Assembly: GCA_021787475.1 (NCBI GenBank) | Contig: JAJYLW010000011.1 | Coordinates: forward strand, 2,741 to 66,740 | Source: Actinomycetes bacterium | GTDB taxonomy: Bacteria > Actinomycetota > Thermoleophilia > BMS3ABIN01 | DNA length: 64,000 bases | Direction: 5' to 3' | Part shown: in pieces, positions 1-64,000 of the stretch | Layout of the letters: every line of letters starts with the position of its first letter | How positions within the stretch are numbered: position 1 is the first letter of the stretch | Made by a program: the position numbers and the translations under genes | The notes under the pieces: generated by a model | What the model saw: the letters and a program-made list of their open reading frames with translations, nothing else | Databases searched by the model: none | Told to the model about the DNA's origin: nothing

Positions 1-89
1 GTGCCGGTGAAAGCGCACAGCAGGAAGGCTACAATCGCCGCCAAAGCGACAGCGCAAGAAAATTTCACCTTTATGCGACTGGGGCGCAC
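1..89 (-). CDS. 5' end of a probable secreted protein (runs off the window)
   Basis: Manual translation from GTG at 89: MRPSRIKVKFSCAVALAAIVAFLLCAFTG..., a basic N-region plus hydrophobic stretch; GGAG upstream. Confidence 0.55.
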   Translation of the reverse strand, partial: MRPSRIKVKFSCAVALAAIVAFLLCAFTG

Positions 90-108
90 ACAAAAACTCC
101 ACTCTAAT

Positions 109-138
109 ACTCTTTCTGCCAGAACTCTTTCTGCCAGA
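109..138. repeat. Exact 15-bp tandem duplication (ACTCTTTCTGCCAGA x2)
   Basis: Copies read directly at 109-123 and 124-138. Confidence 0.9.
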
Positions 139-215
139 TTACCCAGGATCGGTTCCGGAGAGGTTTTATTATAGGAACCTCTGATTATCTCTCAACTAAA
201 CATTTTATAATAGGA

Positions 216-434
216 ATGCCGGAAAGTCAACCCGGGGCCGTCTACTACCAGGTGACCATTGCCGGGCAAAATCCTGGGCCAGGATCAACAGGGCAGGTTG
301 CCAGCGGCCAGAACGTCACCCCCACCTTCCCGGGGAAGATGGGCGGCCCGGTTGCCGTATCAGCCACCGGCAACGTGATTGCCTCCCAGCGGGTGCTTTA
401 CAACGGCTACTTTAACGAGGTGCTGGGGCAGTAG
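216..434 (+). pseudogene. 3' fragment of a WYD-repeat surface protein
   Basis: VYYQVTIAG...TPTFPGKMGGPV...IASQRVLYNGYFNEVLG matches the C-terminal part of the repeats in 9069-11681; lacks the WYD/NW start and any signal peptide. Confidence 0.65.
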
Positions 435-700
435 CTGGGAAAGAACGCAGAGACCTTTCGGCCCGCATATTCCAGACCGGCTCGGGCAAATATGTAGTCG
501 CTCAAGTGTTCTGAAACTGGTGGGAGATGGAATAAGGTAGTCACTGCGCCCGCGTCTGCCGGACGCCGGCGGAAGTGTACGAGCTGCTTTTATGGGAAGA
601 CGACGAGGGTAACGCCGGCCTGTCTAACCGGGCCAAGGAAGCGCTGGCGGCGGCTGAGAATGATTCAGCCTTCGAGGGATTGACGCTGGAAGAATTGTAG
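431..700 (+). pseudogene. Decayed ORF, probably of mobile-element origin
   Basis: One frame reads ...RIFQTGSGKYVVAQVF*NWWEME*GSHCARVCRTPAEVYELLLWEDDEGNAGLSNRAKEALAAAENDSAFEGLTLEEL*; stops at 512-514 and 533-535; terminator follows. Confidence 0.4.
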
Positions 701-745
701 CAGACGCGCCGGGCAGAAGCTTAAACGGCCTCTCAGTGATTCAGG

Positions 746-776
746 GGAGGGTTTCCGGTTGGGAGCCCTCCTTTTT
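746..776 (+). terminator. Intrinsic terminator
   Basis: GGAGGGTTTCC-GGTT-GGGAGCCCTCC stem followed by T5. Confidence 0.7.
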
Positions 777-977
777 GCCTTTAATTTGCCGGCCCGACCC
801 CACGGTCCCCGACAAAAAAGCTGCCCCCGTCTCCAAGCCGCTTTATGGCTTCGCCACACTGAGCGAGCACGCGCCGAGCAGCTTTTTTCACCTGTTCGGA
901 CCGCTCGGGAGGGTTAGGCGCAAGCTCAGAAAGGCAAACAGGAGCCATGAGGACGCTCCTTTTTCTTTCTTATCCAT

Positions 978-2381
978 TCAAAAAACCTTACTTCTGAGCC
1001 CAGCCGTCCTCGGCATATGAGGATTATCTTCGGGGTGACTGATACGCGCTAGGCCAAGCGCCTGCCCATGGATTCCGGGAGCCGTTGAAAGCACCAGAGC
1101 GTCAAACAGGTCCGGACCTCTTCCCATCCGCTTCTTGGTTTCCTCTTTCAACTCGATCTGGATACGCCCGTTGCGAACACGGTACTTTATCGCCAGTATC
1201 TGCCGACGCAGCTCGGCGTCATCCGGCAAGTCAACCAGCTCATTGTGCAGCAGTTCCCGCAGGTGCCAGACCATTTCAGCTTTCAGATCGTAGAACTTGG
1301 CTGGGTCGTTGGCCTTGGCATTGGCGATGACCCCCACTACCGGGTGGTTGCGCTGCCTGAGCCGGTCGGTTACGCCGCCGCCCAAGCCAACATCGTCAAT
1401 CTTGATCGCGGCGACAGGAACATCGGTGCCCACATAACCATGTATCAGGTCCGCCGTCTGCATCGTGTCGAGCTTCTTCTTGCGGGCAACCAGATCGATA
1501 TGCAAACCCTGGCGCCGGAAAATAACGGTCTCATCGCCGCCAAACCTGGCAATATCAGCACCGTATTCCACCACTGGCCCGGAGGCGGGAATAACACGCT
1601 TCATCGCTTTGTCCACGTCGGCAAAATCAAACACCTGATCGACCGAGCCGACGGCGTTCCAGTCGCCCTCCAGGTACGCCGCCAGCAGCTCGGGCGTATC
1701 GGCATAAATTTCACGCACTGACTCGATGTAGTCATTCGACAAATAGGGGTTGTCGGATGACAACGCCGGCACATAGCCATGGCCGGGTTTGGGCGTCTCG
1801 ATAAACTCGGGTATCAGCCAACACTGCTCGGGGTTGGACGCCAGGATCGTGATGTAATTGCCCGCCGCGGCTGGCGTCCGGCCCACCCGGGCGATCGCCA
1901 TCTTGGCCGATAGCCAGTCAACCTCGCTCGCCTCATCGATAAACAGGTAACCCAGCTCTAGCGACTTTACTTTTTCTCTGTCCTTGTGATCGCCCAGGCC
2001 GCCGTAGTCGATGCGGCTGCCATTGCGGTGCAGGAAATATTGCTCCGAGACATGGTGCTGCCAGCCGGGGCGGCTAAGGATGTCAACGCGCTCCAGGAGC
2101 GTCTGCAGCGTCGTGCGTTTAAAGACCACCGACTCCTTGCGGCACATGTAGCCGCGATTTCCGGGGATTGACTCACATAGATAAACACCGTAGGCGCAGC
2201 CGAAGTAAGACTTGCCGCCGCCGAACGCGCCGCCGTAGAGGATGACAGGAGCCGGACGTTCTGAGCGTTTGGCCGCGATTACGTAAAGGGCTTGCTGCTG
2301 CCGGGGGGTCCAGGTGAAAGGACTACTAAGCCGGCGGCGCTCAAGTTCACGCATGACGGTTTTAAGAAAGAGCCGGCTCAT
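978..2381 (-). CDS. terL: Phage terminase large subunit
   Basis: Walker A YGGAFGGGKS, Walker B LFIDEASE, C-terminal RNase H-like nuclease GADIARFGGDETV. Confidence 0.88.
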   Translation of the reverse strand: MSRLFLKTVMRELERRRLSSPFTWTPRQQQALYVIAAKRSERPAPVILYGGAFGGGKSYFGCAYGVYLCESIPGNRGYMCRKESVVFKRTTLQTLLERVDILSRPGWQHHVSEQYFLHRNGSRIDYGGLGDHKDREKVKSLELGYLFIDEASEVDWLSAKMAIARVGRTPAAAGNYITILASNPEQCWLIPEFIETPKPGHGYVPALSSDNPYLSNDYIESVREIYADTPELLAAYLEGDWNAVGSVDQVFDFADVDKAMKRVIPASGPVVEYGADIARFGGDETVIFRRQGLHIDLVARKKKLDTMQTADLIHGYVGTDVPVAAIKIDDVGLGGGVTDRLRQRNHPVVGVIANAKANDPAKFYDLKAEMVWHLRELLHNELVDLPDDAELRRQILAIKYRVRNGRIQIELKEETKKRMGRGPDLFDALVLSTAPGIHGQALGLARISHPEDNPHMPRTAGLRSKVF

Positions 2382-2707
2382 TTGGCGGCCTCCGTTTTTC
2401 TGCCGATAAAACGGACTCCAAGTTCTTCCTCCAGAAGTGCAATGAGATCGGTCTCGCTCAGTCCAGAGAGATCGTCTTCAACGTCTAGCGACAAGCGATC
2501 TCCGATTAAATGCTTTCCGAGCCATTCGCGCGCCCGGGGATCACCCCGCTTTGCATCTGCCACCGCCTTTTCAACAATGGCTTTCCAGTCATCCGGGGAC
2601 ACGGCCTCGGTGAGGGTTTCCAGGTAATCCTCTTCCACTTGCCGCCGGGGCCCGCCCGGCCCGCCCGGATTTCCTTTTGTAAAACGGCCCCTGCTATCGC
2701 GTGTCAC
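2378..2707 (-). CDS. DUF5681-like protein, putative terminase small subunit
   Basis: N-terminal GRFTKGNPGGPG motif; 4-bp overlap directly upstream of terL. Confidence 0.55.
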   Translation of the reverse strand: MTRDSRGRFTKGNPGGPGGPRRQVEEDYLETLTEAVSPDDWKAIVEKAVADAKRGDPRAREWLGKHLIGDRLSLDVEDDLSGLSETDLIALLEEELGVRFIGRKTEAAK

Positions 2708-3096
2708 GCTGCCGCTCCTTTCTGGTGAGCCTCAAACAGTTTCAGCGCTAGCTTCTCCCTAAGTTCCAGGATAGCCTTGAGCCTTCCGGTGTCCAGTGAC
2801 CAGTACGCGCGGTGGAGTTCGGCCTCCAGGCGCTCCCACTCGGCAGTGTCCAGCGGGCAGCCTTTCGGCCATGCCTTGGCCAGTCGCCGGGTAGATTCGA
2901 GTAGCAGCGCGTCCGCCTCTTCCTGAAACCTAAGCAGCGAAAGAAGCTCGGGCTTGTGATTCTTGAGCGATTGCACTAGGCTGTCCGGCAGCTTCTTGCT
3001 AAATGGGGTCGGCTCCAGGATAAGATCATCGCCGTCACGTTTGACTATGAAGTAATGGTCGATGACCTGGCTAAATAGTTCAGCCGCCGGATTCAT
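2704..3096 (-). CDS. Hypothetical replication-associated phage/satellite protein
   Basis: Coupled to both neighbours by 4-bp overlaps; LKNHKPELLSLL resembles TubC-N-like small domains found next to primases. Confidence 0.55.
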   Translation of the reverse strand: MNPAAELFSQVIDHYFIVKRDGDDLILEPTPFSKKLPDSLVQSLKNHKPELLSLLRFQEEADALLLESTRRLAKAWPKGCPLDTAEWERLEAELHRAYWSLDTGRLKAILELREKLALKLFEAHQKGAAA

Positions 3097-4577
3097 ATCT
3101 GAATCGCTCCCTCTCGCTCCAGAGGTGCCAAATCATCTTCGGAGAATGGTTGCACGGACTCCCTACTCCCTCCGCTCCCTCTTAGGACTATTGAATCCTC
3201 GTTATCTTCTCCAGAGGGATCGGAGGGAGCAGAGGGACTGGGCGTAAAAGGGACTCTGTACTTTCCATAATCCTGCTTTTTGATTTCGCCTTGTTCGGCC
3301 ATTTTGGGCATCAGTTTCTTTACCGCCTCGTAATCCTGGCCGGTCTTCTTTGCAACCACCTTCGGACCTAACGCCTCAGTTGACTTACGCAGGCACTCAA
3401 TTATTTTTTGCCGAGGGACGCTTCGCATGTGGTCTTCGGCGCTGCCGTCCAGCCTTGTCCAGAGGAAGTTGTCAAATGCCAGGGCAAGGTCCACCTCCGC
3501 CAGGTCCCGCCCGGTGCAGCGTAGCCTGCCATCGGCGCGGCCTTCACCGCCCTTGGAAAGAAGCATGACCGCGTCCGCAGTTCCTGTCAGGCCGTTGGAA
3601 CCGCTGATAAGCTCCATCCAATTGTCTAAGCCCTGCCTTTGATTCGTGTGGTGGACAGCCAGCGCAGCAATCCCAAATTCATCGGCCAGAGTTTTCAGCG
3701 GCCCCATGGCGGAGTAGTCTTCATCGTAGATATTTCCGCCCTTCGACCGCTGCCTAATTCTCACAAAGACATCCACGATAACTAGCCGCGTATCTGGATG
3801 TTTCTTTAGCCAGCTTCTTAGCTTTTCGTCGCCGCCGTCATCTAATCTTGGCCAGCCGATTTCAAGGTGAAGATTATTCGGTGCGGAGTTCCCCTGAAGC
3901 AGTTTTAACCCCCTGCTTTTGAGCCGTCGCCAGTTGTCTTCAAGCGCCAGATAAAGCACACGGCCCGATGTGCGGATCCTGCAATCAAGAAACGTGGCAC
4001 GACTACCAGCCAGGTCTGCAGCCAGGTCAAAGACAAACCACGACTTACCTATTTTTGGACTGCCCGCCAGCACGGTTAGCCCTACCTCGGGCAGCAGACC
4101 CTCCACGAGCCATTCAGGTTCCGGAAAGTCGGCAGCCACGAGTTCTGCAAGGGTGTAGCCCGTTTCGGGTGCGTGGCCTACTCTGTGAAGCTCGGGCAGT
4201 TCGCCGCCTTCTTCTGCAAGCTGTATTTTCTTTTTGGCTTCCTGGATCACAGTTCGCCGGACAGAATTTTCCTTGACTATCTCGGCATACTGAGCAGCGT
4301 TTGAGGCTACCGGGCATAGATTCAGCAATGTGTGGATATAGTTAGCACCACCGGCGCTTTCCAGCTCGCCCTGAGACTTGAGATGTTCTATTAAAGTCAC
4401 CGGGTCCGCATTCTCAAGTTCAAGTATTGCCTTGAAAATTAACCTGTGGGAATCGCGGTAGAAGTCCTCCGCGACAATTTCTGCCACTTGCGATATGACG
4501 TCGGGGGTTATCAAACATGCTCCCAGACCAGACTGCTCGGCTTCCAGGCTGTGCGGCGGCACGGCTGGCTTGCTCAT
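3093..4577 (-). CDS. Replicase: DnaB N-terminal domain fused to AAA_25 (RepA-like) helicase
   Basis: PPHSLEAEQ DnaB-N motif, Walker A GSPKIGKS, LYLALED, VIVD, HHTN; start moved to ATG 4577 (ATGA overlap). Confidence 0.8.
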   Translation of the reverse strand: MSKPAVPPHSLEAEQSGLGACLITPDVISQVAEIVAEDFYRDSHRLIFKAILELENADPVTLIEHLKSQGELESAGGANYIHTLLNLCPVASNAAQYAEIVKENSVRRTVIQEAKKKIQLAEEGGELPELHRVGHAPETGYTLAELVAADFPEPEWLVEGLLPEVGLTVLAGSPKIGKSWFVFDLAADLAGSRATFLDCRIRTSGRVLYLALEDNWRRLKSRGLKLLQGNSAPNNLHLEIGWPRLDDGGDEKLRSWLKKHPDTRLVIVDVFVRIRQRSKGGNIYDEDYSAMGPLKTLADEFGIAALAVHHTNQRQGLDNWMELISGSNGLTGTADAVMLLSKGGEGRADGRLRCTGRDLAEVDLALAFDNFLWTRLDGSAEDHMRSVPRQKIIECLRKSTEALGPKVVAKKTGQDYEAVKKLMPKMAEQGEIKKQDYGKYRVPFTPSPSAPSDPSGEDNEDSIVLRGSGGSRESVQPFSEDDLAPLEREGAIQI

Positions 4578-4702
4578 CGGGAATCCCCGCCTTCCGCGCA
4601 GGCCAGCAGTTTTTCCATCAGCGCAAGTGTCTGCCGCTCCAGCTCTGCTTTCTGCCGCCCGATCTGCGCCAGTTCGATTAGGATTTTTTGAATCTCGGTC
4701 AT
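4574..4702 (-). CDS. 42-aa coiled-coil hypothetical protein (not in ORF track)
   Basis: MTEIQKILIELAQIGRQKAELERQTLALMEKLLACAEGGDSR; TAATG overlap with xis stop and ATGA overlap with rep start. Confidence 0.6.
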   Translation of the reverse strand: MTEIQKILIELAQIGRQKAELERQTLALMEKLLACAEGGDSR

Positions 4703-4905
4703 TAGAACACGCCTCCGGGGACCACGCGGCGAGCCTCCATGAATTTTTCAACGTCGCTTTTTTTATAGCGGACCGCCGTGCCGCCAACCTTTAAATACTC
4801 TGGCCCCCGCCCCAGCGCTCGCCAGTTTCGGAGCGTCGATAGCGCCAAGGCCGTCATCTCTGAAACTTGAGCCTCTGTTAGATATTTGTCTTCCAACAAA
4901 TTCAC
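4702..4905 (-). CDS. AlpA/Xis-like helix-turn-helix protein
   Basis: YLTEAQVSEMTALALSTLRNWRALGRGPEYLKVGGTAVRY, typical HTH_17/excisionase. Confidence 0.85.
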   Translation of the reverse strand: MNLLEDKYLTEAQVSEMTALALSTLRNWRALGRGPEYLKVGGTAVRYKKSDVEKFMEARRVVPGGVF

Positions 4906-4986
4906 CTCCGCGCTTGTCTTTGCTTTTCTATTTACGTAGACTAACGCACAGCGGAAAGAGCTATAAATATTTTACAAGGCCTGCAA

Positions 4987-5818
4987 ATGACGCGATTTAT
5001 AGACATCAAACGATTGAGATATGCAGGAGAATTTAAATTTCTGTGCGAACAGAAGGGCTTAAACGGCGAAGGAGTCAAGCCTCTTTACCGGCTGAGTACT
5101 CATAACCCAGCGGCGCTCTTGCCGGACTATGAATCCAAGGATTTCTTCGATCAAATGAAACATCCCTTGAACAAATGGGGACTTACGTCAAGAGGCGGGT
5201 TCCCTGTTTTTGTCCGCTATCAAGAATACTCAGCTTTTCTCAATCAAGCCGGACAAAGGCGGCCATTTCCATGAGTTTATGCGTCAATCTTTCAGGGCGG
5301 CGTGGGACTTATCTGGAATTGAGAGAAAGTGGAAGGGATACCTGCCCGGCGGCACCACCACTTCCTTAAAGAGGAATGCCTGGGAAATATTTAGGCCTCA
5401 TGCCCTTGAGTTAAAAAAACAAGAGTCTGTCCGTTCGCCGGCGGCGCTGCTTAGAACTGCCACGGCCGAATTTGAGAGGTATCTGGTCGATCCACAAAGA
5501 GGAGAGTTTCCTCTTGAAACTCAGTGGGAGCTTTACGCTGAACTGATAATCCAATCCCGATGCCTGTATCTCTGGGATAGGGCTGCCGGCGGTTGGGAAA
5601 GAAATCAGGTTTCCGAGCGCGATTTCCTTGATAACGTTTTGCCGCCGTTGCGCTTGTGTCGCTATTGTGGCGACATCTTCACACAAGCACGGGGTTACAA
5701 GATTTCCTTCCGTTGTAACAAGCACGCCTGTAAAAATGCTGAGGATCGAAGATACATGAGAAAGCGCCGGGAACTACAGGCGGCAGGCAAACCGGCGCCG
5801 GATATTAAAGGCTACTAG
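4987..5818 (+). pseudogene. Divergent regulator-like gene with C-terminal CGNR-like zinc finger, split into ORFs 4987-5274 and 5210-5818
   Basis: Two ORFs overlapping 65 bp in adjacent frames; C-terminal CRYC...F...CNKHACKN..RRYMRKRR. Confidence 0.45.
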
Positions 5819-5846
5819 CCTTAATCTTTCCAAATCCTTACAGTTG

Positions 5847-6206
5847 TTAACCGACTGCCCGTTTATGGGTATTGCTTGCCCGGCGCTCTCTTGTATTAGA
5901 AGCCGGCACAAATTTGATCTCGACTTCGCAGCCGACGGCCTGGGCGTACTTCTTTAGCGTCATCACGGATGGGGAATGTTTTCCGGCAGCCTCCAGCCGC
6001 GATACCGCGCTTTTAGTCGTTCCCATTCTCTTGGCAACTGCTTCTTGAGTCAGGCCCGCCTTTGACCGGGCGCGGAGGAGTTCGCGGACAAGGGCGTATT
6101 TATCTTCCAGTTCCTGGTACGCCTCTTTGAAGCCGGCGCGTTTTCCGGCCCGCTTAAGAAACTTCTCATGGTCATGACGCACGGGGCGATATTTAAGGTC
6201 AGCCAT
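5847..6206 (-). CDS. XRE-family HTH antitoxin (HigA-like)
   Basis: RARSKAGLTQEAVAKRMGTTKSAVSRLE; directly downstream of the toxin. Confidence 0.85.
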   Translation of the reverse strand: MADLKYRPVRHDHEKFLKRAGKRAGFKEAYQELEDKYALVRELLRARSKAGLTQEAVAKRMGTTKSAVSRLEAAGKHSPSVMTLKKYAQAVGCEVEIKFVPASNTRERRASNTHKRAVG

Positions 6207-6525
6207 TTTGCACCTCTTTCATTCTTTCCCTGGCAATCTTTAAATCACGCTCGGAAGTTTTCCGGGTTTTCTTTATGAATGCATGAAGGATAACCACGCG
6301 CTGGCCTGTGGCAAAGCAATAGCAAGCGCGCCCAATACCTTCACGTCCACGCGGCCTAAGCTCGAAAAGCCCTTTCCCCATTGCCTTTGAATGAGGCATT
6401 TTAAGATCGGGTCCGAACTCTATCAGCAGTTCCGCCAGCCGCGCGTAATCGGCCAGGATGCCTACCGGCCAGCCTTCTATCTCTGCTTCCACGCGCCGGT
6501 GGAAGTACTCGATTTCATAAGGCAT
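6199..6525 (-). CDS. RelE/ParE-superfamily toxin (Gp49/HigB-like)
   Basis: MPHSKAMGKGLFELR...ILHAFIKKTRKT; toxin-first gene order. Confidence 0.85.
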   Translation of the reverse strand: MPYEIEYFHRRVEAEIEGWPVGILADYARLAELLIEFGPDLKMPHSKAMGKGLFELRPRGREGIGRACYCFATGQRVVILHAFIKKTRKTSERDLKIARERMKEVQNG

Positions 6526-6572
6526 AAACTATGTTAGCATTTACGCTAACTTATTTCCAATTACTTCGGTTT

Positions 6573-7712
6573 CTAACCATTACCTTGCAAGGGAATTGCG
6601 TGCTGTCTTGCCGCCGCTTTAACCAACCTCCCCGCCAGCTCTGCCGCTTGCCTCAGGGCGTCATCCCGGATATGGGCGTATCGATGGGTAACGGTCTGGC
6701 CCTTGTGAGTCAGCAACCGGCTAACGATGTCCAATGAAACGTCATTGGAAACAAGCATGCTGGCAAACACGTGGCGGATTCCGTGCAGCGGCCTAAAGTC
6801 TGCCGGCAGCTCAGATTCCGCTTTCAGTTTGTTAACTAGTTTCGTGATGCTGTGGCGCTGGCCGCCGCCCACGCCAGGAAAGACATACGGGCTGCCCGTC
6901 TCTTCGGTTTCCTTGATCGTGGAAAGTAAAGCGCCGGCGTAGCTGGAAAGCGGTATCACTTCATCGCGCCCGCTCTTGGCGTCTCTCAGTACGATGTTAT
7001 TCCTGTGCCAGTCAATATCCGCCCACATTAGTTTAAACATTTCCCCGCGCCTCATGCCGGTATAGAGCGCCAGCTTCATCATGGCTGCGCCCTGGCGGTA
7101 GGGTGTCTGGTATTTGATATGACCGTCGATCACCTCAAGCAGCCTTGTCAGTTGCTCCGGGGTTAAGTCCTCGGTCTTCTGGTTGCTGACTCTTGGGAGC
7201 TGGACGGTAAACCCCGGCCCCTGGCAAAGGCCGCGCTTTGTGCCGAAGTTGATTATCCTGATCAGCAGTTGCAGCGTATGCGCTACGGTCTTTGGGGACT
7301 TGTCTTTTAGTTCACGTCGCTTAAGCCGGTCGATGCCCAGCGCCAGGATATCGGCAGGCAGAAGATGGCCGAAATATGGTTCAAGATACTTACCAAAAAG
7401 ATATTCCATCCCCTTTTCTTTGCGGCCCGGATTGGCGCGCTGATATTCCTCCCATAGCGCCGAGACTGTCCACTGCTGCTTTTTTCTGACTGCGCGGCGT
7501 TCTTGATTTGAAAGTTCCCCGCCGATTCTGCGGGCGCGTACCTGGGAGGCCTTGGCTGCCGTCATGTTATCCCGCTTCTGGCGGCCCGCCACTTCCTGCA
7601 CCTGTTTGAAAGTCCCGCCCTCACAGCGCAGGCGGTAGCTAATATAAAAAACCACGTCAGCTTCAGACTCGTACTTGTACACGCCTGGATATCTGGTTTT
7701 CGTAAGCTTCAT
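6573..7712 (-). CDS. int: Tyrosine recombinase/integrase
   Basis: Catalytic R (TGMRRGE), K, HGIR, H (LLTHK) and Y (HRYAH) intact; GGAGG RBS before ATG 7712. Confidence 0.92.
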   Translation of the reverse strand: MKLTKTRYPGVYKYESEADVVFYISYRLRCEGGTFKQVQEVAGRQKRDNMTAAKASQVRARRIGGELSNQERRAVRKKQQWTVSALWEEYQRANPGRKEKGMEYLFGKYLEPYFGHLLPADILALGIDRLKRRELKDKSPKTVAHTLQLLIRIINFGTKRGLCQGPGFTVQLPRVSNQKTEDLTPEQLTRLLEVIDGHIKYQTPYRQGAAMMKLALYTGMRRGEMFKLMWADIDWHRNNIVLRDAKSGRDEVIPLSSYAGALLSTIKETEETGSPYVFPGVGGGQRHSITKLVNKLKAESELPADFRPLHGIRHVFASMLVSNDVSLDIVSRLLTHKGQTVTHRYAHIRDDALRQAAELAGRLVKAAARQHAIPLQGNG

Positions 7713-7895
7713 GGTGCCTCCTGTTGCCATTAAGGAAAAACGTGAATGTTTGAAAATCGTCTTCCAAACACTATTCCAAACATTTTTGAAGTATATCGTG
7801 GTATAGTGGCGGAAGACAAGGGAAATGAGAAGGGCTGCGTTAGCAGGGATTTTGTGAAAAGGAGGTGAAAGACGTCAAACGGGGGAAAAGGGGAA

Positions 7896-7926
7896 TTCCC
7901 TGGTTCGAATCCAGGTACGCCCACCA
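7896..7926 (+). other. tRNA 3' fragment, putative attR core (isotype not determined)
   Basis: CCTGG-TTCGAAT-CCAGG T-arm, TACGCCC-A-CCA end; no 5' tRNA half upstream. Confidence 0.8.
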
Positions 7927-7929
7927 ATT

Positions 7930-7974
7930 TGGAAGCTGGAAGTTCGAAGGAGTTGGAAACAGGAATTTGGAACA
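7930..7974. repeat. Degenerate heptamer tandem array (TGGAANN)
   Basis: TGGAAGC TGGAAGT TCGAAGG ... TGGAAAC AGGAATT TGGAACA. Confidence 0.65.
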
Positions 7975-8089
7975 GAGCTTCCATCATCCGGCATCCGCTT
8001 AACCATGTCTTAATAATTCCTTTACTTTGGCTTCACGCTTTTTTGGAATAATTGAGCTGCAAGAAGAAAAACTCTTTGGAGGTAGAAAA

Positions 8090-8356
8090 ATGATGTACGG
8101 ATGGGGCTGGGACGGAGGCGCCGGTGTTGGCTGGCTCGGCATGATATTGATGATGGTCTTTTGGATCGCAGTGGTGGTTGGTATTGTGATGCTTGTGATC
8201 TGGCTGGTGCGCCAGGCGCAGGGCGGCCACGGGGCCGGCGCCGGCCCGGCGGCGCCGGCCGGTGAAACACCTCTCGATATCCTCAAGAAAAGGTATGCCC
8301 GCGGCGAGATCGACAAGGCGGAATTTGAAGAGAAGAAAAAGGACCTGGTTTCTTAG
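8090..8356 (+). CDS. SHOCT-domain membrane protein
   Basis: TM helix plus PLDILKKRYARGEIDKAEFEEKKKDL; GGAGGT RBS. Confidence 0.85.
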   Translation: MMYGWGWDGGAGVGWLGMILMMVFWIAVVVGIVMLVIWLVRQAQGGHGAGAGPAAPAGETPLDILKKRYARGEIDKAEFEEKKKDLVS

Positions 8357-8566
8357 GGCTCTTAGTGTGCCCGTGCTGGGCTTTTTAGCCTGCAAAATTA
8401 ACACTTTTTTAACTCTTCTCTTACACTTTCCTTATTTGCAAGATCGATAATTTGCACAAAGAGCCGGTTTGGCGGTCAATAGCAACAAACTGGCCTGCCG
8501 TCCCGCAGCTCCGTTTTGGCCGGAAATTTGGCCGGGCTTGAGGGCAATCTTCAGAGGAGGTATTAA

Positions 8567-8857
8567 ATGATAAGGAACATGCGTGGATTTGGCCCGGGTT
8601 GGCAGGCCGCTCACCATGGCGTTGGCTCTGATCATGTTTTTGGGGTCATCTTCATGATAGCCCTGCTGGCGCTGATTGTTGTCGCCATCGTTGTTTTGAC
8701 AATGTGGTTGATCAGACACAGAAAATACCACGAAGGCACGGCTGCGGTTGCCGGCGCCGCCGGCGGGACGCCGCTTGATATTCTAAATGTGCGCTATGCC
8801 CGCGGCGAGATCGAAAAAGCCGAATACGAAGAGAAGCGCAAGGAGCTGTCAACATAG
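8567..8857 (+). CDS. SHOCT-domain membrane protein (paralog)
   Basis: TM helix plus PLDILNVRYARGEIEKAEYEEKRKEL. Confidence 0.85.
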   Translation: MIRNMRGFGPGWQAAHHGVGSDHVFGVIFMIALLALIVVAIVVLTMWLIRHRKYHEGTAAVAGAAGGTPLDILNVRYARGEIEKAEYEEKRKELST

Positions 8858-8876
8858 AGCCAATCCCGGCAGGCTC

Positions 8877-8936
8877 TTAGAATCTATCTCAATAGGCTGT
8901 TCGCAGCAGAATATGCTTTTTGAGATAGATTCTTAA
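8877..8936. repeat. MITE/REP-like inverted repeat
   Basis: Perfect 14-bp arms AGAATCTATCTCAA (8879-8892) and TTGAGATAGATTCT (8920-8933). Confidence 0.7.
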
Positions 8937-9068
8937 CCTGCCGTTCCACAAAAACAGAAACGCTGCGAAAAGAAATTCTCGTAAAGCGTTTGATTTTCCG
9001 GCAGAATAGAATATACTGCGGCGAGGTCAAATAATTGCTGGCGATGATCGCTAATTAATAGCTTTTTC

Positions 9069-11681
9069 ATGCCTTTTTATTTCTTCCCAAAAACTGGCAG
9101 GCATTCTCCCGGGCAAAACCTCTCCCGCACCGCGGCGGCGATTTTCGCCTTTCTCCTGGCCGCCCTTTTTTTTGCCGTGCTGGCCGCGCCGGCCCACGCC
9201 GGCACGCTGTGGGAAGAAGACTGGACGCAACACAATCAGGACAGTTGGACTCTCTCCACTCAAACAAATCCAAACGCGCCCACGGATAACTGGAACCTGC
9301 ATACCTACAATCCCAACGTCGGCGGCAGCGGCAGCTCATATGATTCGTTTAAATGGGGAAACGCCGGCGGGGACGAGTACCTGCAGATGCAGGGAGTAAG
9401 CTGGGGGATCGAGTCAAAGCAGGCCTTTAACAAGGACACGCCCATCGACGTCGATACCAAAGTCAGCACCCAGCCCGCCAACTCTAAGACCACCACCTGC
9501 TTTGGCGGCGTCACCATCTACGACGGCGAGAGCGGTTACGAGGAGATCGCCCTGCAGGATGCCGGCGACGGCAATGGCCTCAGGGCGGTTGCCGTCTGGG
9601 ACGCCGGCGGCCCCGCCCATGACCAGTCGATGGCGCTTCCCTCCGTGCCCGGTTTTTCCAACAGCAACCTCTCCGAAGGCGTGTTTTACGACCTGCGCCT
9701 GGTCTACGACGGCCAGGGGCACACGCAGTATTGGGTGAATGGAAATCTGCTCTGGACCAACAGCACGGCCCCGCTGGATTCAAACCCGGACATCTTCTTG
9801 CTCTCGGTTGAGCTAAACTCCGCAGCCGGTTCAAGTGACTGGAATACGCCCGATGACACGCCCTATCAGGTGCAGACCGACTTTAAAAAGGTGACCGTCA
9901 ACGGCTACTACAACCTGTTCAGCAACACCACCCATGTCAACCTGCTTGACCAGCCCGGTCTCGTGAACGTTAATGCGGACCCCGAGTTTGGCCAGAACTG
10001 CGGCACCTACGAGCAGTGCGATTACCTGCAGCTGGCAACGGATCAGTCCATGGGGATGTACTTCGACCCATCCGGCTACACTCTGTCGCCGGTAATTGAC
10101 ATCACGAAATATACCGCCCGGTACCCCGGCATCAGATGGGGGGAGGTGCTGACAACCACCGCCTTAAACGGCCAGGACCTTTACGTCCAGGTGCTCCAGC
10201 CGGGCGCCGGACTGGTGCCGGACTCGGATCTGCCCGGCAACTCGCGCGGGTTTCGCGGAAATTCGATTGTCCTTTCCGGCCTGGATATTCACAAATATCC
10301 CCAACTGCAGTTGATGGCAACTTTCAGATCATTATGTTACCCGTGCCAAAAAAGCCCGCTGCTGCTTGACTGGACGCTTACTTTTGGCACGCGCTCCTTC
10401 TTCACCTGGTACGATCAGCAAAGCCCGGGGATGAGGGACTGGCTGCTTGCGGCCGACCCCAGCTACTACGGCGGCGAGGCCCACTTCTGGGCCACGTTGG
10501 GAAATCCGCCGCTGGCGGGGGCCTACCTGGACTCCAAGCACGGCAAGTCGGCGTTCACGACCTGGCAGGGAAAGATGGGGGGGCCGGTGACCGTCAATAA
10601 GCTGTCGGCGCTGCCGGCGGTAATCTCCCAAAGGGTGCTTTACGGCAACTCGCTGGAGGAGACGCCGGCGGTTGACGAAAGCAGGCTCTCCGACCAGTAT
10701 TACTGGACCTGGTACGATGAGGCCAGTCCCGGCTTTAAAAACTGGGTGTTGATCGGAAACCCGAGCACGACCGACGCCGTCACGGCCCAAATATCATTTT
10801 TTGACAGGGTATCGCAAACCCGGGTCACAGGGACTTATAACATCGCCCCCGGAGCGAGGGTGACTCCTGATTTCCCCGGCCGGATGGGCGGCCCCGTCCT
10901 GGTGAACGCCTGGAAGCAGGGTTCGCCGGGCGCCCCCGAGAATGTCATTGCTTCCCAGCGCGTGACAACCGGAAACGGCGCCGCCTTTAATGAGGTGGGA
11001 GGCATTCCCGCCGGGCAGTACTCGGAGCTCGGAAACGATTATTACTGGACTTGGTACGACAACCAGAGCGGCGGCGCCCAGAACTGGGTGCTGGTGGCCA
11101 ATCCCGGCAGCGCAACGGTCTACTATCAGATCAGCATCGCCGGCGGCTGCCAGAACGGCGACCCCCGCCGCTGCCTGTCCGGACCGCTTGCCGCCGGCCA
11201 GGAAGTGACGCCCACCTTCCCGGGAATCATGGGAGGCCCGGTGGAAGTGCAGGCCTGGTCGGACGGCGTTGGCGGCGGCCAGCCCGCCAACGTGATCGCT
11301 TCCCAGAGAAGCATCTGGGGCCCCTCGTTTGAAGAGGTGCCGGGCTTCCGTTCGGCAGCCCTTTCCTCTTCATATGACTGGACCTGGTACGACAATCTTT
11401 CTCTCGGCTCCCTCAACTGGATCCTGCTCGCCAATACGGAAAACCAGTACGTCACTGCGGACGTCTACATCGGGGGAGTTTACAGGGGGTCTTACACGCT
11501 GGCGCCCAAGGGAACGCCGGGCTCGATGGCCTATCCCCGCTACCCGGGCGTCATGGGCGGCCTGGTGGAAGTCCAGGCCCACTCGCCGGGCGGCGCCACG
11601 CCGCAAAATATTTTAGCCTCGCAGCGGGTGACCTGGAGCGGTTATTTTAACGAGGTCCAGGGAACGGTTCTGAGCAAGTAA
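9069..11681 (+). CDS. Secreted 870-aa protein, beta-rich N-terminus plus four C-terminal WYD repeats
   Basis: Signal peptide ending AHA; four copies of [FY]xWYD...[ND]W[VI]L...MGG[PL]V...SQR...[FL]xE. Confidence 0.85.
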   Translation: MPFYFFPKTGRHSPGQNLSRTAAAIFAFLLAALFFAVLAAPAHAGTLWEEDWTQHNQDSWTLSTQTNPNAPTDNWNLHTYNPNVGGSGSSYDSFKWGNAGGDEYLQMQGVSWGIESKQAFNKDTPIDVDTKVSTQPANSKTTTCFGGVTIYDGESGYEEIALQDAGDGNGLRAVAVWDAGGPAHDQSMALPSVPGFSNSNLSEGVFYDLRLVYDGQGHTQYWVNGNLLWTNSTAPLDSNPDIFLLSVELNSAAGSSDWNTPDDTPYQVQTDFKKVTVNGYYNLFSNTTHVNLLDQPGLVNVNADPEFGQNCGTYEQCDYLQLATDQSMGMYFDPSGYTLSPVIDITKYTARYPGIRWGEVLTTTALNGQDLYVQVLQPGAGLVPDSDLPGNSRGFRGNSIVLSGLDIHKYPQLQLMATFRSLCYPCQKSPLLLDWTLTFGTRSFFTWYDQQSPGMRDWLLAADPSYYGGEAHFWATLGNPPLAGAYLDSKHGKSAFTTWQGKMGGPVTVNKLSALPAVISQRVLYGNSLEETPAVDESRLSDQYYWTWYDEASPGFKNWVLIGNPSTTDAVTAQISFFDRVSQTRVTGTYNIAPGARVTPDFPGRMGGPVLVNAWKQGSPGAPENVIASQRVTTGNGAAFNEVGGIPAGQYSELGNDYYWTWYDNQSGGAQNWVLVANPGSATVYYQISIAGGCQNGDPRRCLSGPLAAGQEVTPTFPGIMGGPVEVQAWSDGVGGGQPANVIASQRSIWGPSFEEVPGFRSAALSSSYDWTWYDNLSLGSLNWILLANTENQYVTADVYIGGVYRGSYTLAPKGTPGSMAYPRYPGVMGGLVEVQAHSPGGATPQNILASQRVTWSGYFNEVQGTVLSK

Positions 11682-11796
11682 CGGCCGGCAGGCTTTGGTA
11701 GATGGCAGGCTTTCCAGCCTGCCTTTGGAGGGTTCACTCTGCTCATACGCCCTGCTCTGCACAGGCAAAAGCCTGTGCCTGCCAAAAAGCCCGTGC

Positions 11797-12525
11797 CTAC
11801 CGGCGCGCCGTCGTTTTGAGCTGCTCGGCTCCGATCTGCTGGATCCCCGCCGCGGCCAGATCAAGCAGCCGGTCAAGCGCCTCGCGGGAGAATGCCTCCC
11901 CTTCAGCGGTCGCCTGCAGCTCGACCAGCTCGCCGGCGCCGGTCATCACCACGTTCATATCCACCTCGGCGGTGCTGTCCTCCTCGTAATCCAGGTCCAG
12001 GATAGGCCCCCCCCCCCGGACGCCGACGCTGACGGCGGCGACGGAATCCTTAAGCGGCAGTTCCTTGATGAAATCCCTGTCGACCAGCCGTGCCAGCGCC
12101 AGGTGGAGGGCGACGTAGGCGCCGGAAACCGAGGCGCAGCGGGTGCCGCCGTCGGCCTGGATGACGTCGCAGTCAATCCAGACGGTGCGGTCGCCCAGGG
12201 CGCGCATGTCCACCGCCGCCCGCAGACTGCGCCCGACAAGCCTCTGGATCTCGACGGTGCGCCCCTCCTGCTTTCCCCTGATGGCTTCACGGATTTTCCG
12301 CCCCGGTGTCGCCGACGGCAGCATGCTGTACTCAGCCGTAACCCAGCCGCTGCCCTTGCCGCGCAACCAGGGGGGAACGCCGTCCTGGACGGTGGCGGCG
12401 CAGATTACCTTCGTCTTGCCGGCCTCAATCAGCACCGAGCCGTCAGCCCATTCGATAAAGCCGGGCGTAAACTTAAGCGGCCTGATGGCGTCCCGCGGGC
12501 GGCCGTCCGGCCGCTGGGGAGCCAT
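11797..12525 (-). CDS. rph: Ribonuclease PH
   Basis: GWVTAEYSMLP, IQADGGTRCAS, DLDYEEDS motifs. Confidence 0.97.
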   Translation of the reverse strand: MAPQRPDGRPRDAIRPLKFTPGFIEWADGSVLIEAGKTKVICAATVQDGVPPWLRGKGSGWVTAEYSMLPSATPGRKIREAIRGKQEGRTVEIQRLVGRSLRAAVDMRALGDRTVWIDCDVIQADGGTRCASVSGAYVALHLALARLVDRDFIKELPLKDSVAAVSVGVRGGGPILDLDYEEDSTAEVDMNVVMTGAGELVELQATAEGEAFSREALDRLLDLAAAGIQQIGAEQLKTTARR

Positions 12526-12550
12526 TATGACTTCTGCCCTGGGTAAATAT

Positions 12551-13375
12551 TCACGCCACGCCCATCCTTTCCAGTCCTGAAATCTGAATCTTGCTCACAT
12601 TCTCAAAAGGCATCTGCAAAAAGCGCGCCCCCACTTCGACGAACGATTTGACATCGCCTGTGCAAAGGAACGAGTATCTTCCCTCTCGCCCGGCCTGGTT
12701 TTGCGCTCCCTTGCGCCTCAGGGTCGCGGCCGCCAGCCGGGCAATCTCCCGGGCGGGATTGACCAGCGTCACATCCCTGCCCAGAATCCGTTTCAGCATC
12801 GGCATCACCAGGGGGTAATGCGTACAGCCGAGGATGACCGTGTCGACGCCAGCGGCTTTGAGCGGCGCCGCGTAACTTTTGACAACATCGATCATTTTCG
12901 GTGATGAGACGTCACCGTTCTGGATCATGGAAGCAAGCCGCGGGCAGGCCTGCGAGACCACATCGAGGCCGGCGTCCAGGTCGAGCAGGGCCCGCCGGTA
13001 GCTGCCGCTGGCGACGGTGGCCTCGGTGGCCATGACGCCCACACGGCGGTTCCTGGTAATTTGCACCGCCGCCTCGGATTCAGGGAAGACCGCCCCGATT
13101 ATGGCGGCGTCGAGCCGCTCCTGCAACCAGGGCAGCGCCGCCGCGGTAGCCGAGTTGCACGCCACCACCAGCAGCTTGACGTTCAGGGCGAGAAGATGGG
13201 ATGCAATCTGGCCGGCAAATTCCCTGATCTGCCCAGGCGGCCTGGGCCCGTAGGGGAAGCGGCCATTGTCGCCCAGGTAAATAAAATCCTCCTCAGGCAT
13301 CGCCACCAGGCACTCGTGCAGAACGGTCAGCCCGCCCACGCCCGAATCGAACATGCCGATTGGCCGCGTGTCCAA
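12551..13375 (-). CDS. murI: Glutamate racemase
   Basis: FDSGVGGLTV, VVACNSAT, LGCTHYP. Confidence 0.97.
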   Translation of the reverse strand: MDTRPIGMFDSGVGGLTVLHECLVAMPEEDFIYLGDNGRFPYGPRPPGQIREFAGQIASHLLALNVKLLVVACNSATAAALPWLQERLDAAIIGAVFPESEAAVQITRNRRVGVMATEATVASGSYRRALLDLDAGLDVVSQACPRLASMIQNGDVSSPKMIDVVKSYAAPLKAAGVDTVILGCTHYPLVMPMLKRILGRDVTLVNPAREIARLAAATLRRKGAQNQAGREGRYSFLCTGDVKSFVEVGARFLQMPFENVSKIQISGLERMGVA

Positions 13376-13378
13376 ACC

Positions 13379-14236
13379 CTACCGCCTCCGCCGCCACTCC
13401 CGGCGGCGGCCGCCGGCGCCATCTTCTCCCTGATTCTGAAGCGGCGGCAGAATCTCATCCAGGGATGCCTCGATCTGCCTGCCTTCGCCTATATCTATTG
13501 TCAGGCTCCCCCGGGGAACGCAGTAATCGACGACGGTGCCCTCGCCCCTGCCGGTCCTGACAAGAGCGCCCTTCCGGGGAGCCAGGCCCTTGAACTCCCG
13601 ATAGCATTCATGCTCATATTTAAGACAGCACATCAACCGGCCGCAGATGCCTGAAATCTTCATCGGATTCAAGGGGAGGTTCTGGTCTTTTGCCATTTTG
13701 ATGGAGACAGGCTGCTGGTCTCCGGCAAACATGGTGCAACACATCTTGCGGCCGCAGGGGCCATAGCCGCCGATAAGCCTCGCCTCGTCGCGGACGCCTA
13801 CTTGCCGGAACTCGATCCTGGTGCGGAATTTCTTGGCCAGGTATTCCACCAACTGGCGGAAATCCACCCTTTCTTCGGAGAAAAACGAGAGGATGATCTT
13901 GCTGCCGTCAAAAACTACCTCTGTTCTGATCAGCCTCATATCCAGGCCAAACTCTTGGATTTTTTCTTCGCAAACCTGCGCCGCCCGGCCCGCCAGCTTC
14001 TGGTTGCGCTCGGCCGCGGCCAGATCGGCGGAGCTGGCGATGCGAACAACCTTCTCCAGCGGCGCGACAATCTCGCTCTCGGGAACCTCGTGGTTGGCGG
14101 CCACCACCTTCCCCAGCTCAATGCCCCTGCCGGTGCGGACGATCACCTGATCGCCCACGCCGAGGCTTAACCCGGCGGGATCAAAAGAGTAGACCTTACC
14201 GCCACTCCGGAAAACGATTTCAACCAGCTCAGGCAA
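13379..14236 (-). CDS. PSP1/RicT (YaaT) family protein
   Basis: FFSEERVDFRQLV, GPCGRKMCC, ISGICGRLMCCLKYE; TTG start 14236 with GAGGT RBS. Confidence 0.9.
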   Translation of the reverse strand: MPELVEIVFRSGGKVYSFDPAGLSLGVGDQVIVRTGRGIELGKVVAANHEVPESEIVAPLEKVVRIASSADLAAAERNQKLAGRAAQVCEEKIQEFGLDMRLIRTEVVFDGSKIILSFFSEERVDFRQLVEYLAKKFRTRIEFRQVGVRDEARLIGGYGPCGRKMCCTMFAGDQQPVSIKMAKDQNLPLNPMKISGICGRLMCCLKYEHECYREFKGLAPRKGALVRTGRGEGTVVDYCVPRGSLTIDIGEGRQIEASLDEILPPLQNQGEDGAGGRRREWRRRR

Positions 14237-14237
14237 A

Positions 14238-15344
14238 CTATAAAACCTCTGCCAATTCATAAAACATGGCCATAAGAACAAGCCCCAAGTCAATATTATA
14301 GACCAGTTTCTTGCGCGTATTCTCAATGACGCCAACGGCGGCAAGGTAATTGTCAAGCCGGGACGGGAGCGCTAGGTCGTCCAGCTCCAGCTCGTAGTCC
14401 CTGTTTAAAACTGAATCCCGGGCGCCGGCCGCAACCGCCGCCATATCCCGATACCAGGACGCAAGCATATCAAGCGCCAGGGCCAGCTCCCATTTCTGGG
14501 CCGCTCCTGTCCGGCGGTGGGCATCCTGCTGCCTCTGCTTCGGGCTCCTGCCAGGCCAGTCCGGCAGCTCATCGCCGCTTCCTTCTGCCGCCGCAGCCGC
14601 TTCGAGCAACGCTGATTGAACGGCCGCCGCCATCGCGGCTGCGTCCTGACTCCCGCCTCGCGCCAGCCTCGCTGCGATGCCCAGGTAAAGCTCCCGGCGC
14701 CCGGCCAGTTTCGCATCCGTCCACAAGGCCTCGGCCAACCCCAGGTTGCCGCCGCTAACCCGCGCAAACGCTTCCGCTTTTGGGGCAGAAACCTGATATT
14801 TGTCAAAGAGATAAGACTCGACGTCAGATGCAGGTGCCCGGCTGAAGCGGATAATCTGGCAACGGGAAACAATTGTGGGCAGCACTTCCCGGGGCCGCGA
14901 GGCCAGCAGCAGGAAAAAAACAAAAGGAGGCGGCTCCTCGAGCGACTTAAGAAAAGCGTTGGCGCCTGCGGCATTTAACGCGCCGGCATCGCCGATGATG
15001 AAAACCCGCGCCCGCGATTCATGCGGCCGCATATTCAGGGTACGGTTGACCTCGCGGATCTGGTCAACCATGATCTGTGAACCGGCCGGCTCAATAACGG
15101 CGATGTCGGGGTGAGTCCCCCTTGCCGCCTTCCGGCAGGTGGAACAGGAGCCGCAACCATCCTTACGGCAGCAAAGGGCGGCGCCAAACTTCAGCGCCGC
15201 TGTCCGCTTGCCGCTGCCGGGCGGGCCGGCAAACAAATATGCATGGCGCGGCCTCTTTCGAGCCAGCGCCGCTGTTAACAGGCGGGCGGCGTGGGGTTGG
15301 CCAATCAAACCATCAAACAACCCAATTCCGAGTTCCGAGTTCAA
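14238..15344 (-). CDS. holB: DNA polymerase III delta' subunit
   Basis: HAYLFAGPPGSGK, zinc module, AGANAFLKSLEEP, TIVSRC; start uncertain (about 15320). Confidence 0.92.
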   Translation of the reverse strand: MNSELGIGLFDGLIGQPHAARLLTAALARKRPRHAYLFAGPPGSGKRTAALKFGAALCCRKDGCGSCSTCRKAARGTHPDIAVIEPAGSQIMVDQIREVNRTLNMRPHESRARVFIIGDAGALNAAGANAFLKSLEEPPPFVFFLLLASRPREVLPTIVSRCQIIRFSRAPASDVESYLFDKYQVSAPKAEAFARVSGGNLGLAEALWTDAKLAGRRELYLGIAARLARGGSQDAAAMAAAVQSALLEAAAAAEGSGDELPDWPGRSPKQRQQDAHRRTGAAQKWELALALDMLASWYRDMAAVAAGARDSVLNRDYELELDDLALPSRLDNYLAAVGVIENTRKKLVYNIDLGLVLMAMFYELAEVL

Positions 15345-15370
15345 AGTTCAGTTCCGAGTTCCGAGTTCCA
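15324..15370. repeat. Heptamer tandem array (AGTTCCG)n
   Basis: Six heptamer units plus one partial unit between tmk and holB. Confidence 0.8.
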
Positions 15371-15384
15371 AAAATTTATAGCGA

Positions 15385-16023
15385 TTATTTACCATTTGTC
15401 AAATTAATGCCGAGCCGCTGCCTGCATTCGGCAAGCACGCGCCCGTGCACCTCGCTGATTTCCAGGGCGCCGTCAATTCCCACTATGCGCCCGGGGTACA
15501 TCTCTTCCAGTTGCCGGTATCCGGCCTCGACGCGGCGATGAAACTCAAGCGGCTCGCCCTCGATGCGGTCGCGGCCGGCCTGGCGCCCGGCCAGCCGCCG
15601 CCGGGACGCATCAACATCGAGATGGAAGACAAAAGTGAGATCTGGCATCAAGCCGCCGGTTGCCCCCATATTGAGATCAAGCACGCGCTCAATACCGAGG
15701 CCGCGGGCGATCCCCTGGTAAACGAGCGAGGAATCAATATAACGGTCCGAGAGTACGAGTTTTCCCTCGCCCAGCGCCGGCCTGATCATCTCCTTGACCA
15801 GCTGCGCCCGCGCCGCCGCGTAAAGCAGCGTCTCGGCCCACGGGTCCATGCCGCTGTGCTCAGGCCCCAAAAGCAGCTTCCGGATCGCCTCGCCGATCGC
15901 CGTGCCGCCGGGCTCCCGCACGCATAAAAAGGAAAGCCCGGCCGACTTGAAGGCGCGGGCAAGAAGATCTAGCTGGGTGGATTTGCCGCTTTGATCAATC
16001 CCCTCAAAGGTGATGAAATACAT
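15385..16023 (-). CDS. tmk: Thymidylate kinase
   Basis: FITFEGIDQSGKSTQ, REPGGT, SDRY. Confidence 0.97.
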   Translation of the reverse strand: MYFITFEGIDQSGKSTQLDLLARAFKSAGLSFLCVREPGGTAIGEAIRKLLLGPEHSGMDPWAETLLYAAARAQLVKEMIRPALGEGKLVLSDRYIDSSLVYQGIARGLGIERVLDLNMGATGGLMPDLTFVFHLDVDASRRRLAGRQAGRDRIEGEPLEFHRRVEAGYRQLEEMYPGRIVGIDGALEISEVHGRVLAECRQRLGINLTNGK

Positions 16024-16028
16024 TGCCC

Positions 16029-18095
16029 CTAGGAAGCTCCCTGTTTCTGGGCTTTTTTCAGCTTGTACTCCTCTTTGGTCGGGCAGTCTGGATCAATGCA
16101 GAGTTCCCACGGCCGGCGGCCCTTGGTAAGCACCTTGATCTTGGGTGAGCCGCATTCCGGGCAAGTTTTATAGGTGGGCATGATGCTGCCGCGCTGAGGG
16201 AGGGGATAGGTGGTCGAGCATTCCGGATATCCCTCGCAGCCAACAAAGCGCTTCTTGGTCCTCTTGGAGCGGATAACCCGGAGCTGCTTGCCGCAGTTGG
16301 GACAGGCGCCCACGAGCTTGTCCTCCTGGATCCCCTTGACGATCTCTCCGGCCAGAGCCTCCTTGTTTTTCTCCATCATTTCATAAGCCTCGTGAAGCAG
16401 GGTGCGCGACCGTTGCACAACCTCTTCCCGGGTAATCCTGGACTCGGCAATATCGCTCATTTCCTTCTCCAGCTCCGCCGTCATCTCCGGCCTGGTGATC
16501 AGGCTGGCGTAGGTGTCAAGCGCTCTGATCATGGAGATGCCGGTCTCGGTTGGTTCCGCGGGAGTGTTGCGAATGTAGCCGCGGTCGTACAGCGTTTGCA
16601 GAATGCTGTGGCGTGTTGCCTTTGTTCCCAGGCCGTTTTGCTCCATCAACTCAATCAGCCGCCCCTGGCCATAGCGTCCGGGCGGCTGGGTTTCCTTTGA
16701 TTCCAGAAAGACTTTTATCACCTGAACCTGCTGACCCTCCTTGAGCTTGGGCATCTCGTAATCCTTGCTGCGCCCGTAGGGATAATACGCCAGCCAGCCC
16801 TCATCCACGATACGGGAGCCGGACAGCATGAACGGCTCGCCCCCGATGTCCAGGTCAATGCGGCCCGTCTCTGAAACTGCGGCGTCGCCCAGCGTCGCCA
16901 GGAACCGCCGCGCCACCAGTTGCCAGATCTTCCACTGGGCTTCGTCAACATCCCCCGGCTTGGGCACACCGGCGGGATAAATGGGGGGATGGTCCGTTGT
17001 TTCCTTCTTGCCCCGCGTCGGCTTTAGCTCTTCCCGCTGAAGCAGCTCGCCAGCATGGTCTTTCAGATCGCTGCTGGCGGTAAGCTGCCTCAGAATTTCC
17101 TTTAAATCAAGCGACTGCGGATAAATGGTGTTGTCGGTCCGCGGGTAGCTGATGTAACCTGCCAGGTAAAGGTCTTCCGCCAGCCGGACAGCCCGAGCAG
17201 CCGAAAAGCCCAAGGCCGTGGCCGCCTTTGTATATGCAGTCGTATTAAAGGGAGGCGGGGGCGCCAGCTGTTTCTGCGAAGTCTTGACGCCGGTGACAAG
17301 CCCGGTCTTTGCCGAACCGGCCTGGTCCAGGGCTGACTGCGCCGCTTCCTGCTCCTGAAAACGCTCCGTCTTGTGCCTCGCGGCAAAGGGCCCTGCTTCT
17401 GCCGTCAGATCGGCAAAAACCTGCCAGTAAGGCACCGGCGCAAACGCTCGCCGTTCCAGCTCGCGCTCGACGATCAGCCTGAGGGTAGGGCTCTGTACCC
17501 GGCCGACGGAAAGAAACTGGCTTCCCAGCCGGGAGGTCGCAAGCGAGATATAGCGAGTCAGCGTCGCCCCCCAGATCAGATCGATATCCTGACGGGCCTC
17601 GCCGGCCTTGGCCAGCGGCACCGAGAGCTCAACCGTATTGGCAAAGGCGTGGCGGATTTCCTCTGCGGTCAGCGCCGAGTAACGGGCGCGCTTGACATGC
17701 TTGGCCAGCTCCGGATTGGCCTCGAGAGCCAACTCCAACGCTTCCAGCCCGATCAACTCCCCCTCGCGGTCATAGTCGGTGGCGATGATGATGCGGCTGG
17801 CCTCTTTGGCGGTCTTTTTCAGCGCATTTACCACCGCTTTGGCCGAGGGGGCCTTGACCAGGTCGGCATCGATCAGCTCACGCGGATCCACCTTGCGCCA
17901 GTCGGAGTACTCCGGCGGATACTCGAGCTGGAGAATGTGCCCCTTGAGCCCGATCGAGACGAACTGCTCGCCACCACCATTCGTAAAAGCGTAAAAGGGA
18001 ATCTTGTAATAGGAATCCGCCTTCACCTTGCCTGAGCCCAATATCTCGGCAATCTTTCTGGCGGCGGTATTTTTTTCCGTGACAATCAGTTTCAT
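16029..18095 (-). CDS. topA: DNA topoisomerase I
   Basis: Toprim ATDYDREGE, SVGRVQSPTL, ISYPRTD, C-terminal zinc ribbons. Confidence 0.95.
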   Translation of the reverse strand: MKLIVTEKNTAARKIAEILGSGKVKADSYYKIPFYAFTNGGGEQFVSIGLKGHILQLEYPPEYSDWRKVDPRELIDADLVKAPSAKAVVNALKKTAKEASRIIIATDYDREGELIGLEALELALEANPELAKHVKRARYSALTAEEIRHAFANTVELSVPLAKAGEARQDIDLIWGATLTRYISLATSRLGSQFLSVGRVQSPTLRLIVERELERRAFAPVPYWQVFADLTAEAGPFAARHKTERFQEQEAAQSALDQAGSAKTGLVTGVKTSQKQLAPPPPFNTTAYTKAATALGFSAARAVRLAEDLYLAGYISYPRTDNTIYPQSLDLKEILRQLTASSDLKDHAGELLQREELKPTRGKKETTDHPPIYPAGVPKPGDVDEAQWKIWQLVARRFLATLGDAAVSETGRIDLDIGGEPFMLSGSRIVDEGWLAYYPYGRSKDYEMPKLKEGQQVQVIKVFLESKETQPPGRYGQGRLIELMEQNGLGTKATRHSILQTLYDRGYIRNTPAEPTETGISMIRALDTYASLITRPEMTAELEKEMSDIAESRITREEVVQRSRTLLHEAYEMMEKNKEALAGEIVKGIQEDKLVGACPNCGKQLRVIRSKRTKKRFVGCEGYPECSTTYPLPQRGSIMPTYKTCPECGSPKIKVLTKGRRPWELCIDPDCPTKEEYKLKKAQKQGAS

Positions 18096-18314
18096 AGATC
18101 GGAATCCGGATTCAGAATGCTGGATGTCGGTTCAAGCCAATTTGGTTTTCTCATTGTTAGCCGCGTTTTTTGATTTCCTAAACATCGGTCTTTTCGTCAC
18201 CGTTTAAAAAAGCTTTATAACCGGATTTTGTATTTTGGGAACGGGATGTCGGAAAAACCGCCGTGCAAATAGGGTTTATAGCACAAAAAGCGAAGGAGGG
18301 GGAACCCGGGGGCG

Positions 18315-18959
18315 CTAGTGGGAAGCAGGCGCCGGCGCTCCCGGAGGCGCAGCGGTCGTTGACGGGCCGGTCTGCGCCGGGTGGGCCAGTTGGTTGATCT
18401 GATCCTTGATCTGGGAGGCGTAGCTGCTATTTGGCGCCAGCTGCAGATACCTGGTCCAGGCCTGAATCGCCGCCTGATTTTGGAGGGCGTTTTTCTCCGC
18501 CAGGCCGAGCTCAAGGAAAGCATCGGTATTGGTTGGATCGACCGTCGTCGCCTGAGTCAGAATCTTGGCCGCCGAAGCCGGGTCATTAAGATCGTTCAGA
18601 TATATGTTGCCCATCTCCAGGCGCACGTTTACATCCTTGGGAACAAGCGTCAGATACTTGTTGAACCAGTTAATGGCGTCCTGGTAGCGCTTGACGTCAT
18701 CGCCGGCGTATAAAGTGGCCAGTTGCGCGATGGAAACCGTGTCATTTGGATTCTTCTTGATCTGGCCGAGGAGATAATTCTCCCGGTCCTTTACAGAGCT
18801 GGACGCCGAGACATTGGAAGAGTTTTGGGCGCAGCCGGCAAAAACATTCCCGGTTTTGGACCCAACCCCGAGGACGATGCCGCTGAGGGCGAAGATCAAG
18901 GCCAGAAAGATGGCGAACCACTTGGCAATGCGATTTATTTTTTTACGGTTAAGCAGCAC
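18315..18959 (-). CDS. Membrane-anchored TPR protein
   Basis: N-terminal TM helix, TPR-like helical repeats. Confidence 0.8.
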   Translation of the reverse strand: MLLNRKKINRIAKWFAIFLALIFALSGIVLGVGSKTGNVFAGCAQNSSNVSASSSVKDRENYLLGQIKKNPNDTVSIAQLATLYAGDDVKRYQDAINWFNKYLTLVPKDVNVRLEMGNIYLNDLNDPASAAKILTQATTVDPTNTDAFLELGLAEKNALQNQAAIQAWTRYLQLAPNSSYASQIKDQINQLAHPAQTGPSTTAAPPGAPAPASH

Positions 18960-19071
18960 GATTGGAAAAAATAAGAAGTAATAGAACCTGAAATATTATA
19001 GCTAAAAGAAGCAGCGCAGGTAACATGAGCCGGCCCGGCCTAACCGGGCCGGTCCCAAACCTTGCCAGCGC

Positions 19072-20469
19072 TTACCCCCACAGCTTTTCTTTCACCGCCC
19101 TCGCATCGGCGGAGACTTTCTCCTCGTCCATCGTCAGAAGAACCTTTTTTTCGTAAATTGGCCGGCCGCCGACCATGACAAAAAAGACATCCTCCTGACT
19201 GGCGCCGTAAACAAGCGCAGAATAAGGATCGTAAATGGGGGTAAAATGACTGTGCTCCATGTCAACCGCGATCAGGTCCGCCTGCTTGCCCGGCTCCAGG
19301 GATCCGATCCGGTCATCCATCCCCAGCGCCTTGGCGCCGCCAAGGGTGGCAATCTGGACGCATTCGGCGGCGTCCAGCACGGCGGCGTCGCGCTGCGCGC
19401 CCCGATGCAGGAAGATCGCCGTCCTCATCTCACCGAACATGTCCATGACGTTGCTGCTGGCGGGGCTGTCGGTGCCCAGGCCAACTCGGATTCCCGCCTC
19501 CAGGAACGCATGCAGCGGAGCAATGCCGCAGCCCAGCTTGGCGTTGCTCTTGGGGCAGTGGGCGATCGCCGCGCCGCTGTTTGCCAGCACCGCCACGTCG
19601 GGACTGCTCACCTGAACACAATGGACCGCGAGAAAATCCGGTCCGTAAACATCCCATTGCTGCAGGTATTTAACCGGGGTGACGCCAAAAGGCTCGCGCA
19701 TGAGATATTCCCAGCCCACCTTCTCACGCAGATCCATGGCCAGCACGCCGGAGCCGGAACGGATGTAGGCGGACTCCGCCTTGCTCTCGGCAAGATGGGT
19801 GGCCAGTTTTTTGCCCCGTCGGCGCGCCAGGTTGGCAACCTCCCTGTACATGGCGGCGCTGACCGTATATGTTGCGTGCGGGAAAACTCCAATCTCAAGA
19901 AGCCGGCCTCGTTGCTCGTCAAGCTCGTCGAGCGCCGCTTCAAGGGTTGCCATCGTCTCGCTCAGCCTGCTGTCGTCCATGCCAAAGGCTTCCTGGAAAG
20001 CAATCGCCCTGAGACCGGCCTCCTTTATGGCGTAAACGCTCTTGCCCGAATACATCGACTCCGCAACCGTGGTGATGCCGGCCGATACGCATTCAGAAGC
20101 GCCCAGCCTCGAGCTGACGGCATAATCTTCTGCCGACAGGCGGGAACGGTAATCAATAAACTCCAGCAGCCAGCGGCCAAAATTGAGGTTGTCCAAAAAC
20201 CCCCGGAAGACAGAGTATTCGAAATGACTATGACAGTTGACAAATCCCGGCAGGATGATAGCGTGGTGAAATTCCACCAGCTTGGCCCCGGGAAAGGACT
20301 TGATAATTTCACGTGCGGGGCCGGCGGCGCTGACGAAGCCGCCAGAGACCGCGACAGCGCCGTCATGAACCGGGTCAGATGAAACCGGCAGAATCCACTC
20401 GGCCCGGTATACGGTGGTATCGGCTGACTTTTTTTCGCTGTTCATCATCTTGACATAAGGCCCTCGCAA
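19072..20469 (-). CDS. Amidohydrolase, MTA/SAH deaminase-like
   Basis: PGFVNCHSH, THLAES, AVHCV, LGTDSPAS. Confidence 0.85.
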   Translation of the reverse strand: MRGPYVKMMNSEKKSADTTVYRAEWILPVSSDPVHDGAVAVSGGFVSAAGPAREIIKSFPGAKLVEFHHAIILPGFVNCHSHFEYSVFRGFLDNLNFGRWLLEFIDYRSRLSAEDYAVSSRLGASECVSAGITTVAESMYSGKSVYAIKEAGLRAIAFQEAFGMDDSRLSETMATLEAALDELDEQRGRLLEIGVFPHATYTVSAAMYREVANLARRRGKKLATHLAESKAESAYIRSGSGVLAMDLREKVGWEYLMREPFGVTPVKYLQQWDVYGPDFLAVHCVQVSSPDVAVLANSGAAIAHCPKSNAKLGCGIAPLHAFLEAGIRVGLGTDSPASSNVMDMFGEMRTAIFLHRGAQRDAAVLDAAECVQIATLGGAKALGMDDRIGSLEPGKQADLIAVDMEHSHFTPIYDPYSALVYGASQEDVFFVMVGGRPIYEKKVLLTMDEEKVSADARAVKEKLWG

Positions 20470-20609
20470 GCCCGCTCCATTTAAAACCTGACCGCCGCCG
20501 GTTAGGTTTCTTGAGCATCAATGCATCTTTCTATAGGATATTGCGGTCCAGGGGAAATTCCTCCCCGGGGGCTTGCGCGCGCCCGCCCTCCCGGCCAACA
20601 ATCACATTA

Positions 20610-22331
20610 ATGACATATTTGACCTCCATGTGGCAAAGGCTCAAAAGCATCTCCAACGGCAGATTTGCTACACCCCCAGTCCTGATCACGATCGCAGGCG
20701 GCGCCTGCCTGTTTTCATATATTCTGTTCTCGGTACTGCCCCTGTTTATCCCCCGGGCCGACTTCAGCCACTTCCCCCCTTACCTGGCCCTGCCGGACGG
20801 CGGTTTCGGGCTGACTGATTATTATCTGCTGTACATTTTAATCTGTGTCAATGCCCTGCTCCTGTTTGGTTTATACTTCATCGCCTTAAGGGCGGTAGGA
20901 AATCTCCATCCCGAATCAGTCTTGCAGCCCGCGCCTTACCGTCCCTGGCGCCGCGACCGGATGACAAACTATATCTTTGGCGCCGCGGTGCTCTTCCACC
21001 TGGTGATGCTGTTCACCCCATTCCTTTTGTCAACCGACCTGTTTGACTACATTCGTCACGGGCGCATATTCGCAATCTACGGCGAGAATCCTCTGGTTGT
21101 GCCCGCTACATATTTTCCTCACGATCCCTTTTTTAATATGGGGGGCTGGGTCGGAACCGGATCAGTTTACGGCCCCCTGCATGTATACGCAACCGGCCTC
21201 CTGGCATTGATTTCCGGCAACGGCATCGGCGCAAATTTCCTCATTTTTAAAGCGTTCTTCGTCTGTCTGGACCTGGTGAACCTGGCCCTGATCGGAACGA
21301 TTGCCGCTCGCCTGCGTCCGGGGCTGGAGAAAAAGGCGATGCTCTTTTATGGCTGGAATCCTTTTGTCCTGGCTCTAGTTGTAGCGAACGCCCACAATGA
21401 CATATTCATGCTTGTCTTTGTCCTGGCCGGCATTTTGTGCTATTTAAACCGGCGCCTGATCCTGGGCGCTTTTTTAATTACGCTGGCTGTTCTTGTCAAG
21501 TTCATCGCCTTGCCGATTCTGCTCATCTACATCGCTTTGTCGATCCGCAAGCAGACGAGGCTGAAGTGGCGCCTGCTGACCGGGGCGGGATCCATCGCCG
21601 TCGCGGTTGCAACGACGCTGATCAGCTATGCCCCCCTGTGGGAGGGCCGCGAAACTTTCAGCTATCTGACCAGTGTCGGCGAGAAAGCCAATTTCACCAT
21701 TCCGAGGCTGATTCATGATGTCGCTGTGGGGCAACTGCAACTGCCGCTATCGAGCACCGTCGTCCAGCTGGCGCTGGCGGCGGCGCTGGTTGCCTATCTG
21801 GCATGGCACATCGCCGGCGTCAAAAACAGGGCGGCGCTGGTTTCGGCAGCCGCCGGCATTGCCTTTCTCATGCCACTGGCCCTGTTCTGGTTTCAGCCAT
21901 GGTACTTAACGCTGGCGCTGGGACTAATTGCCCTCAGGCCCTGGCGCCTTATCTACCAGTGCGCGCTGCTTTTTTCGTTCACGGTCATGTTCTTCGACAG
22001 CTTTTGGTGGCATTCCCCCCTGTCAATGGATGTTCAGGAAACGCTGCGCGTGCTCGTGGTTTTTGGCCCCCCGGTGGCCTTGCTTGTCTGGCGCAAGGGC
22101 AATGAGATCCTTCCCCGAATCTGGGAGCGTATGATCGGCTGGTCGTTAAAAAACGGCGGCAAAGAAATCAAACAGCCCGCAGGTCCGGGCATCGGCTGGC
22201 TGTCGGTGGAGTTGGCCGTTTTGTTCATCGCTGCCCTGGCGCCAATCGCCGCAGTTGTTTCTAATTCTCCACACTTAAGAGAACTGGTTACACTTGTTGG
22301 ACTTAAATTTCAGTCATTGATCAACTTCTGA
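20610..22331 (+). CDS. GT-C polytopic glycosyltransferase (MptA/MptB-like)
   Basis: STDLFDY..HG, SVYGPL, WNP...AHND motifs; many TM helices; start approximate. Confidence 0.7.
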   Translation: MTYLTSMWQRLKSISNGRFATPPVLITIAGGACLFSYILFSVLPLFIPRADFSHFPPYLALPDGGFGLTDYYLLYILICVNALLLFGLYFIALRAVGNLHPESVLQPAPYRPWRRDRMTNYIFGAAVLFHLVMLFTPFLLSTDLFDYIRHGRIFAIYGENPLVVPATYFPHDPFFNMGGWVGTGSVYGPLHVYATGLLALISGNGIGANFLIFKAFFVCLDLVNLALIGTIAARLRPGLEKKAMLFYGWNPFVLALVVANAHNDIFMLVFVLAGILCYLNRRLILGAFLITLAVLVKFIALPILLIYIALSIRKQTRLKWRLLTGAGSIAVAVATTLISYAPLWEGRETFSYLTSVGEKANFTIPRLIHDVAVGQLQLPLSSTVVQLALAAALVAYLAWHIAGVKNRAALVSAAAGIAFLMPLALFWFQPWYLTLALGLIALRPWRLIYQCALLFSFTVMFFDSFWWHSPLSMDVQETLRVLVVFGPPVALLVWRKGNEILPRIWERMIGWSLKNGGKEIKQPAGPGIGWLSVELAVLFIAALAPIAAVVSNSPHLRELVTLVGLKFQSLINF

Positions 22332-22333
22332 CC

Positions 22334-23221
22334 ATGTTAACCTGGCGATACCATCTGCTCAGCCTGGCCGCAATTTTTCTGGCTCTGTCTTTGGGGGTGT
22401 TAATCGGTGTCGGTTTGACCGACAGCGGCGCCGTTGACACCAGCCGGCAGGACCTTATCGGAAGCCTGCAGCATGATTTAGACAGCTTGCGCAACCAGAA
22501 CAACCAGCTCAGCCTGGAGAATGCAACGAACGCAAGTTTTCAGGAAGACTCGTTCCCCTTCATCGTGGGAGGGCAGCTGCAAGGGAAGCGAATCGCAGTC
22601 GTAGTCGCCGCCACCGCTGGCGGCGACATTCAGCGAAGGCTGGAGACGGCGCTCCATGCCGCCGGCGCCGAAGTCGTCACGACAACGATCCTGAACTCCA
22701 GGTTTGACCTGCATGAAGCAGCGGTAAAAGCAAGGACGGACATGAAGAACAATCCTGCGTTTGCGGCGGCAGACGATAACGCGCTGGTTGCTCCGATAGC
22801 TCAGGAACTGAGCCGGGAAATCGGCAAGGGAGGAAACACCGCCTTACTTGCCTCTCTGCAAGGAACTTTAATTGACTCAATCGGAGGAAGCTATAATGCG
22901 CCCGTTGATGGAGTTGTCATTATATCAAGAGCCGATGATCAACAAAGCGCCTCCTATTCAGAGATCGAAAAACAGCTTGCTTTGGATCTGAGGGCGCTGG
23001 GCGTTATCACGGTCGGCTGCGAACCGGCTAACGCCCCCATCTCCGAGATCCCGCTGTTCCAGAGCGCCGAGATATCTACCGTTGACAATCTCGACAGTTT
23101 TATTGGCGAGGTCTCGGTCGTGTATGCCCTCGCCGGAGAGCACGGAGATTTCGGCGTCAAACCAACCGCGGACATGCTGATTCCAATTCTTAAAAGCGCA
23201 AAACGGGCACCGCAGCAATAA
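22334..23221 (+). CDS. DUF3186 / MctB-SteB-like protein
   Basis: RYHLLSLAAIFLALSLGVLIG N-terminus, STVDNLD motif. Confidence 0.8.
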   Translation: MLTWRYHLLSLAAIFLALSLGVLIGVGLTDSGAVDTSRQDLIGSLQHDLDSLRNQNNQLSLENATNASFQEDSFPFIVGGQLQGKRIAVVVAATAGGDIQRRLETALHAAGAEVVTTTILNSRFDLHEAAVKARTDMKNNPAFAAADDNALVAPIAQELSREIGKGGNTALLASLQGTLIDSIGGSYNAPVDGVVIISRADDQQSASYSEIEKQLALDLRALGVITVGCEPANAPISEIPLFQSAEISTVDNLDSFIGEVSVVYALAGEHGDFGVKPTADMLIPILKSAKRAPQQ

Positions 23222-23225
23222 TATA

Positions 23226-24146
23226 ATGCCACAACTGTCTGCAATCGCAAGTTTGGCCCGGCCGGCCGGCAAACTGATGGCGGCTTGTTTGCTTGTGTTC
23301 CTGGCGGCTGCTCTTTCCGGAGCGCAAAAACAGGACAAGGCATCAAGCATAACAACCGGCGGTATCGTCATGAATCCATCTCTGCTGCCGGTTGCTCCCA
23401 GCCCGGCAGAAACGCCGGTAAACCATTTCGAGACGCTCGCCTTTCCACCGGCATTGCCGCATCCGGCGAAAAGGTTGACTGTGCCAATATTCATGTTTCA
23501 TCACATTGGCGACCTGCCGGCGGGAGCAGACGCCGTCAGGCGCGACCTGACAGTATCCGCTGCCGATTTCGATGCGCAATTGGGATATCTGAAATCAGCC
23601 GGCTATCATCCAGTCACCCAGACACAATTGTTTAAGGCGCTGTTCATGGGGGTCGGTCTGCCGGCCAAGCCGGTGCTGATCACTTTGGATGACGGTTACC
23701 TGGACATCTTTACCCGGGCGCTGCCCATTCTTGTGAAATATGACTTTCCCGCCACTTTCTACATCATCACCGGCAAGGTCGGCACGCCCGGTTATTTAAA
23801 CTGGGAGCAGATTGGGGTGATGGAAAAAGACGGCATGGATATAGGCTCTCACACTGTCAACCACCTGGATCTGTCCATAGTCTCCACGGCAGTTTTAGAA
23901 CATGAGCTGGGCGATTCAGCCAAAGCCATCAGCGCCCACCTGGGCCACCCGGTCTACTGGTTTTGTTACCCGTCCGGAGGCTTTAATACCAGGGTTCTCA
24001 AGGTTGAGAAAGCCGATGGTTACCTGCTTGCAGCCACGGAAAGATGGGGCGACCAGCAAAGCAGCGACGCGCCCCTGGCGCTTTCACGCTACCGAATCAG
24101 GAACACCACCGGGCTGGAAGGATTCAAGGCAATCCTGCGGCTGTAG
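23226..24146 (+). CDS. Polysaccharide deacetylase
   Basis: ITLDDGY, IGSHTVNH, FCYPSG. Confidence 0.9.
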   Translation: MPQLSAIASLARPAGKLMAACLLVFLAAALSGAQKQDKASSITTGGIVMNPSLLPVAPSPAETPVNHFETLAFPPALPHPAKRLTVPIFMFHHIGDLPAGADAVRRDLTVSAADFDAQLGYLKSAGYHPVTQTQLFKALFMGVGLPAKPVLITLDDGYLDIFTRALPILVKYDFPATFYIITGKVGTPGYLNWEQIGVMEKDGMDIGSHTVNHLDLSIVSTAVLEHELGDSAKAISAHLGHPVYWFCYPSGGFNTRVLKVEKADGYLLAATERWGDQQSSDAPLALSRYRIRNTTGLEGFKAILRL

Positions 24147-24158
24147 TGACCATAAAAT

Positions 24159-24249
24159 AGTTCCGAGTTCCGAGTTCAAAAAAAAATATAACTGATCTCC
24201 AAAATCAGCAATTCGAAATTTAATCATTCGACATTCGACATTCGACATT
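24159..24249. repeat. Heptamer arrays (AGTTCCG)x3 and (ATTCGAC)x3 between and within convergent gene ends
   Basis: 24159-24179 and 24226-24246. Confidence 0.8.
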
Positions 24250-25053
24250 TGCCTTTGCCATTACGCGTCTACGGATCCTGATGATGTCCGCGATCATTCT
24301 GAGTGGATCGGTTGTCAGGTTGATGTGGCTGTCGGAGGAGTCGACGACCAGGCGAACCGGCACTTCCGTAATGCGGTAACCAAATTTCTGGGCCAGCGCC
24401 AGGACCTCAACATCAAACGCAAACCCGTTAACCTCGCAACTCAAGAAAATTTCGTGTGCGGCTGCGGAACGAAACCCCTTAAATCCGCATTGCGTGTCAG
24501 TAAAACCGGGGAGGGCCAGCCGCCGCACCAGGGCCTTAAATACCGGACCAGCCAGCCGGCGCAGCGGCGGCGGCGTTATCTCGATTCCGGACTCGGGCAA
24601 ATTGCGGGAGCCGATCACTATGTCAAATTCCTGCAAGCAATCAAGACAAAACCCGATCGTCTCCACCGGATAGGAAAGGTCGGCGTCCATGAAAATAATT
24701 ACGTCCCCCCTTGCCGCCAGCACGCCACGGCGGACTGCGGCCCCCTTGCCCTGATGCTGCCGCTCACGCAGCAAACGCACCGGCTCGGCGGCGCCAAACC
24801 ACTCCTTGACCTGCTCGGGCCCGCCGTCGCGGCTGCCGTCGTCAGAGATGATGATTTCGTAATTCTCGCCCTGCTGCTGCAGGTAATCAGCCAGGCTGGT
24901 GATTGTCTCGATAATCCGGCTTTCCTCGTTAAACACCGGGATAATGATAGAGAGGTCAACTAAAAACGCGTCCGGCTTCGCCTCCAGAGCGGAGGCCCGT
25001 CCTGCCGTTGCGTCCGGGTCCAAAACCAGGTTTGTTTCCTCGCTAAAACCCAA
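24220..25053 (-). CDS. GT2 polyprenol-phosphate sugar synthase
   Basis: IIPVFNEE, DDGSRD, GKGAAV, FMDAD, DTQCGFK. Confidence 0.88.
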   Translation of the reverse strand: MGFSEETNLVLDPDATAGRASALEAKPDAFLVDLSIIIPVFNEESRIIETITSLADYLQQQGENYEIIISDDGSRDGGPEQVKEWFGAAEPVRLLRERQHQGKGAAVRRGVLAARGDVIIFMDADLSYPVETIGFCLDCLQEFDIVIGSRNLPESGIEITPPPLRRLAGPVFKALVRRLALPGFTDTQCGFKGFRSAAAHEIFLSCEVNGFAFDVEVLALAQKFGYRITEVPVRLVVDSSDSHINLTTDPLRMIADIIRIRRRVMAKANVECRMSND

Positions 25054-25821
25054 TTAGCCTGTTGCTTCTCCCTCGGGACCTTTAATTGCTCCGGCTGCCT
25101 CGACTCTGTCTCTTTTTTTAACCAGCTTGCTAAGATGAATACTGATTTCATACAGCACGACAAAAGGCGCAGCCATTGCCAGCACCGAGACGAAATCCTG
25201 GCTCGGTGTGAGCGCGGCGCTCGCAATCGCGCCCACAAGAATAGCATACTTTCGATTTTTTGCCAGCCATTTCGGGCTGACAATGCCCAGCCTGACCAGG
25301 GTCAAGATCAGGGCGGGGAGCTCAAAGATCAGACCAAACGCCAGCATAAAAAGCGCCACAAAGGAAAAATACGTGGAAGCCTGAACCTGCTGATTAAAAA
25401 AATTGCCCTGGTAAGTCAAAAGGTAATTAAGGGCCCGCGGAAGCACCAGGAACCAGGAAAAGGCAACACCGCTCAGGAACAGCAGGCTCGTAAATACAGT
25501 GGCAAGGTAGATAACTCTTTTCTCTTTGGCCTTAAGCCCAGGCGCCACAAACGCCCAAATCTGGTAAATAACAAACGGGGAGGCCACGATCAAGCCCGCA
25601 TAGGCGGATACCTTGAAGGTGGTCATGAACGACTCCGTGGGGGTCAAAGTGATCAAATGGCGGCCGCCCAGCGGCTTTACAAGCAGAGCCAGCAGCCTCC
25701 CCTTGAAAAAAAAGCATCCCGCTATTGTCACAGCAATGGCGATGACAGACATCACCAGCCGCTTGCGAAGCTCCTCCAGATGCTGGAGCAAGGGCATACG
25801 GAAATCACGATAATCAGGCAC
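25054..25821 (-). CDS. tatC: Tat translocase TatC
   Basis: HLEELRKRL, WAFVAPGL, FELP, LYEISI. Confidence 0.95.
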   Translation of the reverse strand: MPDYRDFRMPLLQHLEELRKRLVMSVIAIAVTIAGCFFFKGRLLALLVKPLGGRHLITLTPTESFMTTFKVSAYAGLIVASPFVIYQIWAFVAPGLKAKEKRVIYLATVFTSLLFLSGVAFSWFLVLPRALNYLLTYQGNFFNQQVQASTYFSFVALFMLAFGLIFELPALILTLVRLGIVSPKWLAKNRKYAILVGAIASAALTPSQDFVSVLAMAAPFVVLYEISIHLSKLVKKRDRVEAAGAIKGPEGEATG

Positions 25822-25859
25822 AGCTTACCGGTTTGTTTGGATGCAACAGGTCGCAGCCG

Positions 25860-26114
25860 TTAAGACTTTGTGGCTTCCGGCGGGCTTTGGTGGGTGGTTT
25901 CTGCAGAGACCTTCTCCTGCGGCTTGGGCGGGGCATCTGCCTTATTCTCATCCACGTTAAGATGTTCCTGCAGCTCACTTGTGGATTTTTTGAACTCCTG
26001 AATTCCCTTGCCAAGGGAGCGGCCCAGCTCCGGCAGCCTTTTCGGCCCGAAAATGACCAGAACCACAATTAGTACAAACAACATGTGCATTGGTGTGAAT
26101 AAATCACCAAACAT
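25860..26114 (-). CDS. tatA: Tat translocase TatA
   Basis: IFGPKRLPELGRSLGKGIQEFKK. Confidence 0.93.
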   Translation of the reverse strand: MFGDLFTPMHMLFVLIVVLVIFGPKRLPELGRSLGKGIQEFKKSTSELQEHLNVDENKADAPPKPQEKVSAETTHQSPPEATKS

Positions 26115-26283
26115 AACAGCCCCTTTCACATCTAAGAAAACCTGCTGGCTTTATTCTAGGATTCGGGCGCGCAGGTGTCAATTGCGCCCCGCTGACGATA
26201 ATGTTTCCCAAAACGCTCCAATCAATAATCATCCAGTCACCCTTTCGTTATTTTTCCCCGGCTTCAAACCACTGCAATTCAAG

Positions 26284-26775
26284 CTAACGGGCGCACTCCA
26301 CCCGGGCGCCACTCAGCAATTCAACCGCGTGGCCAAGAACCGGCCTGACTCTGTCAAATGATTCCCGGCACGCCATGGGGCTTCCGGGAAAATTGATGAT
26401 AAGAGTGGAGGCGCAAATGCCGCTGACGGCGCGCGAAAGCATGGCCCGCGCAGTGACCTGGAGCGACCCCATGCGGACTGCTTCGGCAAAGCCGGGCGCC
26501 TCCCGCTCGATGACGTCTCTGGTCGCTTCCGGCGTGACGTCGCGAGGAGCCAGGCCTGTGCCGCCAGTGGTAATGACTATATCGGCGCGATTACCAGTGC
26601 AGTATTGGCGCAATACCGAAGCAATCTGTTCGCGCTCATCAGGCACCACGGCCCGGGAGACAGAAGCAGCCCCCGCCTCCAGCAGCATCCGCTCCAGCGT
26701 ATCGCCGCTCTCGTCCCGGCGCTCCCCGCTGGCTGCCCGGTCGCTGACCGTAACAACGGCGGCAGAAAAACTCAT
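26284..26775 (-). CDS. mog: Molybdopterin adenylyltransferase MogA/MoaB
   Basis: TVSDRA, TTGGTGLAPRDVTPEA, NFPGSP. Confidence 0.9.
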   Translation of the reverse strand: MSFSAAVVTVSDRAASGERRDESGDTLERMLLEAGAASVSRAVVPDEREQIASVLRQYCTGNRADIVITTGGTGLAPRDVTPEATRDVIEREAPGFAEAVRMGSLQVTARAMLSRAVSGICASTLIINFPGSPMACRESFDRVRPVLGHAVELLSGARVECAR

Positions 26776-26778
26776 AAG

Positions 26779-27204
26779 TCAGTCAACTCCAGTCACATAA
26801 ACCGGATCACCATCGCTAATAACCCCGCCTTCAATCACTTTGACAAATATTCCTTCTTTTGGCATTACGCAATCGCCCGCCTGCCTGTAAATCTCACAGC
26901 GACTGTGACATTTCTTGCCAATCTGTGTCACCTCGGCCAACGATTCACCCAGCCTCAGTCTCGTCCCCAAGGGCAGCGCCTTTAGTTCAATGCCATTGGT
27001 TGTCAAATTCTCGGCAAAATCGCCGGGACCCACATTAAGGCCCTTTGCTCTCATCTTGTCAATGCTTTCCATTGCCAGCAGGCTGACCTGACGGTGCCAC
27101 TTTCCGGCATGGCCATCGCCGACGATGCCGTGCCCCGGTTTGAGCTGCGCCCGGCCGACAGGCCGCTTGCGCTCTCCTTTGGCACGAGAGGTGTTTATCG
27201 ACAC
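26779..27204 (-). CDS. MOSC-domain protein
   Basis: GDGHAGKWHRQVSLL, PGDFAENL, TQIGKKCH, CVMPKEGIF; start may lie slightly upstream. Confidence 0.88.
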   Translation of the reverse strand: MSINTSRAKGERKRPVGRAQLKPGHGIVGDGHAGKWHRQVSLLAMESIDKMRAKGLNVGPGDFAENLTTNGIELKALPLGTRLRLGESLAEVTQIGKKCHSRCEIYRQAGDCVMPKEGIFVKVIEGGVISDGDPVYVTGVD

Positions 27205-27285
27205 AATGTGTGCGGTTTCTTTCAGGGAATTTCTCCTGTGCTTCCTCTTCTTTTCATGCTTCTGTCGTAAAGTTGAGTTGGCGAA

Positions 27286-27774
27286 TTACCCGCCGGCTGC
27301 GGTTCCATCCCGGCCGGAAGAGCCGCCCCGCTTCTCCAGCAACGTGATGTCGCTGACTGCCATCCCCTTGTCCACCGCCTTGCACATGTCATAAATGGTG
27401 AGGGCGGCCACTGCCACCGCGGTTAAAGCCTCCATCTCCACGCCGGTTTTGGCCAAAACCCGCACCGCGGCTTCGATATGAATGGCGCCGCGCTCGTCAT
27501 CAATCTCGAAGTCAACAGCCGCGTGCTCAATGGCAAGCGGATGACACATGGGAATGAGACGGGAGGTCTCCTTTGCCGCCATAATTCCCGCTACGCGGGC
27601 CACGGACAAAACATCGCCTTTTGGCAGCGCCCTCTTGGCCAGCAGTCGAATGGTCTCCGGAGCCATGAAGATAGTTCCCGCCGCGCGCGCGGTCCGCGCC
27701 GTTACCGGTTTGGCGCCTACGTCAACCATGCGGCTCCTGCCTTCTTTATCCAGATGTGAAAAGTCTTGTTTCAT
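27286..27774 (-). CDS. moaC: Cyclic pyranopterin monophosphate synthase
   Basis: MVDVGAK, KGDVL, LIPMCHPL, TGVEMEAL. Confidence 0.97.
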   Translation of the reverse strand: MKQDFSHLDKEGRSRMVDVGAKPVTARTARAAGTIFMAPETIRLLAKRALPKGDVLSVARVAGIMAAKETSRLIPMCHPLAIEHAAVDFEIDDERGAIHIEAAVRVLAKTGVEMEALTAVAVAALTIYDMCKAVDKGMAVSDITLLEKRGGSSGRDGTAAGG

Positions 27775-27837
27775 AGCCGATGAGCATCATGCTGCCGCCA
27801 CGTCTGGCCGCGCAGAAACAGACATCATCCTGCCCGA

Positions 27838-28833
27838 TCAACCTCCAATCTGTGACATAGTCCGAGCAACGGCAAGCTCTTCCCGTCGCCGGTCAAACTT
27901 TTTGCTATTCATGGAATCAATTATAACGTTCTTAAGTTCATCACGGTCCCCATTTATAAAAGAACGCACGTCAACTTCTGCATCAGAAAAAAGACAATTG
28001 CGCAATTTCCCGTCTGCGGTCAAACGCAGCCGGTTGCAGTTGTTGCAAAAATGGTCGCTCATTGAGCTGATAAAACCAATTGTCCCTTGCGCGCCTGCGT
28101 ATCTGAAATAGCGGGCGGGGCCACCGCCCGGCGGCGAGTCGACCGGCCTTAAATCGCCAAGCGTCCGCAGCCGGTCAAGAATTTTTTCCCGGGGGATAAA
28201 TTTCCGGATCCCCATCCCCGCCCCAATTGGCATGGACTCTATAAAACGGACATGCACAGGCCTCTCCCGTGCCAAGGCCACGAAATTCTGAAGCTCCTGT
28301 TCAATTCCCGGAATCATGACAGCATTTACCTTTACAGGGGAAAATCCCAGCTCAAGCGCCTTTTCCAGCCCGGCAAGTACAGGCGCCAGCGAAGCTCCCC
28401 TGGTTGCCTGCGAAAATCTTTCAGGCTCCATGCTGTCCAGGCTGATATTAAGGCGAGTGAGTCCGGCTTTTTTTAGCTCGTCTGCATATCTGCCCAGCAA
28501 TGCTCCATTGGTCGTGAGCGACAGGTCCTTAATGCCCGGAACCAGAGCCAACCGCTTGATCAGCGCTGGACATCCAGGGCGCACGAGCGGTTCACCGCCC
28601 GTTATGCGGACCCGGGTAATGCCCAGGCTGGCCGCCACTTCTGCAAAACGGATAATCTCCTCGTAGCTGAGAATCTCCGCCGGCGCCTTGAAGGCGATTC
28701 CTTTAGGAGGCACGCAGTAGCGGCAGCGGAAATTGCAGCGGTCGGTGATGGAAATGCGCAGATAATCTATAATCCGCCGCTGAGGGCTGTTGACTTTTGT
28801 GCTTCTTTTAGCTCTTCTGCAAGACGTCAGCAT
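27838..28833 (-). CDS. moaA: GTP 3',8-cyclase
   Basis: LRISITDRCNFRCRYC, FCNNCNRLRL, C-terminal MSQIGG. Confidence 0.95.
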   Translation of the reverse strand: MLTSCRRAKRSTKVNSPQRRIIDYLRISITDRCNFRCRYCVPPKGIAFKAPAEILSYEEIIRFAEVAASLGITRVRITGGEPLVRPGCPALIKRLALVPGIKDLSLTTNGALLGRYADELKKAGLTRLNISLDSMEPERFSQATRGASLAPVLAGLEKALELGFSPVKVNAVMIPGIEQELQNFVALARERPVHVRFIESMPIGAGMGIRKFIPREKILDRLRTLGDLRPVDSPPGGGPARYFRYAGAQGTIGFISSMSDHFCNNCNRLRLTADGKLRNCLFSDAEVDVRSFINGDRDELKNVIIDSMNSKKFDRRREELAVARTMSQIGG

Positions 28834-29998
28834 TGATTCCTCGCACAGCAAAATGGAGGCCATAACGGTGCAGCAGAAAATCAGCGAAACCACTCACATC
28901 ATCAAGATCGAAAACCGGGGCCGCTGCGGCCGCGTCGCGGCGGTCCGATATTACCGCCAGCAGCTCTTCTTCCGGGCAGGCTAAAGAACAGCTCCTCTGG
29001 CTGCGGGAGACTTCCACCCTGTCGGCGGCAAATCGTTTAAAGCCCTCGGCCAAAATGATGTCGACGGGCCTGTCAATGCGGTCCACCAGTTCCTCAAGGC
29101 TTGTTTCACGCCGGGCGGTCTCCAGGATAGCCAAAGCATCAGGCGAAGTAATGGCGACTGAATGGGCGCCCGCATGAGCTATCCGCCAGGTGTCCGTTCC
29201 CGCGCGGTCAATTTCAAACCCGTGCGAGTCGTGCTTCAGGTACGCGGTGCTGATGCCCCTGAATTTAAGCTCCTGCACCAGTTTTTCCAGAAACGTGGTC
29301 TTGCCTGAATCTTTTTTCCCAACGAAACAGACAACGGGACGGGCGCCGTATCGCAATCCGGCCGAGCCTGCCCGCTGGCGGTGCTTGAGTACTTTGGGGT
29401 AAAGTGCGCGGGCTACTTTCAGCTCTGTACCATCGTTCACATTTATAAACACCTGGAAGGGATCGCAACGGGCGGCTATTTCTCCGGTCTCAACGTACCT
29501 GGTGCTGACGCTGTCGAGCAGGCGCCCGATAGCCAAATCATTGCTCTCAATATGAGCCTGTATTCTTGACAGGCACGACTTTGAATATAGCGCCAGTAAC
29601 GGTTCGCGTCCTCGCCGGCTCAGCGGTACGACGGCATCATTCTCCAGCGGAAAGGAGGCCAGCAGTTCCGCCAGGGCCGGTTCAGCAAAAGGCATATCGC
29701 ACGCAACCACGAGGCAACGGCGCTGACGCGAAAAAGCAAGAGCTGCGTCAATGCCGACGATCGAAGCATGGAAACTGTAGCGGTCCTCGCAAACCGGCAA
29801 ACCAAACTGCTGATAATCGGCTGCTTCCTTGGCAACAATAAACATCTCATTGGTTGCCAACCGCAACGAATTGATTATGTGAGAGATGAGCGGTTTGCCC
29901 ACAAGCGTCTCCAGCGCCTTGTTACGCTGCATGCGCCTGCTTTGGCCGCCGGCAAGGATAGCCACCGAAAAACCTGATTTTACGCTTTTCCCTTTCAC
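28808..29998 (-). CDS. MobA-MobB fusion (Moco guanylyltransferase plus MGD biosynthesis protein B)
   Basis: ILAGGQSRRM/VVACDMP domain followed by GKKDSGKTT and KHDSHGFEID. Confidence 0.88.
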   Translation of the reverse strand: MKGKSVKSGFSVAILAGGQSRRMQRNKALETLVGKPLISHIINSLRLATNEMFIVAKEAADYQQFGLPVCEDRYSFHASIVGIDAALAFSRQRRCLVVACDMPFAEPALAELLASFPLENDAVVPLSRRGREPLLALYSKSCLSRIQAHIESNDLAIGRLLDSVSTRYVETGEIAARCDPFQVFINVNDGTELKVARALYPKVLKHRQRAGSAGLRYGARPVVCFVGKKDSGKTTFLEKLVQELKFRGISTAYLKHDSHGFEIDRAGTDTWRIAHAGAHSVAITSPDALAILETARRETSLEELVDRIDRPVDIILAEGFKRFAADRVEVSRSQRSCSLACPEEELLAVISDRRDAAAAAPVFDLDDVSGFADFLLHRYGLHFAVRGINADVLQKS

Positions 29999-30010
29999 TT
30001 CCAGCCTTTT

Positions 30011-31237
30011 TTAACCGGGGGCCGACAATAACCGGCGCGTCAATTTAGCGGTTCCGGCCAGGAAGCTGACGCCCATGCCGACAGCCATTCCCAGCGCCAC
30101 ATTGGCCCAGATTAACGACACCACACCGATTGACACCGCAACCAGAATGGCAAATCTGCTATTGAGGCTCAATACCAGGCGGGCATGCTCAACGCCTACA
30201 TAAAACAAGAGGGCTCCCAGGACCGGTAGCGGCAGCATCAGGATCAAGTAAACAGCCGAGTTGCCAAACAGCATGGCCGAGGCCACCAGCAATGCGCCGA
30301 TCATCACCGTGGCGCCTCCGGTACGGGCGCCCAGCCGGTAGTGCGCTGTCATGCCGCCGGAACCATGGCAAACAGGCATGCCGCCCAACAGGCCAATCGC
30401 AGTGTTGGCAATTCCAAGCGAAGCGCAAAGAGCCCGCGGCGTCACCCGGCGCGACCGCTGATGAAAATAACTCCGGGAAACGTCGGCGGTGGCAATGACC
30501 GCGTTGCCAAAAGTTACGGGCAATTGCGGGATCACCAGCAGCAAAAAGGCGGCGGTAAAGGTTGCTCGGCCGGGAAGCGGCAGCGACGGCAGGCTCAGGG
30601 TAAAAATTTGCAAGTGCCTGATTACGCTGGGGCCAGCAACAAAAAAGCCCAGGGTCAGCCCCGCGCCAACTATCACTAGAGTCGCCGGGAATCTGCGGTT
30701 GCCGCCAAGAGCCAATAACAACAGCAGGGATCCTGCCGCAATCGCCAAAGCGGCCGCTGGCGGCAGGCCGGGCACGGACACGCCCTTCCATTTCGCCATG
30801 CCGCCAATTCCCATAAATGAAAGACTGCCTTGAATAAGCATTAGTCCTACGGCAAGCTGCACTCCTTTAACCGTCCAGGGCGCAAACAGGTATGACAGGC
30901 GCGAAGCCAGGCCGGTCGCACTCATGAATAACAGGATTATCCCCATAATAATGCTGCCTGCGGCCACCTCGCCGGCGCTGGCGCCGCCGACAATTGCTAT
31001 CGCAGCCATGGCCTTGAGTGGCTGCACTGGCACCGGCAGCCGAAAATAAACGCCCGCGGCAACGTAAGCCAGTCCTGTTAACAGAAAGACCATAAAAGCG
31101 GAAACGCCGCAGATGATAATCAGTCCTGCCATGAGCGGCAGCAGCACGCCGATATCGCCCAGCGCTCCCGCCAGTTCCCGCCGGTTAAACATCAAAGCCG
31201 GTGTGGCGTCTCCGTCGGTGGAAGTATGCTGGTCCAT
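30011..31237 (-). CDS. MOT1-family molybdate transporter
   Basis: ELAGALGDIG, PVPVQPLKA, IPQLPVTFGNA, GMPVCHGSGG. Confidence 0.85.
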   Translation of the reverse strand: MDQHTSTDGDATPALMFNRRELAGALGDIGVLLPLMAGLIIICGVSAFMVFLLTGLAYVAAGVYFRLPVPVQPLKAMAAIAIVGGASAGEVAAGSIIMGIILLFMSATGLASRLSYLFAPWTVKGVQLAVGLMLIQGSLSFMGIGGMAKWKGVSVPGLPPAAALAIAAGSLLLLLALGGNRRFPATLVIVGAGLTLGFFVAGPSVIRHLQIFTLSLPSLPLPGRATFTAAFLLLVIPQLPVTFGNAVIATADVSRSYFHQRSRRVTPRALCASLGIANTAIGLLGGMPVCHGSGGMTAHYRLGARTGGATVMIGALLVASAMLFGNSAVYLILMLPLPVLGALLFYVGVEHARLVLSLNSRFAILVAVSIGVVSLIWANVALGMAVGMGVSFLAGTAKLTRRLLSAPG

Positions 31238-31857
31238 TAGCCTGAAGTCACCTCAGCTTCCACATCTGGACTATATATACGTGTGAAATAACCACCCTCA
31301 GCACACGGCTTACAAAGGGTAACGCCTGAACGCCGGACTTCCCGCCGATCCTGAACGGCATTTCCACAATTGCTGCACTCTACGCGGGAAACAGGGCTGC
31401 CGGGCATGTCCTGCCGCGGGACCTCAATGCTGACATCTTCAAACTCAAACAGCTCATCATCGGTCATGACCTCGTAAGCCTGCTGCTGGCGCTCGTATTT
31501 GTCCTGGATGCCTGGTGCGTACTTGAAGGCCAGTTCCCTTGCCTGTTCCCGCGCCACGACCCGCACCGCCTTGCCGGTTTCAAGGTTCAGGAAGCCGGCG
31601 GCCATAATACCGTGATCAACAATTTTGAGCGTTCTTTTTCCCACGCGGCAACCGGTGACGCTCATGACTGCGTCAGCCGCGCAGCGGTCTATCTCAACGT
31701 AAACCATCAGTTGCTTGCGCCAACGATCAGAGAGCGGATCATCAATTCCAATCCTCTTGAGGCCGGCCCTGGCCAACCTCACTCCCAGGGTTTGGCCCGG
31801 ACAGCCCTCTCCATGGAAAGCCGCCGATTCGGCCAGATGCTCTTTTAGCGTCTTCAT
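31237..31857 (-). CDS. FmdE-family protein with C-terminal zinc finger
   Basis: FHGEGCPGQTLG, EIDRCAADA, C-terminal CSNC...CKPC. Confidence 0.85.
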   Translation of the reverse strand: MKTLKEHLAESAAFHGEGCPGQTLGVRLARAGLKRIGIDDPLSDRWRKQLMVYVEIDRCAADAVMSVTGCRVGKRTLKIVDHGIMAAGFLNLETGKAVRVVAREQARELAFKYAPGIQDKYERQQQAYEVMTDDELFEFEDVSIEVPRQDMPGSPVSRVECSNCGNAVQDRREVRRSGVTLCKPCAEGGYFTRIYSPDVEAEVTSG

Positions 31858-31867
31858 GACAGGCTTC

Positions 31868-32935
31868 CTAACAACCTTTGCCGAACGGACAAACAGGATA
31901 CCTGCACTCAGGGCAATCAAGACACATGCCGCCATGGCCCAGGCGGGCGATATCGGCGCTTGTGATGGTTTCCCCGGCAAGCACCCGCGGCAGGATGAGG
32001 TCAAATATCGTGCGTGGATGATGAATGCCGCAGGCCGGCACACCCAGCACCGGCGTGCCGTCCCCGAAATAGCCGACCATAAACATCGATCCCGGCAAGA
32101 CAGCGGAACCATACGCAGTAATGTCGGCGCCCGCCGCGCGTGCCGCCAGCGGGGTCACATCGTCAGGGTCGACCGACATTCCGCCCGTCATCACGACAAG
32201 GTCAGCGCGGTTGTTCCTGACCCTCGCCAGGGCCGCCCCGATCTGCTCCACGTCATCGGGACATTTCATTACTTCCACGACCGCAGAGCCAAGGGCAGCC
32301 ACTTTTTCCCTGACCACCGGCTCAAAAGCATCATTGATTCTGCCACTGAACACCTCGTTTCCGGTTATGACCAATGCCACGCGCGCCTGGCGCAAAGGCA
32401 GCACTGAGACAATGCCGCCCGCCGCCTCCGCAATCGCAACTGCATCATGTACCGGCTTCTTATCAACAACCAGCGGGATGGCGCGTGTGCCCGCCACGAC
32501 CTCGCCTTTGGCCACAACCGTGTTGTTATGGCGTGTTGCGCACATGACTGCGCCGACGCCATTGAACCGCTCCAGCGCCTCGACGTTGACCTTCAGGACG
32601 CCGCCAATTTCGGCTGCTATGTCAATTTTCCCCTCTCTGGGATCGGGCTTAAAATTCGCGTTTGTCCCGGCAATAGCTTCGGCCATCATGACCGCCGCGT
32701 CGTTTTCATGCATTTGGTCTTCGTTGATCTGCAGGACATATAAATGCTCTTTGCCCAGATCCATCAGCTTTTCCACATCCGCGCGGCTGACAACATGGCC
32801 CCTCCTAAACCGCGCCCCTTTATAGCCACTGACAGGATTCACCTCGGTGATATCATGGCTGAGCACGGTGCCGACGGCTTCTGTTACGGAAATTACCATT
32901 TGCTCTGTTTCACACATGCTTCCCTCCGCTTTCAA
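31868..32935 (-). CDS. MoeA-like molybdopterin-binding protein
   Basis: AVGTVLSHDITE, ITGNEV, TGGMSVDPDD, PGSMF. Confidence 0.8.
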   Translation of the reverse strand: MKAEGSMCETEQMVISVTEAVGTVLSHDITEVNPVSGYKGARFRRGHVVSRADVEKLMDLGKEHLYVLQINEDQMHENDAAVMMAEAIAGTNANFKPDPREGKIDIAAEIGGVLKVNVEALERFNGVGAVMCATRHNNTVVAKGEVVAGTRAIPLVVDKKPVHDAVAIAEAAGGIVSVLPLRQARVALVITGNEVFSGRINDAFEPVVREKVAALGSAVVEVMKCPDDVEQIGAALARVRNNRADLVVMTGGMSVDPDDVTPLAARAAGADITAYGSAVLPGSMFMVGYFGDGTPVLGVPACGIHHPRTIFDLILPRVLAGETITSADIARLGHGGMCLDCPECRYPVCPFGKGC

Positions 32936-32944
32936 CCGTGATGG

Positions 32945-33319
32945 TTATGACAAATTTGCATAGCGCCCAGCCAAATGAAGCGGTTTTGATGTCTGGAAAA
33001 TGTCCTTGAACCGTTTATCAACCATCTCATCGATTCCGGACTCTAGGCTCTCGTACATTATTAGAAAATGACGCGCGTCTTCCGTGAGTGTCGCGCCGCC
33101 GCCGCCGGCCCCACCCGTTCGTGTCCTCACCAGATTCAGTCCCAGCCTCTTTTCCATCGCCTTGACATAGCCCCACGCCCGCCGGTAGGAAATTCCTGTC
33201 TCTATGGCGGCCCTGTTAATCGAACCGTGCCTGTCGATGGCCCTCAGCAGCAAGGAACGCCCCTTGCTAAATACGGGCTCTCCATCCACTTCAAGCCAGA
33301 TTTTTGACCGAATCTCCAA
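32945..33319 (-). CDS. ModE-family HTH regulator (no TOBE domain)
   Basis: GSINRAAIETGISYRRAWGY, GGAGGGGATLT. Confidence 0.88.
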   Translation of the reverse strand: MEIRSKIWLEVDGEPVFSKGRSLLLRAIDRHGSINRAAIETGISYRRAWGYVKAMEKRLGLNLVRTRTGGAGGGGATLTEDARHFLIMYESLESGIDEMVDKRFKDIFQTSKPLHLAGRYANLS

Positions 33320-33391
33320 CCTTCTGCCAGAGTCACGTCACCCTATCAAATTTAAACAAATGCCCAACTCCTGCCGCAACAGCGCCAAGCG

Positions 33392-34024
33392 CTAAACCAT
33401 CCCGGCCAGGTACTCCGCTTCGCACCGCACCCAATACTCCACGAATTTGCCCAGCCCTTTTAAATAGCATGTGCGGGCATTGCTGACAATGTCTTTCGCA
33501 AAGCCGGGCACCCATTTTAACAGGTGATCTTCAATAAAGTATTTTTGAACTTTAATCAAATCCGGCCGGTGATCTTCATCGGCGACCAGCATCAGACTGC
33601 ACAATCTGAAGAGAAAATCACATTCAGTGCCAAAATGATCTTCCAGCTCGCCGGCAGTTGTTTCGAACCCGTACCTCGCGTACAGCTTCCGCACCGCCAC
33701 GGTAGCCTCTTGGTTGACCAATCGGTATATTGATGTATAAACGGACTCCCACGGCGGCGCCTTGACGTGGCCGGGGCCGTGGAAGAGCTGATAGAAATCC
33801 TGCCGGACATCATCAAGATTGCCGGACGCGAGTTCGCTTTGGGCGCATTCGCTCATCTCTTTGACGCCGGGAAGGTCTATCAGCTCTTCCAGGAGCCTGC
33901 TCTCCAACAGGCCGGCAAAGAACTCTTCAGTCGGTTCGTGAAGAAAAGCACGCCTGAGGAAGTCGTAAATTACAACCCTGCTATGTGTTTCCGGTTCTAT
34001 CGCTTTCTCCTCACCGACTAACAT
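33392..34024 (-). CDS. TorD/DmsD-family chaperone
   Basis: APPWESVY, ELEDHFGTEC, HLLKW. Confidence 0.9.
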   Translation of the reverse strand: MLVGEEKAIEPETHSRVVIYDFLRRAFLHEPTEEFFAGLLESRLLEELIDLPGVKEMSECAQSELASGNLDDVRQDFYQLFHGPGHVKAPPWESVYTSIYRLVNQEATVAVRKLYARYGFETTAGELEDHFGTECDFLFRLCSLMLVADEDHRPDLIKVQKYFIEDHLLKWVPGFAKDIVSNARTCYLKGLGKFVEYWVRCEAEYLAGMV

Positions 34025-34033
34025 CCTTTACTC

Positions 34034-34585
34034 CTATTGTTCGCTTGGCGGGATGATCCGTATGGACGGATGCGTGTACTTTGGGTCAGCAAAATAGTTT
34101 ATGTGCTTGCCGGTGTCGCCCGCAAGCCCGGAAAGCTTGCCGTACTTGAGCACCCGGGCCATGCATGTCAGCACGCATGCCGGCGGCAGGCCGGCGTCAA
34201 TCCGCTGATAGCACATGTGGCACTTTTCAACTTTCTTGGTGACAGGATTGAACTGGGGCGCTCCATACGGGCATGCCTCCATGCAGCGCTTGCAGCCGTT
34301 GCAGACATTGGAGTCCAGGATGACGATGCCGTCAGTATCTCTTTTGGTTATCGCGCCTACCGGGCATGATTTTATGCAAGCAGGGGACTCGCAGTGGTTG
34401 CACGACATTGACATGAAGTTCTTGAACGGCGTCGGATACGTGCCGCCGTCAAACGTCTCGACCCGGCGGTACTCGGCTCCCAGCTCAACCTGGTTCTGCT
34501 GTTTGCAGGCTCCCTGGCAGGCCCGGCAGCCGATGCAATGCTCCATGTCTATCTGAAAGCCGAGCTGATTAGGATTAGCAGCCAT
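34034..34585 (-). CDS. 4x[4Fe-4S] electron-transfer subunit (DmsB/PsrB-like)
   Basis: CIGCRACQGAC, CNHCESPAC, CNGCKRCMEAC, CHMC...PAC. Confidence 0.93.
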   Translation of the reverse strand: MAANPNQLGFQIDMEHCIGCRACQGACKQQNQVELGAEYRRVETFDGGTYPTPFKNFMSMSCNHCESPACIKSCPVGAITKRDTDGIVILDSNVCNGCKRCMEACPYGAPQFNPVTKKVEKCHMCYQRIDAGLPPACVLTCMARVLKYGKLSGLAGDTGKHINYFADPKYTHPSIRIIPPSEQ

Positions 34586-34603
34586 GAATAATCATCCTCC
34601 TTT

Positions 34604-37213
34604 CTAAGCCTTGTAGACTTTTACGGCCACTTCCTTGCTGATTCCCTGGCCGGATATTGCTTCAGGCTTGCCGGGCATCAAACGCCCCGCAGCCGTGCCT
34701 TTGCCTTCGGCGACTGATCCCAGGGCCCAGTGGCCGAAACCGTGCATGACGCCCACGGTGGTAGGCTCAATTCCCTCGACGGGGAAAGCGGTGGCGTCCA
34801 CTGTGGCAATGGGAGACTCGATCTTGATGGCGTCGCCGTTCTTGATGCCCATGCTGTCGGCAACCGCCTTGTTGATCAGGCAGGGGTTGGTTCCCTTCAT
34901 CTCCATTAGCCAGACATTGTTGAACGTGCGCGTATGAGTGTGTTCCGTCTGCTTCCAGGAAACCATGTAGAACGGGTAGCCGTCGTAGCCGAGCTGCCCG
35001 GGAGCATCGACCGGATCGCGGTAAACCGGCAGGGCGTCGTACCCCGCCGTTTGCAGAGACTTGTAACCAGAGATGGCGTCAGCTGTGCCGGACCCGGCGT
35101 CGGTGCCGCTGTAGGAATTGAGGACGATCTTCTGGTTGCCGCCGATAACAGTCTTTAATTTGCTGACAGTTCCGTACTTGGTGCCCCAGTTACTGACATT
35201 CGCCACCAGATCATTCAGAGTTGGCCAAACCGCTCCTGGCAGCGCCTTAAGAGCATTCAGGGCCGCATCGCAGTCGGCCATATTTGTGGGGTCTCCCGAG
35301 GGATACAGGTTTCCCTTGATCGTGGAATTCAGCAGCAGCTGCTGGCCGAGATATTGTGTTTCTGTCATGCTGAAATCACCGGGGGCCGTGCTGCCGGCGT
35401 CGCCCTTTAGCCCCAACCTCCGGCCCAGCTCCATAATGATGCCAATTTCGTCGATGTAGGGATTCCCCACCCAGGAGCTGACGGTTGGCTGCCGCAGGCC
35501 GAAACTGTAAAACGTTACCCAGTTGACCGTGAAATCGTAGCGTTCCAGAAAGTTGGCGCCCGGAAGGATAATGTCAGCCATTTGGGCAGTCTCGCTCAGA
35601 TGCGTGTCGATCGAGACAATGTATTCCAGCTTGTTCAAGCCATCAATGTTCTTCTGGACATTTGATGAGTTCATCACCAGATTGTCAAAGACAAAGATGG
35701 CTGCCTTGGGCCGGTTTGTATCAGCGTCGGAGGCGCTGCTGCCCAGATATGGGTACTTGGCATAGTAATCATCCGCGGACAGGTCAGAATCATAAATAAC
35801 GTCGCGGGCGCGAAGGACAATTCCCGATCCATGACCGAGAGGGAAACCGTTTTGACTAAGCGGCTTTCCCAGGCCGTCGATGCGGGGGCGACTCAGAGAA
35901 GCGTCATGGGTATTGGTTGCCGTCCGCGCCGATGGACCCAGGCGGTTGGTGAAGACAGCGTTGCCCTTGTTGCCTATCTGGCCGGTCAGGGCCAGCAGCG
36001 CCGAGATGGCCCGGCCGCCCTGGGTGCCGTTGGTGTGATGCCCCGGCCCCGACCAGGTGTCGATCACTGCCGGATAATTGCTGGACTCGCCAATCTCGCG
36101 GGCAAGGCTGACAATCGTGGCGGCCGGCACGCCGGTTTTGCCTTCGGCCCAGTTGGGATCCTTGGGGACGCCGTCGCTGACGCCGGTGACGTAATCGCTA
36201 AACGCCTGAAAGCCAATCACGTTGGCATTGACGAAGGCGACATTATACAGGTTCTCATTGATAAGCACGTTGGCAAGCGCCAGCGCCAGGGCCCCGTCGG
36301 TGCCCGGCTTGATCGGCACCCACTGGCCGCCGTTTCTGCAGGCCGCCGCCGCCGTGCTGCTGAAAACGGGGTCAACGACCACCATTCGCCCGCCGTTGTC
36401 AAAGAATTGGCGCGCAATCCGGGGCAGGTGAGACCACTTGGTGGCCGAAAGGAAATTCCAGCCGAAGATCAGAGCGTACTTGGCATGGGCGAAATCCGGC
36501 ACGGGCCGCTCGTCGCCAAAGGGAACGCTGAAGGCCCTCTTCCTGGCGACGTCACACAAGCTGGTGTGCTGGATATAGTTTGGCGTGCCGAACATCTTGC
36601 AAAAATCCTGCTGCGGATTATTGCCGGTGATGCCGTCCTCGGAGAAGAAAAGCAACTGGTGGGCGCCATTGCCGCTTTGCTCGGCCTTAAGGCCCTGCAG
36701 ATACGTCGTGATCTCGTTCAGGGCATCATCCCAGGTGATGGGATTGAAAACCGCGCCGACGCCACGGGGACTGCTCGGGTCCCGCTTCATGGGCGTCTTG
36801 ATGCGGTCCGGGTCGTAAAGCGACTTGTAGCCGGAGTTGCCCTTGGGGCACATGCCTGCGCCCCATCCGGTGGTGGCGTTAACAAAGTCAGCCGCGTCAC
36901 TGGTATCATTAATACAGATGTTGGCGACGCCGGCGGCGTTGTACGGATTGGGTTCGATTTTCCTAACCGCGCCGTCGACGACATTTACGTTGATGCCCGA
37001 GCAGCCGCCACACATGTTGCAGGCGCTGTATATCCAGGTTCCGGCGTCGTCGGCTTTCGCCTTGTCGGAATCGAAAACCTGCCGCAGCAGACCCCCGGGC
37101 AACAGGGTGCTTGCCACCGCTGTCCCGCCGATGGCGCTTCCCCATTGCAGAAAGGCGCGGCGGGAAACAGCCGGATTTAATTTCATGCCTCCCTTGCTGT
37201 TCACATCTGTCAC
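34604..37213 (-). CDS. Tat-exported bis-MGD molybdopterin oxidoreductase catalytic subunit (Cys-ligated, Psr/Phs/Ttr/Arr-type; substrate unknown)
   Basis: SRRAFL Tat motif, N-terminal Fe-S Cys motif, GTPNYIQHTSLC, PGTDGALAL, DIILP, C-terminal HTHTRT. Confidence 0.9.
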   Translation of the reverse strand: MTDVNSKGGMKLNPAVSRRAFLQWGSAIGGTAVASTLLPGGLLRQVFDSDKAKADDAGTWIYSACNMCGGCSGINVNVVDGAVRKIEPNPYNAAGVANICINDTSDAADFVNATTGWGAGMCPKGNSGYKSLYDPDRIKTPMKRDPSSPRGVGAVFNPITWDDALNEITTYLQGLKAEQSGNGAHQLLFFSEDGITGNNPQQDFCKMFGTPNYIQHTSLCDVARKRAFSVPFGDERPVPDFAHAKYALIFGWNFLSATKWSHLPRIARQFFDNGGRMVVVDPVFSSTAAAACRNGGQWVPIKPGTDGALALALANVLINENLYNVAFVNANVIGFQAFSDYVTGVSDGVPKDPNWAEGKTGVPAATIVSLAREIGESSNYPAVIDTWSGPGHHTNGTQGGRAISALLALTGQIGNKGNAVFTNRLGPSARTATNTHDASLSRPRIDGLGKPLSQNGFPLGHGSGIVLRARDVIYDSDLSADDYYAKYPYLGSSASDADTNRPKAAIFVFDNLVMNSSNVQKNIDGLNKLEYIVSIDTHLSETAQMADIILPGANFLERYDFTVNWVTFYSFGLRQPTVSSWVGNPYIDEIGIIMELGRRLGLKGDAGSTAPGDFSMTETQYLGQQLLLNSTIKGNLYPSGDPTNMADCDAALNALKALPGAVWPTLNDLVANVSNWGTKYGTVSKLKTVIGGNQKIVLNSYSGTDAGSGTADAISGYKSLQTAGYDALPVYRDPVDAPGQLGYDGYPFYMVSWKQTEHTHTRTFNNVWLMEMKGTNPCLINKAVADSMGIKNGDAIKIESPIATVDATAFPVEGIEPTTVGVMHGFGHWALGSVAEGKGTAAGRLMPGKPEAISGQGISKEVAVKVYKA

Positions 37214-37320
37214 TTAGCTCACCTCTTTCATTTCGCTCTCGGCGCCGCGGATGCTATGGCGCATTTTTTCTGCCAGACTGGATTTTGCTTTCACTTGTTT
37301 CATCGCTTGCCTGACCCTGG

Positions 37321-37476
37321 CTACGATCCTGGCGCCGGCGGCACCGTCACGCTGCACTGCCAGTTGGAGCACTCGCGGGTGACCTCGGCAATGTTGCCAA
37401 GCTGTGTGACAGCCGGCGGCGCATACTCTTTCAGCTTGCCTGTAGCCGGTTCAGGTTTTTTCATTAAGGCTTCCAT
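37321..37476 (-). CDS. 51-aa peptide with lasso/RRE-type RiPP leader (not in ORF track)
   Basis: MEALMKKPEPATGKLKEYAPPAVTQLGNIAEVTR-ECSNWQCSVTVPPAPGS; YxxPxVxxxGxxxxxTx; GGAGAAAGG RBS. Confidence 0.75.
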   Translation of the reverse strand: MEALMKKPEPATGKLKEYAPPAVTQLGNIAEVTRECSNWQCSVTVPPAPGS

Positions 37477-37539
37477 GTCAGCCCTTTCTCCGTTCATTTT
37501 CAGAAAAGCAATCTCGCTTTTGACTTCTTGTGGAGATGG

Positions 37540-38478
37540 CTATGGCTTGGAAGGCCAGTATTGCGTTTGGTTGTCATCATTGACAGCGTTGGCGTAGACC
37601 GTTGTATAAAAAAAGCCGACTCCGCCTGGTACTTGATACACCAGCGTGAAGTTGGTGGAACCGCCTTCGGCCACATCGCCCAAATTAAGCGGCATCGGGG
37701 TGGCCACGCCAACGCCGTTCGTTGACAGGACCTGCGAAATATTCAAACCATTCGCAGTACCCGAACCGCTGTTGGCGATGGAGAAGTCCACTGACAGCTT
37801 CCCGGCATTGTAATCACTAAGGTTGGCCCAGTAGATATTGCCGCGGTTCAGCCCGAGAGCTGCTGCGCCGCTTAGATACCAAGCTCTGCCACCGTGGCAG
37901 CCGTAGCAGTCGCTGGGGCCGATATTGGCGTTATTAACATACGGCGCCTTGCTCGCATGCTGGCTCTGCCAGTCAGAGTGGCAAGAAATGCAGTCCTGCG
38001 TTGCCCAGGCGGGGTCCATCGTCGCCGGGAAAGGACTATGGCATTTTGCACACAAACCGATATCAACCTGCCTCCGGACAGAAGACGCGGATTCCTCCCT
38101 GACGTCCACCGACTGGTGGCAGGTAGTGCACGTGAACGAGAGCAGGTTTGAAGTCAGATGCGCCTTGTGAGGAGCGTCGTAATATTGATTGTGAACGGCA
38201 TCGAACAAAGACTGGTCGTCGGGGCTGCTGACCTTGTCTCCGTGGCAGCTGATGCAATCGGAGTACTGTTGAATGCCGGCGTTGGTATGGTAGTCAGCCA
38301 CATCCGAATGACATGATACGCACTCGGAATAGTTGTAATGTGGGGCGTCCGGTGCAGCCGAAGTAGCATACAGAACGCTTGCGCCAACAGCAAACACAAA
38401 GATTATCGTCAGGGCCACTATAACAGCGGCCCTTTTCTTCAAGATGGCGTCCTTTGCCTTAAAGATCAATTCCTTCAC
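37540..38478 (-). CDS. Hexaheme cytochrome c with C-terminal beta-sandwich domain
   Basis: Six CxxCH motifs (CVSCH, CISCH, CTTCH, CAKCH, CISCH, CYGCH); N-terminal signal/anchor. Confidence 0.92.
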   Translation of the reverse strand: MKELIFKAKDAILKKRAAVIVALTIIFVFAVGASVLYATSAAPDAPHYNYSECVSCHSDVADYHTNAGIQQYSDCISCHGDKVSSPDDQSLFDAVHNQYYDAPHKAHLTSNLLSFTCTTCHQSVDVREESASSVRRQVDIGLCAKCHSPFPATMDPAWATQDCISCHSDWQSQHASKAPYVNNANIGPSDCYGCHGGRAWYLSGAAALGLNRGNIYWANLSDYNAGKLSVDFSIANSGSGTANGLNISQVLSTNGVGVATPMPLNLGDVAEGGSTNFTLVYQVPGGVGFFYTTVYANAVNDDNQTQYWPSKP

Positions 38479-38895
38479 CTCCCGGTAAATTCAACTCTTT
38501 TAATTGCTGCAGAGCCCGTAAGCTCATATCCCGCATAGTTCGTAGCTTTTGAAACCCTTTTCCTTTAGCTGTTATCCACCTCCTCACCATTGGGATCGTA
38601 CGACCCGTTACCCGCAGCCCATGAATTGCAAATGCGCGTGTTTCGATTTTCACAATTCAGCACTTTTGTTCTCATTATGTCACTGATTATCACAATTAAT
38701 CTTAAAATGGGATTCAATAGTACATTTCTTAAATTGAATTTACTATCAGGGAATTCCCTGATTTTTACCCCACCTAGGTATATTTCGCGATATTAATAAC
38801 AGTTGGTCTTGATATTGTCAAATGATGTGGATAATATGCACAGTTGATGCGGTCATAGCCGCGGGCATATAAAAGCACATAGCAAAACCAAGGAA

Positions 38896-40416
38896 ATGAA
38901 AATGTTGGGAATGATAGATGCAAAATCCGCGAGAACTTGCATCAGGCGCCTGGTGACGCCATCGTTATTCATTATTCTGCCGTTGATAACACTCTTTCTA
39001 TTACTGCTGATAACAGCACCGGCGCGGTTATCCGCCGCCAGCAGCGAGTACGATTACTACTTTCCTTGGTACGACAACAATGCCGCCTGGGGGATGAACG
39101 GTGACTGGATCCTTATCTCCAACCGCGGCACGGGCAACGCAGATGTAAGCATCGAAGTAGTCGGGAAAACAGTGGCTTTATTTGACGCCGCTCATGACAC
39201 CGCTCTCGCGCCTGGCGTCCATGTCGAGTGGCACTCGCCAACCACTCTTACAAACGGCCCGGTGAAAGTAACGTCGACGAACGGCGAGCCCTTGAACGTC
39301 AGTCAGCGTGTGCTTTACAAAGATTCTTTCCAGGAGATTAATTCCGTACCCGGCATGGGGCTGGAAAGCGACTACCTCTTTACCTGGTATGACAATATCG
39401 CTGCCTGGGGCATGAATAGGGACTGGATCTGCGCAGCAAACACAGGCGACAAGCCCACCATGATTAATATCTACGTCGGCGACGTAACCGACAGCGCCAC
39501 GCCGGTGGCAGCGCTCGGCCCGCTGGCGCCGGGCCAGCATATTGAGTGGCAGTCGCCTGCGCGCCTTGCCAACGGCCCTGTCAGAGTAGCGTCCCCGTCG
39601 GGCGAGCCTTTTCTTGCCGGCCAGCGGTCGCTATTTAAGGACAGTTTCGCCGAAGTCCCCGGGGTGGCGGCTTCAAAACTGGGCGCGGGAGCCGTGTTTC
39701 CCTGGTATGACAAACAGTCAACGGGGATGAACGGCGACTGGGTGCTGGTGGCCAATAAAGATGATTTCAATCCGGTCCGCGTTCAAATCAGCATCGGCGG
39801 CGAGATTATGAATGACCCGCAAAATCCCGGCAACAATTTCTTTGTAATTGCCCCCCGGGGCCGCATTACGCCCCAGTTCCCCGGACGCATGGGAGGGCCG
39901 GTATACGTCACTTGCCAGGATTGCAATCAGGGCGAGAAATTGATTGTAAGTCAGAGAACAATATTTAAGGATTCCTTCCACGAAGAGGACGGGATTCTCC
40001 TCGAGCCCGCCGGCACCTTCGGCAGCAGCACCTGGACCTATCCCATTCCCGTGCCCGGACCGGGCCAGACAATACCATGGCAGCCATCAAATGATATCGG
40101 CGCCGACGCCTGGTTCAACTGGTATGACTCCAAACCGGCCGACAATATGGCTGGCGACTGGATTTTGATCGCCAACCTGGGCGGTACGCCGGCCGATGCC
40201 AACATTACCATCGGTGGTACAAGTATGATCAATCCGGCGACCGGCAATACTCACTTTCCCATCGGGGCGGGAAGCATCATAACGCCTCATTTCGCCAACC
40301 TGATGAAGGGGCCGGTCTTCGTCGGCTGCTTTAATTGCACCTCCGGCCAACTCCTGCTCACCAGTCAAAGGGTTATTTACAAGAACAGCTTCAACGAACT
40401 GGCAGGAACGCCGTAA
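38896..40416 (+). CDS. Secreted protein made of four WYD repeats
   Basis: Signal peptide; four WYD...DW[IV]...GPV...[SG]QR...SFxE units. Confidence 0.85.
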   Translation: MKMLGMIDAKSARTCIRRLVTPSLFIILPLITLFLLLLITAPARLSAASSEYDYYFPWYDNNAAWGMNGDWILISNRGTGNADVSIEVVGKTVALFDAAHDTALAPGVHVEWHSPTTLTNGPVKVTSTNGEPLNVSQRVLYKDSFQEINSVPGMGLESDYLFTWYDNIAAWGMNRDWICAANTGDKPTMINIYVGDVTDSATPVAALGPLAPGQHIEWQSPARLANGPVRVASPSGEPFLAGQRSLFKDSFAEVPGVAASKLGAGAVFPWYDKQSTGMNGDWVLVANKDDFNPVRVQISIGGEIMNDPQNPGNNFFVIAPRGRITPQFPGRMGGPVYVTCQDCNQGEKLIVSQRTIFKDSFHEEDGILLEPAGTFGSSTWTYPIPVPGPGQTIPWQPSNDIGADAWFNWYDSKPADNMAGDWILIANLGGTPADANITIGGTSMINPATGNTHFPIGAGSIITPHFANLMKGPVFVGCFNCTSGQLLLTSQRVIYKNSFNELAGTP

Positions 40417-40500
40417 AGCAGGATCATTAAGTAAGAATCTGCCTCAAAGGGCTATCGTGCGAGGCTGAGCGAAGGCCATAGGCGACGCCAATTTGAAGAG

Positions 40501-41268
40501 CTAGGGCGCTGTTTGCCCTGCTATCTCCCGCCGCAGCTGTGCCAGTTTGCTCCTGCTAACCGGTATCCTGGACCGGCGGGCGTCGTTGAGCTCCACAAGA
40601 TACGATCCGCGCTTTAAAGAAAACAGCTTGCCAGCTTTGGCCAGGTTGACAATGAAGCTTTTATGCACGCGCATGAAGCCCTGCGGTAGCTGGCTTTCAA
40701 CCTGGCTGATGTTGCGGCGCAAGACATATTTGTCATCATTCGTATGAAGATAAGTGTTATTCCTGTCCGCCGCCGCAAAAAAAATACTGGCAAGATCAAC
40801 AAAAATTGTCTCTCTTCCTTTGCGGGCCATTATCTTGCCGCCGTCCGGAGAAGGTGCCGGCTGCCGGGCCGCCGCCCGCTTGGCGCCGGACCGCTCCAGA
40901 GCGACCTTGACGCGCGCCGCCAGCTCCTTGACGCTGAAAGGCTTGGTAATATAGTCCTCCGCCCCCAGTTGAAACCCCAACAATTTCGAAATCTCTTCGC
41001 TCTTGGCCGACAGAAGGATTACCGGTATGCCTCGGGTTGCAGGATCGTTTTTAATGTGCGAAAGGACTTCCCAACCATCAACCTCGGGCATCATAATATC
41101 GAGGATAATGGCGTCAGGATTTGCGGCTTTGATCTTGGCCAAAGCATCCCGTCCGCTCTGGGCGCATTCAGTCTGATATCCTTCGCTCTCGAGGTTGAGG
41201 CAGACTATGTCGCAGATCCCGGGTTCATCATCAACAACAAGAATCTTCTTGGACAACGTCATTTCCAT
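40501..41268 (-). CDS. Response regulator, REC plus LytTR
   Basis: VVDDE, LDIMMP, KPF; FMRVHKSFIVN, IPVSR. Confidence 0.9.
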   Translation of the reverse strand: MEMTLSKKILVVDDEPGICDIVCLNLESEGYQTECAQSGRDALAKIKAANPDAIILDIMMPEVDGWEVLSHIKNDPATRGIPVILLSAKSEEISKLLGFQLGAEDYITKPFSVKELAARVKVALERSGAKRAAARQPAPSPDGGKIMARKGRETIFVDLASIFFAAADRNNTYLHTNDDKYVLRRNISQVESQLPQGFMRVHKSFIVNLAKAGKLFSLKRGSYLVELNDARRSRIPVSRSKLAQLRREIAGQTAP

Positions 41269-41298
41269 TCTTTCACCGCCTCCATCACTGTATTCAAC

Positions 41299-42834
41299 TC
41301 AATTAACAATAATATCACTGATTGTCTTTGCTCCGGCATCAGTCTCGTCCCTGTCAAGAACAGGCAAAGGCAAAGCAATGGAAAAAACTGTTCCCTTGCC
41401 GACGCGGCTTGCCACGCTAATAACCCCCCCGTGGCCCTCGACAATTCCTTTGGCAACGGCAAGTCCCAGGCCCATCCCCGGATGTTTGCGGGTTGTGGGA
41501 CTTTCTACTTGATAAAACGGCGTGAACAGGTATCTTAACTCTTTCTTGGGAATGCCGGTGCCCGTGTCGGAAATTTCAACGATATCCTGACGTTTTTTTG
41601 CATCGAAATAGGCATGAACCTTCACTGTACCGCCCTCTGAAGTAAAATCAATCGCGTTGGCGACCAGATTGTGAAACACCTGGTGCAGGCGAGTCTCGTC
41701 GCCGGCCAAGTGCGGTAATCCGTCGGGAATGTCCCTTTCAAGGTTAAGCTTGCGCTCGGAAGCCTCCAGGGCAAATTCATCAATCACGGCATCGAGCACC
41801 TTGCTCAAAGCCAGCTCCTGCCGCTCGACGACGAGGCTTCCCCGTTCAATTAATGAAAAATCGAGAGACTTGTCAACAATATCGGACAATCTGTCCACGC
41901 TGTCCATGACCAGGGCCAGTTTTTCTCGCTGCCTGACATTTGCTTTCCCCAGATTCCCGGCCAAAATGGTTTCGATGTAACCCCTGATTAGAGACAAAGG
42001 GGTCTTCAATTCATGGGACACCACAGCGATGAACCCGGATTTCATGTGATCCAGCTCGCGCAGCTCCTTGTAGGCCTCACGAATGGCTTTGTAATTTCGC
42101 TCTAGTTTCTCATAGGCCACCTTCAGTTCTGATTGGCGCTCCTTAAGGATCTGCGCCATATGATTGAAATCCTGCGACAGTTCGCCCAGCTCATCTTCAG
42201 ACCTAACCGGTATTTTAAAATCAAGATTTCCTTCAGAAATCTGTTTAGCGCTGGCGGTCAAGCTCCGCACCGGCTTCACGATCATTCGCATGGCCACAAA
42301 CGCCATTACTGCAGCCGAAGCGACAATGACAATTAAAAGCAGGCCGGCCAAGGAGAGCACCACCGCCAGAACATTGCTCTTGATGCGGCTCAGGGAAACG
42401 TACATATCAACCCTGCCGAAATTCCTGCCATTAATTGTCAGTGGAACGCTGGTTTTAATCATTCCCGCGCTTTCAGCCGGGGTCTGACTGCCTGCCTGGC
42501 GCGAAGAATGGATCAGCAACTTGCCTGCGGTGTCATAAACTCCCACGTAAACAATTTCCCGCCTTTCGTCCCGCGCCAACACACCGTCAGTGCTGTCCTG
42601 CAAGTCAACAAAATCATTTGTCAACAGATCGGGAAGAGCAGTACCCGCTAGCGTGTTGGCAATTTCCGTTGACGAATTGACCTTTTGATCTACTAGCAGC
42701 GAGTTCATCCTTTCCGTTCCCAGCCCTGATAGCAAGACGCCGGCAAGCGCCATTGTGAGCGAGAGAATAATTACGACCTTCTTGCCCAGCCCAAGGTTAT
42801 TAAAATAATTCCTGAGACGGCGAAAAATAGTCAC
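41299..42834 (-). CDS. HAMP-HisKA-HATPase sensor kinase
   Basis: Two TM helices, DELGELSQDFN, VSHELKTPL, NLVANA, DTGTGI, GMGLGL. Confidence 0.92.
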   Translation of the reverse strand: MTIFRRLRNYFNNLGLGKKVVIILSLTMALAGVLLSGLGTERMNSLLVDQKVNSSTEIANTLAGTALPDLLTNDFVDLQDSTDGVLARDERREIVYVGVYDTAGKLLIHSSRQAGSQTPAESAGMIKTSVPLTINGRNFGRVDMYVSLSRIKSNVLAVVLSLAGLLLIVIVASAAVMAFVAMRMIVKPVRSLTASAKQISEGNLDFKIPVRSEDELGELSQDFNHMAQILKERQSELKVAYEKLERNYKAIREAYKELRELDHMKSGFIAVVSHELKTPLSLIRGYIETILAGNLGKANVRQREKLALVMDSVDRLSDIVDKSLDFSLIERGSLVVERQELALSKVLDAVIDEFALEASERKLNLERDIPDGLPHLAGDETRLHQVFHNLVANAIDFTSEGGTVKVHAYFDAKKRQDIVEISDTGTGIPKKELRYLFTPFYQVESPTTRKHPGMGLGLAVAKGIVEGHGGVISVASRVGKGTVFSIALPLPVLDRDETDAGAKTISDIIVN

Positions 42835-43748
42835 TGGATTACGTGCGCCTTAACCAGATTTGCTTCAAGGCTGCCAACAGAGTTATAGAGGGACTTGTCA
42901 ACGGGAATAAACTTTTCTATCCCCAGTTTTGATAAAATCTGTTTCCCCTGAGGATCTTTGTCCATCCCCGTCAGAACGCTTAACAACTGGTTCCGCAGTT
43001 CGCGGGACATGCCTGGGCGGGTTACCAGGGGAGGGGAACCAAAAGGCGGCGATTCCTCGATTATATCGAGCCCGCTGACGCTGGCCGGATCATTGGCTTT
43101 CATGTAATCATATATGTAGCTGTCGACGGCGACGCCATCGACAACTCCTTCCTTGAGCGCCTTGATGGAATTATCATGATTATTTGCAACTATGATATGG
43201 CTAAAAAAAGCGCCTGGCTGATAACCCAGGTCAACGACGCGGGATTCCGGGTAGAGAGTGCCCGTGAGCGAAATAGGATCACTAAAAGCAAAAGGGTGGC
43301 CGCGCAACTGCTCAAACTTACTGATGCCGCTGCCGCTGCGGGTGACGATATAAGAGTAATATAGGGGTTGCCCATTAACTACGGGCGCTACCAAGGGAGA
43401 CAAATGGAGTTTGTCAAAGGCCTTGATATAGCCGCCGGAACAGAGGATGGCAACGTCGGTGTCTCCGCGCGCCAATAAGTCATTTACTTCTGAATAACTG
43501 CCGGTCTGCTGCAATACCGTCGGATGCCCCGTTTTTTTGGCAATATAATCAAACAGTTGCGAGTAAACCGAATAAGACTCCTTGGGAGTAAACATGCCAT
43601 CGATGGATATGCGGATTTCACTAGCGGCAGCAACAGAGTCTGCGGTGTGCGTCGATGCTCCTCCGTTGTTAGCGCAGGCTGCAATCGAAAGGGCAAGCAA
43701 TAAAGCAGCCAAAAGGGAAAGCGCCAATCTGCGAGGCGAGAGGTACAC
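42831..43748 (-). CDS. PhnD/AioX-like oxyanion-binding lipoprotein
   Basis: Lipobox IAAC; DVAILCSGGY, YYSYIV, FSDPISLTG. Confidence 0.8.
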   Translation of the reverse strand: MYLSPRRLALSLLAALLLALSIAACANNGGASTHTADSVAAASEIRISIDGMFTPKESYSVYSQLFDYIAKKTGHPTVLQQTGSYSEVNDLLARGDTDVAILCSGGYIKAFDKLHLSPLVAPVVNGQPLYYSYIVTRSGSGISKFEQLRGHPFAFSDPISLTGTLYPESRVVDLGYQPGAFFSHIIVANNHDNSIKALKEGVVDGVAVDSYIYDYMKANDPASVSGLDIIEESPPFGSPPLVTRPGMSRELRNQLLSVLTGMDKDPQGKQILSKLGIEKFIPVDKSLYNSVGSLEANLVKAHVIQ

Positions 43749-43895
43749 CAGAAAAACCCCTATTTAAGAATGGTCCCAATGCCAATCATAACGTATTCTT
43801 TTTATTTGGTACAGAATTAATCACAGTTCCTCATGACTGGGGCAAAAGAGCTAAAAATCATTCCCTCCCCGCAACTATTGTAAATTATTTGTCAA

Positions 43896-45284
43896 ATGTT
43901 AATACCCAACCTCGCAGATGAGCTCGACCTTAAAATTGAAAGCCTAGCTTTTGGAGGGCGCGGTGTGGCCCGGCGGGACGGATTTGTTATTTTTGTTGAC
44001 GGCGCCCTGCCGGGAGACCTTGTGCGCGCCCGGGTGACCAGGTCCAGGCGTTCTTTTGCCGAAGCCCGCAGCGTGGAGCTGCTTAATTCTTCAAACTCCA
44101 GAATCCCTCCACGTTGCCGCCACTTCGATTTGTGCGGCGGCTGCATGTGGCAAACGCTCACATACAAAACCCAGCTTGAGTTCAAACAGCGGCAGGTCAC
44201 CGAATGCCTGTCGCGTATTGGCGGGCTTTCGGGAGCCGAAAGCGAGGAGCCCCTGGAGGCCGCCCGCCGATGGCGCTACCGCAACAAGGTTGAATTTTCC
44301 TTTGCCGATAACGGCGGCGGCGCGGTTCTCGGATTCCACCCCCCGGGGCAGTGGCGCCGCGTCTTTAACGTGGACGATTGCCTGCTCCATTCGCGGGTAA
44401 CCAACCAGATCCGCAACCACGTCCGGGAGTTTACCCGCTCAAGCGGCAATAAAGTTTATGATCATGACAGCGGCAGCGGATTTTGGCGGCACCTCGTCCT
44501 GCGTGAGGCAATTAATACCGGCGAGATCATGGTGAATGTTGTGACGGCGCCAGGCCGGTTTCCGGACAGAGACGAGTTCATCAGCAGCCTTGTGTCCGCG
44601 TTCCCGCAGATAAAGTCGCTGATCTGGAGCGTCAACGCCACCCGGGCCTCGGTCGCCACCGGTTTTCCATTTGAAGTCCTGGCCGGCCGCGGTCACATTT
44701 CTGAGGAAATGTGCGGCCTGAAGCTGAAAGTATCACCAGACTCTTTTTTACAGACAAATACGCTGATGACCGAGCGGCTGTACGGGAAAATGCTCGACTA
44801 TGCCAGCCCCCGGGCTGACGAGGTCGCCTTTGACCTTTACTCGGGCGTCGGCTCGATCACGCTGCTGCTTGCCGGGCGCTGCCGCCGGGCTTACGGAATC
44901 GAAATTAACGGGAAGGCTAGCTGCTTGGCCGCGGAAAATGCGCGTGTAAACGGGCTGGGAAACGCCTTTTTTATGCCTGGCAAAGTCAGAACCGTGCTTA
45001 AAAAGTTAATTGAGGAAAACGCGGCGGGGGGAAAGGGGCTGGCTGGCTTGGTTGTGCTTGATCCGCCCCGCGCTGGCGCCAGTAAAAAAGAGATTGAGCG
45101 CATTATAAGTCTCGGGGCCGAGAGACTCGTCTATGTTTCTTGCAACGCGGCGACAATGGCGGCCAATGCAGCCCGGCTTGCCGAAGGAGGCTACCGCCTG
45201 GCGCGCGTGGGCGCTGTTGACATGTTTCCCAACACGCCCCACATTGAGGCGGTAGCCAGGTTTGACAAGGAGGGGGCGGCTTAG
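43896..45284 (+). CDS. rlmD: 23S rRNA m5U methyltransferase (TRAM plus TrmA family)
   Basis: CRHFDLCGGC, YRNKVEF, DLYSGVG, LDPPRAG, YVSCN, DMFPNTPH. Confidence 0.92.
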   Translation: MLIPNLADELDLKIESLAFGGRGVARRDGFVIFVDGALPGDLVRARVTRSRRSFAEARSVELLNSSNSRIPPRCRHFDLCGGCMWQTLTYKTQLEFKQRQVTECLSRIGGLSGAESEEPLEAARRWRYRNKVEFSFADNGGGAVLGFHPPGQWRRVFNVDDCLLHSRVTNQIRNHVREFTRSSGNKVYDHDSGSGFWRHLVLREAINTGEIMVNVVTAPGRFPDRDEFISSLVSAFPQIKSLIWSVNATRASVATGFPFEVLAGRGHISEEMCGLKLKVSPDSFLQTNTLMTERLYGKMLDYASPRADEVAFDLYSGVGSITLLLAGRCRRAYGIEINGKASCLAAENARVNGLGNAFFMPGKVRTVLKKLIEENAAGGKGLAGLVVLDPPRAGASKKEIERIISLGAERLVYVSCNAATMAANAARLAEGGYRLARVGAVDMFPNTPHIEAVARFDKEGAA

Positions 45285-45355
45285 AAGGATTCACCCCTGC
45301 AAGCGGCAAATAACTACCTTGCCGGGCAAGGCGCCGGAACCCCGGTTCGGGCGCC

Positions 45356-46030
45356 TTGCTGGCCGGCCGGGGCCGGCAATTTCGGACGACATGGGCTCCG
45401 CCGCAAAGTCTACTAGAGGTTGATTTGTCGAGGCCTGAAGACAACTTGTATGACAAACAGCTTTCCCGCGCTATTTCTGAAATAAATGAACTCTGCCGTG
45501 AGTTGACGCATTGCCAGAAATGTACACATGGGCCGGCGGTTCCTGTTATTGGATCCGGCCATCCCCTGGCGGATATATTCCTGGTAAAATACCACACCTT
45601 GCCGAGTGAGACATCCGAAGGAGTGGCTTTTTTCGGCCGCGCGGGCGAGGCGGTGATGAAAAGCTGCCAGAAGCTTGGCATTGACTCTCTGATTCTCTAC
45701 GGAACAAACATTATTAAATGCGCCAGCGTGCCGGAAGAAGCGGCGCTCCAGCACTGCCCGCTTTACCTAGTGAGGGAGCTGATGATGGTCCAGCCAAAGA
45801 TGGTCGTGATTATGGGCGAGAATTCGCTGGCGGCGTTCAACCGGCTGAACTTTCCGCTGGCTCAAAAAATTGAGTTCGAACCAGGCAAAGTTCAGCCGTT
45901 GACGCCGACGGCGGAAGCCCTGGTAACACCGGAAATTGACACCTCCCTGAATGACCAGCGTCAGAAGACAAGTTTTTGGAGGGCCTTCAAGGTTCTCGGC
46001 GAGTGGTACGAGTCACTACCACCATATTAG
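45356..46030 (+). CDS. Uracil-DNA glycosylase family-4-like protein
   Basis: CQKC, GVAFFGRAG, TNIIKC, CPLYL, QPKMVVIMG; start probably about 45446. Confidence 0.7.
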   Translation: MLAGRGRQFRTTWAPPQSLLEVDLSRPEDNLYDKQLSRAISEINELCRELTHCQKCTHGPAVPVIGSGHPLADIFLVKYHTLPSETSEGVAFFGRAGEAVMKSCQKLGIDSLILYGTNIIKCASVPEEAALQHCPLYLVRELMMVQPKMVVIMGENSLAAFNRLNFPLAQKIEFEPGKVQPLTPTAEALVTPEIDTSLNDQRQKTSFWRAFKVLGEWYESLPPY

Positions 46031-46072
46031 ATCCTGTCCCGGCAGGTTACGCCTGCTGGGATAGCTCTTAGG
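46027..46072. repeat. MITE/REP-like hairpin overlapping a TAG stop
   Basis: CTGTCCCGGCAGG-TTACG-CCTGCTGGGATAG stem, with TTAG at both ends. Confidence 0.6.
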
Positions 46073-46182
46073 ACCCACCCCGAGGGAAACGTACCCCATT
46101 TACCCGGCGCAGAGCCAGTTCGAAAGGAAGCACGATCCGAAAACCGAACCTCGATTTAAACCGGGAGCTGTCGACCGCGCTC

Positions 46183-46893
46183 GTGTTTGCCTGCCTGATA
46201 ATAATCTCCGCGGCGGCCGACCTCATCCTGGCCAAGACCGGAACGGTGGCGTCCGGCACCGACGCCGGCCTGGTGCTTGTTTTTGCAACCGGGTTTCTGA
46301 TTGCCTGCGCTTTGGCCTCCAGCCTGTCTTTTCTGGCCGTGCTGGGGCGCCGGCTTTTACTTTTGGCCCTTCTTTCCGGCGCCGCCTCCGCGGGAGCAAT
46401 TGTCGCTGGCTGGGGAACGGCTGAAATGCTGGCGAAGCTCATTTTTGCCATCAGCGCCGGTTTGTGGATCGGACTAATGCTAACCTCGATCGGCCAGGTC
46501 TTGCTGATAAGCGGGCTGATTATAATTGTTGACTTTTACAGCGTCTTCCTAGGGCCGACAAAAAAAATCATCGAGAGCGGAAGCAATTGGATTAATTACC
46601 TTACCATCAATCTGCCCGTTTTTGGGGAGCCGGCAATCTCCCGTCTGGGGATCAGCGACATGATCTTCTTCTCCCTGTTCATTGCCAGCACCTTGACCTA
46701 CCGGCTGCGCCGTACTATTACTGTTCTGGCAATGACTGCTTCGTTTATCGGCACGATGGTTGCAGGCGTATTATTGGGCAGAGGAGTGCCGGCGCTGCCG
46801 CTGCTGTCTGTTTCTTTCATCCTGTCAAATGCCGACCTGCTTTATCAACGTTTTCTGGAAGAAAAAAACATGGGCGGAAGAAAAGAAATGTGA
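46183..46893 (+). CDS. Polytopic membrane protein (A22B/DUF-like, unassigned)
   Basis: Multiple TM helices; VDFYSVFLGPT, LGISDMIF, VPALP. Confidence 0.6.
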   Translation: MFACLIIISAAADLILAKTGTVASGTDAGLVLVFATGFLIACALASSLSFLAVLGRRLLLLALLSGAASAGAIVAGWGTAEMLAKLIFAISAGLWIGLMLTSIGQVLLISGLIIIVDFYSVFLGPTKKIIESGSNWINYLTINLPVFGEPAISRLGISDMIFFSLFIASTLTYRLRRTITVLAMTASFIGTMVAGVLLGRGVPALPLLSVSFILSNADLLYQRFLEEKNMGGRKEM

Positions 46894-46978
46894 CAAATAT
46901 AATCCTCGTATCGTCATCATTTTTTCTGATTATCCAGCGTGAAGAGGATGATCAGTCAACCATAACCTGAAAAAAGCC

Positions 46979-47455
46979 GTGCGGGTTTTTTTATTTATCT
47001 ACACGCTTTACATGCTGGCGATTAGCATCCTGACGCTGGGGCTGGCGCCGCGCGCGCTGAGAGACCTGGGCCAGGAGCGCCAGCGCCTGCGGAAAGAAGC
47101 TCCCGGGGCCAACTTTGAAGCCATGGTCGAGGTGGGCTACCGCGTCAATGTTTTCCTGCTGTTAACCGAGATCTTTTACTATTACCTGCTGCTCGGGTTC
47201 GGCGGGCCCAGGTGGCAATTCCTCTATGGGGGATTTGTGTTTGGGATAATTCATATCGGCTACCTGATCGCGAGCCGCATGGAAAAAAGAAGGCTTTCGC
47301 GCGGGACCACCAGAACCGCGGCGGCCCGTTTTCTCATCTGGCTGACGGCGATTCTGACCGTCGTGGAGATCGCTTTCCTGGGATATGCGGCATTTCTGCT
47401 GCTCGGGCCTGAGCCCGCCGCCGGGATGATCGTTAGAGCCTGTCTCAGTGGGTAA
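46979..47455 (+). CDS. Hypothetical membrane protein
   Basis: Four hydrophobic segments. Confidence 0.65.
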   Translation: MRVFLFIYTLYMLAISILTLGLAPRALRDLGQERQRLRKEAPGANFEAMVEVGYRVNVFLLLTEIFYYYLLLGFGGPRWQFLYGGFVFGIIHIGYLIASRMEKRRLSRGTTRTAAARFLIWLTAILTVVEIAFLGYAAFLLLGPEPAAGMIVRACLSG

Positions 47456-47476
47456 CTCCTGGCGAGGCCAACCCTG

Positions 47477-47734
47477 TCATTCTTCGACCGGGGTGATCAT
47501 TTCAATTTTTCGCAAATTCACCGCCAGGAAAGCAACCGAGCTGATTGCAGCCTTGGGCTGGCCGGCGGTGTATACATCAGCTTCCGTGACGGAGAGGAAC
47601 GAGAGCTCTTTTTGGTTAAGCAAATCGGAAAGGCGACTGCGGTAGGACACTGAAGGCGGGTGCACCGTGCCGACAATAATGTGGCGGTCCGTTTCGATCC
47701 TGACCTTGACGCTCTCGGTTTTTAACTTGACCAT
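47477..47734 (-). CDS. Small hypothetical protein (DUF6812-like)
   Basis: RLSDLLNQKELSFLSVTEA, FLAVN pattern. Confidence 0.6.
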   Translation of the reverse strand: MVKLKTESVKVRIETDRHIIVGTVHPPSVSYRSRLSDLLNQKELSFLSVTEADVYTAGQPKAAISSVAFLAVNLRKIEMITPVEE

Positions 47735-47794
47735 GGTTCAAAGAATTTGACACTCAGGCGCGGCAGCCGAAAGCAAGCCGGGTTTTGGAAACCA

Positions 47795-48796
47795 TCAGGA
47801 AACTGCAAGCCGCTGCCTGTTGTGTGCGATACTGACCCGGTTGCGGCCGGCGTTTTTGGAGACGTAGAGAAGCTGATCGACCTTGTCAAGCAACTCTTCC
47901 CGCGATGACGCTCCCAGAGGATAGCTGGCGACGCCGGCGCTGACGGTAATCCTCGTGCCAGCGCCGCCGCCAACCGGCACCTTTACCCGGGATATTTCCC
48001 GGCGCAGGCGCCCGGCGGTCTCTATGCCCGCCGACTCGTCGCCCGGAATTAAAAGAACGAACTCTTCCCCGCCAAACCGGGCGGCAATGTCGGACCCCCG
48101 TTTCTCACGCTTAAGAATAGCGGCAACCGCCTTTAAGGCCTCATTGCCTGCTTGATGGCCAAAATGATCATTAAACTGTTTAAAATGATCAACGTCAAGC
48201 ATGACGAGCGTAACTGCGCCGCCGTACCTTCCCGCCCGGTGAATCTCACGGTCCAGGCATTCCATAAAGTGCCCGTAATTATAAAGGCCGGTAAGAGAAT
48301 CGGTCAGCGAAGAGCGGAGAGTGTGCCGTTGCGCCAGCTTTTGTCGCCGCTGGCCCCATCCCAGTCCCAGTCCAATGGCGGTAAAGGTAACCAGCGCTAT
48401 TATCTGGGCGGAGCTTTTTTCAAAAGAAGTCTGCACAAGAAGAAGCGAGGCCAAAAAAACCGCCACCAGCACGCCCGCTTCATAGAAAAACCAGGCCGAC
48501 AATAAAATCGGCGCCGCCAGCAGCGGCCAGAGGTCTTCCTCGCCCATTGCCTTGAGCCCGACCCAGAGAACAAAGAAGGCGGCAATGATAACAAGCAGGA
48601 TCTTGAGACGTCGGTGCGCCGAGCTGCCCGTGTCCGTATGTTTTAAATGAAAGGCAAGCTTGCCCCCGACCGGCTGCCAGAAAACGGGATTTCTGACCGG
48701 ACGGCTTCTTTTTTTGTGGCGCCGTTCGGCTTGCGGTGTAGCGGTTCGTGCCGCCCGGCGGCAATCCATCGAGCCCGTTTCATTCGCAAGGGTCAT
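47795..48796 (-). CDS. Membrane diguanylate cyclase (GGEEF)
   Basis: DSLTGLYN, LDVDHFKQFND, ARFGGEEF, SAGVA. Confidence 0.9.
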   Translation of the reverse strand: MTLANETGSMDCRRAARTATPQAERRHKKRSRPVRNPVFWQPVGGKLAFHLKHTDTGSSAHRRLKILLVIIAAFFVLWVGLKAMGEEDLWPLLAAPILLSAWFFYEAGVLVAVFLASLLLVQTSFEKSSAQIIALVTFTAIGLGLGWGQRRQKLAQRHTLRSSLTDSLTGLYNYGHFMECLDREIHRAGRYGGAVTLVMLDVDHFKQFNDHFGHQAGNEALKAVAAILKREKRGSDIAARFGGEEFVLLIPGDESAGIETAGRLRREISRVKVPVGGGAGTRITVSAGVASYPLGASSREELLDKVDQLLYVSKNAGRNRVSIAHNRQRLAVS

Positions 48797-48817
48797 AGGA
48801 TAAGCCTTCGAATATCC

Positions 48818-48853
48818 TTTTGAGACAGTCTCTTATTTTGAGATGGTCTCTTA
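48818..48853. repeat. 18-bp tandem repeat with internal palindromes
   Basis: TTTTGAGACAGTCTCTTA / TTTTGAGATGGTCTCTTA. Confidence 0.75.
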
Positions 48854-48945
48854 AACGCTTCTTATTACTCTCCTCTGGACCTTTTTCCTTTGCGATGGAT
48901 GGAATTCGTCTGCAATGCGGCGTCAAACCGGCGAAAAACTTGCGA

Positions 48946-51234
48946 CTAACCGCATCGCGAAAAACCGCAAGAGCGGCAAAAAACACACCCTTCGCCAAAC
49001 TCAAGCCCGGTGCTGCCGCACTCGGGGCACTCGGGGCAGTGAGCCAGCGCGGCCGAAGATGGCAATCCGGTAGCCGCAGCGCCATCGGCCAGCTCCGGCG
49101 CTTTCTCCAAATGCGCCAGCAGCGCCTGGGCAATTGCGTCCGGACAGGAATTTACCCTGACCCCTTCGCCAAAGCCGGGCGTCGGGCAGCGGATTCCCTT
49201 GACAGATTTTATCACTGCGTCAACCGCGACTCCGGACCTGAGGGCCAGGGAGATCAACCTCGCAATCGCCTCCGACTGGGCTCCCTTGCAGCCGCCGGCA
49301 AGTCCCATTGAAGAGAAAACCTCAAACAGGCCATGCTCATCCTGGTTGATAGTCACATAAATGTTGCCGCAGCCGGAAGTGAGTTTGTGTGTCCCGCCAG
49401 TAATGAAACCGGGGCGGGGGCGCGGTTTGACCTGACCGGGCGCAGCCACAGGTTCTTTCCCTTTGACGCCGCCAATGTTAAGCACCTGCACCTCGCGGCT
49501 GCCGTCCCTGTAGATGGTGACGCCCTTGCAGCCTGTCCGGTAGGCGAGCTTGTAAACCTGTTCGACATCCTCAGTCGTGGCGTCATGGGGAAAATTAACC
49601 GTCTTCGAAACAGCATTGTCAGTATGTTTCTGGAACGCTGCCTGCATGCGAACATGCCACTCGGGAGAAACGTCGTGCGCGGTTACAAACAATGACTTGA
49701 TATCATCCGGAATCTCTGGCAAATCCTGTATGCTGCCCTTCCTGGCGATCTCTTTCATTAATTCTTCGCTATAAAAACCGCCGTCTTTCGCCATCTGCTC
49801 AAAGGAGCGGTGCACTTCAACCATCTCCGTGTTATCAAGGACGTTCCTGATGTAGGAAACCGCAAACAGCGGCTCAATGCCGCTGGAGCATCCGGCAATG
49901 ATGCTCAGCGTTCCCGTGGGGGCAATTGTGGTAGTGGTGGCGTTGCGCACCTCGGAATCATCGTTAATATCAAAAATGCTGCCGCTGAAGTTGGGGAAAA
50001 CTCCCCGCTGGCGGGCAAGCTGTTCGGAGCTCCGGCGCGCCTGCTCCTGAATAAAAGCCATAACCTCCTCGGCCACGGCAACGGCCTCTTCGGAGTTGTA
50101 AGGAATGCCGAGTTCGATGAGCATGTCGGCAAATCCCATCAGCCCCAACCCGATCTTCCGGTTTCCCTTCGTCATCTTCTCGATTTCAGCAAGCGGATAT
50201 TTGTTGACATCAATGACGTTGTCGAGGAAATGAACAGCGCTGTCCACAAGCCGGCCCAGATAGCCATAATCAATTTCACCCGATGAATCAACAACACGCG
50301 CGAGGTTGATCGACCCAAGATTGCAGGATTCGTAAGGCAGCAGCGGCTGTTCGCCGCAAGGATTGGTGCTCTCAATCTCGCCGATGTGAGGCGTTGGATT
50401 GTCACGGTTTATCCGGTCGATAAAAACGATGCCCGGATCTCCATTTTTCCAGGCCAGGTTGACTATCATTTCAAAGACAAGGCGCGCCTTCAGAGCTTTA
50501 ACCTGCTCACCGGTGCGCGGATTGACAAGATCATACTCATCGTCAAGCTCAACCGCCTCCATGAAATCCTCGGTCAAAGCCACGGAAATGTTGAAATTGT
50601 TGAGGCGGTCGTTACTTTGCTTCGCTGTGATGAAATCGAGGATGTCGGGATGATCCACGCGCAGGATGCCCATATTGGCGCCGCGGCGCGTGCCCCCTTG
50701 TTTGATCGTCTCGGTGGCGGCGTCGAAGACCGTCATGAAAGATATGGGACCGCTGGAAACGCCTTTGGTTGACAGCACGACATCATTGCTCGGCCGGATG
50801 CGGGAAAAGGAAAAGCCGGTGCCGCCCCCGCTTTTGTGAATAAGGGCAGTATGTTTTATCGCCGTAAAGATGCTCTCCATCGAATCGCCGACGGGCAGGA
50901 CAAAACAGGCAGACAGCTGTCCCAGCTCCCGGCCGGCATTCATCAGGGTGGGAGAGTTGGGGAGGAATTCGAGCCTTGCCATTATGCGGTAAAACTCTTC
51001 CTCCATGTCTCCTGCATCAGCATCAGGATTGTAAAGCAGGTCGGCCGCAGCGATAGTGTGAGCCACACGCCGGAACATCTCCGCCGGCGTCTCAGTCGGC
51101 CGGCCTTCCTCATCCTTCTTCAAGTACCGTTTCTCCAGCACTTTCACAGCATTCGCAGAAAGCTGGGGCTGAAGTGGCAAGGCAGAAATGCGGGGACCCT
51201 TGCCGGCTACCCTTTGAGTCTGGTTAACAGCCAT
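48946..51234 (-). CDS. nrdJ: Class II (B12-dependent) ribonucleotide reductase with TSCPD-like C-terminus
   Basis: [34 protein letters not shown]; no beta subunit nearby. Confidence 0.9.
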
Positions 51235-51338
51235 TTGTTTTTCCCCTTTCAGCATACCGCCGGCATTATACGCCGCCTGCCGGACAGACTGAGCCGGCAT
51301 GCCGCTCCATGGGTCCCCCGCCACGGAAACCGTTTATG

Positions 51339-51782
51339 TCACAATCCTGACAGTTCCTTCTCAAACTCTTCCACGTTCTCGAAATGCCGATACACTGACG
51401 CAAAACGCACGTATGCAACCTTGTCCTGACTTTTTAATTTTGCCAATGTTCTTTCACCGATCTCCACAGAGGGCACTTCCGTCTTGAATTCGTTGCGCAG
51501 GTCCGTCTCAATCGCATCGACAAGCTTCTCCAGCATTGCGGCCTCAATGGGGCGCTTTTCGCAAGCCCTCATCATCCCTTCCAGCAATTTGGCACGGGAA
51601 AATACCTCCCGATCGCCCCCCCGCTTTATCACAAACAGAGGGACTTCTTCGACCCGTTCGTAAGTGGTAAAACGGCGCCGGCACCCCAAACATTCCCGCC
51701 GCCTGCGGATCGCGTCCCGGACCTCGTTATCCCGGGAATCAATTACCTTCGTCTCCTGGGATTCACAAAAAGGGCACTTCAC
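51339..51782 (-). CDS. nrdR: Transcriptional repressor NrdR
   Basis: CPFC, RRRRECLGC, RFTTYE, AYVRFASVY. Confidence 0.97.
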   Translation of the reverse strand: MKCPFCESQETKVIDSRDNEVRDAIRRRRECLGCRRRFTTYERVEEVPLFVIKRGGDREVFSRAKLLEGMMRACEKRPIEAAMLEKLVDAIETDLRNEFKTEVPSVEIGERTLAKLKSQDKVAYVRFASVYRHFENVEEFEKELSGL

Positions 51783-51788
51783 AGGATT

Positions 51789-51835
51789 AACTACATATAG
51801 GGTTTAATAAACATTGAATATACAACATTTCGTGT
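51789..51835. promoter_or_regulatory. Tandem NrdR boxes
   Basis: AACTACATATAGGGTT (51789-51804) and ATACAACATTTCGTGT (51820-51835), 31 bp apart, upstream of nrdR-nrdJ. Confidence 0.85.
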
Positions 51836-51971
51836 TTTCCCGCCGTTTTCCTGCATCATTGAATGCTACAACGAAGGTGATGATCGGTAAAGGGCCGAAT
51901 AGAAAAGTTTTAGGCGCAAATTGCAATAATTTGTCAAGCCAATGTATAAACCTAAGGTACAGCCTTATATT

Positions 51972-53771
51972 TTATTGGCGGCGGCCCTGCTCCAGCCGCT
52001 CAGGAAGAACGGATGGGTCGGTCACGGGAGCCTGGCAGCTTGCGCCGATGCAAATGTAGGCAACCGGCCGGCCGGCATAACCGAAACCGGAGGCTTCCAG
52101 GTCCTCGCCATGAGTCTCTGGATCGATCACCTCCACGGAACGAAAGGGCAGACGGGCCCGGTGAGCCGCTCCAATCATCAACACGGTGGCATCGTCGTCA
52201 TCCGCGCCGACAATTGTCACCCGCACGGGCGGATCCAGAAGGCGTTGGACGGCTGTCGCGTAGTCTGCCGCCATTATGCCCTTCTCCTTGTATATGGATC
52301 CGAAATAAGTAAGCGCCCGGCGCGCCGCATTGCCAAAATGAGGCTGGCCGGTAGACTGGGCCAGGCGGATCAGGGCAGCGGCAGCGACGCTGTTCTCCGT
52401 GATTGGCTTGTCCTTCTCGGCCAGCAGGCCGCCTGCGCCCAAAGCCTTGACGCAATCGAAAAAGCCGCCGTTTTCCACGTCTTCAAGGTTTGCCAGGAGC
52501 CACTTCGCGACCTGAATGGCCCTGTCCAACCATAATTCGCCGGCGCCGCTCTCATAAGCGTCAATGCAGGCCGCCAGCAAGGGGGAGACATCAGCAAGCA
52601 GCCCGGCCAGGCGCGGTTTCCCATCCGCATAATAATGGCTGGGACCTGTCTCCCCGCTCCAGAGCCTGTCCCAGACAAGCTCAAGCGCCGCTACGGCGGT
52701 GCGGCGAAATTCCATGTCACCAAATATCTGGAATGACCGCAAAAGAACGGAGGCGGCGGCGGCATTGGAGCCGGTGTAAACGGCGCGGTCCAGGCGCGGC
52801 GCCTTTCTTTTTTCCCGCTCGAGCGCGTCAAGTGAATAATAACGCTCGTCCGAATCCTGGCTGCCAGCAAACGCGCCCGTGCCGAGGTCAAGCAGCACCG
52901 TGCCCAAATAACGATAAATGTCTCTGGCTACGTTTTCATAACCTGGTTCTCCTGTCAGAAAAAATGCCTCAGCGTAAACACTCATCAAAGCCGCGTTATC
53001 CTCAAGCAGCTTTTCATAATGAGGAACGGACCAGTCTCTCATTGTCGAGTACCGGAAAAAACCGCCGCCCGCACGGTCGTATATGCCCCCGGCGGCCATC
53101 GCGTCGAGCGTCGTTTTCAACATTTCTTCGACAGCCTCGATATAGCCGTCAGCGAGCGTTGTCAGTAGAAACGCCAGGGCGGAAGCATAAGGGAACTTTG
53201 GCTCCCGGCCAAAGCCGCCATATTTCCGGTCATAACTTTCGCCGATAATTTTAAGCACATTTGACATCACTTCCGGTCCCGGCTCCGCCGGCGACGGGGC
53301 AGGGCGGTCCCGGCGCTGCTGCTGGATTTCCCGGACGGCCGCATCGACCTTTCCGCCGCTGGACGAATAAAGATCGGCAACGTCAGTTAGCAGCCGCCGC
53401 ATTTGCTCCGTTGAAATATATGTGGTGTTTGCAATCACCTCGCCCTCGGGGGTCAGGAACGCCACGGTCGGCCAGCCGCCTTGGTTATAGCGGCTATTGA
53501 TATCAGGCCTTCGGTCACTGTCAACGCGCACGGGTATGAACTTGCTGCTTATCAGCTGAATCACATCAGTGTCGGAAAAACAGGTCTCATCCATAATATG
53601 GCACCAGTGACACCATGACGCCGAGATTGCCAGCAACACAGGTTTTTTCTGCTCCTCCGACTTGCGCAGGGCCTCGCCGCCCCACTCTTCCCATTTAATT
53701 GACGCTGCCCGGTTTGGACGGGGCGAGAAAATGAACATTTCCTTTTTTGCCTGTTTTTTCCTAACTGCCAT
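51972..53771 (-). CDS. Thioredoxin-domain DUF255 (YyaL/SPATA20-like) protein
   Basis: WCHWCHIM, GGWPT, PKFP, GGFFRYS, PHYEKLLEDNA. Confidence 0.9.
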   Translation of the reverse strand: MAVRKKQAKKEMFIFSPRPNRAASIKWEEWGGEALRKSEEQKKPVLLAISASWCHWCHIMDETCFSDTDVIQLISSKFIPVRVDSDRRPDINSRYNQGGWPTVAFLTPEGEVIANTTYISTEQMRRLLTDVADLYSSSGGKVDAAVREIQQQRRDRPAPSPAEPGPEVMSNVLKIIGESYDRKYGGFGREPKFPYASALAFLLTTLADGYIEAVEEMLKTTLDAMAAGGIYDRAGGGFFRYSTMRDWSVPHYEKLLEDNAALMSVYAEAFFLTGEPGYENVARDIYRYLGTVLLDLGTGAFAGSQDSDERYYSLDALEREKRKAPRLDRAVYTGSNAAAASVLLRSFQIFGDMEFRRTAVAALELVWDRLWSGETGPSHYYADGKPRLAGLLADVSPLLAACIDAYESGAGELWLDRAIQVAKWLLANLEDVENGGFFDCVKALGAGGLLAEKDKPITENSVAAAALIRLAQSTGQPHFGNAARRALTYFGSIYKEKGIMAADYATAVQRLLDPPVRVTIVGADDDDATVLMIGAAHRARLPFRSVEVIDPETHGEDLEASGFGYAGRPVAYICIGASCQAPVTDPSVLPERLEQGRRQ

Positions 53772-53897
53772 TAGCTTTGTGATGGAATTGACATGACCTG
53801 AACATTGTAAACGATAACCTGCAGCAACGTTTAAAAGTTGATAACTTCTGCGATATCCAAAATCCAAAATCCGGCATCCGGGTTTATAATACACGCC

Positions 53898-55274
53898 ATG
53901 GAGAAAAAGCCGACAGTTGCTGCCATCTCCACCCCTCTTGGAGCCGGTGCCATTGGCATCGTGCGCATGACAGGCTTGGAAGCAATCGCTATCTGCAGCC
54001 ATGTATTCCAGGGAAAGCACCGTGTCGAGGAAGCCGTCTCCCACTCGCTTTGCTATGGAAACATCGTCAATCCTGATTCCGGAGAAGCCATTGATGAAGT
54101 TCTGGTTTCAGTGATGAAATCGCCCGGCACCTACACTCGTGAAGATATGGTTGAGGTCAACTGCCATGGCGGTCCGGTGGCACAACAGAAGATACTGGCG
54201 CTGCTCCTGGATCATGGGGCCGAACTGGCGCCGCCCGGGGAATTCACCCGGCGTGCTTTTCTTAACGGTAGAATTGATCTGGCGCAGGCCGAGAGCGTCG
54301 CTCAGATCGTTTCCGCAAAGACAGATGCCGCGCTTAAGGTTGCCATGGCCCAGCTTGAGGGATCGCTTTCCGCCGAGATCAAATCGCTGCGCCAGGAGAT
54401 TTTGGCGGTCCTCGGCGCCCTCGAGGCAGGCCTTGATTTCTCGGACGAAGACATTGAGGATCTCGACCGGGAAGAAGCTGGAGCCCGACTGTCACAGATC
54501 AAGGAGCGCATGGACGAGTTGATCGAGTCTGCCTTTACCGGCCGCATCCTCAGCCATGGCGTCCGCACCGCTATCGTCGGAAAACCAAATGTCGGCAAAT
54601 CAAGCTTGCTCAATGCTCTCTTGATGCGGGATAGGGCGATTGTGACAGAAATACCCGGCACCACCCGCGACACCATCGAGGAGATCATCAACGTCGGCGG
54701 CGTCCCCCTGAAATTGATTGACACCGCCGGCATGGCGCCTGCGAGCGATGTAGTGGAGCAGATAGGCGTCAGCCGCACCCATCAGGCCGTCAGTGAGGCG
54801 GACTTGATTCTCTGCCTTTTTGACGGCAGCGGCCGCGAAGATGACCGCGACCGCGCCTTGCTTACCTCGCTGCCGCCGGAAAAAACGATTTACGTGATAA
54901 ACAAATGTGACCTGTTTCGCGGCCGCTTGCCATTGTTCAATCAGGGTCTGCTTCCATCTCCGCCCGTCATCATCTCCGCCTTTACGCGGCAGGGCCTGCG
55001 TGAGCTAAAAGAAAAAATATCCCACCTGATATTGGGCGAAGCGCTCTGTTTAGCAACTAGCCCAATCGTAGTTCTTGAGCGCCATCAACGGCTGCTTGCC
55101 TCAGCTTCAAAGTGCCTTTTGAAAGTGGAGCAGGGCCTCAGGGTTGGGTTGGGAGAAGAAATTATCTCTGAGGAAGTGCGTGCAGCCCTGGCGGCGCTGG
55201 GAGAGATTACGGGCGAGGAGATGATGGACGACCTGCTCGACGTAATTTTCCGTGAATTCTGTGTTGGCAAGTAA
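53898..55274 (+). CDS. mnmE: tRNA modification GTPase
   Basis: AAISTP, EFTRRAFLNG, GKPNVGKSS, PGTTRD, DTAG, FCVGK. Confidence 0.97.
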   Translation: MEKKPTVAAISTPLGAGAIGIVRMTGLEAIAICSHVFQGKHRVEEAVSHSLCYGNIVNPDSGEAIDEVLVSVMKSPGTYTREDMVEVNCHGGPVAQQKILALLLDHGAELAPPGEFTRRAFLNGRIDLAQAESVAQIVSAKTDAALKVAMAQLEGSLSAEIKSLRQEILAVLGALEAGLDFSDEDIEDLDREEAGARLSQIKERMDELIESAFTGRILSHGVRTAIVGKPNVGKSSLLNALLMRDRAIVTEIPGTTRDTIEEIINVGGVPLKLIDTAGMAPASDVVEQIGVSRTHQAVSEADLILCLFDGSGREDDRDRALLTSLPPEKTIYVINKCDLFRGRLPLFNQGLLPSPPVIISAFTRQGLRELKEKISHLILGEALCLATSPIVVLERHQRLLASASKCLLKVEQGLRVGLGEEIISEEVRAALAALGEITGEEMMDDLLDVIFREFCVGK

Positions 55275-56316
55275 ACCCGTTAATGATAACGTCTACGACG
55301 TTTTGGTTATCGGCGCCGGGCCGGCAGGCTGTGAAGCTTCGGCTGCGGCGTGCCGGGCCGGCGCCGCTGTCTTAACTCTTTGCATTAACGTCGACACAAT
55401 CGGCCTGCACCCGGGTAGCCCCGTTATCGCCAAAAGCAATGATGACCCGCGTTTCCTCCTCCTTGAAGAACTTAGCAATCTGGCCGGCCTGCTTCCTCTG
55501 ATCCTTCGCAGCAAAAAAGTTGCCGCGGCGGAAATTTCAAGCACGGGGATGATCGCCGAGCGGCGCCGGCTCAGCCTGGCCTATCAGGAAGCACTGCAAT
55601 TTGAAGATGTTGAAATCAGGCAGGCGCTCGTTACTTCTCTCAGGCGGACAGAGGAGTGCTGGGTTGTGGACGCCAACTTTGGCGAACGCTTTAAAACCGC
55701 GTGCGTCGTGATGGCGGCAGGCACCTTCCTAGGTGGGGTGATCGAAGCAGGAAATTCTTTATCCCCTGGCGGCCGCCGGGGCGAAATCCCTGCCAACGCC
55801 CTGGCCCGCTGCCTAGACGAACTGGGCCTGAAAACCGAGCGGGTCCGGGCCGTCGCCTCGCCGCACCTTGATTCCAGAAGCTTGCATGCAGGCGGCAAGC
55901 GCTGTCCTCCTGTTCAATGGCCGCCTGAAATCGCGCCCAGTGAAATTTACGGGAACAATTTCAAAACTGACGAAAACTGCGCGGTCGCCCTGTCCAGCCT
56001 GCGCGCCGATTTTCCGGGGGCGTGGATAACACGCGCAGGGTACACGGTTCATCATCAGGCGCTCGCGGCAAATCAGATTGATAAAACCCTTGAAGCCAAG
56101 GCGTTGCCGGGGTTGTTTTTTGCCGGCCGGGCCGCCGGCTGCATGTACTTTTCAGAGGCGGCGGTCCTGGGCGCCATTGCCGGAAAGAACGCGGCTTGCA
56201 GGGCCTTGGGCCGGGAGTCGCTCTTACCGGGTCCGGCCAGCGGTATTTCCGCCTTGCTCTGCGGCGCTGTCGCCCACTATATAACCAGGCCGGCTTCTAT
56301 ATTAACACAAATATAA
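55252..56316 (+). CDS. Short MnmG/GidA-like flavoprotein paralog
   Basis: GAGPAGCEA FAD motif, AGTFLGG, RAGY, LFFAG; lacks CNP motif and C-terminal domain. Confidence 0.75.
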   Translation: MNSVLASKPVNDNVYDVLVIGAGPAGCEASAAACRAGAAVLTLCINVDTIGLHPGSPVIAKSNDDPRFLLLEELSNLAGLLPLILRSKKVAAAEISSTGMIAERRRLSLAYQEALQFEDVEIRQALVTSLRRTEECWVVDANFGERFKTACVVMAAGTFLGGVIEAGNSLSPGGRRGEIPANALARCLDELGLKTERVRAVASPHLDSRSLHAGGKRCPPVQWPPEIAPSEIYGNNFKTDENCAVALSSLRADFPGAWITRAGYTVHHQALAANQIDKTLEAKALPGLFFAGRAAGCMYFSEAAVLGAIAGKNAACRALGRESLLPGPASGISALLCGAVAHYITRPASILTQI

Positions 56317-56334
56317 CACCAAATTACTATTAAA

Positions 56335-58215
56335 ATGACAAAAATGGCCGGTCACTCGCTTCCTGAATTTGATGTAGCCGTTGTCGGCGGCGGACACGCC
56401 GGTTGTGAAGCGGCGCTGGCGGCGGCCCGGATGGGCTGCTCAACCCTGCTTATAACTCTTGACCTTGACAAAATTGCTCTTATGCCCTGCAACCCTGCCG
56501 TAGGCGGAGTCGGCAAGGGCCAGCTCACCAGGGAGATCGATGCGCTCGGCGGCCAGCAAGGCAGAAATGCCGACAGCGCGTTTATTCAAATGAAGATGCT
56601 AAACACGGGGAAGGGGCCGGCAGTGCAGGCCCTCCGGGCGCAAACCGACAAAAAACTATATGAAGACAACATGAAACATGCGCTCGTCTCGGAGCCCCTG
56701 CTGCAGCTCCTCGAAGCCGCAATCACAGAATTAATTGTTTCACGTGAAACAATTCATGGAATCAGCTTAAAGGATGGCAGCATCTTGCCTGCAAAAACCG
56801 TGATTCTGGCCTGCGGCACTTTTTTACGAGGGAAAATTGTAATCGGCGACCTCTCTTTTCCGGCGGGCAGAATGGGAGAGCCGCCAGCCAGCGAGCTATC
56901 CGCGAGCCTGACCAGTGCCGGGCTTGAGCTGGGCAGATTCCAGTCGGCAACGCCTCCGCGTGTTGACGCAAGGTCTCTCAATACCGACAGAATGCAAATC
57001 GAGCCGGGGGACAGGAATCCTGCAACCTTTTCACCTTTCTCAAAATCAAATAGCCGGGCGCAAATGCCTTGTTTTCTAACTTATACTACAGAGAAAACTC
57101 ATGAAATTGTGAGAAAATACCTTCATCTTTCCCCGATAAAGACAGGCTCAATTAGCGGAAAAGGTCCGCGCTACTGTCCGTCCATCGACCGAAAAGTAAT
57201 CAATTTCCCGCAGAGGAACAGACATCCCGTATTCGTAGAACCCGAAGGGCGGCGGACGAATGAGATGTATTTGCAGGGACTCACCACGAGTATGCCGGTC
57301 TGGGTCCAGGAAAAAATTGTCAGGGCAACGCCCGGTCTGGAAAGCGCCCTCATTATCCGTCCAGGATATGCGGTTGAATATGATTACGTCATTCCCAACC
57401 AGCTGAAGCTTTCACTGGAGAGCAAAAGGATTGCCGGCCTGTTTCTCGCCGGTCAGATTAATGGCACGTCAGGATATGAAGAAGCCGCCGCCCAGGGTTT
57501 AATTGCTGGCATCAACGCCGCGCTTTTCGTTAAAGGCGAAGCTCCTTTTATTCTGAAGCGCAGCCAGGCATACATCGGCGTCCTGATAGATGACCTGGTG
57601 ACAAAAGAAGTGGACGAACCCTACCGCATATTTACTTCCAGAGCAGAATACCGTCTCATGCTCAGGCATGACAACGCCCACGCGAGGCTGTCTTCACTTG
57701 GCCATCGCCTCGGCCTCATCTCCAATGAGAGATATTTATTGGTATCAGATGAACAGTTGCGGCTTGAGAAATTTATCACGGCACTGTCAAGAACAGTAAT
57801 TCCGGCATGCGAAAACGTTAACAGGCGCCTGGCCGCGCTGGGCTCCGCTCCGTTGACAAAGTCACAAACGGCGTCACAACTGCTTAAGCGGCCCGAGATC
57901 TCATTACAAGATTTACATCCTATTCTTGACAACCGCGTCGATGAGCAAGCTCGGATACGGCGGCGGGCGGAAATCGAAATCAAATACTCAGGCTATATTG
58001 ACCGCCAGCTTGAGATTATCAACCACAAAAACGGCATGGAAGAAACGCCGATACCGGAAAGCCTTGCATTTGATCATTTGAAAGGGATAAGCATGGAGGC
58101 GCGTGAAAAACTGACCCGATTCCGCCCTGCCAACCTTGGGCAGGCTTCGCGTATTGCCGGCGTATCACCTGCTGATATATCCGTTCTCTCGCTTTATTTG
58201 AAAACGAGGCAATAA
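56335..58215 (+). CDS. mnmG: tRNA uridine-5-carboxymethylaminomethyl modification enzyme
   Basis: [42 protein letters not shown]. Confidence 0.97.
56736..56751. promoter_or_regulatory. parS: parS site
   Basis: Perfect TGTTTCACGTGAAACA, palindrome extends to 22 bp (56733-56754), inside mnmG. Confidence 0.92.
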
Positions 58216-58216
58216 A

Positions 58217-58912
58217 ATGTGGCCCAACCAGCTTGGATTGCGATTCGGACTAGACGATAACAAAATCTTTCTGCTCGAGAGATATTTGTCGCTTTTACAT
58301 TCTGTCAGGGAAATCAATATCACAGCCGTCAAGGAAAAACCTAAAATCGTAGATGTTCTTTTTTATGAAAGCCTTATTCTTCTCGATATTCCGGATTTGC
58401 TCGAAGCAGGCAATGCGGCGGACGTTGGCAGCGGCGCCGGGATACCGGGCATCCCGCTTGCCATCACCAGGCCCGACCTTTATCTCACGTTAATTGAATC
58501 CAACCGGAAGAAAGCGTGCTTTATTTTAAAAGCCATCCGGTCTTTGGGCCTAAAAAATGCAACTGTATTCGAAGGGCGCGCTGAAGACGCCGCCCGTTCC
58601 GTCATGAGAGATTATTTTGACGTTTCCGTAGCCAGAGCGGTGGCGCCGCTTGTAGCAACGATTGAGTACTCGTTGCCCCTGGTGCGCTCCGGCGGACATG
58701 CTTTTCTGCTGAGAGGCAAGAAAAAACCGGAAGATATTGAAAGGGCCCACCAAGCAGCACAAGTTCTTAACGGGTCCTTTGAGCGCATTGCCGGAACAGA
58801 TCCGCAAAACCGGGCGGGAGCCCTTCATGTCTGGTCCATTAAAAAGGATGGTCCAACGCCGCCGCGTTTCCCACGCAAATCGGGCATGGCGATAAAAAGA
58901 CCCCTGGCATAA
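58217..58912 (+). CDS. rsmG: 16S rRNA m7G527 methyltransferase
   Basis: DVGSGAGIPGIPL, IESNRKK, VARAV. Confidence 0.95.
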   Translation: MWPNQLGLRFGLDDNKIFLLERYLSLLHSVREINITAVKEKPKIVDVLFYESLILLDIPDLLEAGNAADVGSGAGIPGIPLAITRPDLYLTLIESNRKKACFILKAIRSLGLKNATVFEGRAEDAARSVMRDYFDVSVARAVAPLVATIEYSLPLVRSGGHAFLLRGKKKPEDIERAHQAAQVLNGSFERIAGTDPQNRAGALHVWSIKKDGPTPPRFPRKSGMAIKRPLA

Positions 58913-59116
58913 TTAAACGTTCATCTCATGGCTTGCCTCAATCTGACCATGTCCGGCCGGCTCCGCGCAGCGGACGGCGGTCATCAATTGCTCCCTACGG
59001 CCAGACCTCGGCAAGCCACTCGCATTATTCTTTCCTGGCTATCTGAGTGGGAAGGATGATCGGTTAATAAAAACCTTTTCTGGTCAGCATCCCTGCCATC
59101 TGTTAGAATTCCAATC

Positions 59117-59908
59117 GTGCAGGCAAACTCGTTTCGGGATAGGGCAGGGTTAGGCAAAACCTACGCTGTCGCCAATCAAAAGGGCGGCGTGGGAAAGACA
59201 ACAACATGCATCAACACTGCAGTTTGTCTTGCTGAAGCCGGCGCTACCGTCTTACTCATTGACCTTGACCCCCAATGTAATGCAACTCACGGCCTCGGCA
59301 TCCATGACAATCCGCCACGGAACGTTTACGACGTCATTGCCGGCGGCGCTCCGGTAGAATCAGCAATTATTGGCAGCCAGGTACCTCATTTATTCCTCGT
59401 GCCATCGACACCTGATCTCGCCGGGGCCGAAGTTGAGCTTCCCCTCCGCGACAACCGCGAGTTTGTCGTCTCGCAGGCCCTGCAGGGCATTTCGTCAGAT
59501 TTTGACTACCTCTTTATTGATTGTCCACCGTCTCTCAGCCTGCTAACATTAAATGGCCTCGTTGCCGCCGACAAACTCATTATTCCGGTCCAATGTGAGT
59601 ATTACGCCTTGGAGGGACTCGGCCAGCTTCTTTCAACTGTGGCGGCGATACAAGACAACTTTAACCCAAATCTCCGGATTGCCGGCCTGGTTATGACGAT
59701 GTTCGACGCCCGCACCAATCTCTCGAGCCAAGTCGTAAATCAGGTACGCTCCCATTTTCCGGAACTAACATACAAAACAGTCATTCCCCGCAATATCAGG
59801 TTGAGCGAAGCACCGAGCCATGGTAAACCGATATCCAGGTACGACCCAACCTGCGCCGGCTCGGATGCTTACTTTGATCTCGCAACGGAGGTGGTCGAGC
59901 GTGAATAA
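59117..59908 (+). CDS. parA: Chromosome partitioning ATPase
   Basis: NQKGGVGKTTT, DLDPQCN, DCPPSL, CEYYALEG, LSEAPSHG. Confidence 0.96.
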   Translation: MQANSFRDRAGLGKTYAVANQKGGVGKTTTCINTAVCLAEAGATVLLIDLDPQCNATHGLGIHDNPPRNVYDVIAGGAPVESAIIGSQVPHLFLVPSTPDLAGAEVELPLRDNREFVVSQALQGISSDFDYLFIDCPPSLSLLTLNGLVAADKLIIPVQCEYYALEGLGQLLSTVAAIQDNFNPNLRIAGLVMTMFDARTNLSSQVVNQVRSHFPELTYKTVIPRNIRLSEAPSHGKPISRYDPTCAGSDAYFDLATEVVERE

Positions 59909-60788
59909 CAACAAGGGCTTGGGCCGGGGCCTCGAAGCGCTAATTGGCACAAATATAACACATGATCAACAATTTAACGACGGCATGCGATTTTCCGAAC
60001 AATACCAAGAATTAGCCATCGATAGAATTTCCACGAATCCGGGGCAGCCAAGAAGGACATTTGCCGATGACGCCCTCGCCGAGCTGGCGGAATCCATAAA
60101 GGCTGTTGGCATTGTGCAACCGATTGTTGTGCGGCGCTCCGGCGGCAGTTTTGAGATTATTGCGGGCGAGCGGCGATGGCGAGCTGCACGGCTGGCTGGC
60201 CTGAGGAAAATTCCTGCCGTGATCAGGGAAGCAGAAGACGCGGAATCTGTCGAGCTGGCCCTGATAGAAAACCTGAGCCGGGAAGATTTAAACCCGATTG
60301 ACGCCGCGCGGGCATATTCAAGCCTGCAGGAAGATTTCGGCATCACACAGGAAGAGCTGGCTGCCAAGCTGGGCCGCAGCCGCTCGGCGCTTGCCAATAC
60401 CATGCGGCTCCTTGACCTTCCGGATGAAATTCAGGCCCTGATCGAGCAAGGCAGATTGTCAGAGGGCCACGGGCGCGCCCTTCTCGGCATGCCGGACCGC
60501 CTCAGGCAGCGCCGCTTGGCGGTGAAAGCTTCGTCCGCCGGCATGTCGGTGCGGCAGCTCGAAGCTCGGGTCAAGCGGGAGGCCGCCGGACGGAATCCCG
60601 CCAGGGAGGCTCGGCCGGTACCGGTTGGTCAGGAGCTCATGGATGAAACGACAGACGCCCTTTATTCCGCTTTTCGCATGCCGGTTAAAGTCCGCTGGGG
60701 AGCCAAAGGGGGGCGCATTGAGCTGGAGTTTAAAAAAGACGAAGAGCTGCGCCGCATTATTGAGGCGCTTGAGGATCATGGCAGGTGA
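59901..60788 (+). CDS. parB: Chromosome partitioning protein
   Basis: GLGRGLEAL, QPRRTF, IAGERRWRA, ENLSREDL, HGRALL. Confidence 0.96.
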   Translation: MNNNKGLGRGLEALIGTNITHDQQFNDGMRFSEQYQELAIDRISTNPGQPRRTFADDALAELAESIKAVGIVQPIVVRRSGGSFEIIAGERRWRAARLAGLRKIPAVIREAEDAESVELALIENLSREDLNPIDAARAYSSLQEDFGITQEELAAKLGRSRSALANTMRLLDLPDEIQALIEQGRLSEGHGRALLGMPDRLRQRRLAVKASSAGMSVRQLEARVKREAAGRNPAREARPVPVGQELMDETTDALYSAFRMPVKVRWGAKGGRIELEFKKDEELRRIIEALEDHGR

Positions 60789-61105
60789 GAGACATTAAAA
60801 AGAAGGATTCACTCGCGGAAATTGTTTCTCCCTATCTCGATATCGGGCCCGTCCTGGCAGCGGCGCTGGTGTCAACAGACGGCCTGCTGGTGGCTGCCGC
60901 CGGAGGCGGGGTTGACCTGGAAGCCCTCGCTGCTCATTCTGCCTCGGCTCTTGCCGCAACAAGCGCCCTTGCCGCGGAGCTTGGCGGACCGCCCCGGCTC
61001 CTTTCACTTGAGACAGGAAACAGGGGTTTGATTCTGGCGCCGTTAACGAAAGACGTCTTTCTTGCCCTAGCAGGAAAACGCTCGATTATGTCCCTGGCCC
61101 GCTAA
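60785..61105 (+). CDS. Roadblock/LC7 (MglB-like) protein
   Basis: AAALVSTDGLLVA motif; GTGA overlap with parB stop. Confidence 0.8.
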   Translation: MRDIKKKDSLAEIVSPYLDIGPVLAAALVSTDGLLVAAAGGGVDLEALAAHSASALAATSALAAELGGPPRLLSLETGNRGLILAPLTKDVFLALAGKRSIMSLAR

Positions 61106-61281
61106 ATCCGGCCTGAGTCGCTTCGGCCTCCCTGCGGCCAAATCCCGGCAATCCCTCGCATCATTATTTTTTCTGATTATCCTGAGTGAAGAGGATGATC
61201 AATTTTGTTTTTTATCCAAAAAAGCAGATCTGGTTTTTTAAGTCCTGGCCCGCAGCAAAATTTGCCTTTCTAGATAACCAT

Positions 61282-63288
61282 TTACTGATTCTGGTCCGGT
61301 GCGCCGGCGTTTGGTGTCGTCCGCCCGGATGGGCCGTATGCGTCTCCGCGGGCATTGGGATTTTCGCCGCCTGAAAACAGGACGTACTGGCCTGTCAGTT
61401 TCTTGAACGCAATCTGGTCCTTTGGCTTCGTAAAATCTCTTACCGGCAGGCCTTGCTCGGCGGCAAGCATAAAGCTCCTCCAGATGTCAACAGGAAATCC
61501 GCTGCCCCAGACACTCGTTCCATGCACGTCAGTCATCGGAATCTGCTTGTCAGGATAGCCGATCCATACTGAGGTGGAAATATCAGGCGTATAGCCAACA
61601 AACCAGGCGTCCTGGAGGTTTTCCGTTGATCCGGTTTTCCCGGCGGCCGGCCTGTCGATCTTTGCCCTTGATGAGGTGCCACGTTTGATATCTTCTTCCA
61701 TTACCTGGGTCACCGTATACGCTACCGCATCGCTGATTACCCGTTTTGGCTGCGGGCTGGCCTGGTAGTCAACCGTACCGTCCGGCATCTCCACCTTGGT
61801 GATCGCGATCGGCTCGTTATACAGGCCGCCGCCAGCCAATGTCGCGTAGGCAGATGACATGTCCAAGGGGGAAACACCCTGGTCCAGGCCTCCCAAAGCA
61901 ATGGCTGGATTAGACGGAATATGACTCTTGATGCCCAGTTTTTCCGCGGTGTCGCGGGCTTTGTCGGGCCCGATATCCATTATCAACTGGGCGTAAACTG
62001 TATTGTCGGAGCGGATCAACGCGTCTTCAAGATTGGATACGCCATAATACTTGTGATCCCAGGTCGCCACGTGCCATGGAGGCCCGCCGCCGGCAAGGGG
62101 AATGTCAATTTCTTTTGACATGTAATAGGTCTTCTTCGGGTCGACGCCCTCCTCAACTGCTGCGGTGAGAACGAATGGCTTAAAACAGGAACCGGGCTGA
62201 CGCAGGCCCTGCACTGCCAGGTTGAACTGCGATTTTTTGAAATCCTGGCTGGAAACCATTGCCTTGATACAACCGGTGCCGGGGTCAATTGCGACCAGCG
62301 CCGCCGCCGGATCGCCATCTTCATTCAGCGTCTTCTTGATCGCATCCTGGCCGGCGGCCTGCAGTCGCGGATCAATCGTCGTATAAACGCGAAGCCCGCC
62401 TTCCATCACCTTTTTATCGCCGTATTTGTCAATCAGCTGCTGCTTGACATACTCAACAAAATAGGAGTCGGCCGTGGGCGTGATGCCGGCGGTGGTGACA
62501 TCAATGGGTATGGAAGCAGCGTAATGAGCCTCTGACTGCCTTATGTAGCCCAAATCGGCCATTTTTTGCAGGACGGCGTCGCGGCGGGCCGTTGCCGCCT
62601 TGATGTCGTATTTGGGGGAAAAAGCCGACGGCGCCTGCGGCAAACCGGCCAGCGTCGCGCACTCGGACAGGTCCAGCTGGGAAACGCTCTTGCCAAAGTA
62701 GGTTCGCGCGGCGGCCTCGACGCCATAGGCGTTGGCGCCATAATAGACCGTATTAAAGTACCGCTCGAGGATCGCATCCTTGGTCATCATATGCTCCAGT
62801 TCGGTGGCCAGCACCGCCTCCACTATCTTGCGCGTAAATGAATGCTCGTCAGAAACGTAAACCTTTTTGACAAGCTGTTGTGTTATGGTACTACCTCCTT
62901 CCGCAAGCCGTCCCTCGCTAATGTCAGTTGCGAGCGCCCGCAGGATTGCCTGGTAATCGACCCCGCCATGCTGGTAAAACCGCTCGTCCTCAATGGAAAT
63001 GGTGGCTTCTTTCAGATAGCCAGGAATTGCGGCCAGAGGCACCACAGTGCGGTTCTCATTGCCGTGAATCTCAGCCAGCAGGCTGCCATCCGCAGCGTAA
63101 ATCTTGGAGGATTGTCCCAGGTCAAGGTAATTTGCCTGGTTCAGCTTGGGCAGATCGTGGACAACGGCCTGGACCGTCTGAATCCCAATCAGCGAAGCGA
63201 ACAACAGGCCGGCGGCAAAAGCGGCAATCCCGATCGTCCTGAAAGATTGCCTTTTTCTACGCCTGTGATATTTTCGCCGACGAGGCAT
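61282..63288 (-). CDS. Class A penicillin-binding protein (PBP1A family)
   Basis: EDERFYQH, GSTITQQ, RQPGSCFK, SDN, KTG. Confidence 0.95.
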   Translation of the reverse strand: MPRRRKYHRRRKRQSFRTIGIAAFAAGLLFASLIGIQTVQAVVHDLPKLNQANYLDLGQSSKIYAADGSLLAEIHGNENRTVVPLAAIPGYLKEATISIEDERFYQHGGVDYQAILRALATDISEGRLAEGGSTITQQLVKKVYVSDEHSFTRKIVEAVLATELEHMMTKDAILERYFNTVYYGANAYGVEAAARTYFGKSVSQLDLSECATLAGLPQAPSAFSPKYDIKAATARRDAVLQKMADLGYIRQSEAHYAASIPIDVTTAGITPTADSYFVEYVKQQLIDKYGDKKVMEGGLRVYTTIDPRLQAAGQDAIKKTLNEDGDPAAALVAIDPGTGCIKAMVSSQDFKKSQFNLAVQGLRQPGSCFKPFVLTAAVEEGVDPKKTYYMSKEIDIPLAGGGPPWHVATWDHKYYGVSNLEDALIRSDNTVYAQLIMDIGPDKARDTAEKLGIKSHIPSNPAIALGGLDQGVSPLDMSSAYATLAGGGLYNEPIAITKVEMPDGTVDYQASPQPKRVISDAVAYTVTQVMEEDIKRGTSSRAKIDRPAAGKTGSTENLQDAWFVGYTPDISTSVWIGYPDKQIPMTDVHGTSVWGSGFPVDIWRSFMLAAEQGLPVRDFTKPKDQIAFKKLTGQYVLFSGGENPNARGDAYGPSGRTTPNAGAPDQNQ

Positions 63289-63577
63289 CTGGAGGGTTTG
63301 CTATTCTGCTGGTGTCAGGCTTGCAAATGCAAGCTTGATAGTCACGAATCATAACACAGTTGCGCTGGTCTTGCAGCAATATCGGGTTGCGTCCGAAATC
63401 GGTCGAATTGTGAAAATGCTCTCAGGATTCTGGTGCAAAAAGCCGCCAGTGCCGGCTTGGGGCTTATCCCGGCAGGTGATCCTGCTGCGGCCGGCTGCAA
63501 AGGCCTCGACACGAATTACCTACAGGACAGGCTCTTAAGAAGAAGGCTGGTCGAAATACCGATGGCAATCGGCAGAA

Positions 63578-63859
63578 TTACTTAACATGCTGAATGTATT
63601 TCATGAACACCTCAAAGGCTTCCTCAACAGCTACGTCATCCAGACCCATTTCTTCAGTGCTGTTTCGCAGGCATTCCTTCATCCGGTTGCTAATTAGGAA
63701 AACGCCGACCCGGTCAAGTGCAGCTCTGGTAGCGGCCAACTGCGTGAGAACGTCCTCACAGGGCTTGTCCTCCGAAATCATTCTCTGCAGTCCGCGAACC
63801 TGGCCTTCCACCCGCCGAAGCCTGTTAATCACTTTTTCTGTATCTGTTTTCGCAACCAT
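63578..63859 (-). CDS. CsoR/RcnR-family metal-sensing repressor
   Basis: RLRRVEGQVRGLQRM, PCEDVLTQ. Confidence 0.9.
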   Translation of the reverse strand: MVAKTDTEKVINRLRRVEGQVRGLQRMISEDKPCEDVLTQLAATRAALDRVGVFLISNRMKECLRNSTEEMGLDDVAVEEAFEVFMKYIQHVK

Positions 63860-63959
63860 AATATTAAAAGCAGCAATTTGGACGCCTGCAACAGCCCTGA
63901 AACCAGCCGGCAGTCATACCGTCCCGTTTTTCGGGAAGCGTTCCGGGAGAGATCCACCT

Positions 63960-63973
63960 TACCCAGATGGGTA
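63960..63973. promoter_or_regulatory. Putative CsoR operator
   Basis: TACCC-AGAT-GGGTA palindrome about 100 bp upstream of csoR. Confidence 0.7.
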
Positions 63974-64000
63974 TTAATTATCACACGGTTTTTTAGCCTA

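Follow-up and report, generated by a model that had tools for sequence, protein, structure and literature searches.

A probable PICI-like satellite from Thermoleophilia with both terminase subunits and no capsid genes

The window, by which we mean the whole 64,000-nucleotide stretch of DNA that was analyzed, contains an element of roughly 7.5 kb (positions 466–7926, core genes on the minus strand). It carries a TerS-like protein together with a large terminase subunit (TerL), in the absence of capsid genes, and we think it probable that it belongs to a family of PICI-like satellites. The gene module that an earlier note had read from the letters (int, toxin–antitoxin, xis, rep, a small ORF, a DUF5681-like gene and TerL) was located where it had been placed, and family matches agree with it. 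Its start at 978 had to be revised: the left limit lies at 466, which adds to the element a 55-aa ORF, a terminator and the remnant of a pseudogene. The features are listed below from left to right; L001 is the contig that supplies 2.8 kb beyond the window's left edge, and L097, L099, L220 and L221 belong to related elements.

467–700, plus strand: pseudogene remnant of an EXLDI-like 123-aa terminal gene (residues 46–123, two in-frame stops)
743–774, plus strand: intrinsic terminator (14-bp stem) belonging to the terminal gene and conserved in L220 and L221
781–948, minus strand: 55-aa ORF that follows TerL; it has an AAGGAG ribosome-binding site and no family match
978–2381, minus strand: TerL (phrog_2, 1e-37; Pfam Terminase_3 only 18.8 bits, under the cut-off)
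2378–2707, minus strand: DUF5681-like protein of 109 aa in small-terminase position (Pfam DUF5681, E 2e-5, 25.4 bits, just below the Pfam cut-off of 27.5)
2704–3096, minus strand: 130-aa backbone protein, with homologues after rep in L097 (E 1e-31), L220 and L221
3093–4577, minus strand: replication helicase (Rep) of 494 aa, DnaB_N plus AAA_25/RepA-like ATPase (2e-26 and 7e-28)
4574–4702, minus strand: 42-aa ORF that lies between xis and rep and is predicted as a gene in L001; L099 and L220 have a small ORF there
4702–4905, minus strand: excisionase/AlpA-like HTH_17 protein (PF12728, 2.6e-9; phrog_66, 2e-9; Phage_AlpA, 7e-4, a weak match at 19.9 bits against a cut-off of 21)
4987–5818, plus strand: homologue, broken in two, of the divergent gene that encodes 443 aa in L097 (tblastn)
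5847–6206, minus strand: HTH_3 (XRE-type) antitoxin or regulator (PF01381, 2e-12; phrog_1373, 2e-25)
6199–6525, minus strand: Gp49/HigB-like toxin (PF05973, 7e-25; phrog_2523, 3e-33)
6573–7730, minus strand: tyrosine integrase, 379–385 aa (PF00589, 2e-24; phrog_1, 7e-48)
7747–7782, minus strand: putative arm-type integrase sites, two copies of TGTTTGGAA spaced 12 nt apart, and a third, inverted copy that has one mismatch
7897–7926, plus strand: integrase-proximal att core, a 30-nt tRNA 3' end (T arm, acceptor, CCA) that reads away from the element

The family to which we assign the element is small in the databases and comprises five lineages, the window copy and four related ones (L097/98/99, L100, L220 and L221), which have a common backbone: int, a divergent gene in regulator position, the HTH_17 excisionase, the DnaB_N+AAA_25 helicase, the 130-aa gene, a variable slot and the terminal gene. 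The window shares these genes and their order, with identities of 56–65% for Int (against L097 and L100, dN/dS 0.12), 68–77% for Rep (against L097, L100 and L220, dN/dS 0.10–0.13), 56–62% over aligned columns for the 130-aa protein (39–62% as the family range) and 65% for the terminal gene (tblastn, E 2e-27). The excisionase occupies the same position in L097, L100 and L220, and no primase domain was seen in the replication module. Searches with Rep in metagenome, genome and viral collections otherwise returned only distant AAA_25 relatives, at no more than 43% identity; among these, a TerL lies near rep only in L146/L222, a Hyphomicrobium element, and in L206.

Three of the related lineages have tRNA-derived repeats at both ends and span 6.4–9.2 kb: L097 lies between tRNA-Gly(CCC) and a repeat roughly 55 nt long, L100 has tRNA-Ala-like ends, and L221 ends in a perfect 48-nt repeat in tRNA-Lys. 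Each end of these three elements also bears paired 10–12-nt arm motifs, and the terminal gene of the relatives adjoins the far att site in reverse orientation. Judged by sequence, this is a family of Thermoleophilia/Actinomycetota, from mine-drainage and similar samples, whose integration target is the 3' part of tRNA genes. None of the four related lineages has a portal or capsid gene, and no TerL was found in the closest two-ended relatives, L097, L100 and L221. The earlier note had proposed that its idea of a new architecture would fall if the closest att-bounded relatives all had portal and capsid genes after terL; the TerL relatives that are followed by a portal proved to be phages sharing only TerL with the window.

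On the integrase side, the toxin and antitoxin genes overlap by 8 nt and form the adjacent pair of small toxin and HTH antitoxin (HigB/Gp49 with XRE) that defines a type II system. The plus-strand ORF at 5210–5818, suggested earlier as a possible regulator, does lie in the regulator position; it is not an intact gene. It is one half of the split, internally deleted homologue of the 443-aa gene, whose residues 1–92 match one frame (ORF 4987–5274) and residues 174–356 another (ORF 5210–5818) by tblastn, with about 81 internal and 87 C-terminal residues missing. This stretch, 4987–5818, in the position of the master regulator (stl), is probably a pseudogene.

In the window, the variable slot is filled by the DUF5681-like gene and the complete TerL, which sit between the 130-aa gene and the remnant of the terminal gene, the place at which the synteny map of L001 and L220 reads rep, 130-aa gene, gap, terminal gene. 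In L220 the slot holds a Terminase_4 TerS (79.7 bits), and in L097 a 185-aa TerS that is 40% identical over 136 aa (E 1e-32) to a 175-aa ORF overlapping the TerL start in the phage contig L005. Terminase subunits thus occur at the same place in three of the five lineages, and two of them derive from one phage lineage. In this comparison, the slot acts as the packaging slot does in a phage-inducible chromosomal island. It is not strictly a packaging slot, because L100 has a methyltransferase-Mrr fusion and a DUF3800 gene there and L221 has no terminase. That mixed content, together with a sigma70_r4 protein in the L097 slot, nothing in that of L221, the toxin–antitoxin pair elsewhere in the element and the lack of any sign of encapsidation in the run contigs, would suit a different reading: that the island is not a satellite at all and replicates itself in the manner of an IME, the terminase being slot cargo that perhaps interferes with phage packaging, as a defence or decoy, and does not move the element. 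We consider this unlikely. The recurrence of terminase subunits at one place, two of them from a single phage lineage, argues against it; PADLOC gave no defence-system match for TerL, the DUF5681-like protein or the 130-aa protein; and none of the members showed a gene for conjugation or mobilization (relaxase, FtsK/Tra), which leaves no route of transfer unless by phages.

The terminase genes themselves are, by sequence comparison, of phage origin. Relatives of the 109-aa protein (37–46% identity) lie directly upstream of TerL and overlap it in phage contigs, as does the DUF5681 protein of the phage contig L011; a structure model of the DUF5681 protein from the single sequence was too poor to use (pLDDT 60.7). 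TerL is closest, at 79% identity, to the TerL of L005, which comes from the same sample and there precedes a Mu-type portal, a protease, a gpT-like capsid and tail tube/tail genes. It is the only thing that L005 and the window have in common, and the homology is confined to the gene itself. Identity falls to 47% in the N-terminal 45 residues and to 35% in the C-terminal 31, and the fit of the window TerL with the partner proteins of L005 is uncertain. The best helper candidate is the lineage of L005.

The earlier note had called the TerL motifs intact. The protein indeed has its full length, and in an alignment of 19 sequences it departs from none of the invariant columns. The coupling by overlaps holds as well, since the ORF coordinates give 4-nt overlaps at rep/130-aa, 130-aa/DUF5681 and DUF5681/TerL. 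TerL appears to have been kept functional, because it is full length with intact motifs, has a dN/dS of 0.09 and is tied to the backbone genes by these overlaps. The same observations bear on a second alternative, in which the TerS-like/TerL pair was recently captured from a phage by accident, does nothing for the element and is decaying. The state with both subunits could indeed be a recent one-off capture, because among the five lineages only the window copy has TerL; the window copy has three other lesions, and the homology to L005 stops at the limits of the gene. A chance junction would rarely produce exact 4-nt start/stop overlaps from rep through to TerL, however, and a TerL that is 21% diverged from its nearest relative has kept 467 codons without a lesion. 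An accidental capture is, in our judgement, decidedly improbable.

Beyond TerL, the order is 55-aa ORF, terminator, terminal-gene remnant and then host genes. The remnant (74% identical to L220 and 69% to L221 by blastn, the match ending at L001 10409) and the terminator lie about 200 nt past TerL, in the same orientation as in L097, L220 and L221. Because the remnant directly follows TerL, no portal/capsid module has been excised there; neither portal nor capsid genes occur after TerL in the window or in the 2.8 kb past its left edge, and tblastx of the window against the head genes of L005 found no remnant of either. The suggestion that the element is a prophage or capsid-forming PICI cut just after terL, its portal, capsid and tail lost by deletion, draws on a real deletion at this end and on the portal-sized ORF that almost every TerL relative with sufficient sequence after the gene has within about 1.5 kb, and we give it hardly any weight: the 130-aa gene upstream and the terminal-gene remnant immediately downstream of the terminase pair contradict it, the deletion removed only the 5' part of that gene and the att region, and relatives bounded by tRNA-derived repeats are without structural genes. 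Nor does the element have the virion or lysis remnants, or the synteny beyond single genes, of a defective prophage.

The decay that had been noticed at the left end is real. Its breakpoint is position 466, where terminal-gene homology ends, and the deletion took the first 45 codons of that gene, the arm repeats, the far att site and the tRNA expected to carry att. The junction is spanned by one unbranched unitig of run X1, with no variant among the Logan contigs. The window copy accordingly has its core and arm pair on the integrase side only, in place of tRNA-derived repeats and paired motifs at both ends; the arm-motif pair is the sole one in the window and in L001. The att core occurs once in the window even when up to 3 mismatches are allowed, a second copy was not found by exact or near-exact matching, and ARAGORN detected no complete tRNA in either the window or L001. 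The core itself gives a weak and partial Rfam tRNA match. Its 30-mer is a graph repeat in run X1, where other contigs connect it to GGTTAGAGC...CTGATAAGG..., an Ile-GAT anticodon arm, and it looks like the 3' end of tRNA-Ile(GAT). Because the far att site is deleted, the copy can no longer be excised by normal att × att recombination; going by these losses, it is a decayed, immobilized fossil of the element. Excision or circle joints were not seen in the assembled Logan contigs of three DNA runs, and the depth of the element in run X1 equals that of its flanks (12–20x).

Two repeats were considered as att or empty sites and rejected: a 34-nt repeat (D7, L001 1940/12777) is a dispersed hairpin repeat with a metagenome depth over 400, and a 69-nt repeat (D2, L001 10099/12853) consists of the terminator and the 3' end of the terminal gene. 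A search for an empty site by synteny gave none, as homologues of the flanking DUF2334 gene have no neighbors in common with the window.

If the satellite reading is right, the intact element may have moved as follows. Infection by a helper, or induction, would derepress it; Int and Xis would excise it and Rep replicate it. Its private terminase would then recognize the element's DNA and pump it into procapsids of an L005-like helper, whose tails would finish the particle. Packaging into helper capsids and dependence on a helper are what we infer. The element has no gene for capsid-size redirection, and a length of about 7.5 kb would imply either that multimers are packaged or that the helper capsid is mostly empty.

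The proposal of a new satellite architecture is borne out as regards anatomy: TerS genes occupy this slot in relatives, and the TerL has its nearest match in a co-occurring phage. It is tempting to go further, and tentatively we suggest a Thermoleophilia family of tRNA-integrating satellites with an exchangeable packaging slot, filled by three unrelated small-terminase types, one member of which has taken the whole terminase of an L005-type phage with a Mu-like head. Such a member could be a 'terminase-only' satellite, which supplies the motor itself and takes complete procapsids, along with tails, from a helper. A full packaging enzyme without a shell would be a third strategy, in which the packaging motor can be privatized, and it would pose the question how a foreign TerL keeps its fit with the portal of a helper. 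Taken together with the Hyphomicrobium element, it would amount to a broad satellite strategy missing from current satellite classifications. We know of no characterized satellite in this uncultured actinobacterial lineage. The family offers a comparison set in which one backbone occurs without a terminase, with either of two TerS types, or with a TerS-like protein and TerL, and the pairing of helper and satellite is testable because two slot genes trace to one co-occurring phage lineage. For annotation, a terminase alone is no ground for filing such islands as defective prophages.

In the literature searched, we found no description of a satellite with TerS and TerL and without capsid genes. 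One phage paper mentions DUF5681, only as a virion-proteome match. Terminase-bearing satellites are classified in two kinds, those with a small terminase only and those with a terminase and a whole capsid module (PMC10085698). The core components of PICIs are an integrase at one end, a regulation module (alpA, merR or stl), a primase-replicase and a packaging-redirecting TerS (SatelliteFinder, PMC10085698), and by definition they have no other phage structural or packaging genes (PMC10085698). Like PICIs such as the SaPIs and EcCICFT073, the window element is under 10 kb with an integrase at one end, follows an order like theirs, from int through a gene in regulator position, an excisionase/AlpA-like HTH gene and a replication gene to a putative packaging gene, places accessory genes between int and the regulation module and lacks lysis and tail genes; its relatives carry TerS only, at the PICI terS position. 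It differs from them in its full TerL, a further packaging gene that the definition does not admit, in a DnaB_N+AAA_25 helicase where PICIs have a pri-rep type, in having no capsid-morphogenesis gene, in its Thermoleophilia host lineage and in its insertion in the 3' part of tRNA genes. The phage contig L005, whose terminase proteins resemble those of the window (TerL) and of the L097 slot (TerS), stands apart from the element by its full morphogenesis module. In cfPICIs, capsid, portal, protease and head-tail adaptor/connector genes lie beside terL (PMC10085698; bioRxiv 10.1101/2022.09.08.507074), whereas the slot of the window element has none of these and no room for them; what the two have in common is a satellite backbone with both the small and the large terminase taken from phages.

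On the minus strand of the element (window 466-7926), every gene that the earlier note had named in its integrase, toxin-antitoxin, excisionase, rep, small-ORF, DUF5681 and TerL set was confirmed:

6573-7730, minus: integrase (PF00589, 2e-24; phrog_1, 7e-48)
6199-6525, minus: Gp49/HigB-like toxin (7e-25)
5847-6206, minus: HTH_3 antitoxin (family match)
4702-4905, minus: HTH_17/AlpA-like excisionase (family match)
3093-4577, minus: rep, a helicase with DnaB N-terminal domain and AAA_25 ATPase (494 aa in the gene call for the twin contig L001)
2704-3096, minus: 130-aa ORF, a backbone gene
2378-2707, minus: 109-aa ORF matching DUF5681 (E 2e-5; 25.4 bits, below the Pfam cut-off of 27.5)
978-2381, minus: TerL (phrog_2, 1e-37)

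The ORF coordinates give a 4-nt overlap at each of the rep/130-aa, 130-aa/DUF5681 and DUF5681/TerL junctions. TerL is full length, and its motifs are kept, as had been claimed: all invariant columns are present in an alignment of 19 sequences, and at the C-terminus the alignment with its closest relative runs right to the end.

The backbone of this element is not a phage. Its closest Rep relatives (68-77%) come from small elements in MAGs of Thermoleophilia and Actinomycetes, where an integrase, a divergent large gene, an HTH_17 excisionase, rep and a variable region follow one another in that order. This is a family of small tRNA-integrating elements with int, xis and rep. Among the related lineages, L097/L098 (~8.1 kb) have an intact tRNA-Gly(CCC) at one end and a ~55-nt copy of its 3' part beside int; L100 (~9.2 kb) has tRNA-Ala-like sequence at start and finish; and in L221 (6.4 kb), found via the 130-aa protein, a perfect 48-nt repeat that lies in tRNA-Lys(CTT) forms both boundaries. 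L097, L100 and L221 each carry, near both ends, paired 10-12-nt direct motifs 12 nt apart, which we read as putative arm-type integrase sites. A cysteine-rich (zinc-finger-like) small ORF with the motif KRIRLKCLDC... is conserved between L100 (4419-4640), where it directly follows rep, and L221 (10376-10560), where it comes after a post-rep 129-aa gene; the window's copy is without it.

In the window, equivalents of the arm pair and the tRNA end are present at the integrase side only. The putative arm-type motif TGTTTGGAA occurs twice at 7762-7782, and positions 7897-7926 are a 30-nt tRNA 3' end reading away from the element. This 30-mer is a graph repeat in X1, a DNA run examined as assembled contigs, where other contigs carry it on into an anticodon arm of the tRNA-Ile(GAT) type; the matching intact tRNA-Ile(GAT) would end in CCTGGTTCGAATCCAGGTACGCCCACCA. 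Directly outside the att fragment stands a tandem pair of SHOCT-domain genes (8090-8356 and 8567-8857, plus strand) with a common 90-nt block of 74% identity (8258-8347 vs 8759-8848). Downstream of these genes, a hairpin repeat (TAAGAATCTATCTCAA ... TTGAGATAGATTCTAA, 16-bp stem) occupies 8877-8935, with part-copies at window 40432 and 48818-48853 and at L001 12777-12810; because its words reach depths of hundreds to thousands in run X1, we take it to be a dispersed palindromic repeat of the community or genome.

The opposite end can be followed on L001, an ENA assembly contig from the same metagenome; it matches the window at 99.95% identity and reaches 2.8 kb past the window's left edge. Three related lineages share a conserved, reverse-oriented last gene (123 aa in L220 and L221, 97 aa in L097) with a weak EXLDI-family match; it adjoins the far att region in all three, its start being no more than a few hundred nt from the arm repeats or from the copy derived from the tRNA. 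A remnant of this terminal gene (residues 46-123, 65% identity, E 2e-27, two in-frame stops) lies in the window immediately past TerL and a 55-aa ORF, its terminator on the TerL side, and nucleotide homology with L220 and L221 ends at L001 10409 (window 466). Synteny between L001 and L220 runs through rep (74%) and the 130-aa gene (76%) and, after a gap, resumes at the terminal gene (74%); the gap holds DUF5681, TerL and the 55-aa ORF in the window and a 163-aa Terminase_4 small subunit (79.7 bits) in L220. The terminase pair, flanked left and right by backbone genes, therefore sits in the slot, the variable stretch between the 130-aa gene and the terminal gene. The left-end decay suspected earlier does exist as a small terminal deletion, but it is not the loss of a head module: what it took is confined to the initial 45 codons of the terminal gene, the arm repeats, and the att copy together with the expected carrier tRNA. 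Its junction is spanned by one unbranched run X1 unitig, in which no variant was seen.

Elsewhere in the window's copy, the homologue of the 443-aa divergent gene of L097 is split over two frames and has lost ~81 internal and 87 C-terminal residues; the Gp49/HTH toxin-antitoxin pair, apparently an insertion, lies between it and int. The element has the same run X1 depth as its flanks, and no excision joints were seen in the run X1 contigs. Given that int, xis, rep, the 130-aa and DUF5681 ORFs and TerL are still intact, the decay is probably recent.

After TerL, L001 carries the 55-aa ORF, an opposite-strand 72-aa ORF, a 608-aa gene of DUF2334 (a widespread chromosomal family) and a DUF4064 gene. 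No portal or capsid gene follows TerL in the window's left end or in the L001 extension, and the absence of both that had been noted for the element thus holds to 2.8 kb beyond its left edge. The 72-aa ORF (216-434, plus strand), which is a free-standing domain gene or else a piece of a gene, shows ~80% identity to a C-terminal domain that recurs in a secreted Pro-kumamolisin/BNR protein of L097 (1343 aa). It has a further resemblance to part of an 870-aa protein of the window (9069-11681), and its final 30 nt are a very high-depth metagenome repeat. Two copies of ACTCTTTCTGCCAGA form a perfect 15-nt tandem duplication at 109-138, within the AT-rich divergent promoter region that lies upstream of DUF2334. 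Between the DUF2334 and DUF4064 genes, at L001 12853-12981 (~2.0-2.1 kb left of the window start), stands a second partial copy (79-93% identical) of the terminator and 3' end of the terminal 123-aa gene; it could be a scar left by a further member of the family, or have arisen by local duplication.

The slot often holds terminase genes of phage origin. Besides the TerS of L220, it contains a 63-aa ORF and a 185-aa protein in L097/98/99, small ORFs only in L221, and a zinc-finger ORF, an S49-type protease-like protein, a methyltransferase-Mrr fusion and DUF3800 in L100. The 185-aa protein of L097 has a weak HTH_Tnp_1 match, also matches phrog_5536, and over 136 aa shares 40% identity (E 1e-32) with a 175-aa ORF of L005, a phage contig from the same sample; that ORF overlaps the start of TerL and is, by position, the phage's TerS. 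The TerS in L097 and the TerL in the window are therefore one subunit each of one phage lineage's terminase, in two family members. In the window, the TerS position is held by a protein of another type. DUF5681-like ORFs 37-46% identical to this protein lie directly upstream of TerL, and overlap it, in phage contigs, as does the DUF5681 protein of phage contig L011; a portal-sized ORF follows TerL in every such contig.

The window's TerL is a phage gene by origin. Its nearest counterpart, P0002 of L005, is 79% identical, and the locus there is a complete head-tail module with a small ORF, TerL, Mu-type portal, Mu-like protease, gpT-like capsid and tail tube genes; behind each of six more relatives, at 45-50% identity, come a portal-sized gene and capsid genes. 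When ~75 loci of TerL relatives with no less than 2.5 kb of downstream DNA were counted in a crude census, nearly all were seen to have a same-strand 330-850-aa ORF within 1.5 kb, and the window is a clear exception. TerL is the only part that L005 and the window share (dN/dS 0.09), with identity of 78-96% across residues 46-436 that drops to 47% over the 45 residues at the N-terminus and to 35% over the 31 at the C-terminus.

One family member, then, has a TerS-like protein and TerL and no head genes. We infer that the family consists of PICI-type phage satellites: Int and Xis would excise its members, Rep would replicate the excised DNA, and helper capsids would receive it. In the window's lineage a private holoenzyme would dock on helper procapsids, and L005-like phages are candidate helpers. 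The anatomy fits the new satellite architecture with its own packaging motor that the earlier note had proposed, whereas the loading of helper procapsids is presumed. It is possible, though rather unlikely, that the terminase genes are instead cargo carried by a non-satellite island for interference or defence, and still less probable that the pair is a functionless recent capture. A truncated prophage or cfPICI, the other option raised earlier, is very improbable, since it is contradicted by a terminase pair that lies between backbone genes, with the terminal-gene remnant following TerL, and by a left deletion that is small and limited to the element's end.

Among distant AAA_25 loci, an independent candidate for the layout with terminase but no head comes from Alphaproteobacteria, where L146 (1-9400) and L222 are the same element in a Hyphomicrobium MAG and an IMG/VR contig. 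It has a P4-type integrase, PrimPol, AAA_25 helicase, endonuclease VII-like protein, Sf6-type TerS and TerL (phrog_2, 5e-21). Beyond TerL come a 247-aa gene, another integrase and AbiEi/AbiEii; the element has neither a portal nor a capsid gene. A ~15-kb element beside tRNA-Pro in a Lachnospiraceae genome (L206 4800-19650) likewise contains no portal or capsid gene; its order is integrase, AAA_25 rep, TerS, TerL, three small ORFs and a 1109-aa tape-measure protein. This may be an odd satellite, but it has more the look of a siphovirus prophage with an internal deletion, because the tape-measure gene is kept. Many short "viral" IMG/VR contigs of 8-11 kb (L225-L238) carry a distant AAA_25 Rep (31-36% identity) and may be further small satellite-like elements; a TerL profile search found no TerL in them.

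We found no published description of a capsid-less satellite with TerS and TerL in the literature searched. Under the SatelliteFinder definitions, PICIs have int, a regulator, pri-rep, TerS and often a capsid-morphogenesis gene, and cfPICIs add TerL, capsid and head-tail adaptor/connector genes (PMC10085698). The window's element is without the head genes that define cfPICIs, and it departs from the PICI definition in that the latter allows no other phage packaging or structural genes. In its presumed workings it resembles a PICI.

Follow-up and report, generated by a model that had tools for sequence, protein, structure and literature searches.

A widespread molybdoenzyme clade with a multihaem cytochrome partner is a putative respiratory arsenic oxidoreductase

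We analysed a 64,000 nt stretch of actinobacterial DNA (the window) and interpret an operon on its minus strand (38478-33392) as encoding a respiratory arsenic-oxyanion oxidoreductase; arsenate reduction, with electrons arriving via cytochromes, is its most likely activity. We regard the chances of this reading as about even, and both substrate and direction are inferred. The operon encodes, in order, a cytochrome, a 51 aa ORF, subunit A, subunit B and a TorD-type chaperone. A sensory system lies upstream and a molybdenum supply module downstream:

37540..38478, minus strand: hexahaem c-type cytochrome, 312 aa (six CXXCH motifs and an N-terminal hydrophobic helix)
37321..37476, minus strand: short conserved ORF of 51 aa, or of 58 aa if an upstream ATG is used (conservation of the C-terminal peptide)
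34604..37213, minus strand: catalytic Mo/W-bisPGD subunit A, 869 aa (Tat signal; Pfam Molybdop_Fe4S4, Molybdopterin and Molydop_binding)
34034..34585, minus strand: four-cluster FeS subunit B, 183 aa (Fer4_11; four Cys groups visible in the sequence)
33392..34024, minus strand: TorD/NarJ-family maturation chaperone, 210 aa (PF02613 at 1.5e-28)
27838..33319, minus strand: molybdenum supply module, downstream of the operon and in the same orientation (Pfam and NCBIfam), made up of the next six genes
33319..32945, minus strand: ModE-N-like HTH
32935..31868, minus strand: MoeA-like gene
32112..31237, minus strand: FmdE, the real start of which probably lies further downstream
31237..30011, minus strand: MOT1-type molybdate transporter
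29998..28808, minus strand: MobA-MobB
28893..27838, minus strand: MoaA
43748..42831, minus strand: ArrX/AioX-like periplasmic binding protein, upstream of the operon (PDB matches to ArrX 6x6b and AioX)
42834..41299, minus strand: HAMP-HisKA histidine kinase, upstream of the operon (domain assignment)
41268..40501, minus strand: REC-LytTR response regulator, upstream of the operon (domain assignment)

The gene content observed here bears out the original prediction of a Tat-exported catalytic subunit, an Fe-S subunit, TorD and a hexahaem cytochrome, with all four genes located on the minus strand where it had placed them. Its claim that no PsrC/NrfD/cytochrome b gene is present also stood: NrfD, DmsC and cytochrome b genes were all absent from the operon and its flanks, and the whole genome encodes no DmsC and a single NrfD, located on contig C16 within a separate molybdoenzyme cluster. 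We considered this NrfD as the missing subunit of the window enzyme, and rejected it because it sits in a complete second molybdoenzyme cluster. The cytochrome-A-B-TorD order was observed in 22 of 31 related loci, including those of Actinomycetota, Methanoperedens, Armatimonadota and Nitrospirota, and because of this recurrence we do not attribute the arrangement to chance; a chaperone gene follows B in 24 of the 31 cytochrome-clade loci. The synteny of the molybdenum module is identical in two related loci (L001 and L002) and partial in five others (L004-L006, L019 and L027). When 27000-45000 was scanned against Rfam, with a Moco riboswitch or another RNA in mind for the 326 nt that separate the cytochrome gene from that of A, the result was just a weak chance match to isrG, and a promoter and terminator scan gave counts no better than those in shuffled sequences.

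The conserved 51 aa ORF between the cytochrome and A genes did not feature in the original prediction. It ends ...TRECSNWQCSVTVPPAPGS, is confined to the actinobacterial (hexahaem) subclade and matched no family in a Pfam search. L007, L008 and L009 share its C-terminal peptide, although subunit A is just 66-67% identical in these loci.

Subunit A carries a twin-arginine motif (SRRAFLQW) and exceeds the Pfam cut-offs for PF00384, PF01568 and PF04879, and, with its aligned Cys ligand (below), meets the domain, signal and metal-ligand criteria for the Cys-ligated respiratory type of the DMSO reductase (MopB) superfamily. It scored below the cut-off of every curated NCBIfam family, the best profile being PhsA (279 bits, cut-off 694), with lower scores for ArrA NF041714 (175 bits, cut-off 1600), QrcB (126 bits, cut-off 440) and TtrA (82 bits, cut-off 1750). 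The nearest solved relatives were PsrA (1.6e-50) and then ArrA (5e-40). In the A-subunit tree, the window enzyme was found in a clade of its own with 100/99 support, separate from Arr/Arx (100/98), Ttr/Srd (100/98), Psr/Phs (98/95) and Sre. The reference sequences were derived from a supplementary table at 400 residues each, and so cover the N-terminal half only; AnrA (antimonate reductase) and SrrA (selenite reductase) were not among them. Within those references, the tight clustering with a characterized enzyme that would have refuted the original prediction was not seen, and the proposal of an uncharacterized DMSO-reductase-family branch is supported by both the profile scores and the tree. 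Judged by scores, clades, motifs and NrfD, the window enzyme does not qualify as an ArrA, ArxA, TtrA/SrdA, PsrA/PhsA or Qrc enzyme.

The clade is split into a cytochrome-linked subclade, with 3, 5 or 6 haems, and an NrfD-linked sister subclade (99/98) with the gene order B-NrfD-A. This observed dichotomy fits a role for the cytochrome as a replacement for the membrane subunit, and agrees with the multihaem wire envisaged originally, which proved to be a conserved partner in one half of the clade, NrfD taking its place in the other. Members were found in at least 174 species genomes from more than 20 phyla, nearly all of them MAGs from groundwater, mines, springs and sediments, and the carrier groups include Nitrospirota, Chloroflexota, Omnitrophota, Planctomycetota, Actinomycetota and Methanoperedens. 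A 2020 paper (PMC7327174) placed one Methanoperedens member in a branch labelled only 'Unk', neither of the Wells et al. phylogenies names the clade, and our literature search found no functional study of any member. The paper on As-dependent methane oxidation describes canonical ArrA/ArxA with NrfD, and NaoABC is NapA-like. The clade has been seen before, as 'Unk'; what is new here is the arsenic link.

The CXXCH motifs of the cytochrome lie at residues 53, 75, 117, 143, 163 and 191, and its single N-terminal hydrophobic helix spans approximately residues 17-38. A trihaem bis-His core is shared across the family, with C75/C78/H79, C117/C120/H121 and C143/C146/H147 invariant, as are three free His residues (H64, H104 and H107) that accompany the core haems. 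Close CXXCH spacing, the bis-His arrangement and profile matches to Pfam Cytochrome_C7 (PF14522, 42.9 bits, cut-off 24.8) and Cytochrom_c3_2 (PF14537, 42.6 bits, cut-off 25) meet the criteria for a class III (c3/c7-type) cytochrome. No match to the NapC/NirT/NrfH families (PF03264, TIGR03153) was found for this protein in Pfam or NCBIfam, and PF03264 matches in the genome were restricted to proteins of contigs C8 and C16. Because the cytochrome is not of the NapC/NrfH type, and is a soluble periplasmic trihaem protein in diderm (Gram-negative) members, we consider it to be a wire and not, in general, an anchor. An AF2 model placed a helix at residues 2-38 and a beta-sandwich at 208-308 (pLDDT ~90). 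The haem part was unreliable (pLDDT 40-60) and therefore permits no statement on a quinol site. The modelled sandwich, which corresponds to the C-terminal ~100 aa, appears Ig-like, with only generic Ig-like folds returned by Foldseek, and about 20 paralogous copies of this domain occur in large proteins of the same genome.

The original prediction had pointed to active-site strings that differ from those of ArrA, and the letters that it quoted were correct. Compared with the ArrA motif set, RGRY plus H189, C193, K198 and Y210 (PMC13685797), RGRY (residues 163-166) is swapped for S191-E192-D193-G194 in subunit A, and for S-E-D-G/H across the family, whereas the HxxxC...K part is preserved as H216, C220 and K225; the Y210 position is occupied by R236. 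The predicted metal ligand, Cys220, corresponds to C193 of ArrA in the alignment and does not vary among the 74 sequences, and E192, D193, H216, R224, K225 and R236 are also invariant in the family. The arsenate-binding R165 and Y166 of ArrA are thus exchanged for an invariant acidic pair (E192-D193), so the chemistry of the site is unlike that of Arr and could serve another substrate. K225, R224 and R236 suggest an anionic substrate. The GRGWG motif of ArxA is missing. The FS0 motif of subunit A (CNMCGGCSG) retains the first, second and fourth Cys (C65, C68 and C122) and has a Cys one residue before the third position; the canonical third Cys is Ser/Thr in about 85% of family members. Lacking this Cys, FS0 could be a 3Fe-4S cluster of higher potential, like that of arsenite oxidase, and such a cluster would make oxidation more likely. 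Subunit B has no signal peptide, scored 180 bits against a DmsB-like profile (cut-off 214), and is presumably exported jointly with A.

The AioX-like sensor noted in the original prediction was confirmed as ArrX/AioX-like by its PDB matches and its pocket residues. The binding protein matched ArrX 6x6b (5e-45, 157 bits) and AioX (1e-28, 104 bits). The pocket that we observed, Y-C-Y-S-T-H-D, is identical to that of AioX, Y-C-Y-S-S-H-D, at six positions and differs by a single Ser-to-Thr change (PhnD fold; Y88, C106, Y131, S161, S163, H192 and D210 in the AioX numbering of PMC5908839). Judged by sequence, and in the absence of ligand-binding data, the window sensor belongs to the AioX/ArrX arsenic-sensing subfamily. 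The pocket, including the Cys that is missing from PhnD, is preserved in 19 of 21 neighbouring binding proteins. The trio of binding protein, kinase and LytTR regulator is also found upstream in L001 and L002, SBP/HK/RR sets occur in about 20 loci, and the neighbouring regulators are of the ArrR (LuxR) or AioR/ArxR (sigma-54) types. A tree of ArrX-like and AioX-like binding proteins, in which no ArxX sequence was included, was an unresolved star, and it therefore remains undecided whether As(V) or As(III) is the sensed species. ArrXSR-like sensors have been reported beside an SreABC-like enzyme (PMC13444090), so the sensor alone is no proof of arsenic.

Linkage to ars genes was observed in several phyla, where genes for Acr3, ArsC, ArsR, ArsP and ArsM-like proteins flank the enzyme operon or lie inside it. 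A true Acr3 (378-467 bits, cut-off 283) is encoded within 10 kb of the enzyme in 9 of 80 loci, and is the sole genome copy in five; ArsC is linked to the enzyme genes in six loci. The layout of L037 is arsR | acr3-x-cyt-A-B-torD-arsC on one strand, and L071 has the order acr3-B-NrfD-A. In L081, arsR is divergent from the operon, with ArsC, ArsP and Acr3 also present, and in L015 an ArsM-like methyltransferase, ArsC, Acr3 and ArsR adjoin the sensor. Phosphate-selective porins are encoded upstream in diderm members. No ars genes were found next to the operon in the window or in its three closest relatives (L007-L009), and a different contig carries the ars operon of this genome. The range of substrates suggested originally, an oxyanion of As, Sb, Se, Te or S, can be narrowed toward arsenic by the sensor subfamily and the ars linkage.

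Complex formation and electron path, like substrate and direction, are inferred, and there are no biochemical or expression data for any member; the sequencing runs holding the sequence were three DNA runs from a single mine-drainage study, and no RNA runs. We propose that the TorD-like chaperone would mature subunit A (Mo/W-bisPGD and FS0), which the Tat system would export together with B and its four FeS clusters. The A-B pair would dock outside the membrane on the dedicated multihaem cytochrome c, which in the window has six haems, an N-terminal helix that may act as a tether, and a putative Ig-like domain common among the organism's surface proteins. The cytochrome would substitute for the NrfD quinol subunit of the sister subclade and connect to other c-type cytochromes, not directly to the quinone pool. 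By analogy with the passage of electrons from CymA to ArrAB, the likely upstream donors would be menaquinol-fed NapC/NrfH-family multihaem proteins (contigs C8 and C16). In this strictly anaerobic, menaquinone-based, Wood-Ljungdahl organism, arsenate would most likely serve as the terminal electron acceptor and be reduced to arsenite, with the ArrX/AioX-type sensor switching the operon on via the LytTR regulator. The genome encodes acetyl-CoA synthase, the futalosine pathway for menaquinone and NapC/NirT-family cytochromes, and a genome search found no haem-copper oxidase, NarG or other Arr/Arx/Aio. It also encodes cytochrome bd, which we counted against the arsenate-reduction reading.

We tentatively extend this proposal to the clade, with somewhat less than even confidence: alongside Arr/Arx and Aio, it may constitute a third, as yet unrecognized lineage of dissimilatory arsenic oxidoreductases. 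Such a lineage would be distinguished by its own E-D/R-K-R site, an unusual FS0 and a cytochrome or NrfD partner, and would have spread horizontally to more than 20 bacterial and archaeal phyla in groundwater and subsurface settings, including the methane-oxidizing Methanoperedens, while being missed by arrA/arxA/aioA surveys.

The same enzyme and substrate could operate in reverse, as an anaerobic arsenite oxidase passing As(III) electrons through B and the cytochrome to another acceptor, a possibility that we consider unlikely. The missing third canonical FS0 Cys of most members recalls the high-potential 3Fe-4S cluster of Aio, the Nitrospirota members have regulators of the sigma-54 AioR/ArxR type, and the NrfD subclade is present in Nitrospira, Methylomirabilota, Tepidiforma and other lineages, which are aerobic or nitrate/nitrite-respiring. 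Arr and Arx are, moreover, reported to be bidirectional in vitro (PMC13685797). However, the genome has neither a haem-copper oxidase nor a nitrate reductase as electron sink, the better score of ArrX over AioX against the sensor points the other way, and so does the anionic substrate suggested by K225, R224 and R236, that Lys being absent from Thioalkalivibrio ArxA. The carriers are also menaquinone-based, and the established redox potentials make electron transfer to menaquinone from As(III) an uphill step. It is likewise improbable, in our view, that the substrate is another oxyanion (antimonate, selenate, selenite, tellurate, vanadate or thioarsenate), with arsenic genes nearby because the elements co-occur. 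The E192-D193 pair in place of ArrA R165 and Y166 would allow for this, ArsR and Acr3 also handle Sb(III), and the source is a mine-drainage metagenome; yet the ArsC linked in six loci is arsenate-specific, the phosphate-type porins suit a tetrahedral phosphate analogue, and the sensor pocket matches that of proteins which, among ten oxyanions, bind arsenite alone, or arsenate and phosphate alone (PMC5908839).

Automatic annotation favours a reductase of sulfur compounds (polysulfide, thiosulfate or tetrathionate), which would make the arsenic context incidental. PhsA is the best curated profile, PsrA the best solved structure, relatives are named 'thiosulfate/polysulfide reductase chain A' by JGI, and many carriers belong to sulfur-cycling lineages, namely Thermodesulfobacteriota and Nitrospirota lineages such as Dissulfurispiraceae. 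We nevertheless hold this reading to be unlikely: the PhsA score is far under its cut-off, the clade stands apart from a well-supported Psr/Phs clade, rhodanese and sulfur-carrier genes do not recur nearby, and chance would hardly account for the fact that, in several phyla, the enzyme is linked to the only Acr3 copy. The genome, furthermore, already has a Psr/Phs-like enzyme with NrfD, on contig C16, that is closer to Psr/Phs (352 bits). We also rejected phosphite oxidation, which leaves the ars linkage unexplained, and a Qrc-like non-catalytic MopB protein, since the operon and its surroundings supply a ligand Cys as well as a chaperone and a cofactor module.

Our preferred reading remains an arsenic-oxyanion oxidoreductase, most likely reducing arsenate. 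Microbial arsenate reduction is the main route of arsenic entry to drinking-water aquifers, and in field studies arrA tracks reduction while aioA and arxA track oxidation. If the clade handles arsenic, its species-level subsurface genomes (at least 174) have been left out of arrA/aioA/arxA inventories, gene surveys of groundwater arsenic cycling may miss it, and methane-driven arsenic mobilization gains a second candidate enzyme. Even with another substrate, the clade represents a widespread respiratory enzyme without an assigned function. It also offers a natural experiment, in which one catalytic module is coupled to NrfD or to 3-, 5- or 6-haem cytochromes, and an active site that keeps part of the Arr oxyanion site and swaps two basic/aromatic residues for an invariant Glu-Asp pair.

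Among known systems, ArrAB(C)/ArxAB(C) share with the window operon a Tat-exported, Cys-ligated A, a four-cluster B, a TorD-type chaperone, an ArrX/AioX-type three-component sensor and ars neighbours. The closest working analogue is the ArrAB of Shewanella sp. ANA-3, which has no ArrC and receives its electrons from the tetrahaem CymA, so that a multihaem cytochrome, not NrfD, is the donor. The window enzyme, however, lies outside the Arr/Arx clade (ArrA, 175 bits versus 1600), and its operon includes the gene for the cytochrome, a c7/c3-like protein unrelated to the NapC/NirT type by profile. Desulfovibrio FdhABC3, a Mo/W periplasmic formate dehydrogenase with a dedicated c3-type cytochrome subunit, similarly combines a soluble A-B pair with a small class III multihaem third subunit and no membrane subunit, but its catalytic subunit is of another clade, has a SeCys/Cys formate site and runs oxidatively, delivering electrons to the c3 pool. 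The menaquinone reductase Qrc (multihaem cytochrome QrcA, MopB-like QrcB, FeS protein QrcC and NrfD-type QrcD) has the same gene order of cytochrome, MopB and FeS protein, whereas the window enzyme has no QrcD and reaches only 126 bits against QrcB (cut-off 440); unlike Qrc, we expect it to be catalytic because it retains FS0 Cys residues and a Cys metal ligand and is accompanied by a TorD chaperone and a complete module for the Mo cofactor. In TorCA/DorCA, a membrane-held multihaem cytochrome is again the sole partner of a periplasmic molybdoenzyme; TorC, however, is a pentahaem NapC/NirT-type quinol dehydrogenase, whereas the window cytochrome has no PF03264 match, and TorA has neither FS0 nor a B subunit. 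PsrABC/PhsABC (PDB 2vpw) differ in forming a separate clade, in having the NrfD that the window lacks, in a sulfur-type and not arsenic-type context and in the B-NrfD-A order of the sister subclade, but they are the nearest systems by profile and structure, sharing the logic of an A-B pair with a membrane partner, and the NrfD of the sister subclade is the counterpart of PsrC.

The minus strand of the window carries a tightly packed operon of five genes, with a sensor set upstream and a molybdenum (Mo) module downstream:

38478..37540, minus strand: c-type cytochrome, 312 aa, with six CXXCH motifs
37476..37321, minus strand: small ORF of 51 aa, or 58 aa if the upstream ATG is used, separating the cytochrome gene from that of A
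37213..34604, minus strand: molybdopterin subunit A, 869 aa, with the twin-arginine motif SRRAFLQW and all three Pfam domains of the family
34585..34034, minus strand: FeS subunit B, 183 aa, with four Cys groups (Fer4_11)
34024..33392, minus strand: TorD/NarJ-type chaperone, 210 aa (PF02613 match)
Upstream of the operon: PhnD-fold binding protein, HAMP-HisKA kinase and REC-LytTR regulator
Downstream and co-oriented, from Pfam/NCBIfam-type profile matches: ModE-N-like HTH, MoeA-like, FmdE, MOT1-type molybdate transporter, MobA-MobB and MoaA

The window locus contains no gene for NrfD, DmsC or a cytochrome b. The whole genome (1.84 Mb, 98.7% complete) encodes a single NrfD, on contig C16, and no DmsC, confirming the original observation of a molybdoenzyme, FeS subunit, TorD and hexahaem cytochrome that lack NrfD or cytochrome b. 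The C-terminus of the 51-aa ORF (...TRECSNWQCSVTVPPAPGS) is conserved at the protein level in three related loci (L007, L008 and L009); the ORF matched no Pfam family, is missing from the tri/pentahaem and NrfD subclades of the family, and may be a small subunit, or a peptide that undergoes processing. Divergent from the operon, on the plus strand (window 38896-40416), is a gene for a 506-aa secreted repeat protein belonging to no Pfam or NCBIfam family. Its paralogues in the genome, more than 20 repeat proteins of up to 1283 aa, apparently form a large surface-protein family.

The cytochrome-A-B-TorD arrangement is conserved, not accidental. A fully syntenic locus, 94% identical, was found in an Actinomycetes MAG, and relatives at 66-67% identity (a Thermoleophilia MAG and 'Bacterium BMS3Abin01') keep the order sensor, cytochrome, A, B, TorD, Mo module. 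At 40-47% identity, the cytochrome-A-B-TorD core is present in Candidatus Methanoperedens, a 'Thaumarchaeota' MAG, Armatimonadota, Nitrospirota, Thermodesulfobacteriota and others. Species-representative genomes were scanned with a pattern, which gave 174 relatives, and 80 loci were retrieved for study. The relatives span more than 20 phyla; nearly all are MAGs, their sources being groundwater, deep mines, hot springs and sediments.

Window A fell far short of all curated cut-offs: PhsA (279 vs 694 bits), DmsA/YnfE (221 vs 778), ArrA (175 vs 1600), QrcB (126 vs 440) and TtrA (82 vs 1750). Thermus PsrA (1.6e-50) and Shewanella ArrA (5e-40) are its closest matches of solved structure. The homologues in a collection of 5.8 billion proteins are, with few exceptions, metagenomic and unnamed; automatic annotation labels some of them 'thiosulfate/polysulfide reductase chain A'. 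Two trees were built, a quick one with 96 sequences and a careful one with 57; their references were taken from Leu et al. 2020 (PMC7327174, Data Set S1B) and are cut at 400 residues. The family formed one clade in both, with SH-aLRT support of 100 in the quick tree and UFBoot/SH-aLRT support of 100/99 in the careful one, apart from Arr/Arx (100/98), Psr/Phs (98/95), Ttr/Srd (100/98) and SreA. Methanoperedens ASW-6_02220, from PMC7327174, carries the family motifs and was placed inside the clade. The proposed 'uncharacterised DMSO-reductase-family branch' is therefore borne out by both scores and phylogeny, and no functional work on the clade was found in the literature. We are highly confident that this is a real, distinct, cytochrome-coupled clade.

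The family splits into three groups. One is actinobacterial and hexahaem (100/100), one is tri/pentahaem (90/91), and the third (99/98) shows the gene order B (about 290 aa), NrfD (9-10 helices, PF03916 2.8e-49), A. No cytochrome gene was found in the loci of the third group. The type of partner tracks the phylogeny of A, which argues that cytochrome and NrfD are alternative third subunits of one enzyme family. That sister loci carry NrfD and no cytochrome supports the earlier suggestion of a multihaem wire in place of an anchor.

The window cytochrome has its CXXCH motifs at residues 53, 75, 117, 143, 163 and 191, and a single N-terminal hydrophobic helix of 22 residues. The variant of Nitrospirota and allies has three haems in about 117 aa and a cleavable AxA signal peptide, that of Methanoperedens has five haems and a lipobox-like N-terminus, and the actinobacterial variant, with six haems, combines an N-terminal helix with a C-terminal domain. 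Common to all is a trihaem core in which three CXXCH motifs and three free histidines are invariant, indicating bis-His ligation. In profile searches the window protein matched c7/c3 families and did not match the NapC/NirT family, which makes it, family-wide, an electron-transfer subunit and not a conserved quinol oxidase; in diderm members the cytochrome is not even membrane-bound. The C-terminal domain is confidently predicted to be an Ig-like beta-sandwich, and approximately 20 paralogous copies occur within large proteins of the same genome. We infer that it is a cell-envelope module of this single-membrane organism.

Comparison with the active-site positions listed for ArrA of Shewanella ANA-3 (PMC13685797) showed that H189, C193 and K198 are kept as window H216, C220 and K225. 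Where ArrA has R163-G164-R165-Y166 the window has S191-E192-D193-G194, the very difference that had been pointed out originally, and R236 stands in place of Y210. E192, H216, C220, R224 and K225 are invariant (74/74 family members), as is the C-terminal block H758-T-H-x-R-T-x-N-N766; D193, D221 and R236 are each present in 73 of the 74. The motif of FS0, the FeS cluster of A, is C-x-M-C-G-G-x-(S/T)-G (window A residues 65-73). Whereas other Cys-ligated DMSO-reductase enzymes have a third cluster Cys, about 85% of members have Ser/Thr at this position and some 13% have Cys; in the window protein an extra Cys stands one position before it. A 3Fe-4S cluster and a Ser/Thr-ligated 4Fe-4S cluster cannot be distinguished from sequence.

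The window binding protein is closest to ArrX of Chrysiogenes arsenatis (6x6b, 5e-45), then AioX (1e-28), and is far less like PtxB, HtxB and PhnD. Badilla et al. (PMC5908839) defined the arsenic-sensing pocket as Y88, C106, Y131, S161, S163, H192 and D210; in their tests with ten oxyanions, arsenite was the sole ligand of AioX and ArxX, and ArrX bound arsenate, and phosphate only weakly. The window pocket reads Y-C-Y-S-T-H-D, and the pocket, including the Cys that PhnD lacks, is kept in 19 of the 21 binding proteins adjoining family members (the window's included). Among other members, the regulator is of the LuxR type, like ArrR, in 15 loci; in the Nitrospirota group it is of the sigma-54 NtrC type, like AioR and ArxR.

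Beyond structural, regulatory and Mo-cofactor genes, the main recurrent neighbours are arsenic-resistance genes (an ABC-transporter ATPase, in 8 loci, excepted): Acr3 in 9/80 loci, ArsC (LMW-phosphatase type) in 6 and ArsR in about 10. In L037, a Dissulfurispiraceae locus, arsR is divergent and acr3, an MtrA-like gene, cytochrome, A, B, TorD and arsC follow on one strand with minimal gaps. The acr3 gene lies immediately 5' of B-NrfD-A in an Acidimicrobiia locus (L071) and ahead of the sensor genes in a Bacteroidota locus (L083); L081 has an ArsP permease with a DGC-domain protein nearby and arsR divergent from the cytochrome gene, and L015 has an ArsM-like methyltransferase nearby. On TIGR00832 (cut-off 283) these Acr3 neighbours reach 378-467 bits, and 5/9 of the genomes (2.8-3.9 Mb) have no other Acr3 copy; the chance of a single-copy gene lying within ±10 kb of a given locus is well under 1%. 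The Acr3/ars linkage occurs in both subclades and at least five phyla, in differing arrangements. The window lineage's own ars operon is on another contig. Diderm members have, just upstream, either a phosphate-selective porin (PF07396, 6 loci) or another beta-barrel protein (7 loci), as would suit the import of a phosphate-like anion. The sensor pocket, regulator types, ars neighbours and porins together support the original As/Sb/Se/Te/S proposal and narrow it to an arsenic oxyanion, a substrate that we favour with some reservation, as this evidence is contextual. The MtrA-like gene (L037:4593-5282; PF04208, 2.8e-37), between acr3 and the cytochrome gene of the Dissulfurispiraceae MAG, was an unexpected corrinoid-protein-like member of an apparent arsenic operon.

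The direction of catalysis is an inference. The window genome, from a mine-drainage metagenome, encodes acetyl-CoA synthase, a selenocysteine formate dehydrogenase, the futalosine route to menaquinone and a cytochrome bd; no haem-copper oxidase or NiFe hydrogenase was found in it, nor a NarG-type nitrate reductase among its molybdoenzymes. NapC/NirT-family signatures occur in two 7-haem proteins. One, at C8:5769-6938 (389 aa), matches the NapC/NirT family in its N-terminal part (38 bits), has membrane helices at either end, several of them C-terminal, and is a candidate stand-alone quinol:cytochrome oxidoreductase. The other belongs to the sole other exported molybdoenzyme cluster (C16:94697-100985; L088 4698-10986). 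There a 12-haem cytochrome is followed by a TtrB/DsrO-like FeS protein and NrfD, then by a PhsA-like subunit that scores 352 bits (below cut-off) and, last, by the 7-haem cytochrome; the whole is an unusual Psr-like complex with a multihaem cytochrome on either side. This 7-haem cytochrome combines NapC/NrfH-like and SorB-like parts. In a further open frame of 1159 aa (C9:8465-11944; L089 2466-5945, minus strand), a cytoplasmic MopB-type domain (PhsA/Fdh-like, ~17-690) is followed by a NifS/IscS cysteine desulfurase (~770-1148); this is either a genuine fusion or two genes joined by the ORF call.

On the basis of the C8 and C16 proteins, the menaquinone route and the lack of haem-copper oxidase and NarG, we propose that electrons would pass from menaquinol through a NapC/NrfH-type cytochrome to the hexahaem cytochrome, and then via the FeS clusters of B, FS0 and Mo to arsenate. 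CymA feeds ArrAB in Shewanella in an analogous way. An arsenite oxidase working in the opposite direction is still alive as an explanation: the FS0 motif is odd, and the NrfD subclade reaches lineages that we take to be aerobic or nitrite-respiring. However, arsenite oxidation is hard to place in a menaquinone-based organism without a high-potential acceptor chain, and the conserved Lys and Arg residues of A suit an anion. We therefore infer reduction of arsenate to arsenite, and consider the full statement of clade, arsenic substrate and reductive direction to be evenly poised.

The original interpretation is upheld and made sharper: the enzyme belongs to a widespread, as yet unnamed lineage of the DMSO-reductase family, whose electron partner is modular and which probably takes part in arsenic respiration. 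Membership of Arr, Arx, Psr/Phs, Ttr/Srd or Qrc was ruled out by score, motif or tree. No earlier description of a partner swap in this clade was found in the literature. The window enzyme works like a respiratory Arr/Psr-type enzyme, and precedents for the exchange of partners are ArrAB with CymA, TorCA and FdhABC3.

Follow-up and report, generated by a model that had tools for sequence, protein, structure and literature searches.

The linear polyphosphorylated peptides (LPP) of Bacillota, a cyclase-less sister class of the lasso peptides, are the closest described system to the peptide considered here (Popov et al., Nat Commun 2026, PMC13381572). Their precursors carry the leader motif YxxPxVLxHQxIxFET, which is cut after T(-1) by a SpI-like peptidase presented by an RRE; Ser3 of the core is polyphosphorylated by an HprK-like kinase and an MsbA-type exporter is part of the system (PMC13381572). 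The role of LPP is unknown, and their loci are found near capsule genes (PMC13381572). HPr-kinase homologues also phosphorylate the linear, leader-bearing precursors of lasso peptides (PMC8498205); indeed, in both classes HprK-like kinases act on linear precursors that still bear the leader (PMC8498205; PMC13381572).

A small gene with a leader of this type is present in a molybdoenzyme operon on a stretch of 64,000 nucleotides of the Actinomycetota contig JAJYLW010000011.1 (the window). It belongs to a peptide family whose members are mostly encoded directly behind exported proteins ending in an Ig-like domain; this peptide-domain partnership is undescribed and represents the central finding of the analysis. 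The features of the locus are collected in Table 1.

Table 1. Features of the peptide locus and of its operon (positions in the window)
Feature	Position	Strand	Basis or remark
Peptide gene, 51 aa and TAG stop	37321..37476	-	Undescribed peptide family, lasso/LPP-type leader
Leader, residues 1-34, with Y18, P21, V23 and T33	37375..37476	-	NF033521 match, family conservation
Core, ECSNWQCSVTVPPAPGS	37324..37374	-	Family-invariant part E-C-x-x-W-Q-C-S-V-x-V-P
Membrane-anchored hexaheme cytochrome c with Ig-like domain	37540..38478	-	Six CxxCH, N-terminal TM segment, Pfam Cytochrome_C7 and c3
C-terminal Ig-like beta-sandwich of the cytochrome, about residues 190-312	37543..37911	-	Profile match, AF2 model, alignment
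TAT-exported PsrA/PhsA-like molybdopterin oxidoreductase	34604..37213	-	Operon mate, not family-wide partner of the peptide
DmsB-like 4Fe-4S subunit	34034-34585	-	After the molybdoenzyme
TorD-like chaperone	33392-34024	-	After the molybdoenzyme

The peptide gene is translated from the minus strand as MEALMKKPEPATGKLKEYAPPAVTQLGNIAEVTRECSNWQCSVTVPPAPGS. The sequence directly 5' of it is GGAGAAAGGG, with the RBS-like elements GGAG and AAGGG located 11 and 5 nt, respectively, upstream of the ATG at 37476; translation might also begin at the ATG at 37497 and give a form of 58 residues, but this is less likely. The gene lies between those for the hexaheme cytochrome c and the molybdopterin enzyme, and no terminator-like site was found across the cytochrome-peptide-molybdoenzyme stretch. 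In a 90%-identical relative an 80%-identical copy is found at the corresponding position, and the peptide is retained also in operons where the molybdoenzyme is merely 65-67% identical (L002/L003 and L004/L007), with the pattern Y..P.L.........T.EC..WQCSV.VPP. Comparison of syntenic operons, proposed as a check in the preliminary description of this DNA, thus revealed the peptide in all four lineages of the operon type. Across 85 distinct copies, the invariant residues of the family are encoded by 2-4 synonymous codons each, with up to four for the unconstrained invariant W, Q and V; Val26, for instance, is encoded by GTA in 34 copies, GTG in 22, GTC in 21 and GTT in 8. Since synonymous codons vary at residues that do not, selection acts on the protein. 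Judged by family, synteny and synonymous codon variation, the open reading frame that the preliminary description considered to be missed by annotation is a genuine gene under protein-level selection.

The source metagenome (mine drainage, run X1) contains the locus at a depth of about 24. Over positions 37332-37385, which correspond to the peptide core only, the depth jumps to 181 and several different flanks are found, because other contigs share only the core; this indicates many paralogues in the same sample. All runs that contain the locus are DNA runs, and no RNA run with it was found. Between the peptide gene and the molybdoenzyme gene there is a further open reading frame of 29 codons (37214-37303, minus strand; MKQVKAKSSLAEKMRHSIRGAESEMKEVS), which is retained only in the 90%-identical relative and is absent from L002 and L004; therefore it is probably not a gene, and the segment is probably an untranslated spacer bearing the ribosome-binding site of the molybdoenzyme.

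The NCBIfam model NF033521 (lasso_leader_L3) matches the 58-residue form over YAPPAVTQLGNIAEVTR with 19.8 bits, the cut-off being 19 bits; by passing this threshold, the product conforms to the unannotated, leader-bearing RiPP-type peptide initially proposed. Lasso-B2-like processing would place the cut after R34, LPP-like processing after T33. With the cut after R34, all the positions previously assigned to the leader motif, Y(-17), P(-14), V(-12), G(-8) and T(-2), are correct, but G(-8) does not belong to the conserved set, position -8 being mostly D or E across the family. Among the 85 copies, Y is conserved in 98% and the third motif position is L or V in 96%; P and T were fixed by the pattern used to select these copies, and both are invariant in the peptides found with HMMER. 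With the same cut, core positions 7-9 are C, S and V, so that a ring-forming acid is lacking and a canonical lasso ring would be impossible, in agreement with the earlier observation that neither Asp nor Glu is present there. An alternative lasso register, with the cut before G27 and a G1-E9 ring, was considered and rejected, since the family conserves neither G27 nor E31. The CxxxxC pair of the core is invariant in the family. No signal peptide is found on the peptide, whereas the Ig-like domain is extracytoplasmic.

The family motif is Y-x-x-P-x-L-(9)-T-x-E-C-x-x-W-Q-C-S-V-x-V-P-P, and at least 150 relatives of the window peptide are found in a clade of anaerobic Actinomycetota MAGs. HMMER searching against 1.8 billion representative proteins gave 20 matches, of which 13 are short peptides with the motif (40-77 aa, E 2e-15 to 8e-4) and the remainder are long, unrelated repeat proteins; chance would not account for such a result. 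When one genome was scanned for each prokaryotic species, 76 loci were identified, in MAGs labelled Thermoleophilia, Gaiellales, Actinomycetes, Actinomycetota, 'uncultured bacterium' or 'Bacterium BMS3Abin01'; a further 67 loci came from metagenomes, with some duplication of MAG contigs. The genome-derived loci, 81 with the window included, hold 92 peptide genes and the 67 metagenome loci 69 more, while the counts of neighbouring genes refer to 143 fetched loci with about 160 family members. Several MAGs carry at least 6-7 dispersed copies each. No description of the family, either by its core motif or as RiPPs combining a kinase and a surface protein, was found in the searchable literature. 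On the sequences available, the family is dispersed and undescribed, and it appears confined to this clade of anaerobic Actinomycetota.

Among the neighbours of the peptide genes one dominates, the same-strand gene just upstream. The upstream proteins, from 150 to 1087 residues long, bear Sec-type signals or anchors and mostly do not contain CxxCH; their N-terminal modules are unrelated, being NosD/beta-helix, FN3, Big_13, beta-propeller, heme, or none known. The sole feature that they share is a C-terminal Ig-like domain of ~105 residues, with the consensus KPxLxL..YWAS.ADY....LSVD..I.N.G...A..V.I.G...TNGVT.....P...G.I..G.S...T.KY.VP.GV..F.T...A.A.D.CG..YTYP; therefore, the unit is an exported protein ending in this domain together with the peptide. 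The domain has no match in Pfam, NCBIfam or PDB sequences, and Foldseek retrieves generic Ig-like sandwiches only, some of which are peptide-binding (adaptin ear domains). A profile made from 68 C-terminal tails of upstream proteins, 58 of them from the domain-bearing cluster, matches a single place in the window with hmmsearch, namely the cytochrome (1.4e-42), which by this measure is one domain carrier among many.

In the genome loci the peptide gene is located directly behind 67 of the 77 domain-bearing ORFs, and in several of the exceptions directly in front instead; among the metagenome peptides that could be evaluated, 53 of 58 sit behind the domain. About 90% of evaluable peptide genes are directly behind an Ig-like domain, in most pairs with a spacing that ranges from overlap by 49 nt to a gap of about 90 nt, and the coupling of the two genes is evident from these neighbourhoods. 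A fusion of the two products by stop-codon read-through was also considered and rejected: in the window the two genes share a reading frame interrupted by one TAG, but the same holds for only 20 of 66 pairs, as expected by chance, and in L001, the closest relative, the frames differ. About 20 peptide genes lack a neighbour with the domain, and Pfam analysis of the genes around such orphans gave housekeeping families only (P-type ATPase, helicase, SLOG, Ku, PMT). One orphan site is recurrent, between a SLOG/LOG-like gene and hemC-hemA-sirC-ccsA-resB, for heme synthesis and cytochrome c maturation; copies at this site occur in L017, L035, L065, L069, L072 and L077 (e.g. L062:6146-6394).

Domain and peptide were modelled together with AF2 as one chain, composed of the window domain, the natural 22-residue spacer (read through TAG) and the peptide, using an alignment in which 20 natural in-frame pairs were mixed with unpaired rows. 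The Ig-like domain is modelled as a beta-sandwich with pLDDT above 94, and Q-C-S-V-T of the core forms a five-residue beta strand with pLDDT 82-87; when the peptide is folded alone the strand is absent, yet the pLDDT of the core is similar. The QCSVT strand may pair with the Ig-like domain.

As for the other genes of the window, those for the molybdenum cofactor also follow the molybdoenzyme gene. Beside the operon, at 40501-43748 on the minus strand, are genes for a PhnD-fold binding protein, a HAMP histidine kinase and a REC-LytTR regulator; all four operon lineages retain this set, which is divergent from the operon in L001-L004 and probably acts as the molybdoenzyme's substrate sensor. The plus strand encodes at 38896-40416 a secreted protein of 506 residues with four internal repeats (F/P-W-Y-D..AWGMNGDW..GPV.V.S..SQR.L.KDSF.E), without Pfam or NCBIfam match, homologues of which (28-40% identity) are located 1-6.5 kb from peptide genes in at least seven other loci (L010, L013, L015, L027, L037, L053, L070). 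Close to the window start (978-7730) there are genes for a tyrosine integrase and a DnaB-like helicase as well as a weak terminase-like ORF, which points to an integrated element.

About 50 ORFs of the window were scanned against Pfam, and neither PqqD nor a transglutaminase-like protease, an Asn-synthase-like cyclase or a SPASM enzyme came up; five ORFs gave no match at all and a sixth (978-2381) only a sub-threshold phage-terminase match, while a MoaA homologue is expected by synteny. The view that the window contains no maturase, so that any maturation must act in trans, is thus confirmed. A RiPP-like, trans-matured nature of the window peptide is plausible but unproven. The best-linked candidate for a trans-acting maturase is an HprK/ScmC-type kinase, which is absent from the window. 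In 10 of the 20 MAGs, and in several more metagenome contigs, genes are found in the order domain protein, peptide, lipoprotein (175-197 aa), 341-349-aa protein, domain protein, peptide; the fourth of these products matches HprK-related kinase A/B and ScmC (TIGR04352 at 1.7e-16; PF07475 and PF27840), and in those 10 MAGs it adjoins one family member each. Run X1 contains at least three contigs with a related kinase, about 80% identical, and close homologues of the peptide-linked kinase (64-100% identical) bear, where named, only the labels Actinobacteria, Actinomycetota or Thermoleophilia. The adjacency of kinase and peptide, occurring in one syntenic housekeeping locus, could represent an inherited neighbourhood rather than function.

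The lipoprotein, which is always encoded immediately upstream of the HprK-like kinase, displays a GGCG lipobox, a two-Cys mini-domain, a long G/S/T/P linker and the tail W..GGIEIVVPPAP; its tip sequence ends ...GGWDSGGIEIVVPPAP. It was found in L022, L023, L025, L044, L048, L056, L059, L071 (10273-10839), L074 and, truncated, L029, as well as in the metagenome loci L086, L113 and L135. The tail resembles WQCSVTVPPPPAP of the peptide, and no look-alike was found in other protein families of the loci.

A paralogous kinase, 35-38% identical to the peptide-linked one, heads a cassette in another Thermoleophilia-labelled MAG (L081:8001-11677 / L082:6403-10079), composed of the ScmC-like kinase, PqqD, Transglut_core3 (lasso B2 type) and DUF2079, with glycosyltransferases and PMT_2 downstream. 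Neither a cyclase nor a precursor gene is present in the cassette, and the latter absence fits dispersed precursors. Such a cyclase-less cassette is presumably comparable to the 'HPr-rel-A system' of NCBIfam. One of its copies derives from the JGI metagenome Ga0265292, which is also the source of peptide-bearing contigs. A tblastn search of 149 loci and the window, with one PqqD and one B2 query, found no PqqD, B2 or DUF2079 homologues outside L081/L082. Moreover, no cyclase occurs among the Pfam-scanned neighbour families of the peptide genes and no SPASM enzyme in the window or in the recurrent neighbour families scanned, and RRE, SpI-like peptidase, MsbA-like exporter and NTP-transferase were not found among the conserved neighbour families.

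The interpretation preferred here, with a probability of about one half, is that the peptide is matured from its leader into a linear (non-lasso) form, which serves the Ig-like domain as a ligand or cap in a 1:1 ratio. The leader (Y-x-x-P-x-L...T) would be read by lasso/LPP-type machinery encoded in trans, for which the HprK/ScmC-type kinase is the best-linked candidate, with the RRE, the leader peptidase and the exporter encoded elsewhere. A core of about 16 residues (E-C-x-x-W-Q-C-S-V-T-V-P-P-x-P) would then be released and directed to export by the leader, its mature form probably bearing a Cys-Cys loop and possibly a phospho-Ser. Binding to the Ig-like domain would occur 1:1, through addition of the S-V-T-V strand to the sandwich, and the bound core could represent a cap, an adaptor, or a competitor or mimic of the lipoprotein 'stalk' tip (W..G-G-I-E-I-V-V-P-P-A-P). 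In the window, the peptide would serve the docking domain of the cytochrome and not the catalysis of the molybdoenzyme. A more tentative extension, in itself rather doubtful, is that of a surface-docking pair, in which the matured and possibly phosphorylated peptide would be the obligatory 1:1 ligand, as a cap, an adaptor or an anchor mimic, of a new Ig-like 'socket' on dozens of unrelated exported proteins, a respiratory multiheme cytochrome among them, and the lipoprotein 'stalk' with its look-alike tip would be the membrane-side partner.

Different explanations can be proposed for the same observations. The product might be a free, diffusible linear RiPP, for instance an LPP-like phosphopeptide, a signal or an antimicrobial, with scattered precursor genes that are merely co-transcribed with those of surface proteins, whose Ig-like domain would not be bound. 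The lasso/LPP-type leader match, the linked HprK-like kinase and the about 20 copies devoid of a domain neighbour are consistent with such a product, and LPP and paeninodin clusters are likewise found in cell-surface loci, with role unknown; however, a near-invariant core, at least 6-7 dispersed copies per genome and a position behind one domain in ~90% of the cases would be unexpected. The cores of antimicrobial RiPPs are usually far less conserved than that of this family, and a diffusible product is considered unlikely. Distinctly unlikely is also an unmodified small cytoplasmic protein acting on the upstream product or on its synthesis, either as an escort for export or folding or by translational coupling, which would resemble RiPP leaders by convergence. 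The tight spacing behind the upstream gene, the lack of a signal peptide and the lack of an adjacent maturase in most loci would be in line with this possibility, and the Pro-rich C-terminus at the stop codon could slow termination. Nevertheless, the NF033521 match together with the LPP spacing at seven positions would be hard to obtain by convergence, the genes that follow the peptide differ between loci and often run in the opposite direction, and the partner proteins have Sec-type signals or an N-terminal membrane anchor, so that the Ig-like domain folds outside the cell.

The preliminary description interpreted the peptide as a RiPP-like component of anaerobic respiration, that is, a modified subunit or a redox or metalloid-binding dithiol of the molybdoenzyme, comparable to QhpC. 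Peptide, cytochrome and molybdoenzyme do share one operon with no terminator between them, the peptide is retained in all four lineages of this operon and the CxxxxC pair is invariant. However, among the 143 loci the molybdoenzyme is found behind the peptide only in the operon type of the window (window, L001/L005, L002/L003, L004/L007), while elsewhere the peptide follows non-redox exported proteins, and heme or redox domains are lacking in most partner proteins; the analogy with QhpC is likewise unsupported, because no radical-SAM/SPASM enzyme is linked to the family, and the maturation gene for which linkage is seen, the HprK/ScmC kinase, is of the lasso/LPP tailoring kind. The respiratory role, very improbable at this point, is largely refuted by the family distribution as far as gene neighbourhoods can tell. 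Finally, a canonical lasso peptide produced by a B1/B2/C cluster elsewhere in the genome would account for the lasso-type leader with T at -2; such an origin is extremely improbable, given that D/E is missing at core positions 7-9, that the G1-E9 ring involves residues not conserved in the family, and that no cyclase was seen in the loci scanned.

For annotation, these data concern about 160 small genes and a family of ~105-residue domains that are now missed or without a family model; furthermore, the peptide should not count as evidence on the role of the molybdoenzyme. If the peptide is a matured domain ligand, lasso/LPP-type leader machinery would be at work in the assembly of envelope proteins, a testable role would become available for LPP-like and kinase-type peptide systems that have no assigned function, and a new domain-peptide pair would organise surface proteins, respiratory cytochromes included, in subsurface and mine-drainage Actinomycetota. 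If two-part docking is true, RiPP machinery would serve such assembly and not the making of natural products.

When known systems are compared, QhpC, the gamma subunit of quinohemoprotein amine dehydrogenase, is similar in being a small leader-bearing peptide and the stoichiometric partner of an exported redox protein. It differs in that both the radical-SAM/SPASM maturase and the Cys-to-Asp/Glu thioether pattern are absent here; moreover, the peptide is paired with a non-catalytic Ig-like domain, carried mostly by proteins other than redox enzymes. The phosphorylated lasso peptides (paeninodin, pseudomycoidin and Bsf type) share the [Y/W]xxPxL leader and the conserved penultimate Thr, and their kinase works on the linear precursor (PMC8498205); differently from them, the present family has neither a cyclase nor a ring-forming acid, and the C-terminal Ser of the window copy is not conserved in the family. 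The L081/L082 cassette would supply the leader-binding and leader-cutting functions implied by the leader of the peptide; however, it is absent from all peptide loci, and cassette and family were seen together in the same JGI metagenome (Ga0265292) and not in one genome.

With LPP the similarity is wider. The family consensus Y-x-K-P-x-L-V-K-H-x-N-L-K-x-I-T is spaced as the LPP motif, with matches at Y1, P4, the hydrophobic positions 6-7 (L6, V7), H9 (71%), the hydrophobic position 12 (L12) and T16; F14 and E15 of LPP are unmatched in the family, and the window copy has L at position 9. An HprK-like kinase, the main enzyme linked to LPP, is the best-linked candidate here, next to one family member in 10 of the 20 MAGs but absent from the window, and in both systems the genes associate with cell-surface loci. 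Conversely, LPP belong to Bacillota and this family to Actinomycetota; the phospho-acceptor Ser3 of the LPP core corresponds here to an invariant Cys, the invariant Ser of the family being found six residues further on; and the SpI-like peptidase, RRE, MsbA exporter and NTP-transferase are not beside the precursors, which are dispersed in many copies, whereas those of LPP are clustered with their enzymes. In terms of sequence, the family is LPP/lasso-like at the leader, yet without the defining features of either class: its core is near-invariant, whereas LPP cores are highly variable, and each copy is normally paired with an Ig-like domain.
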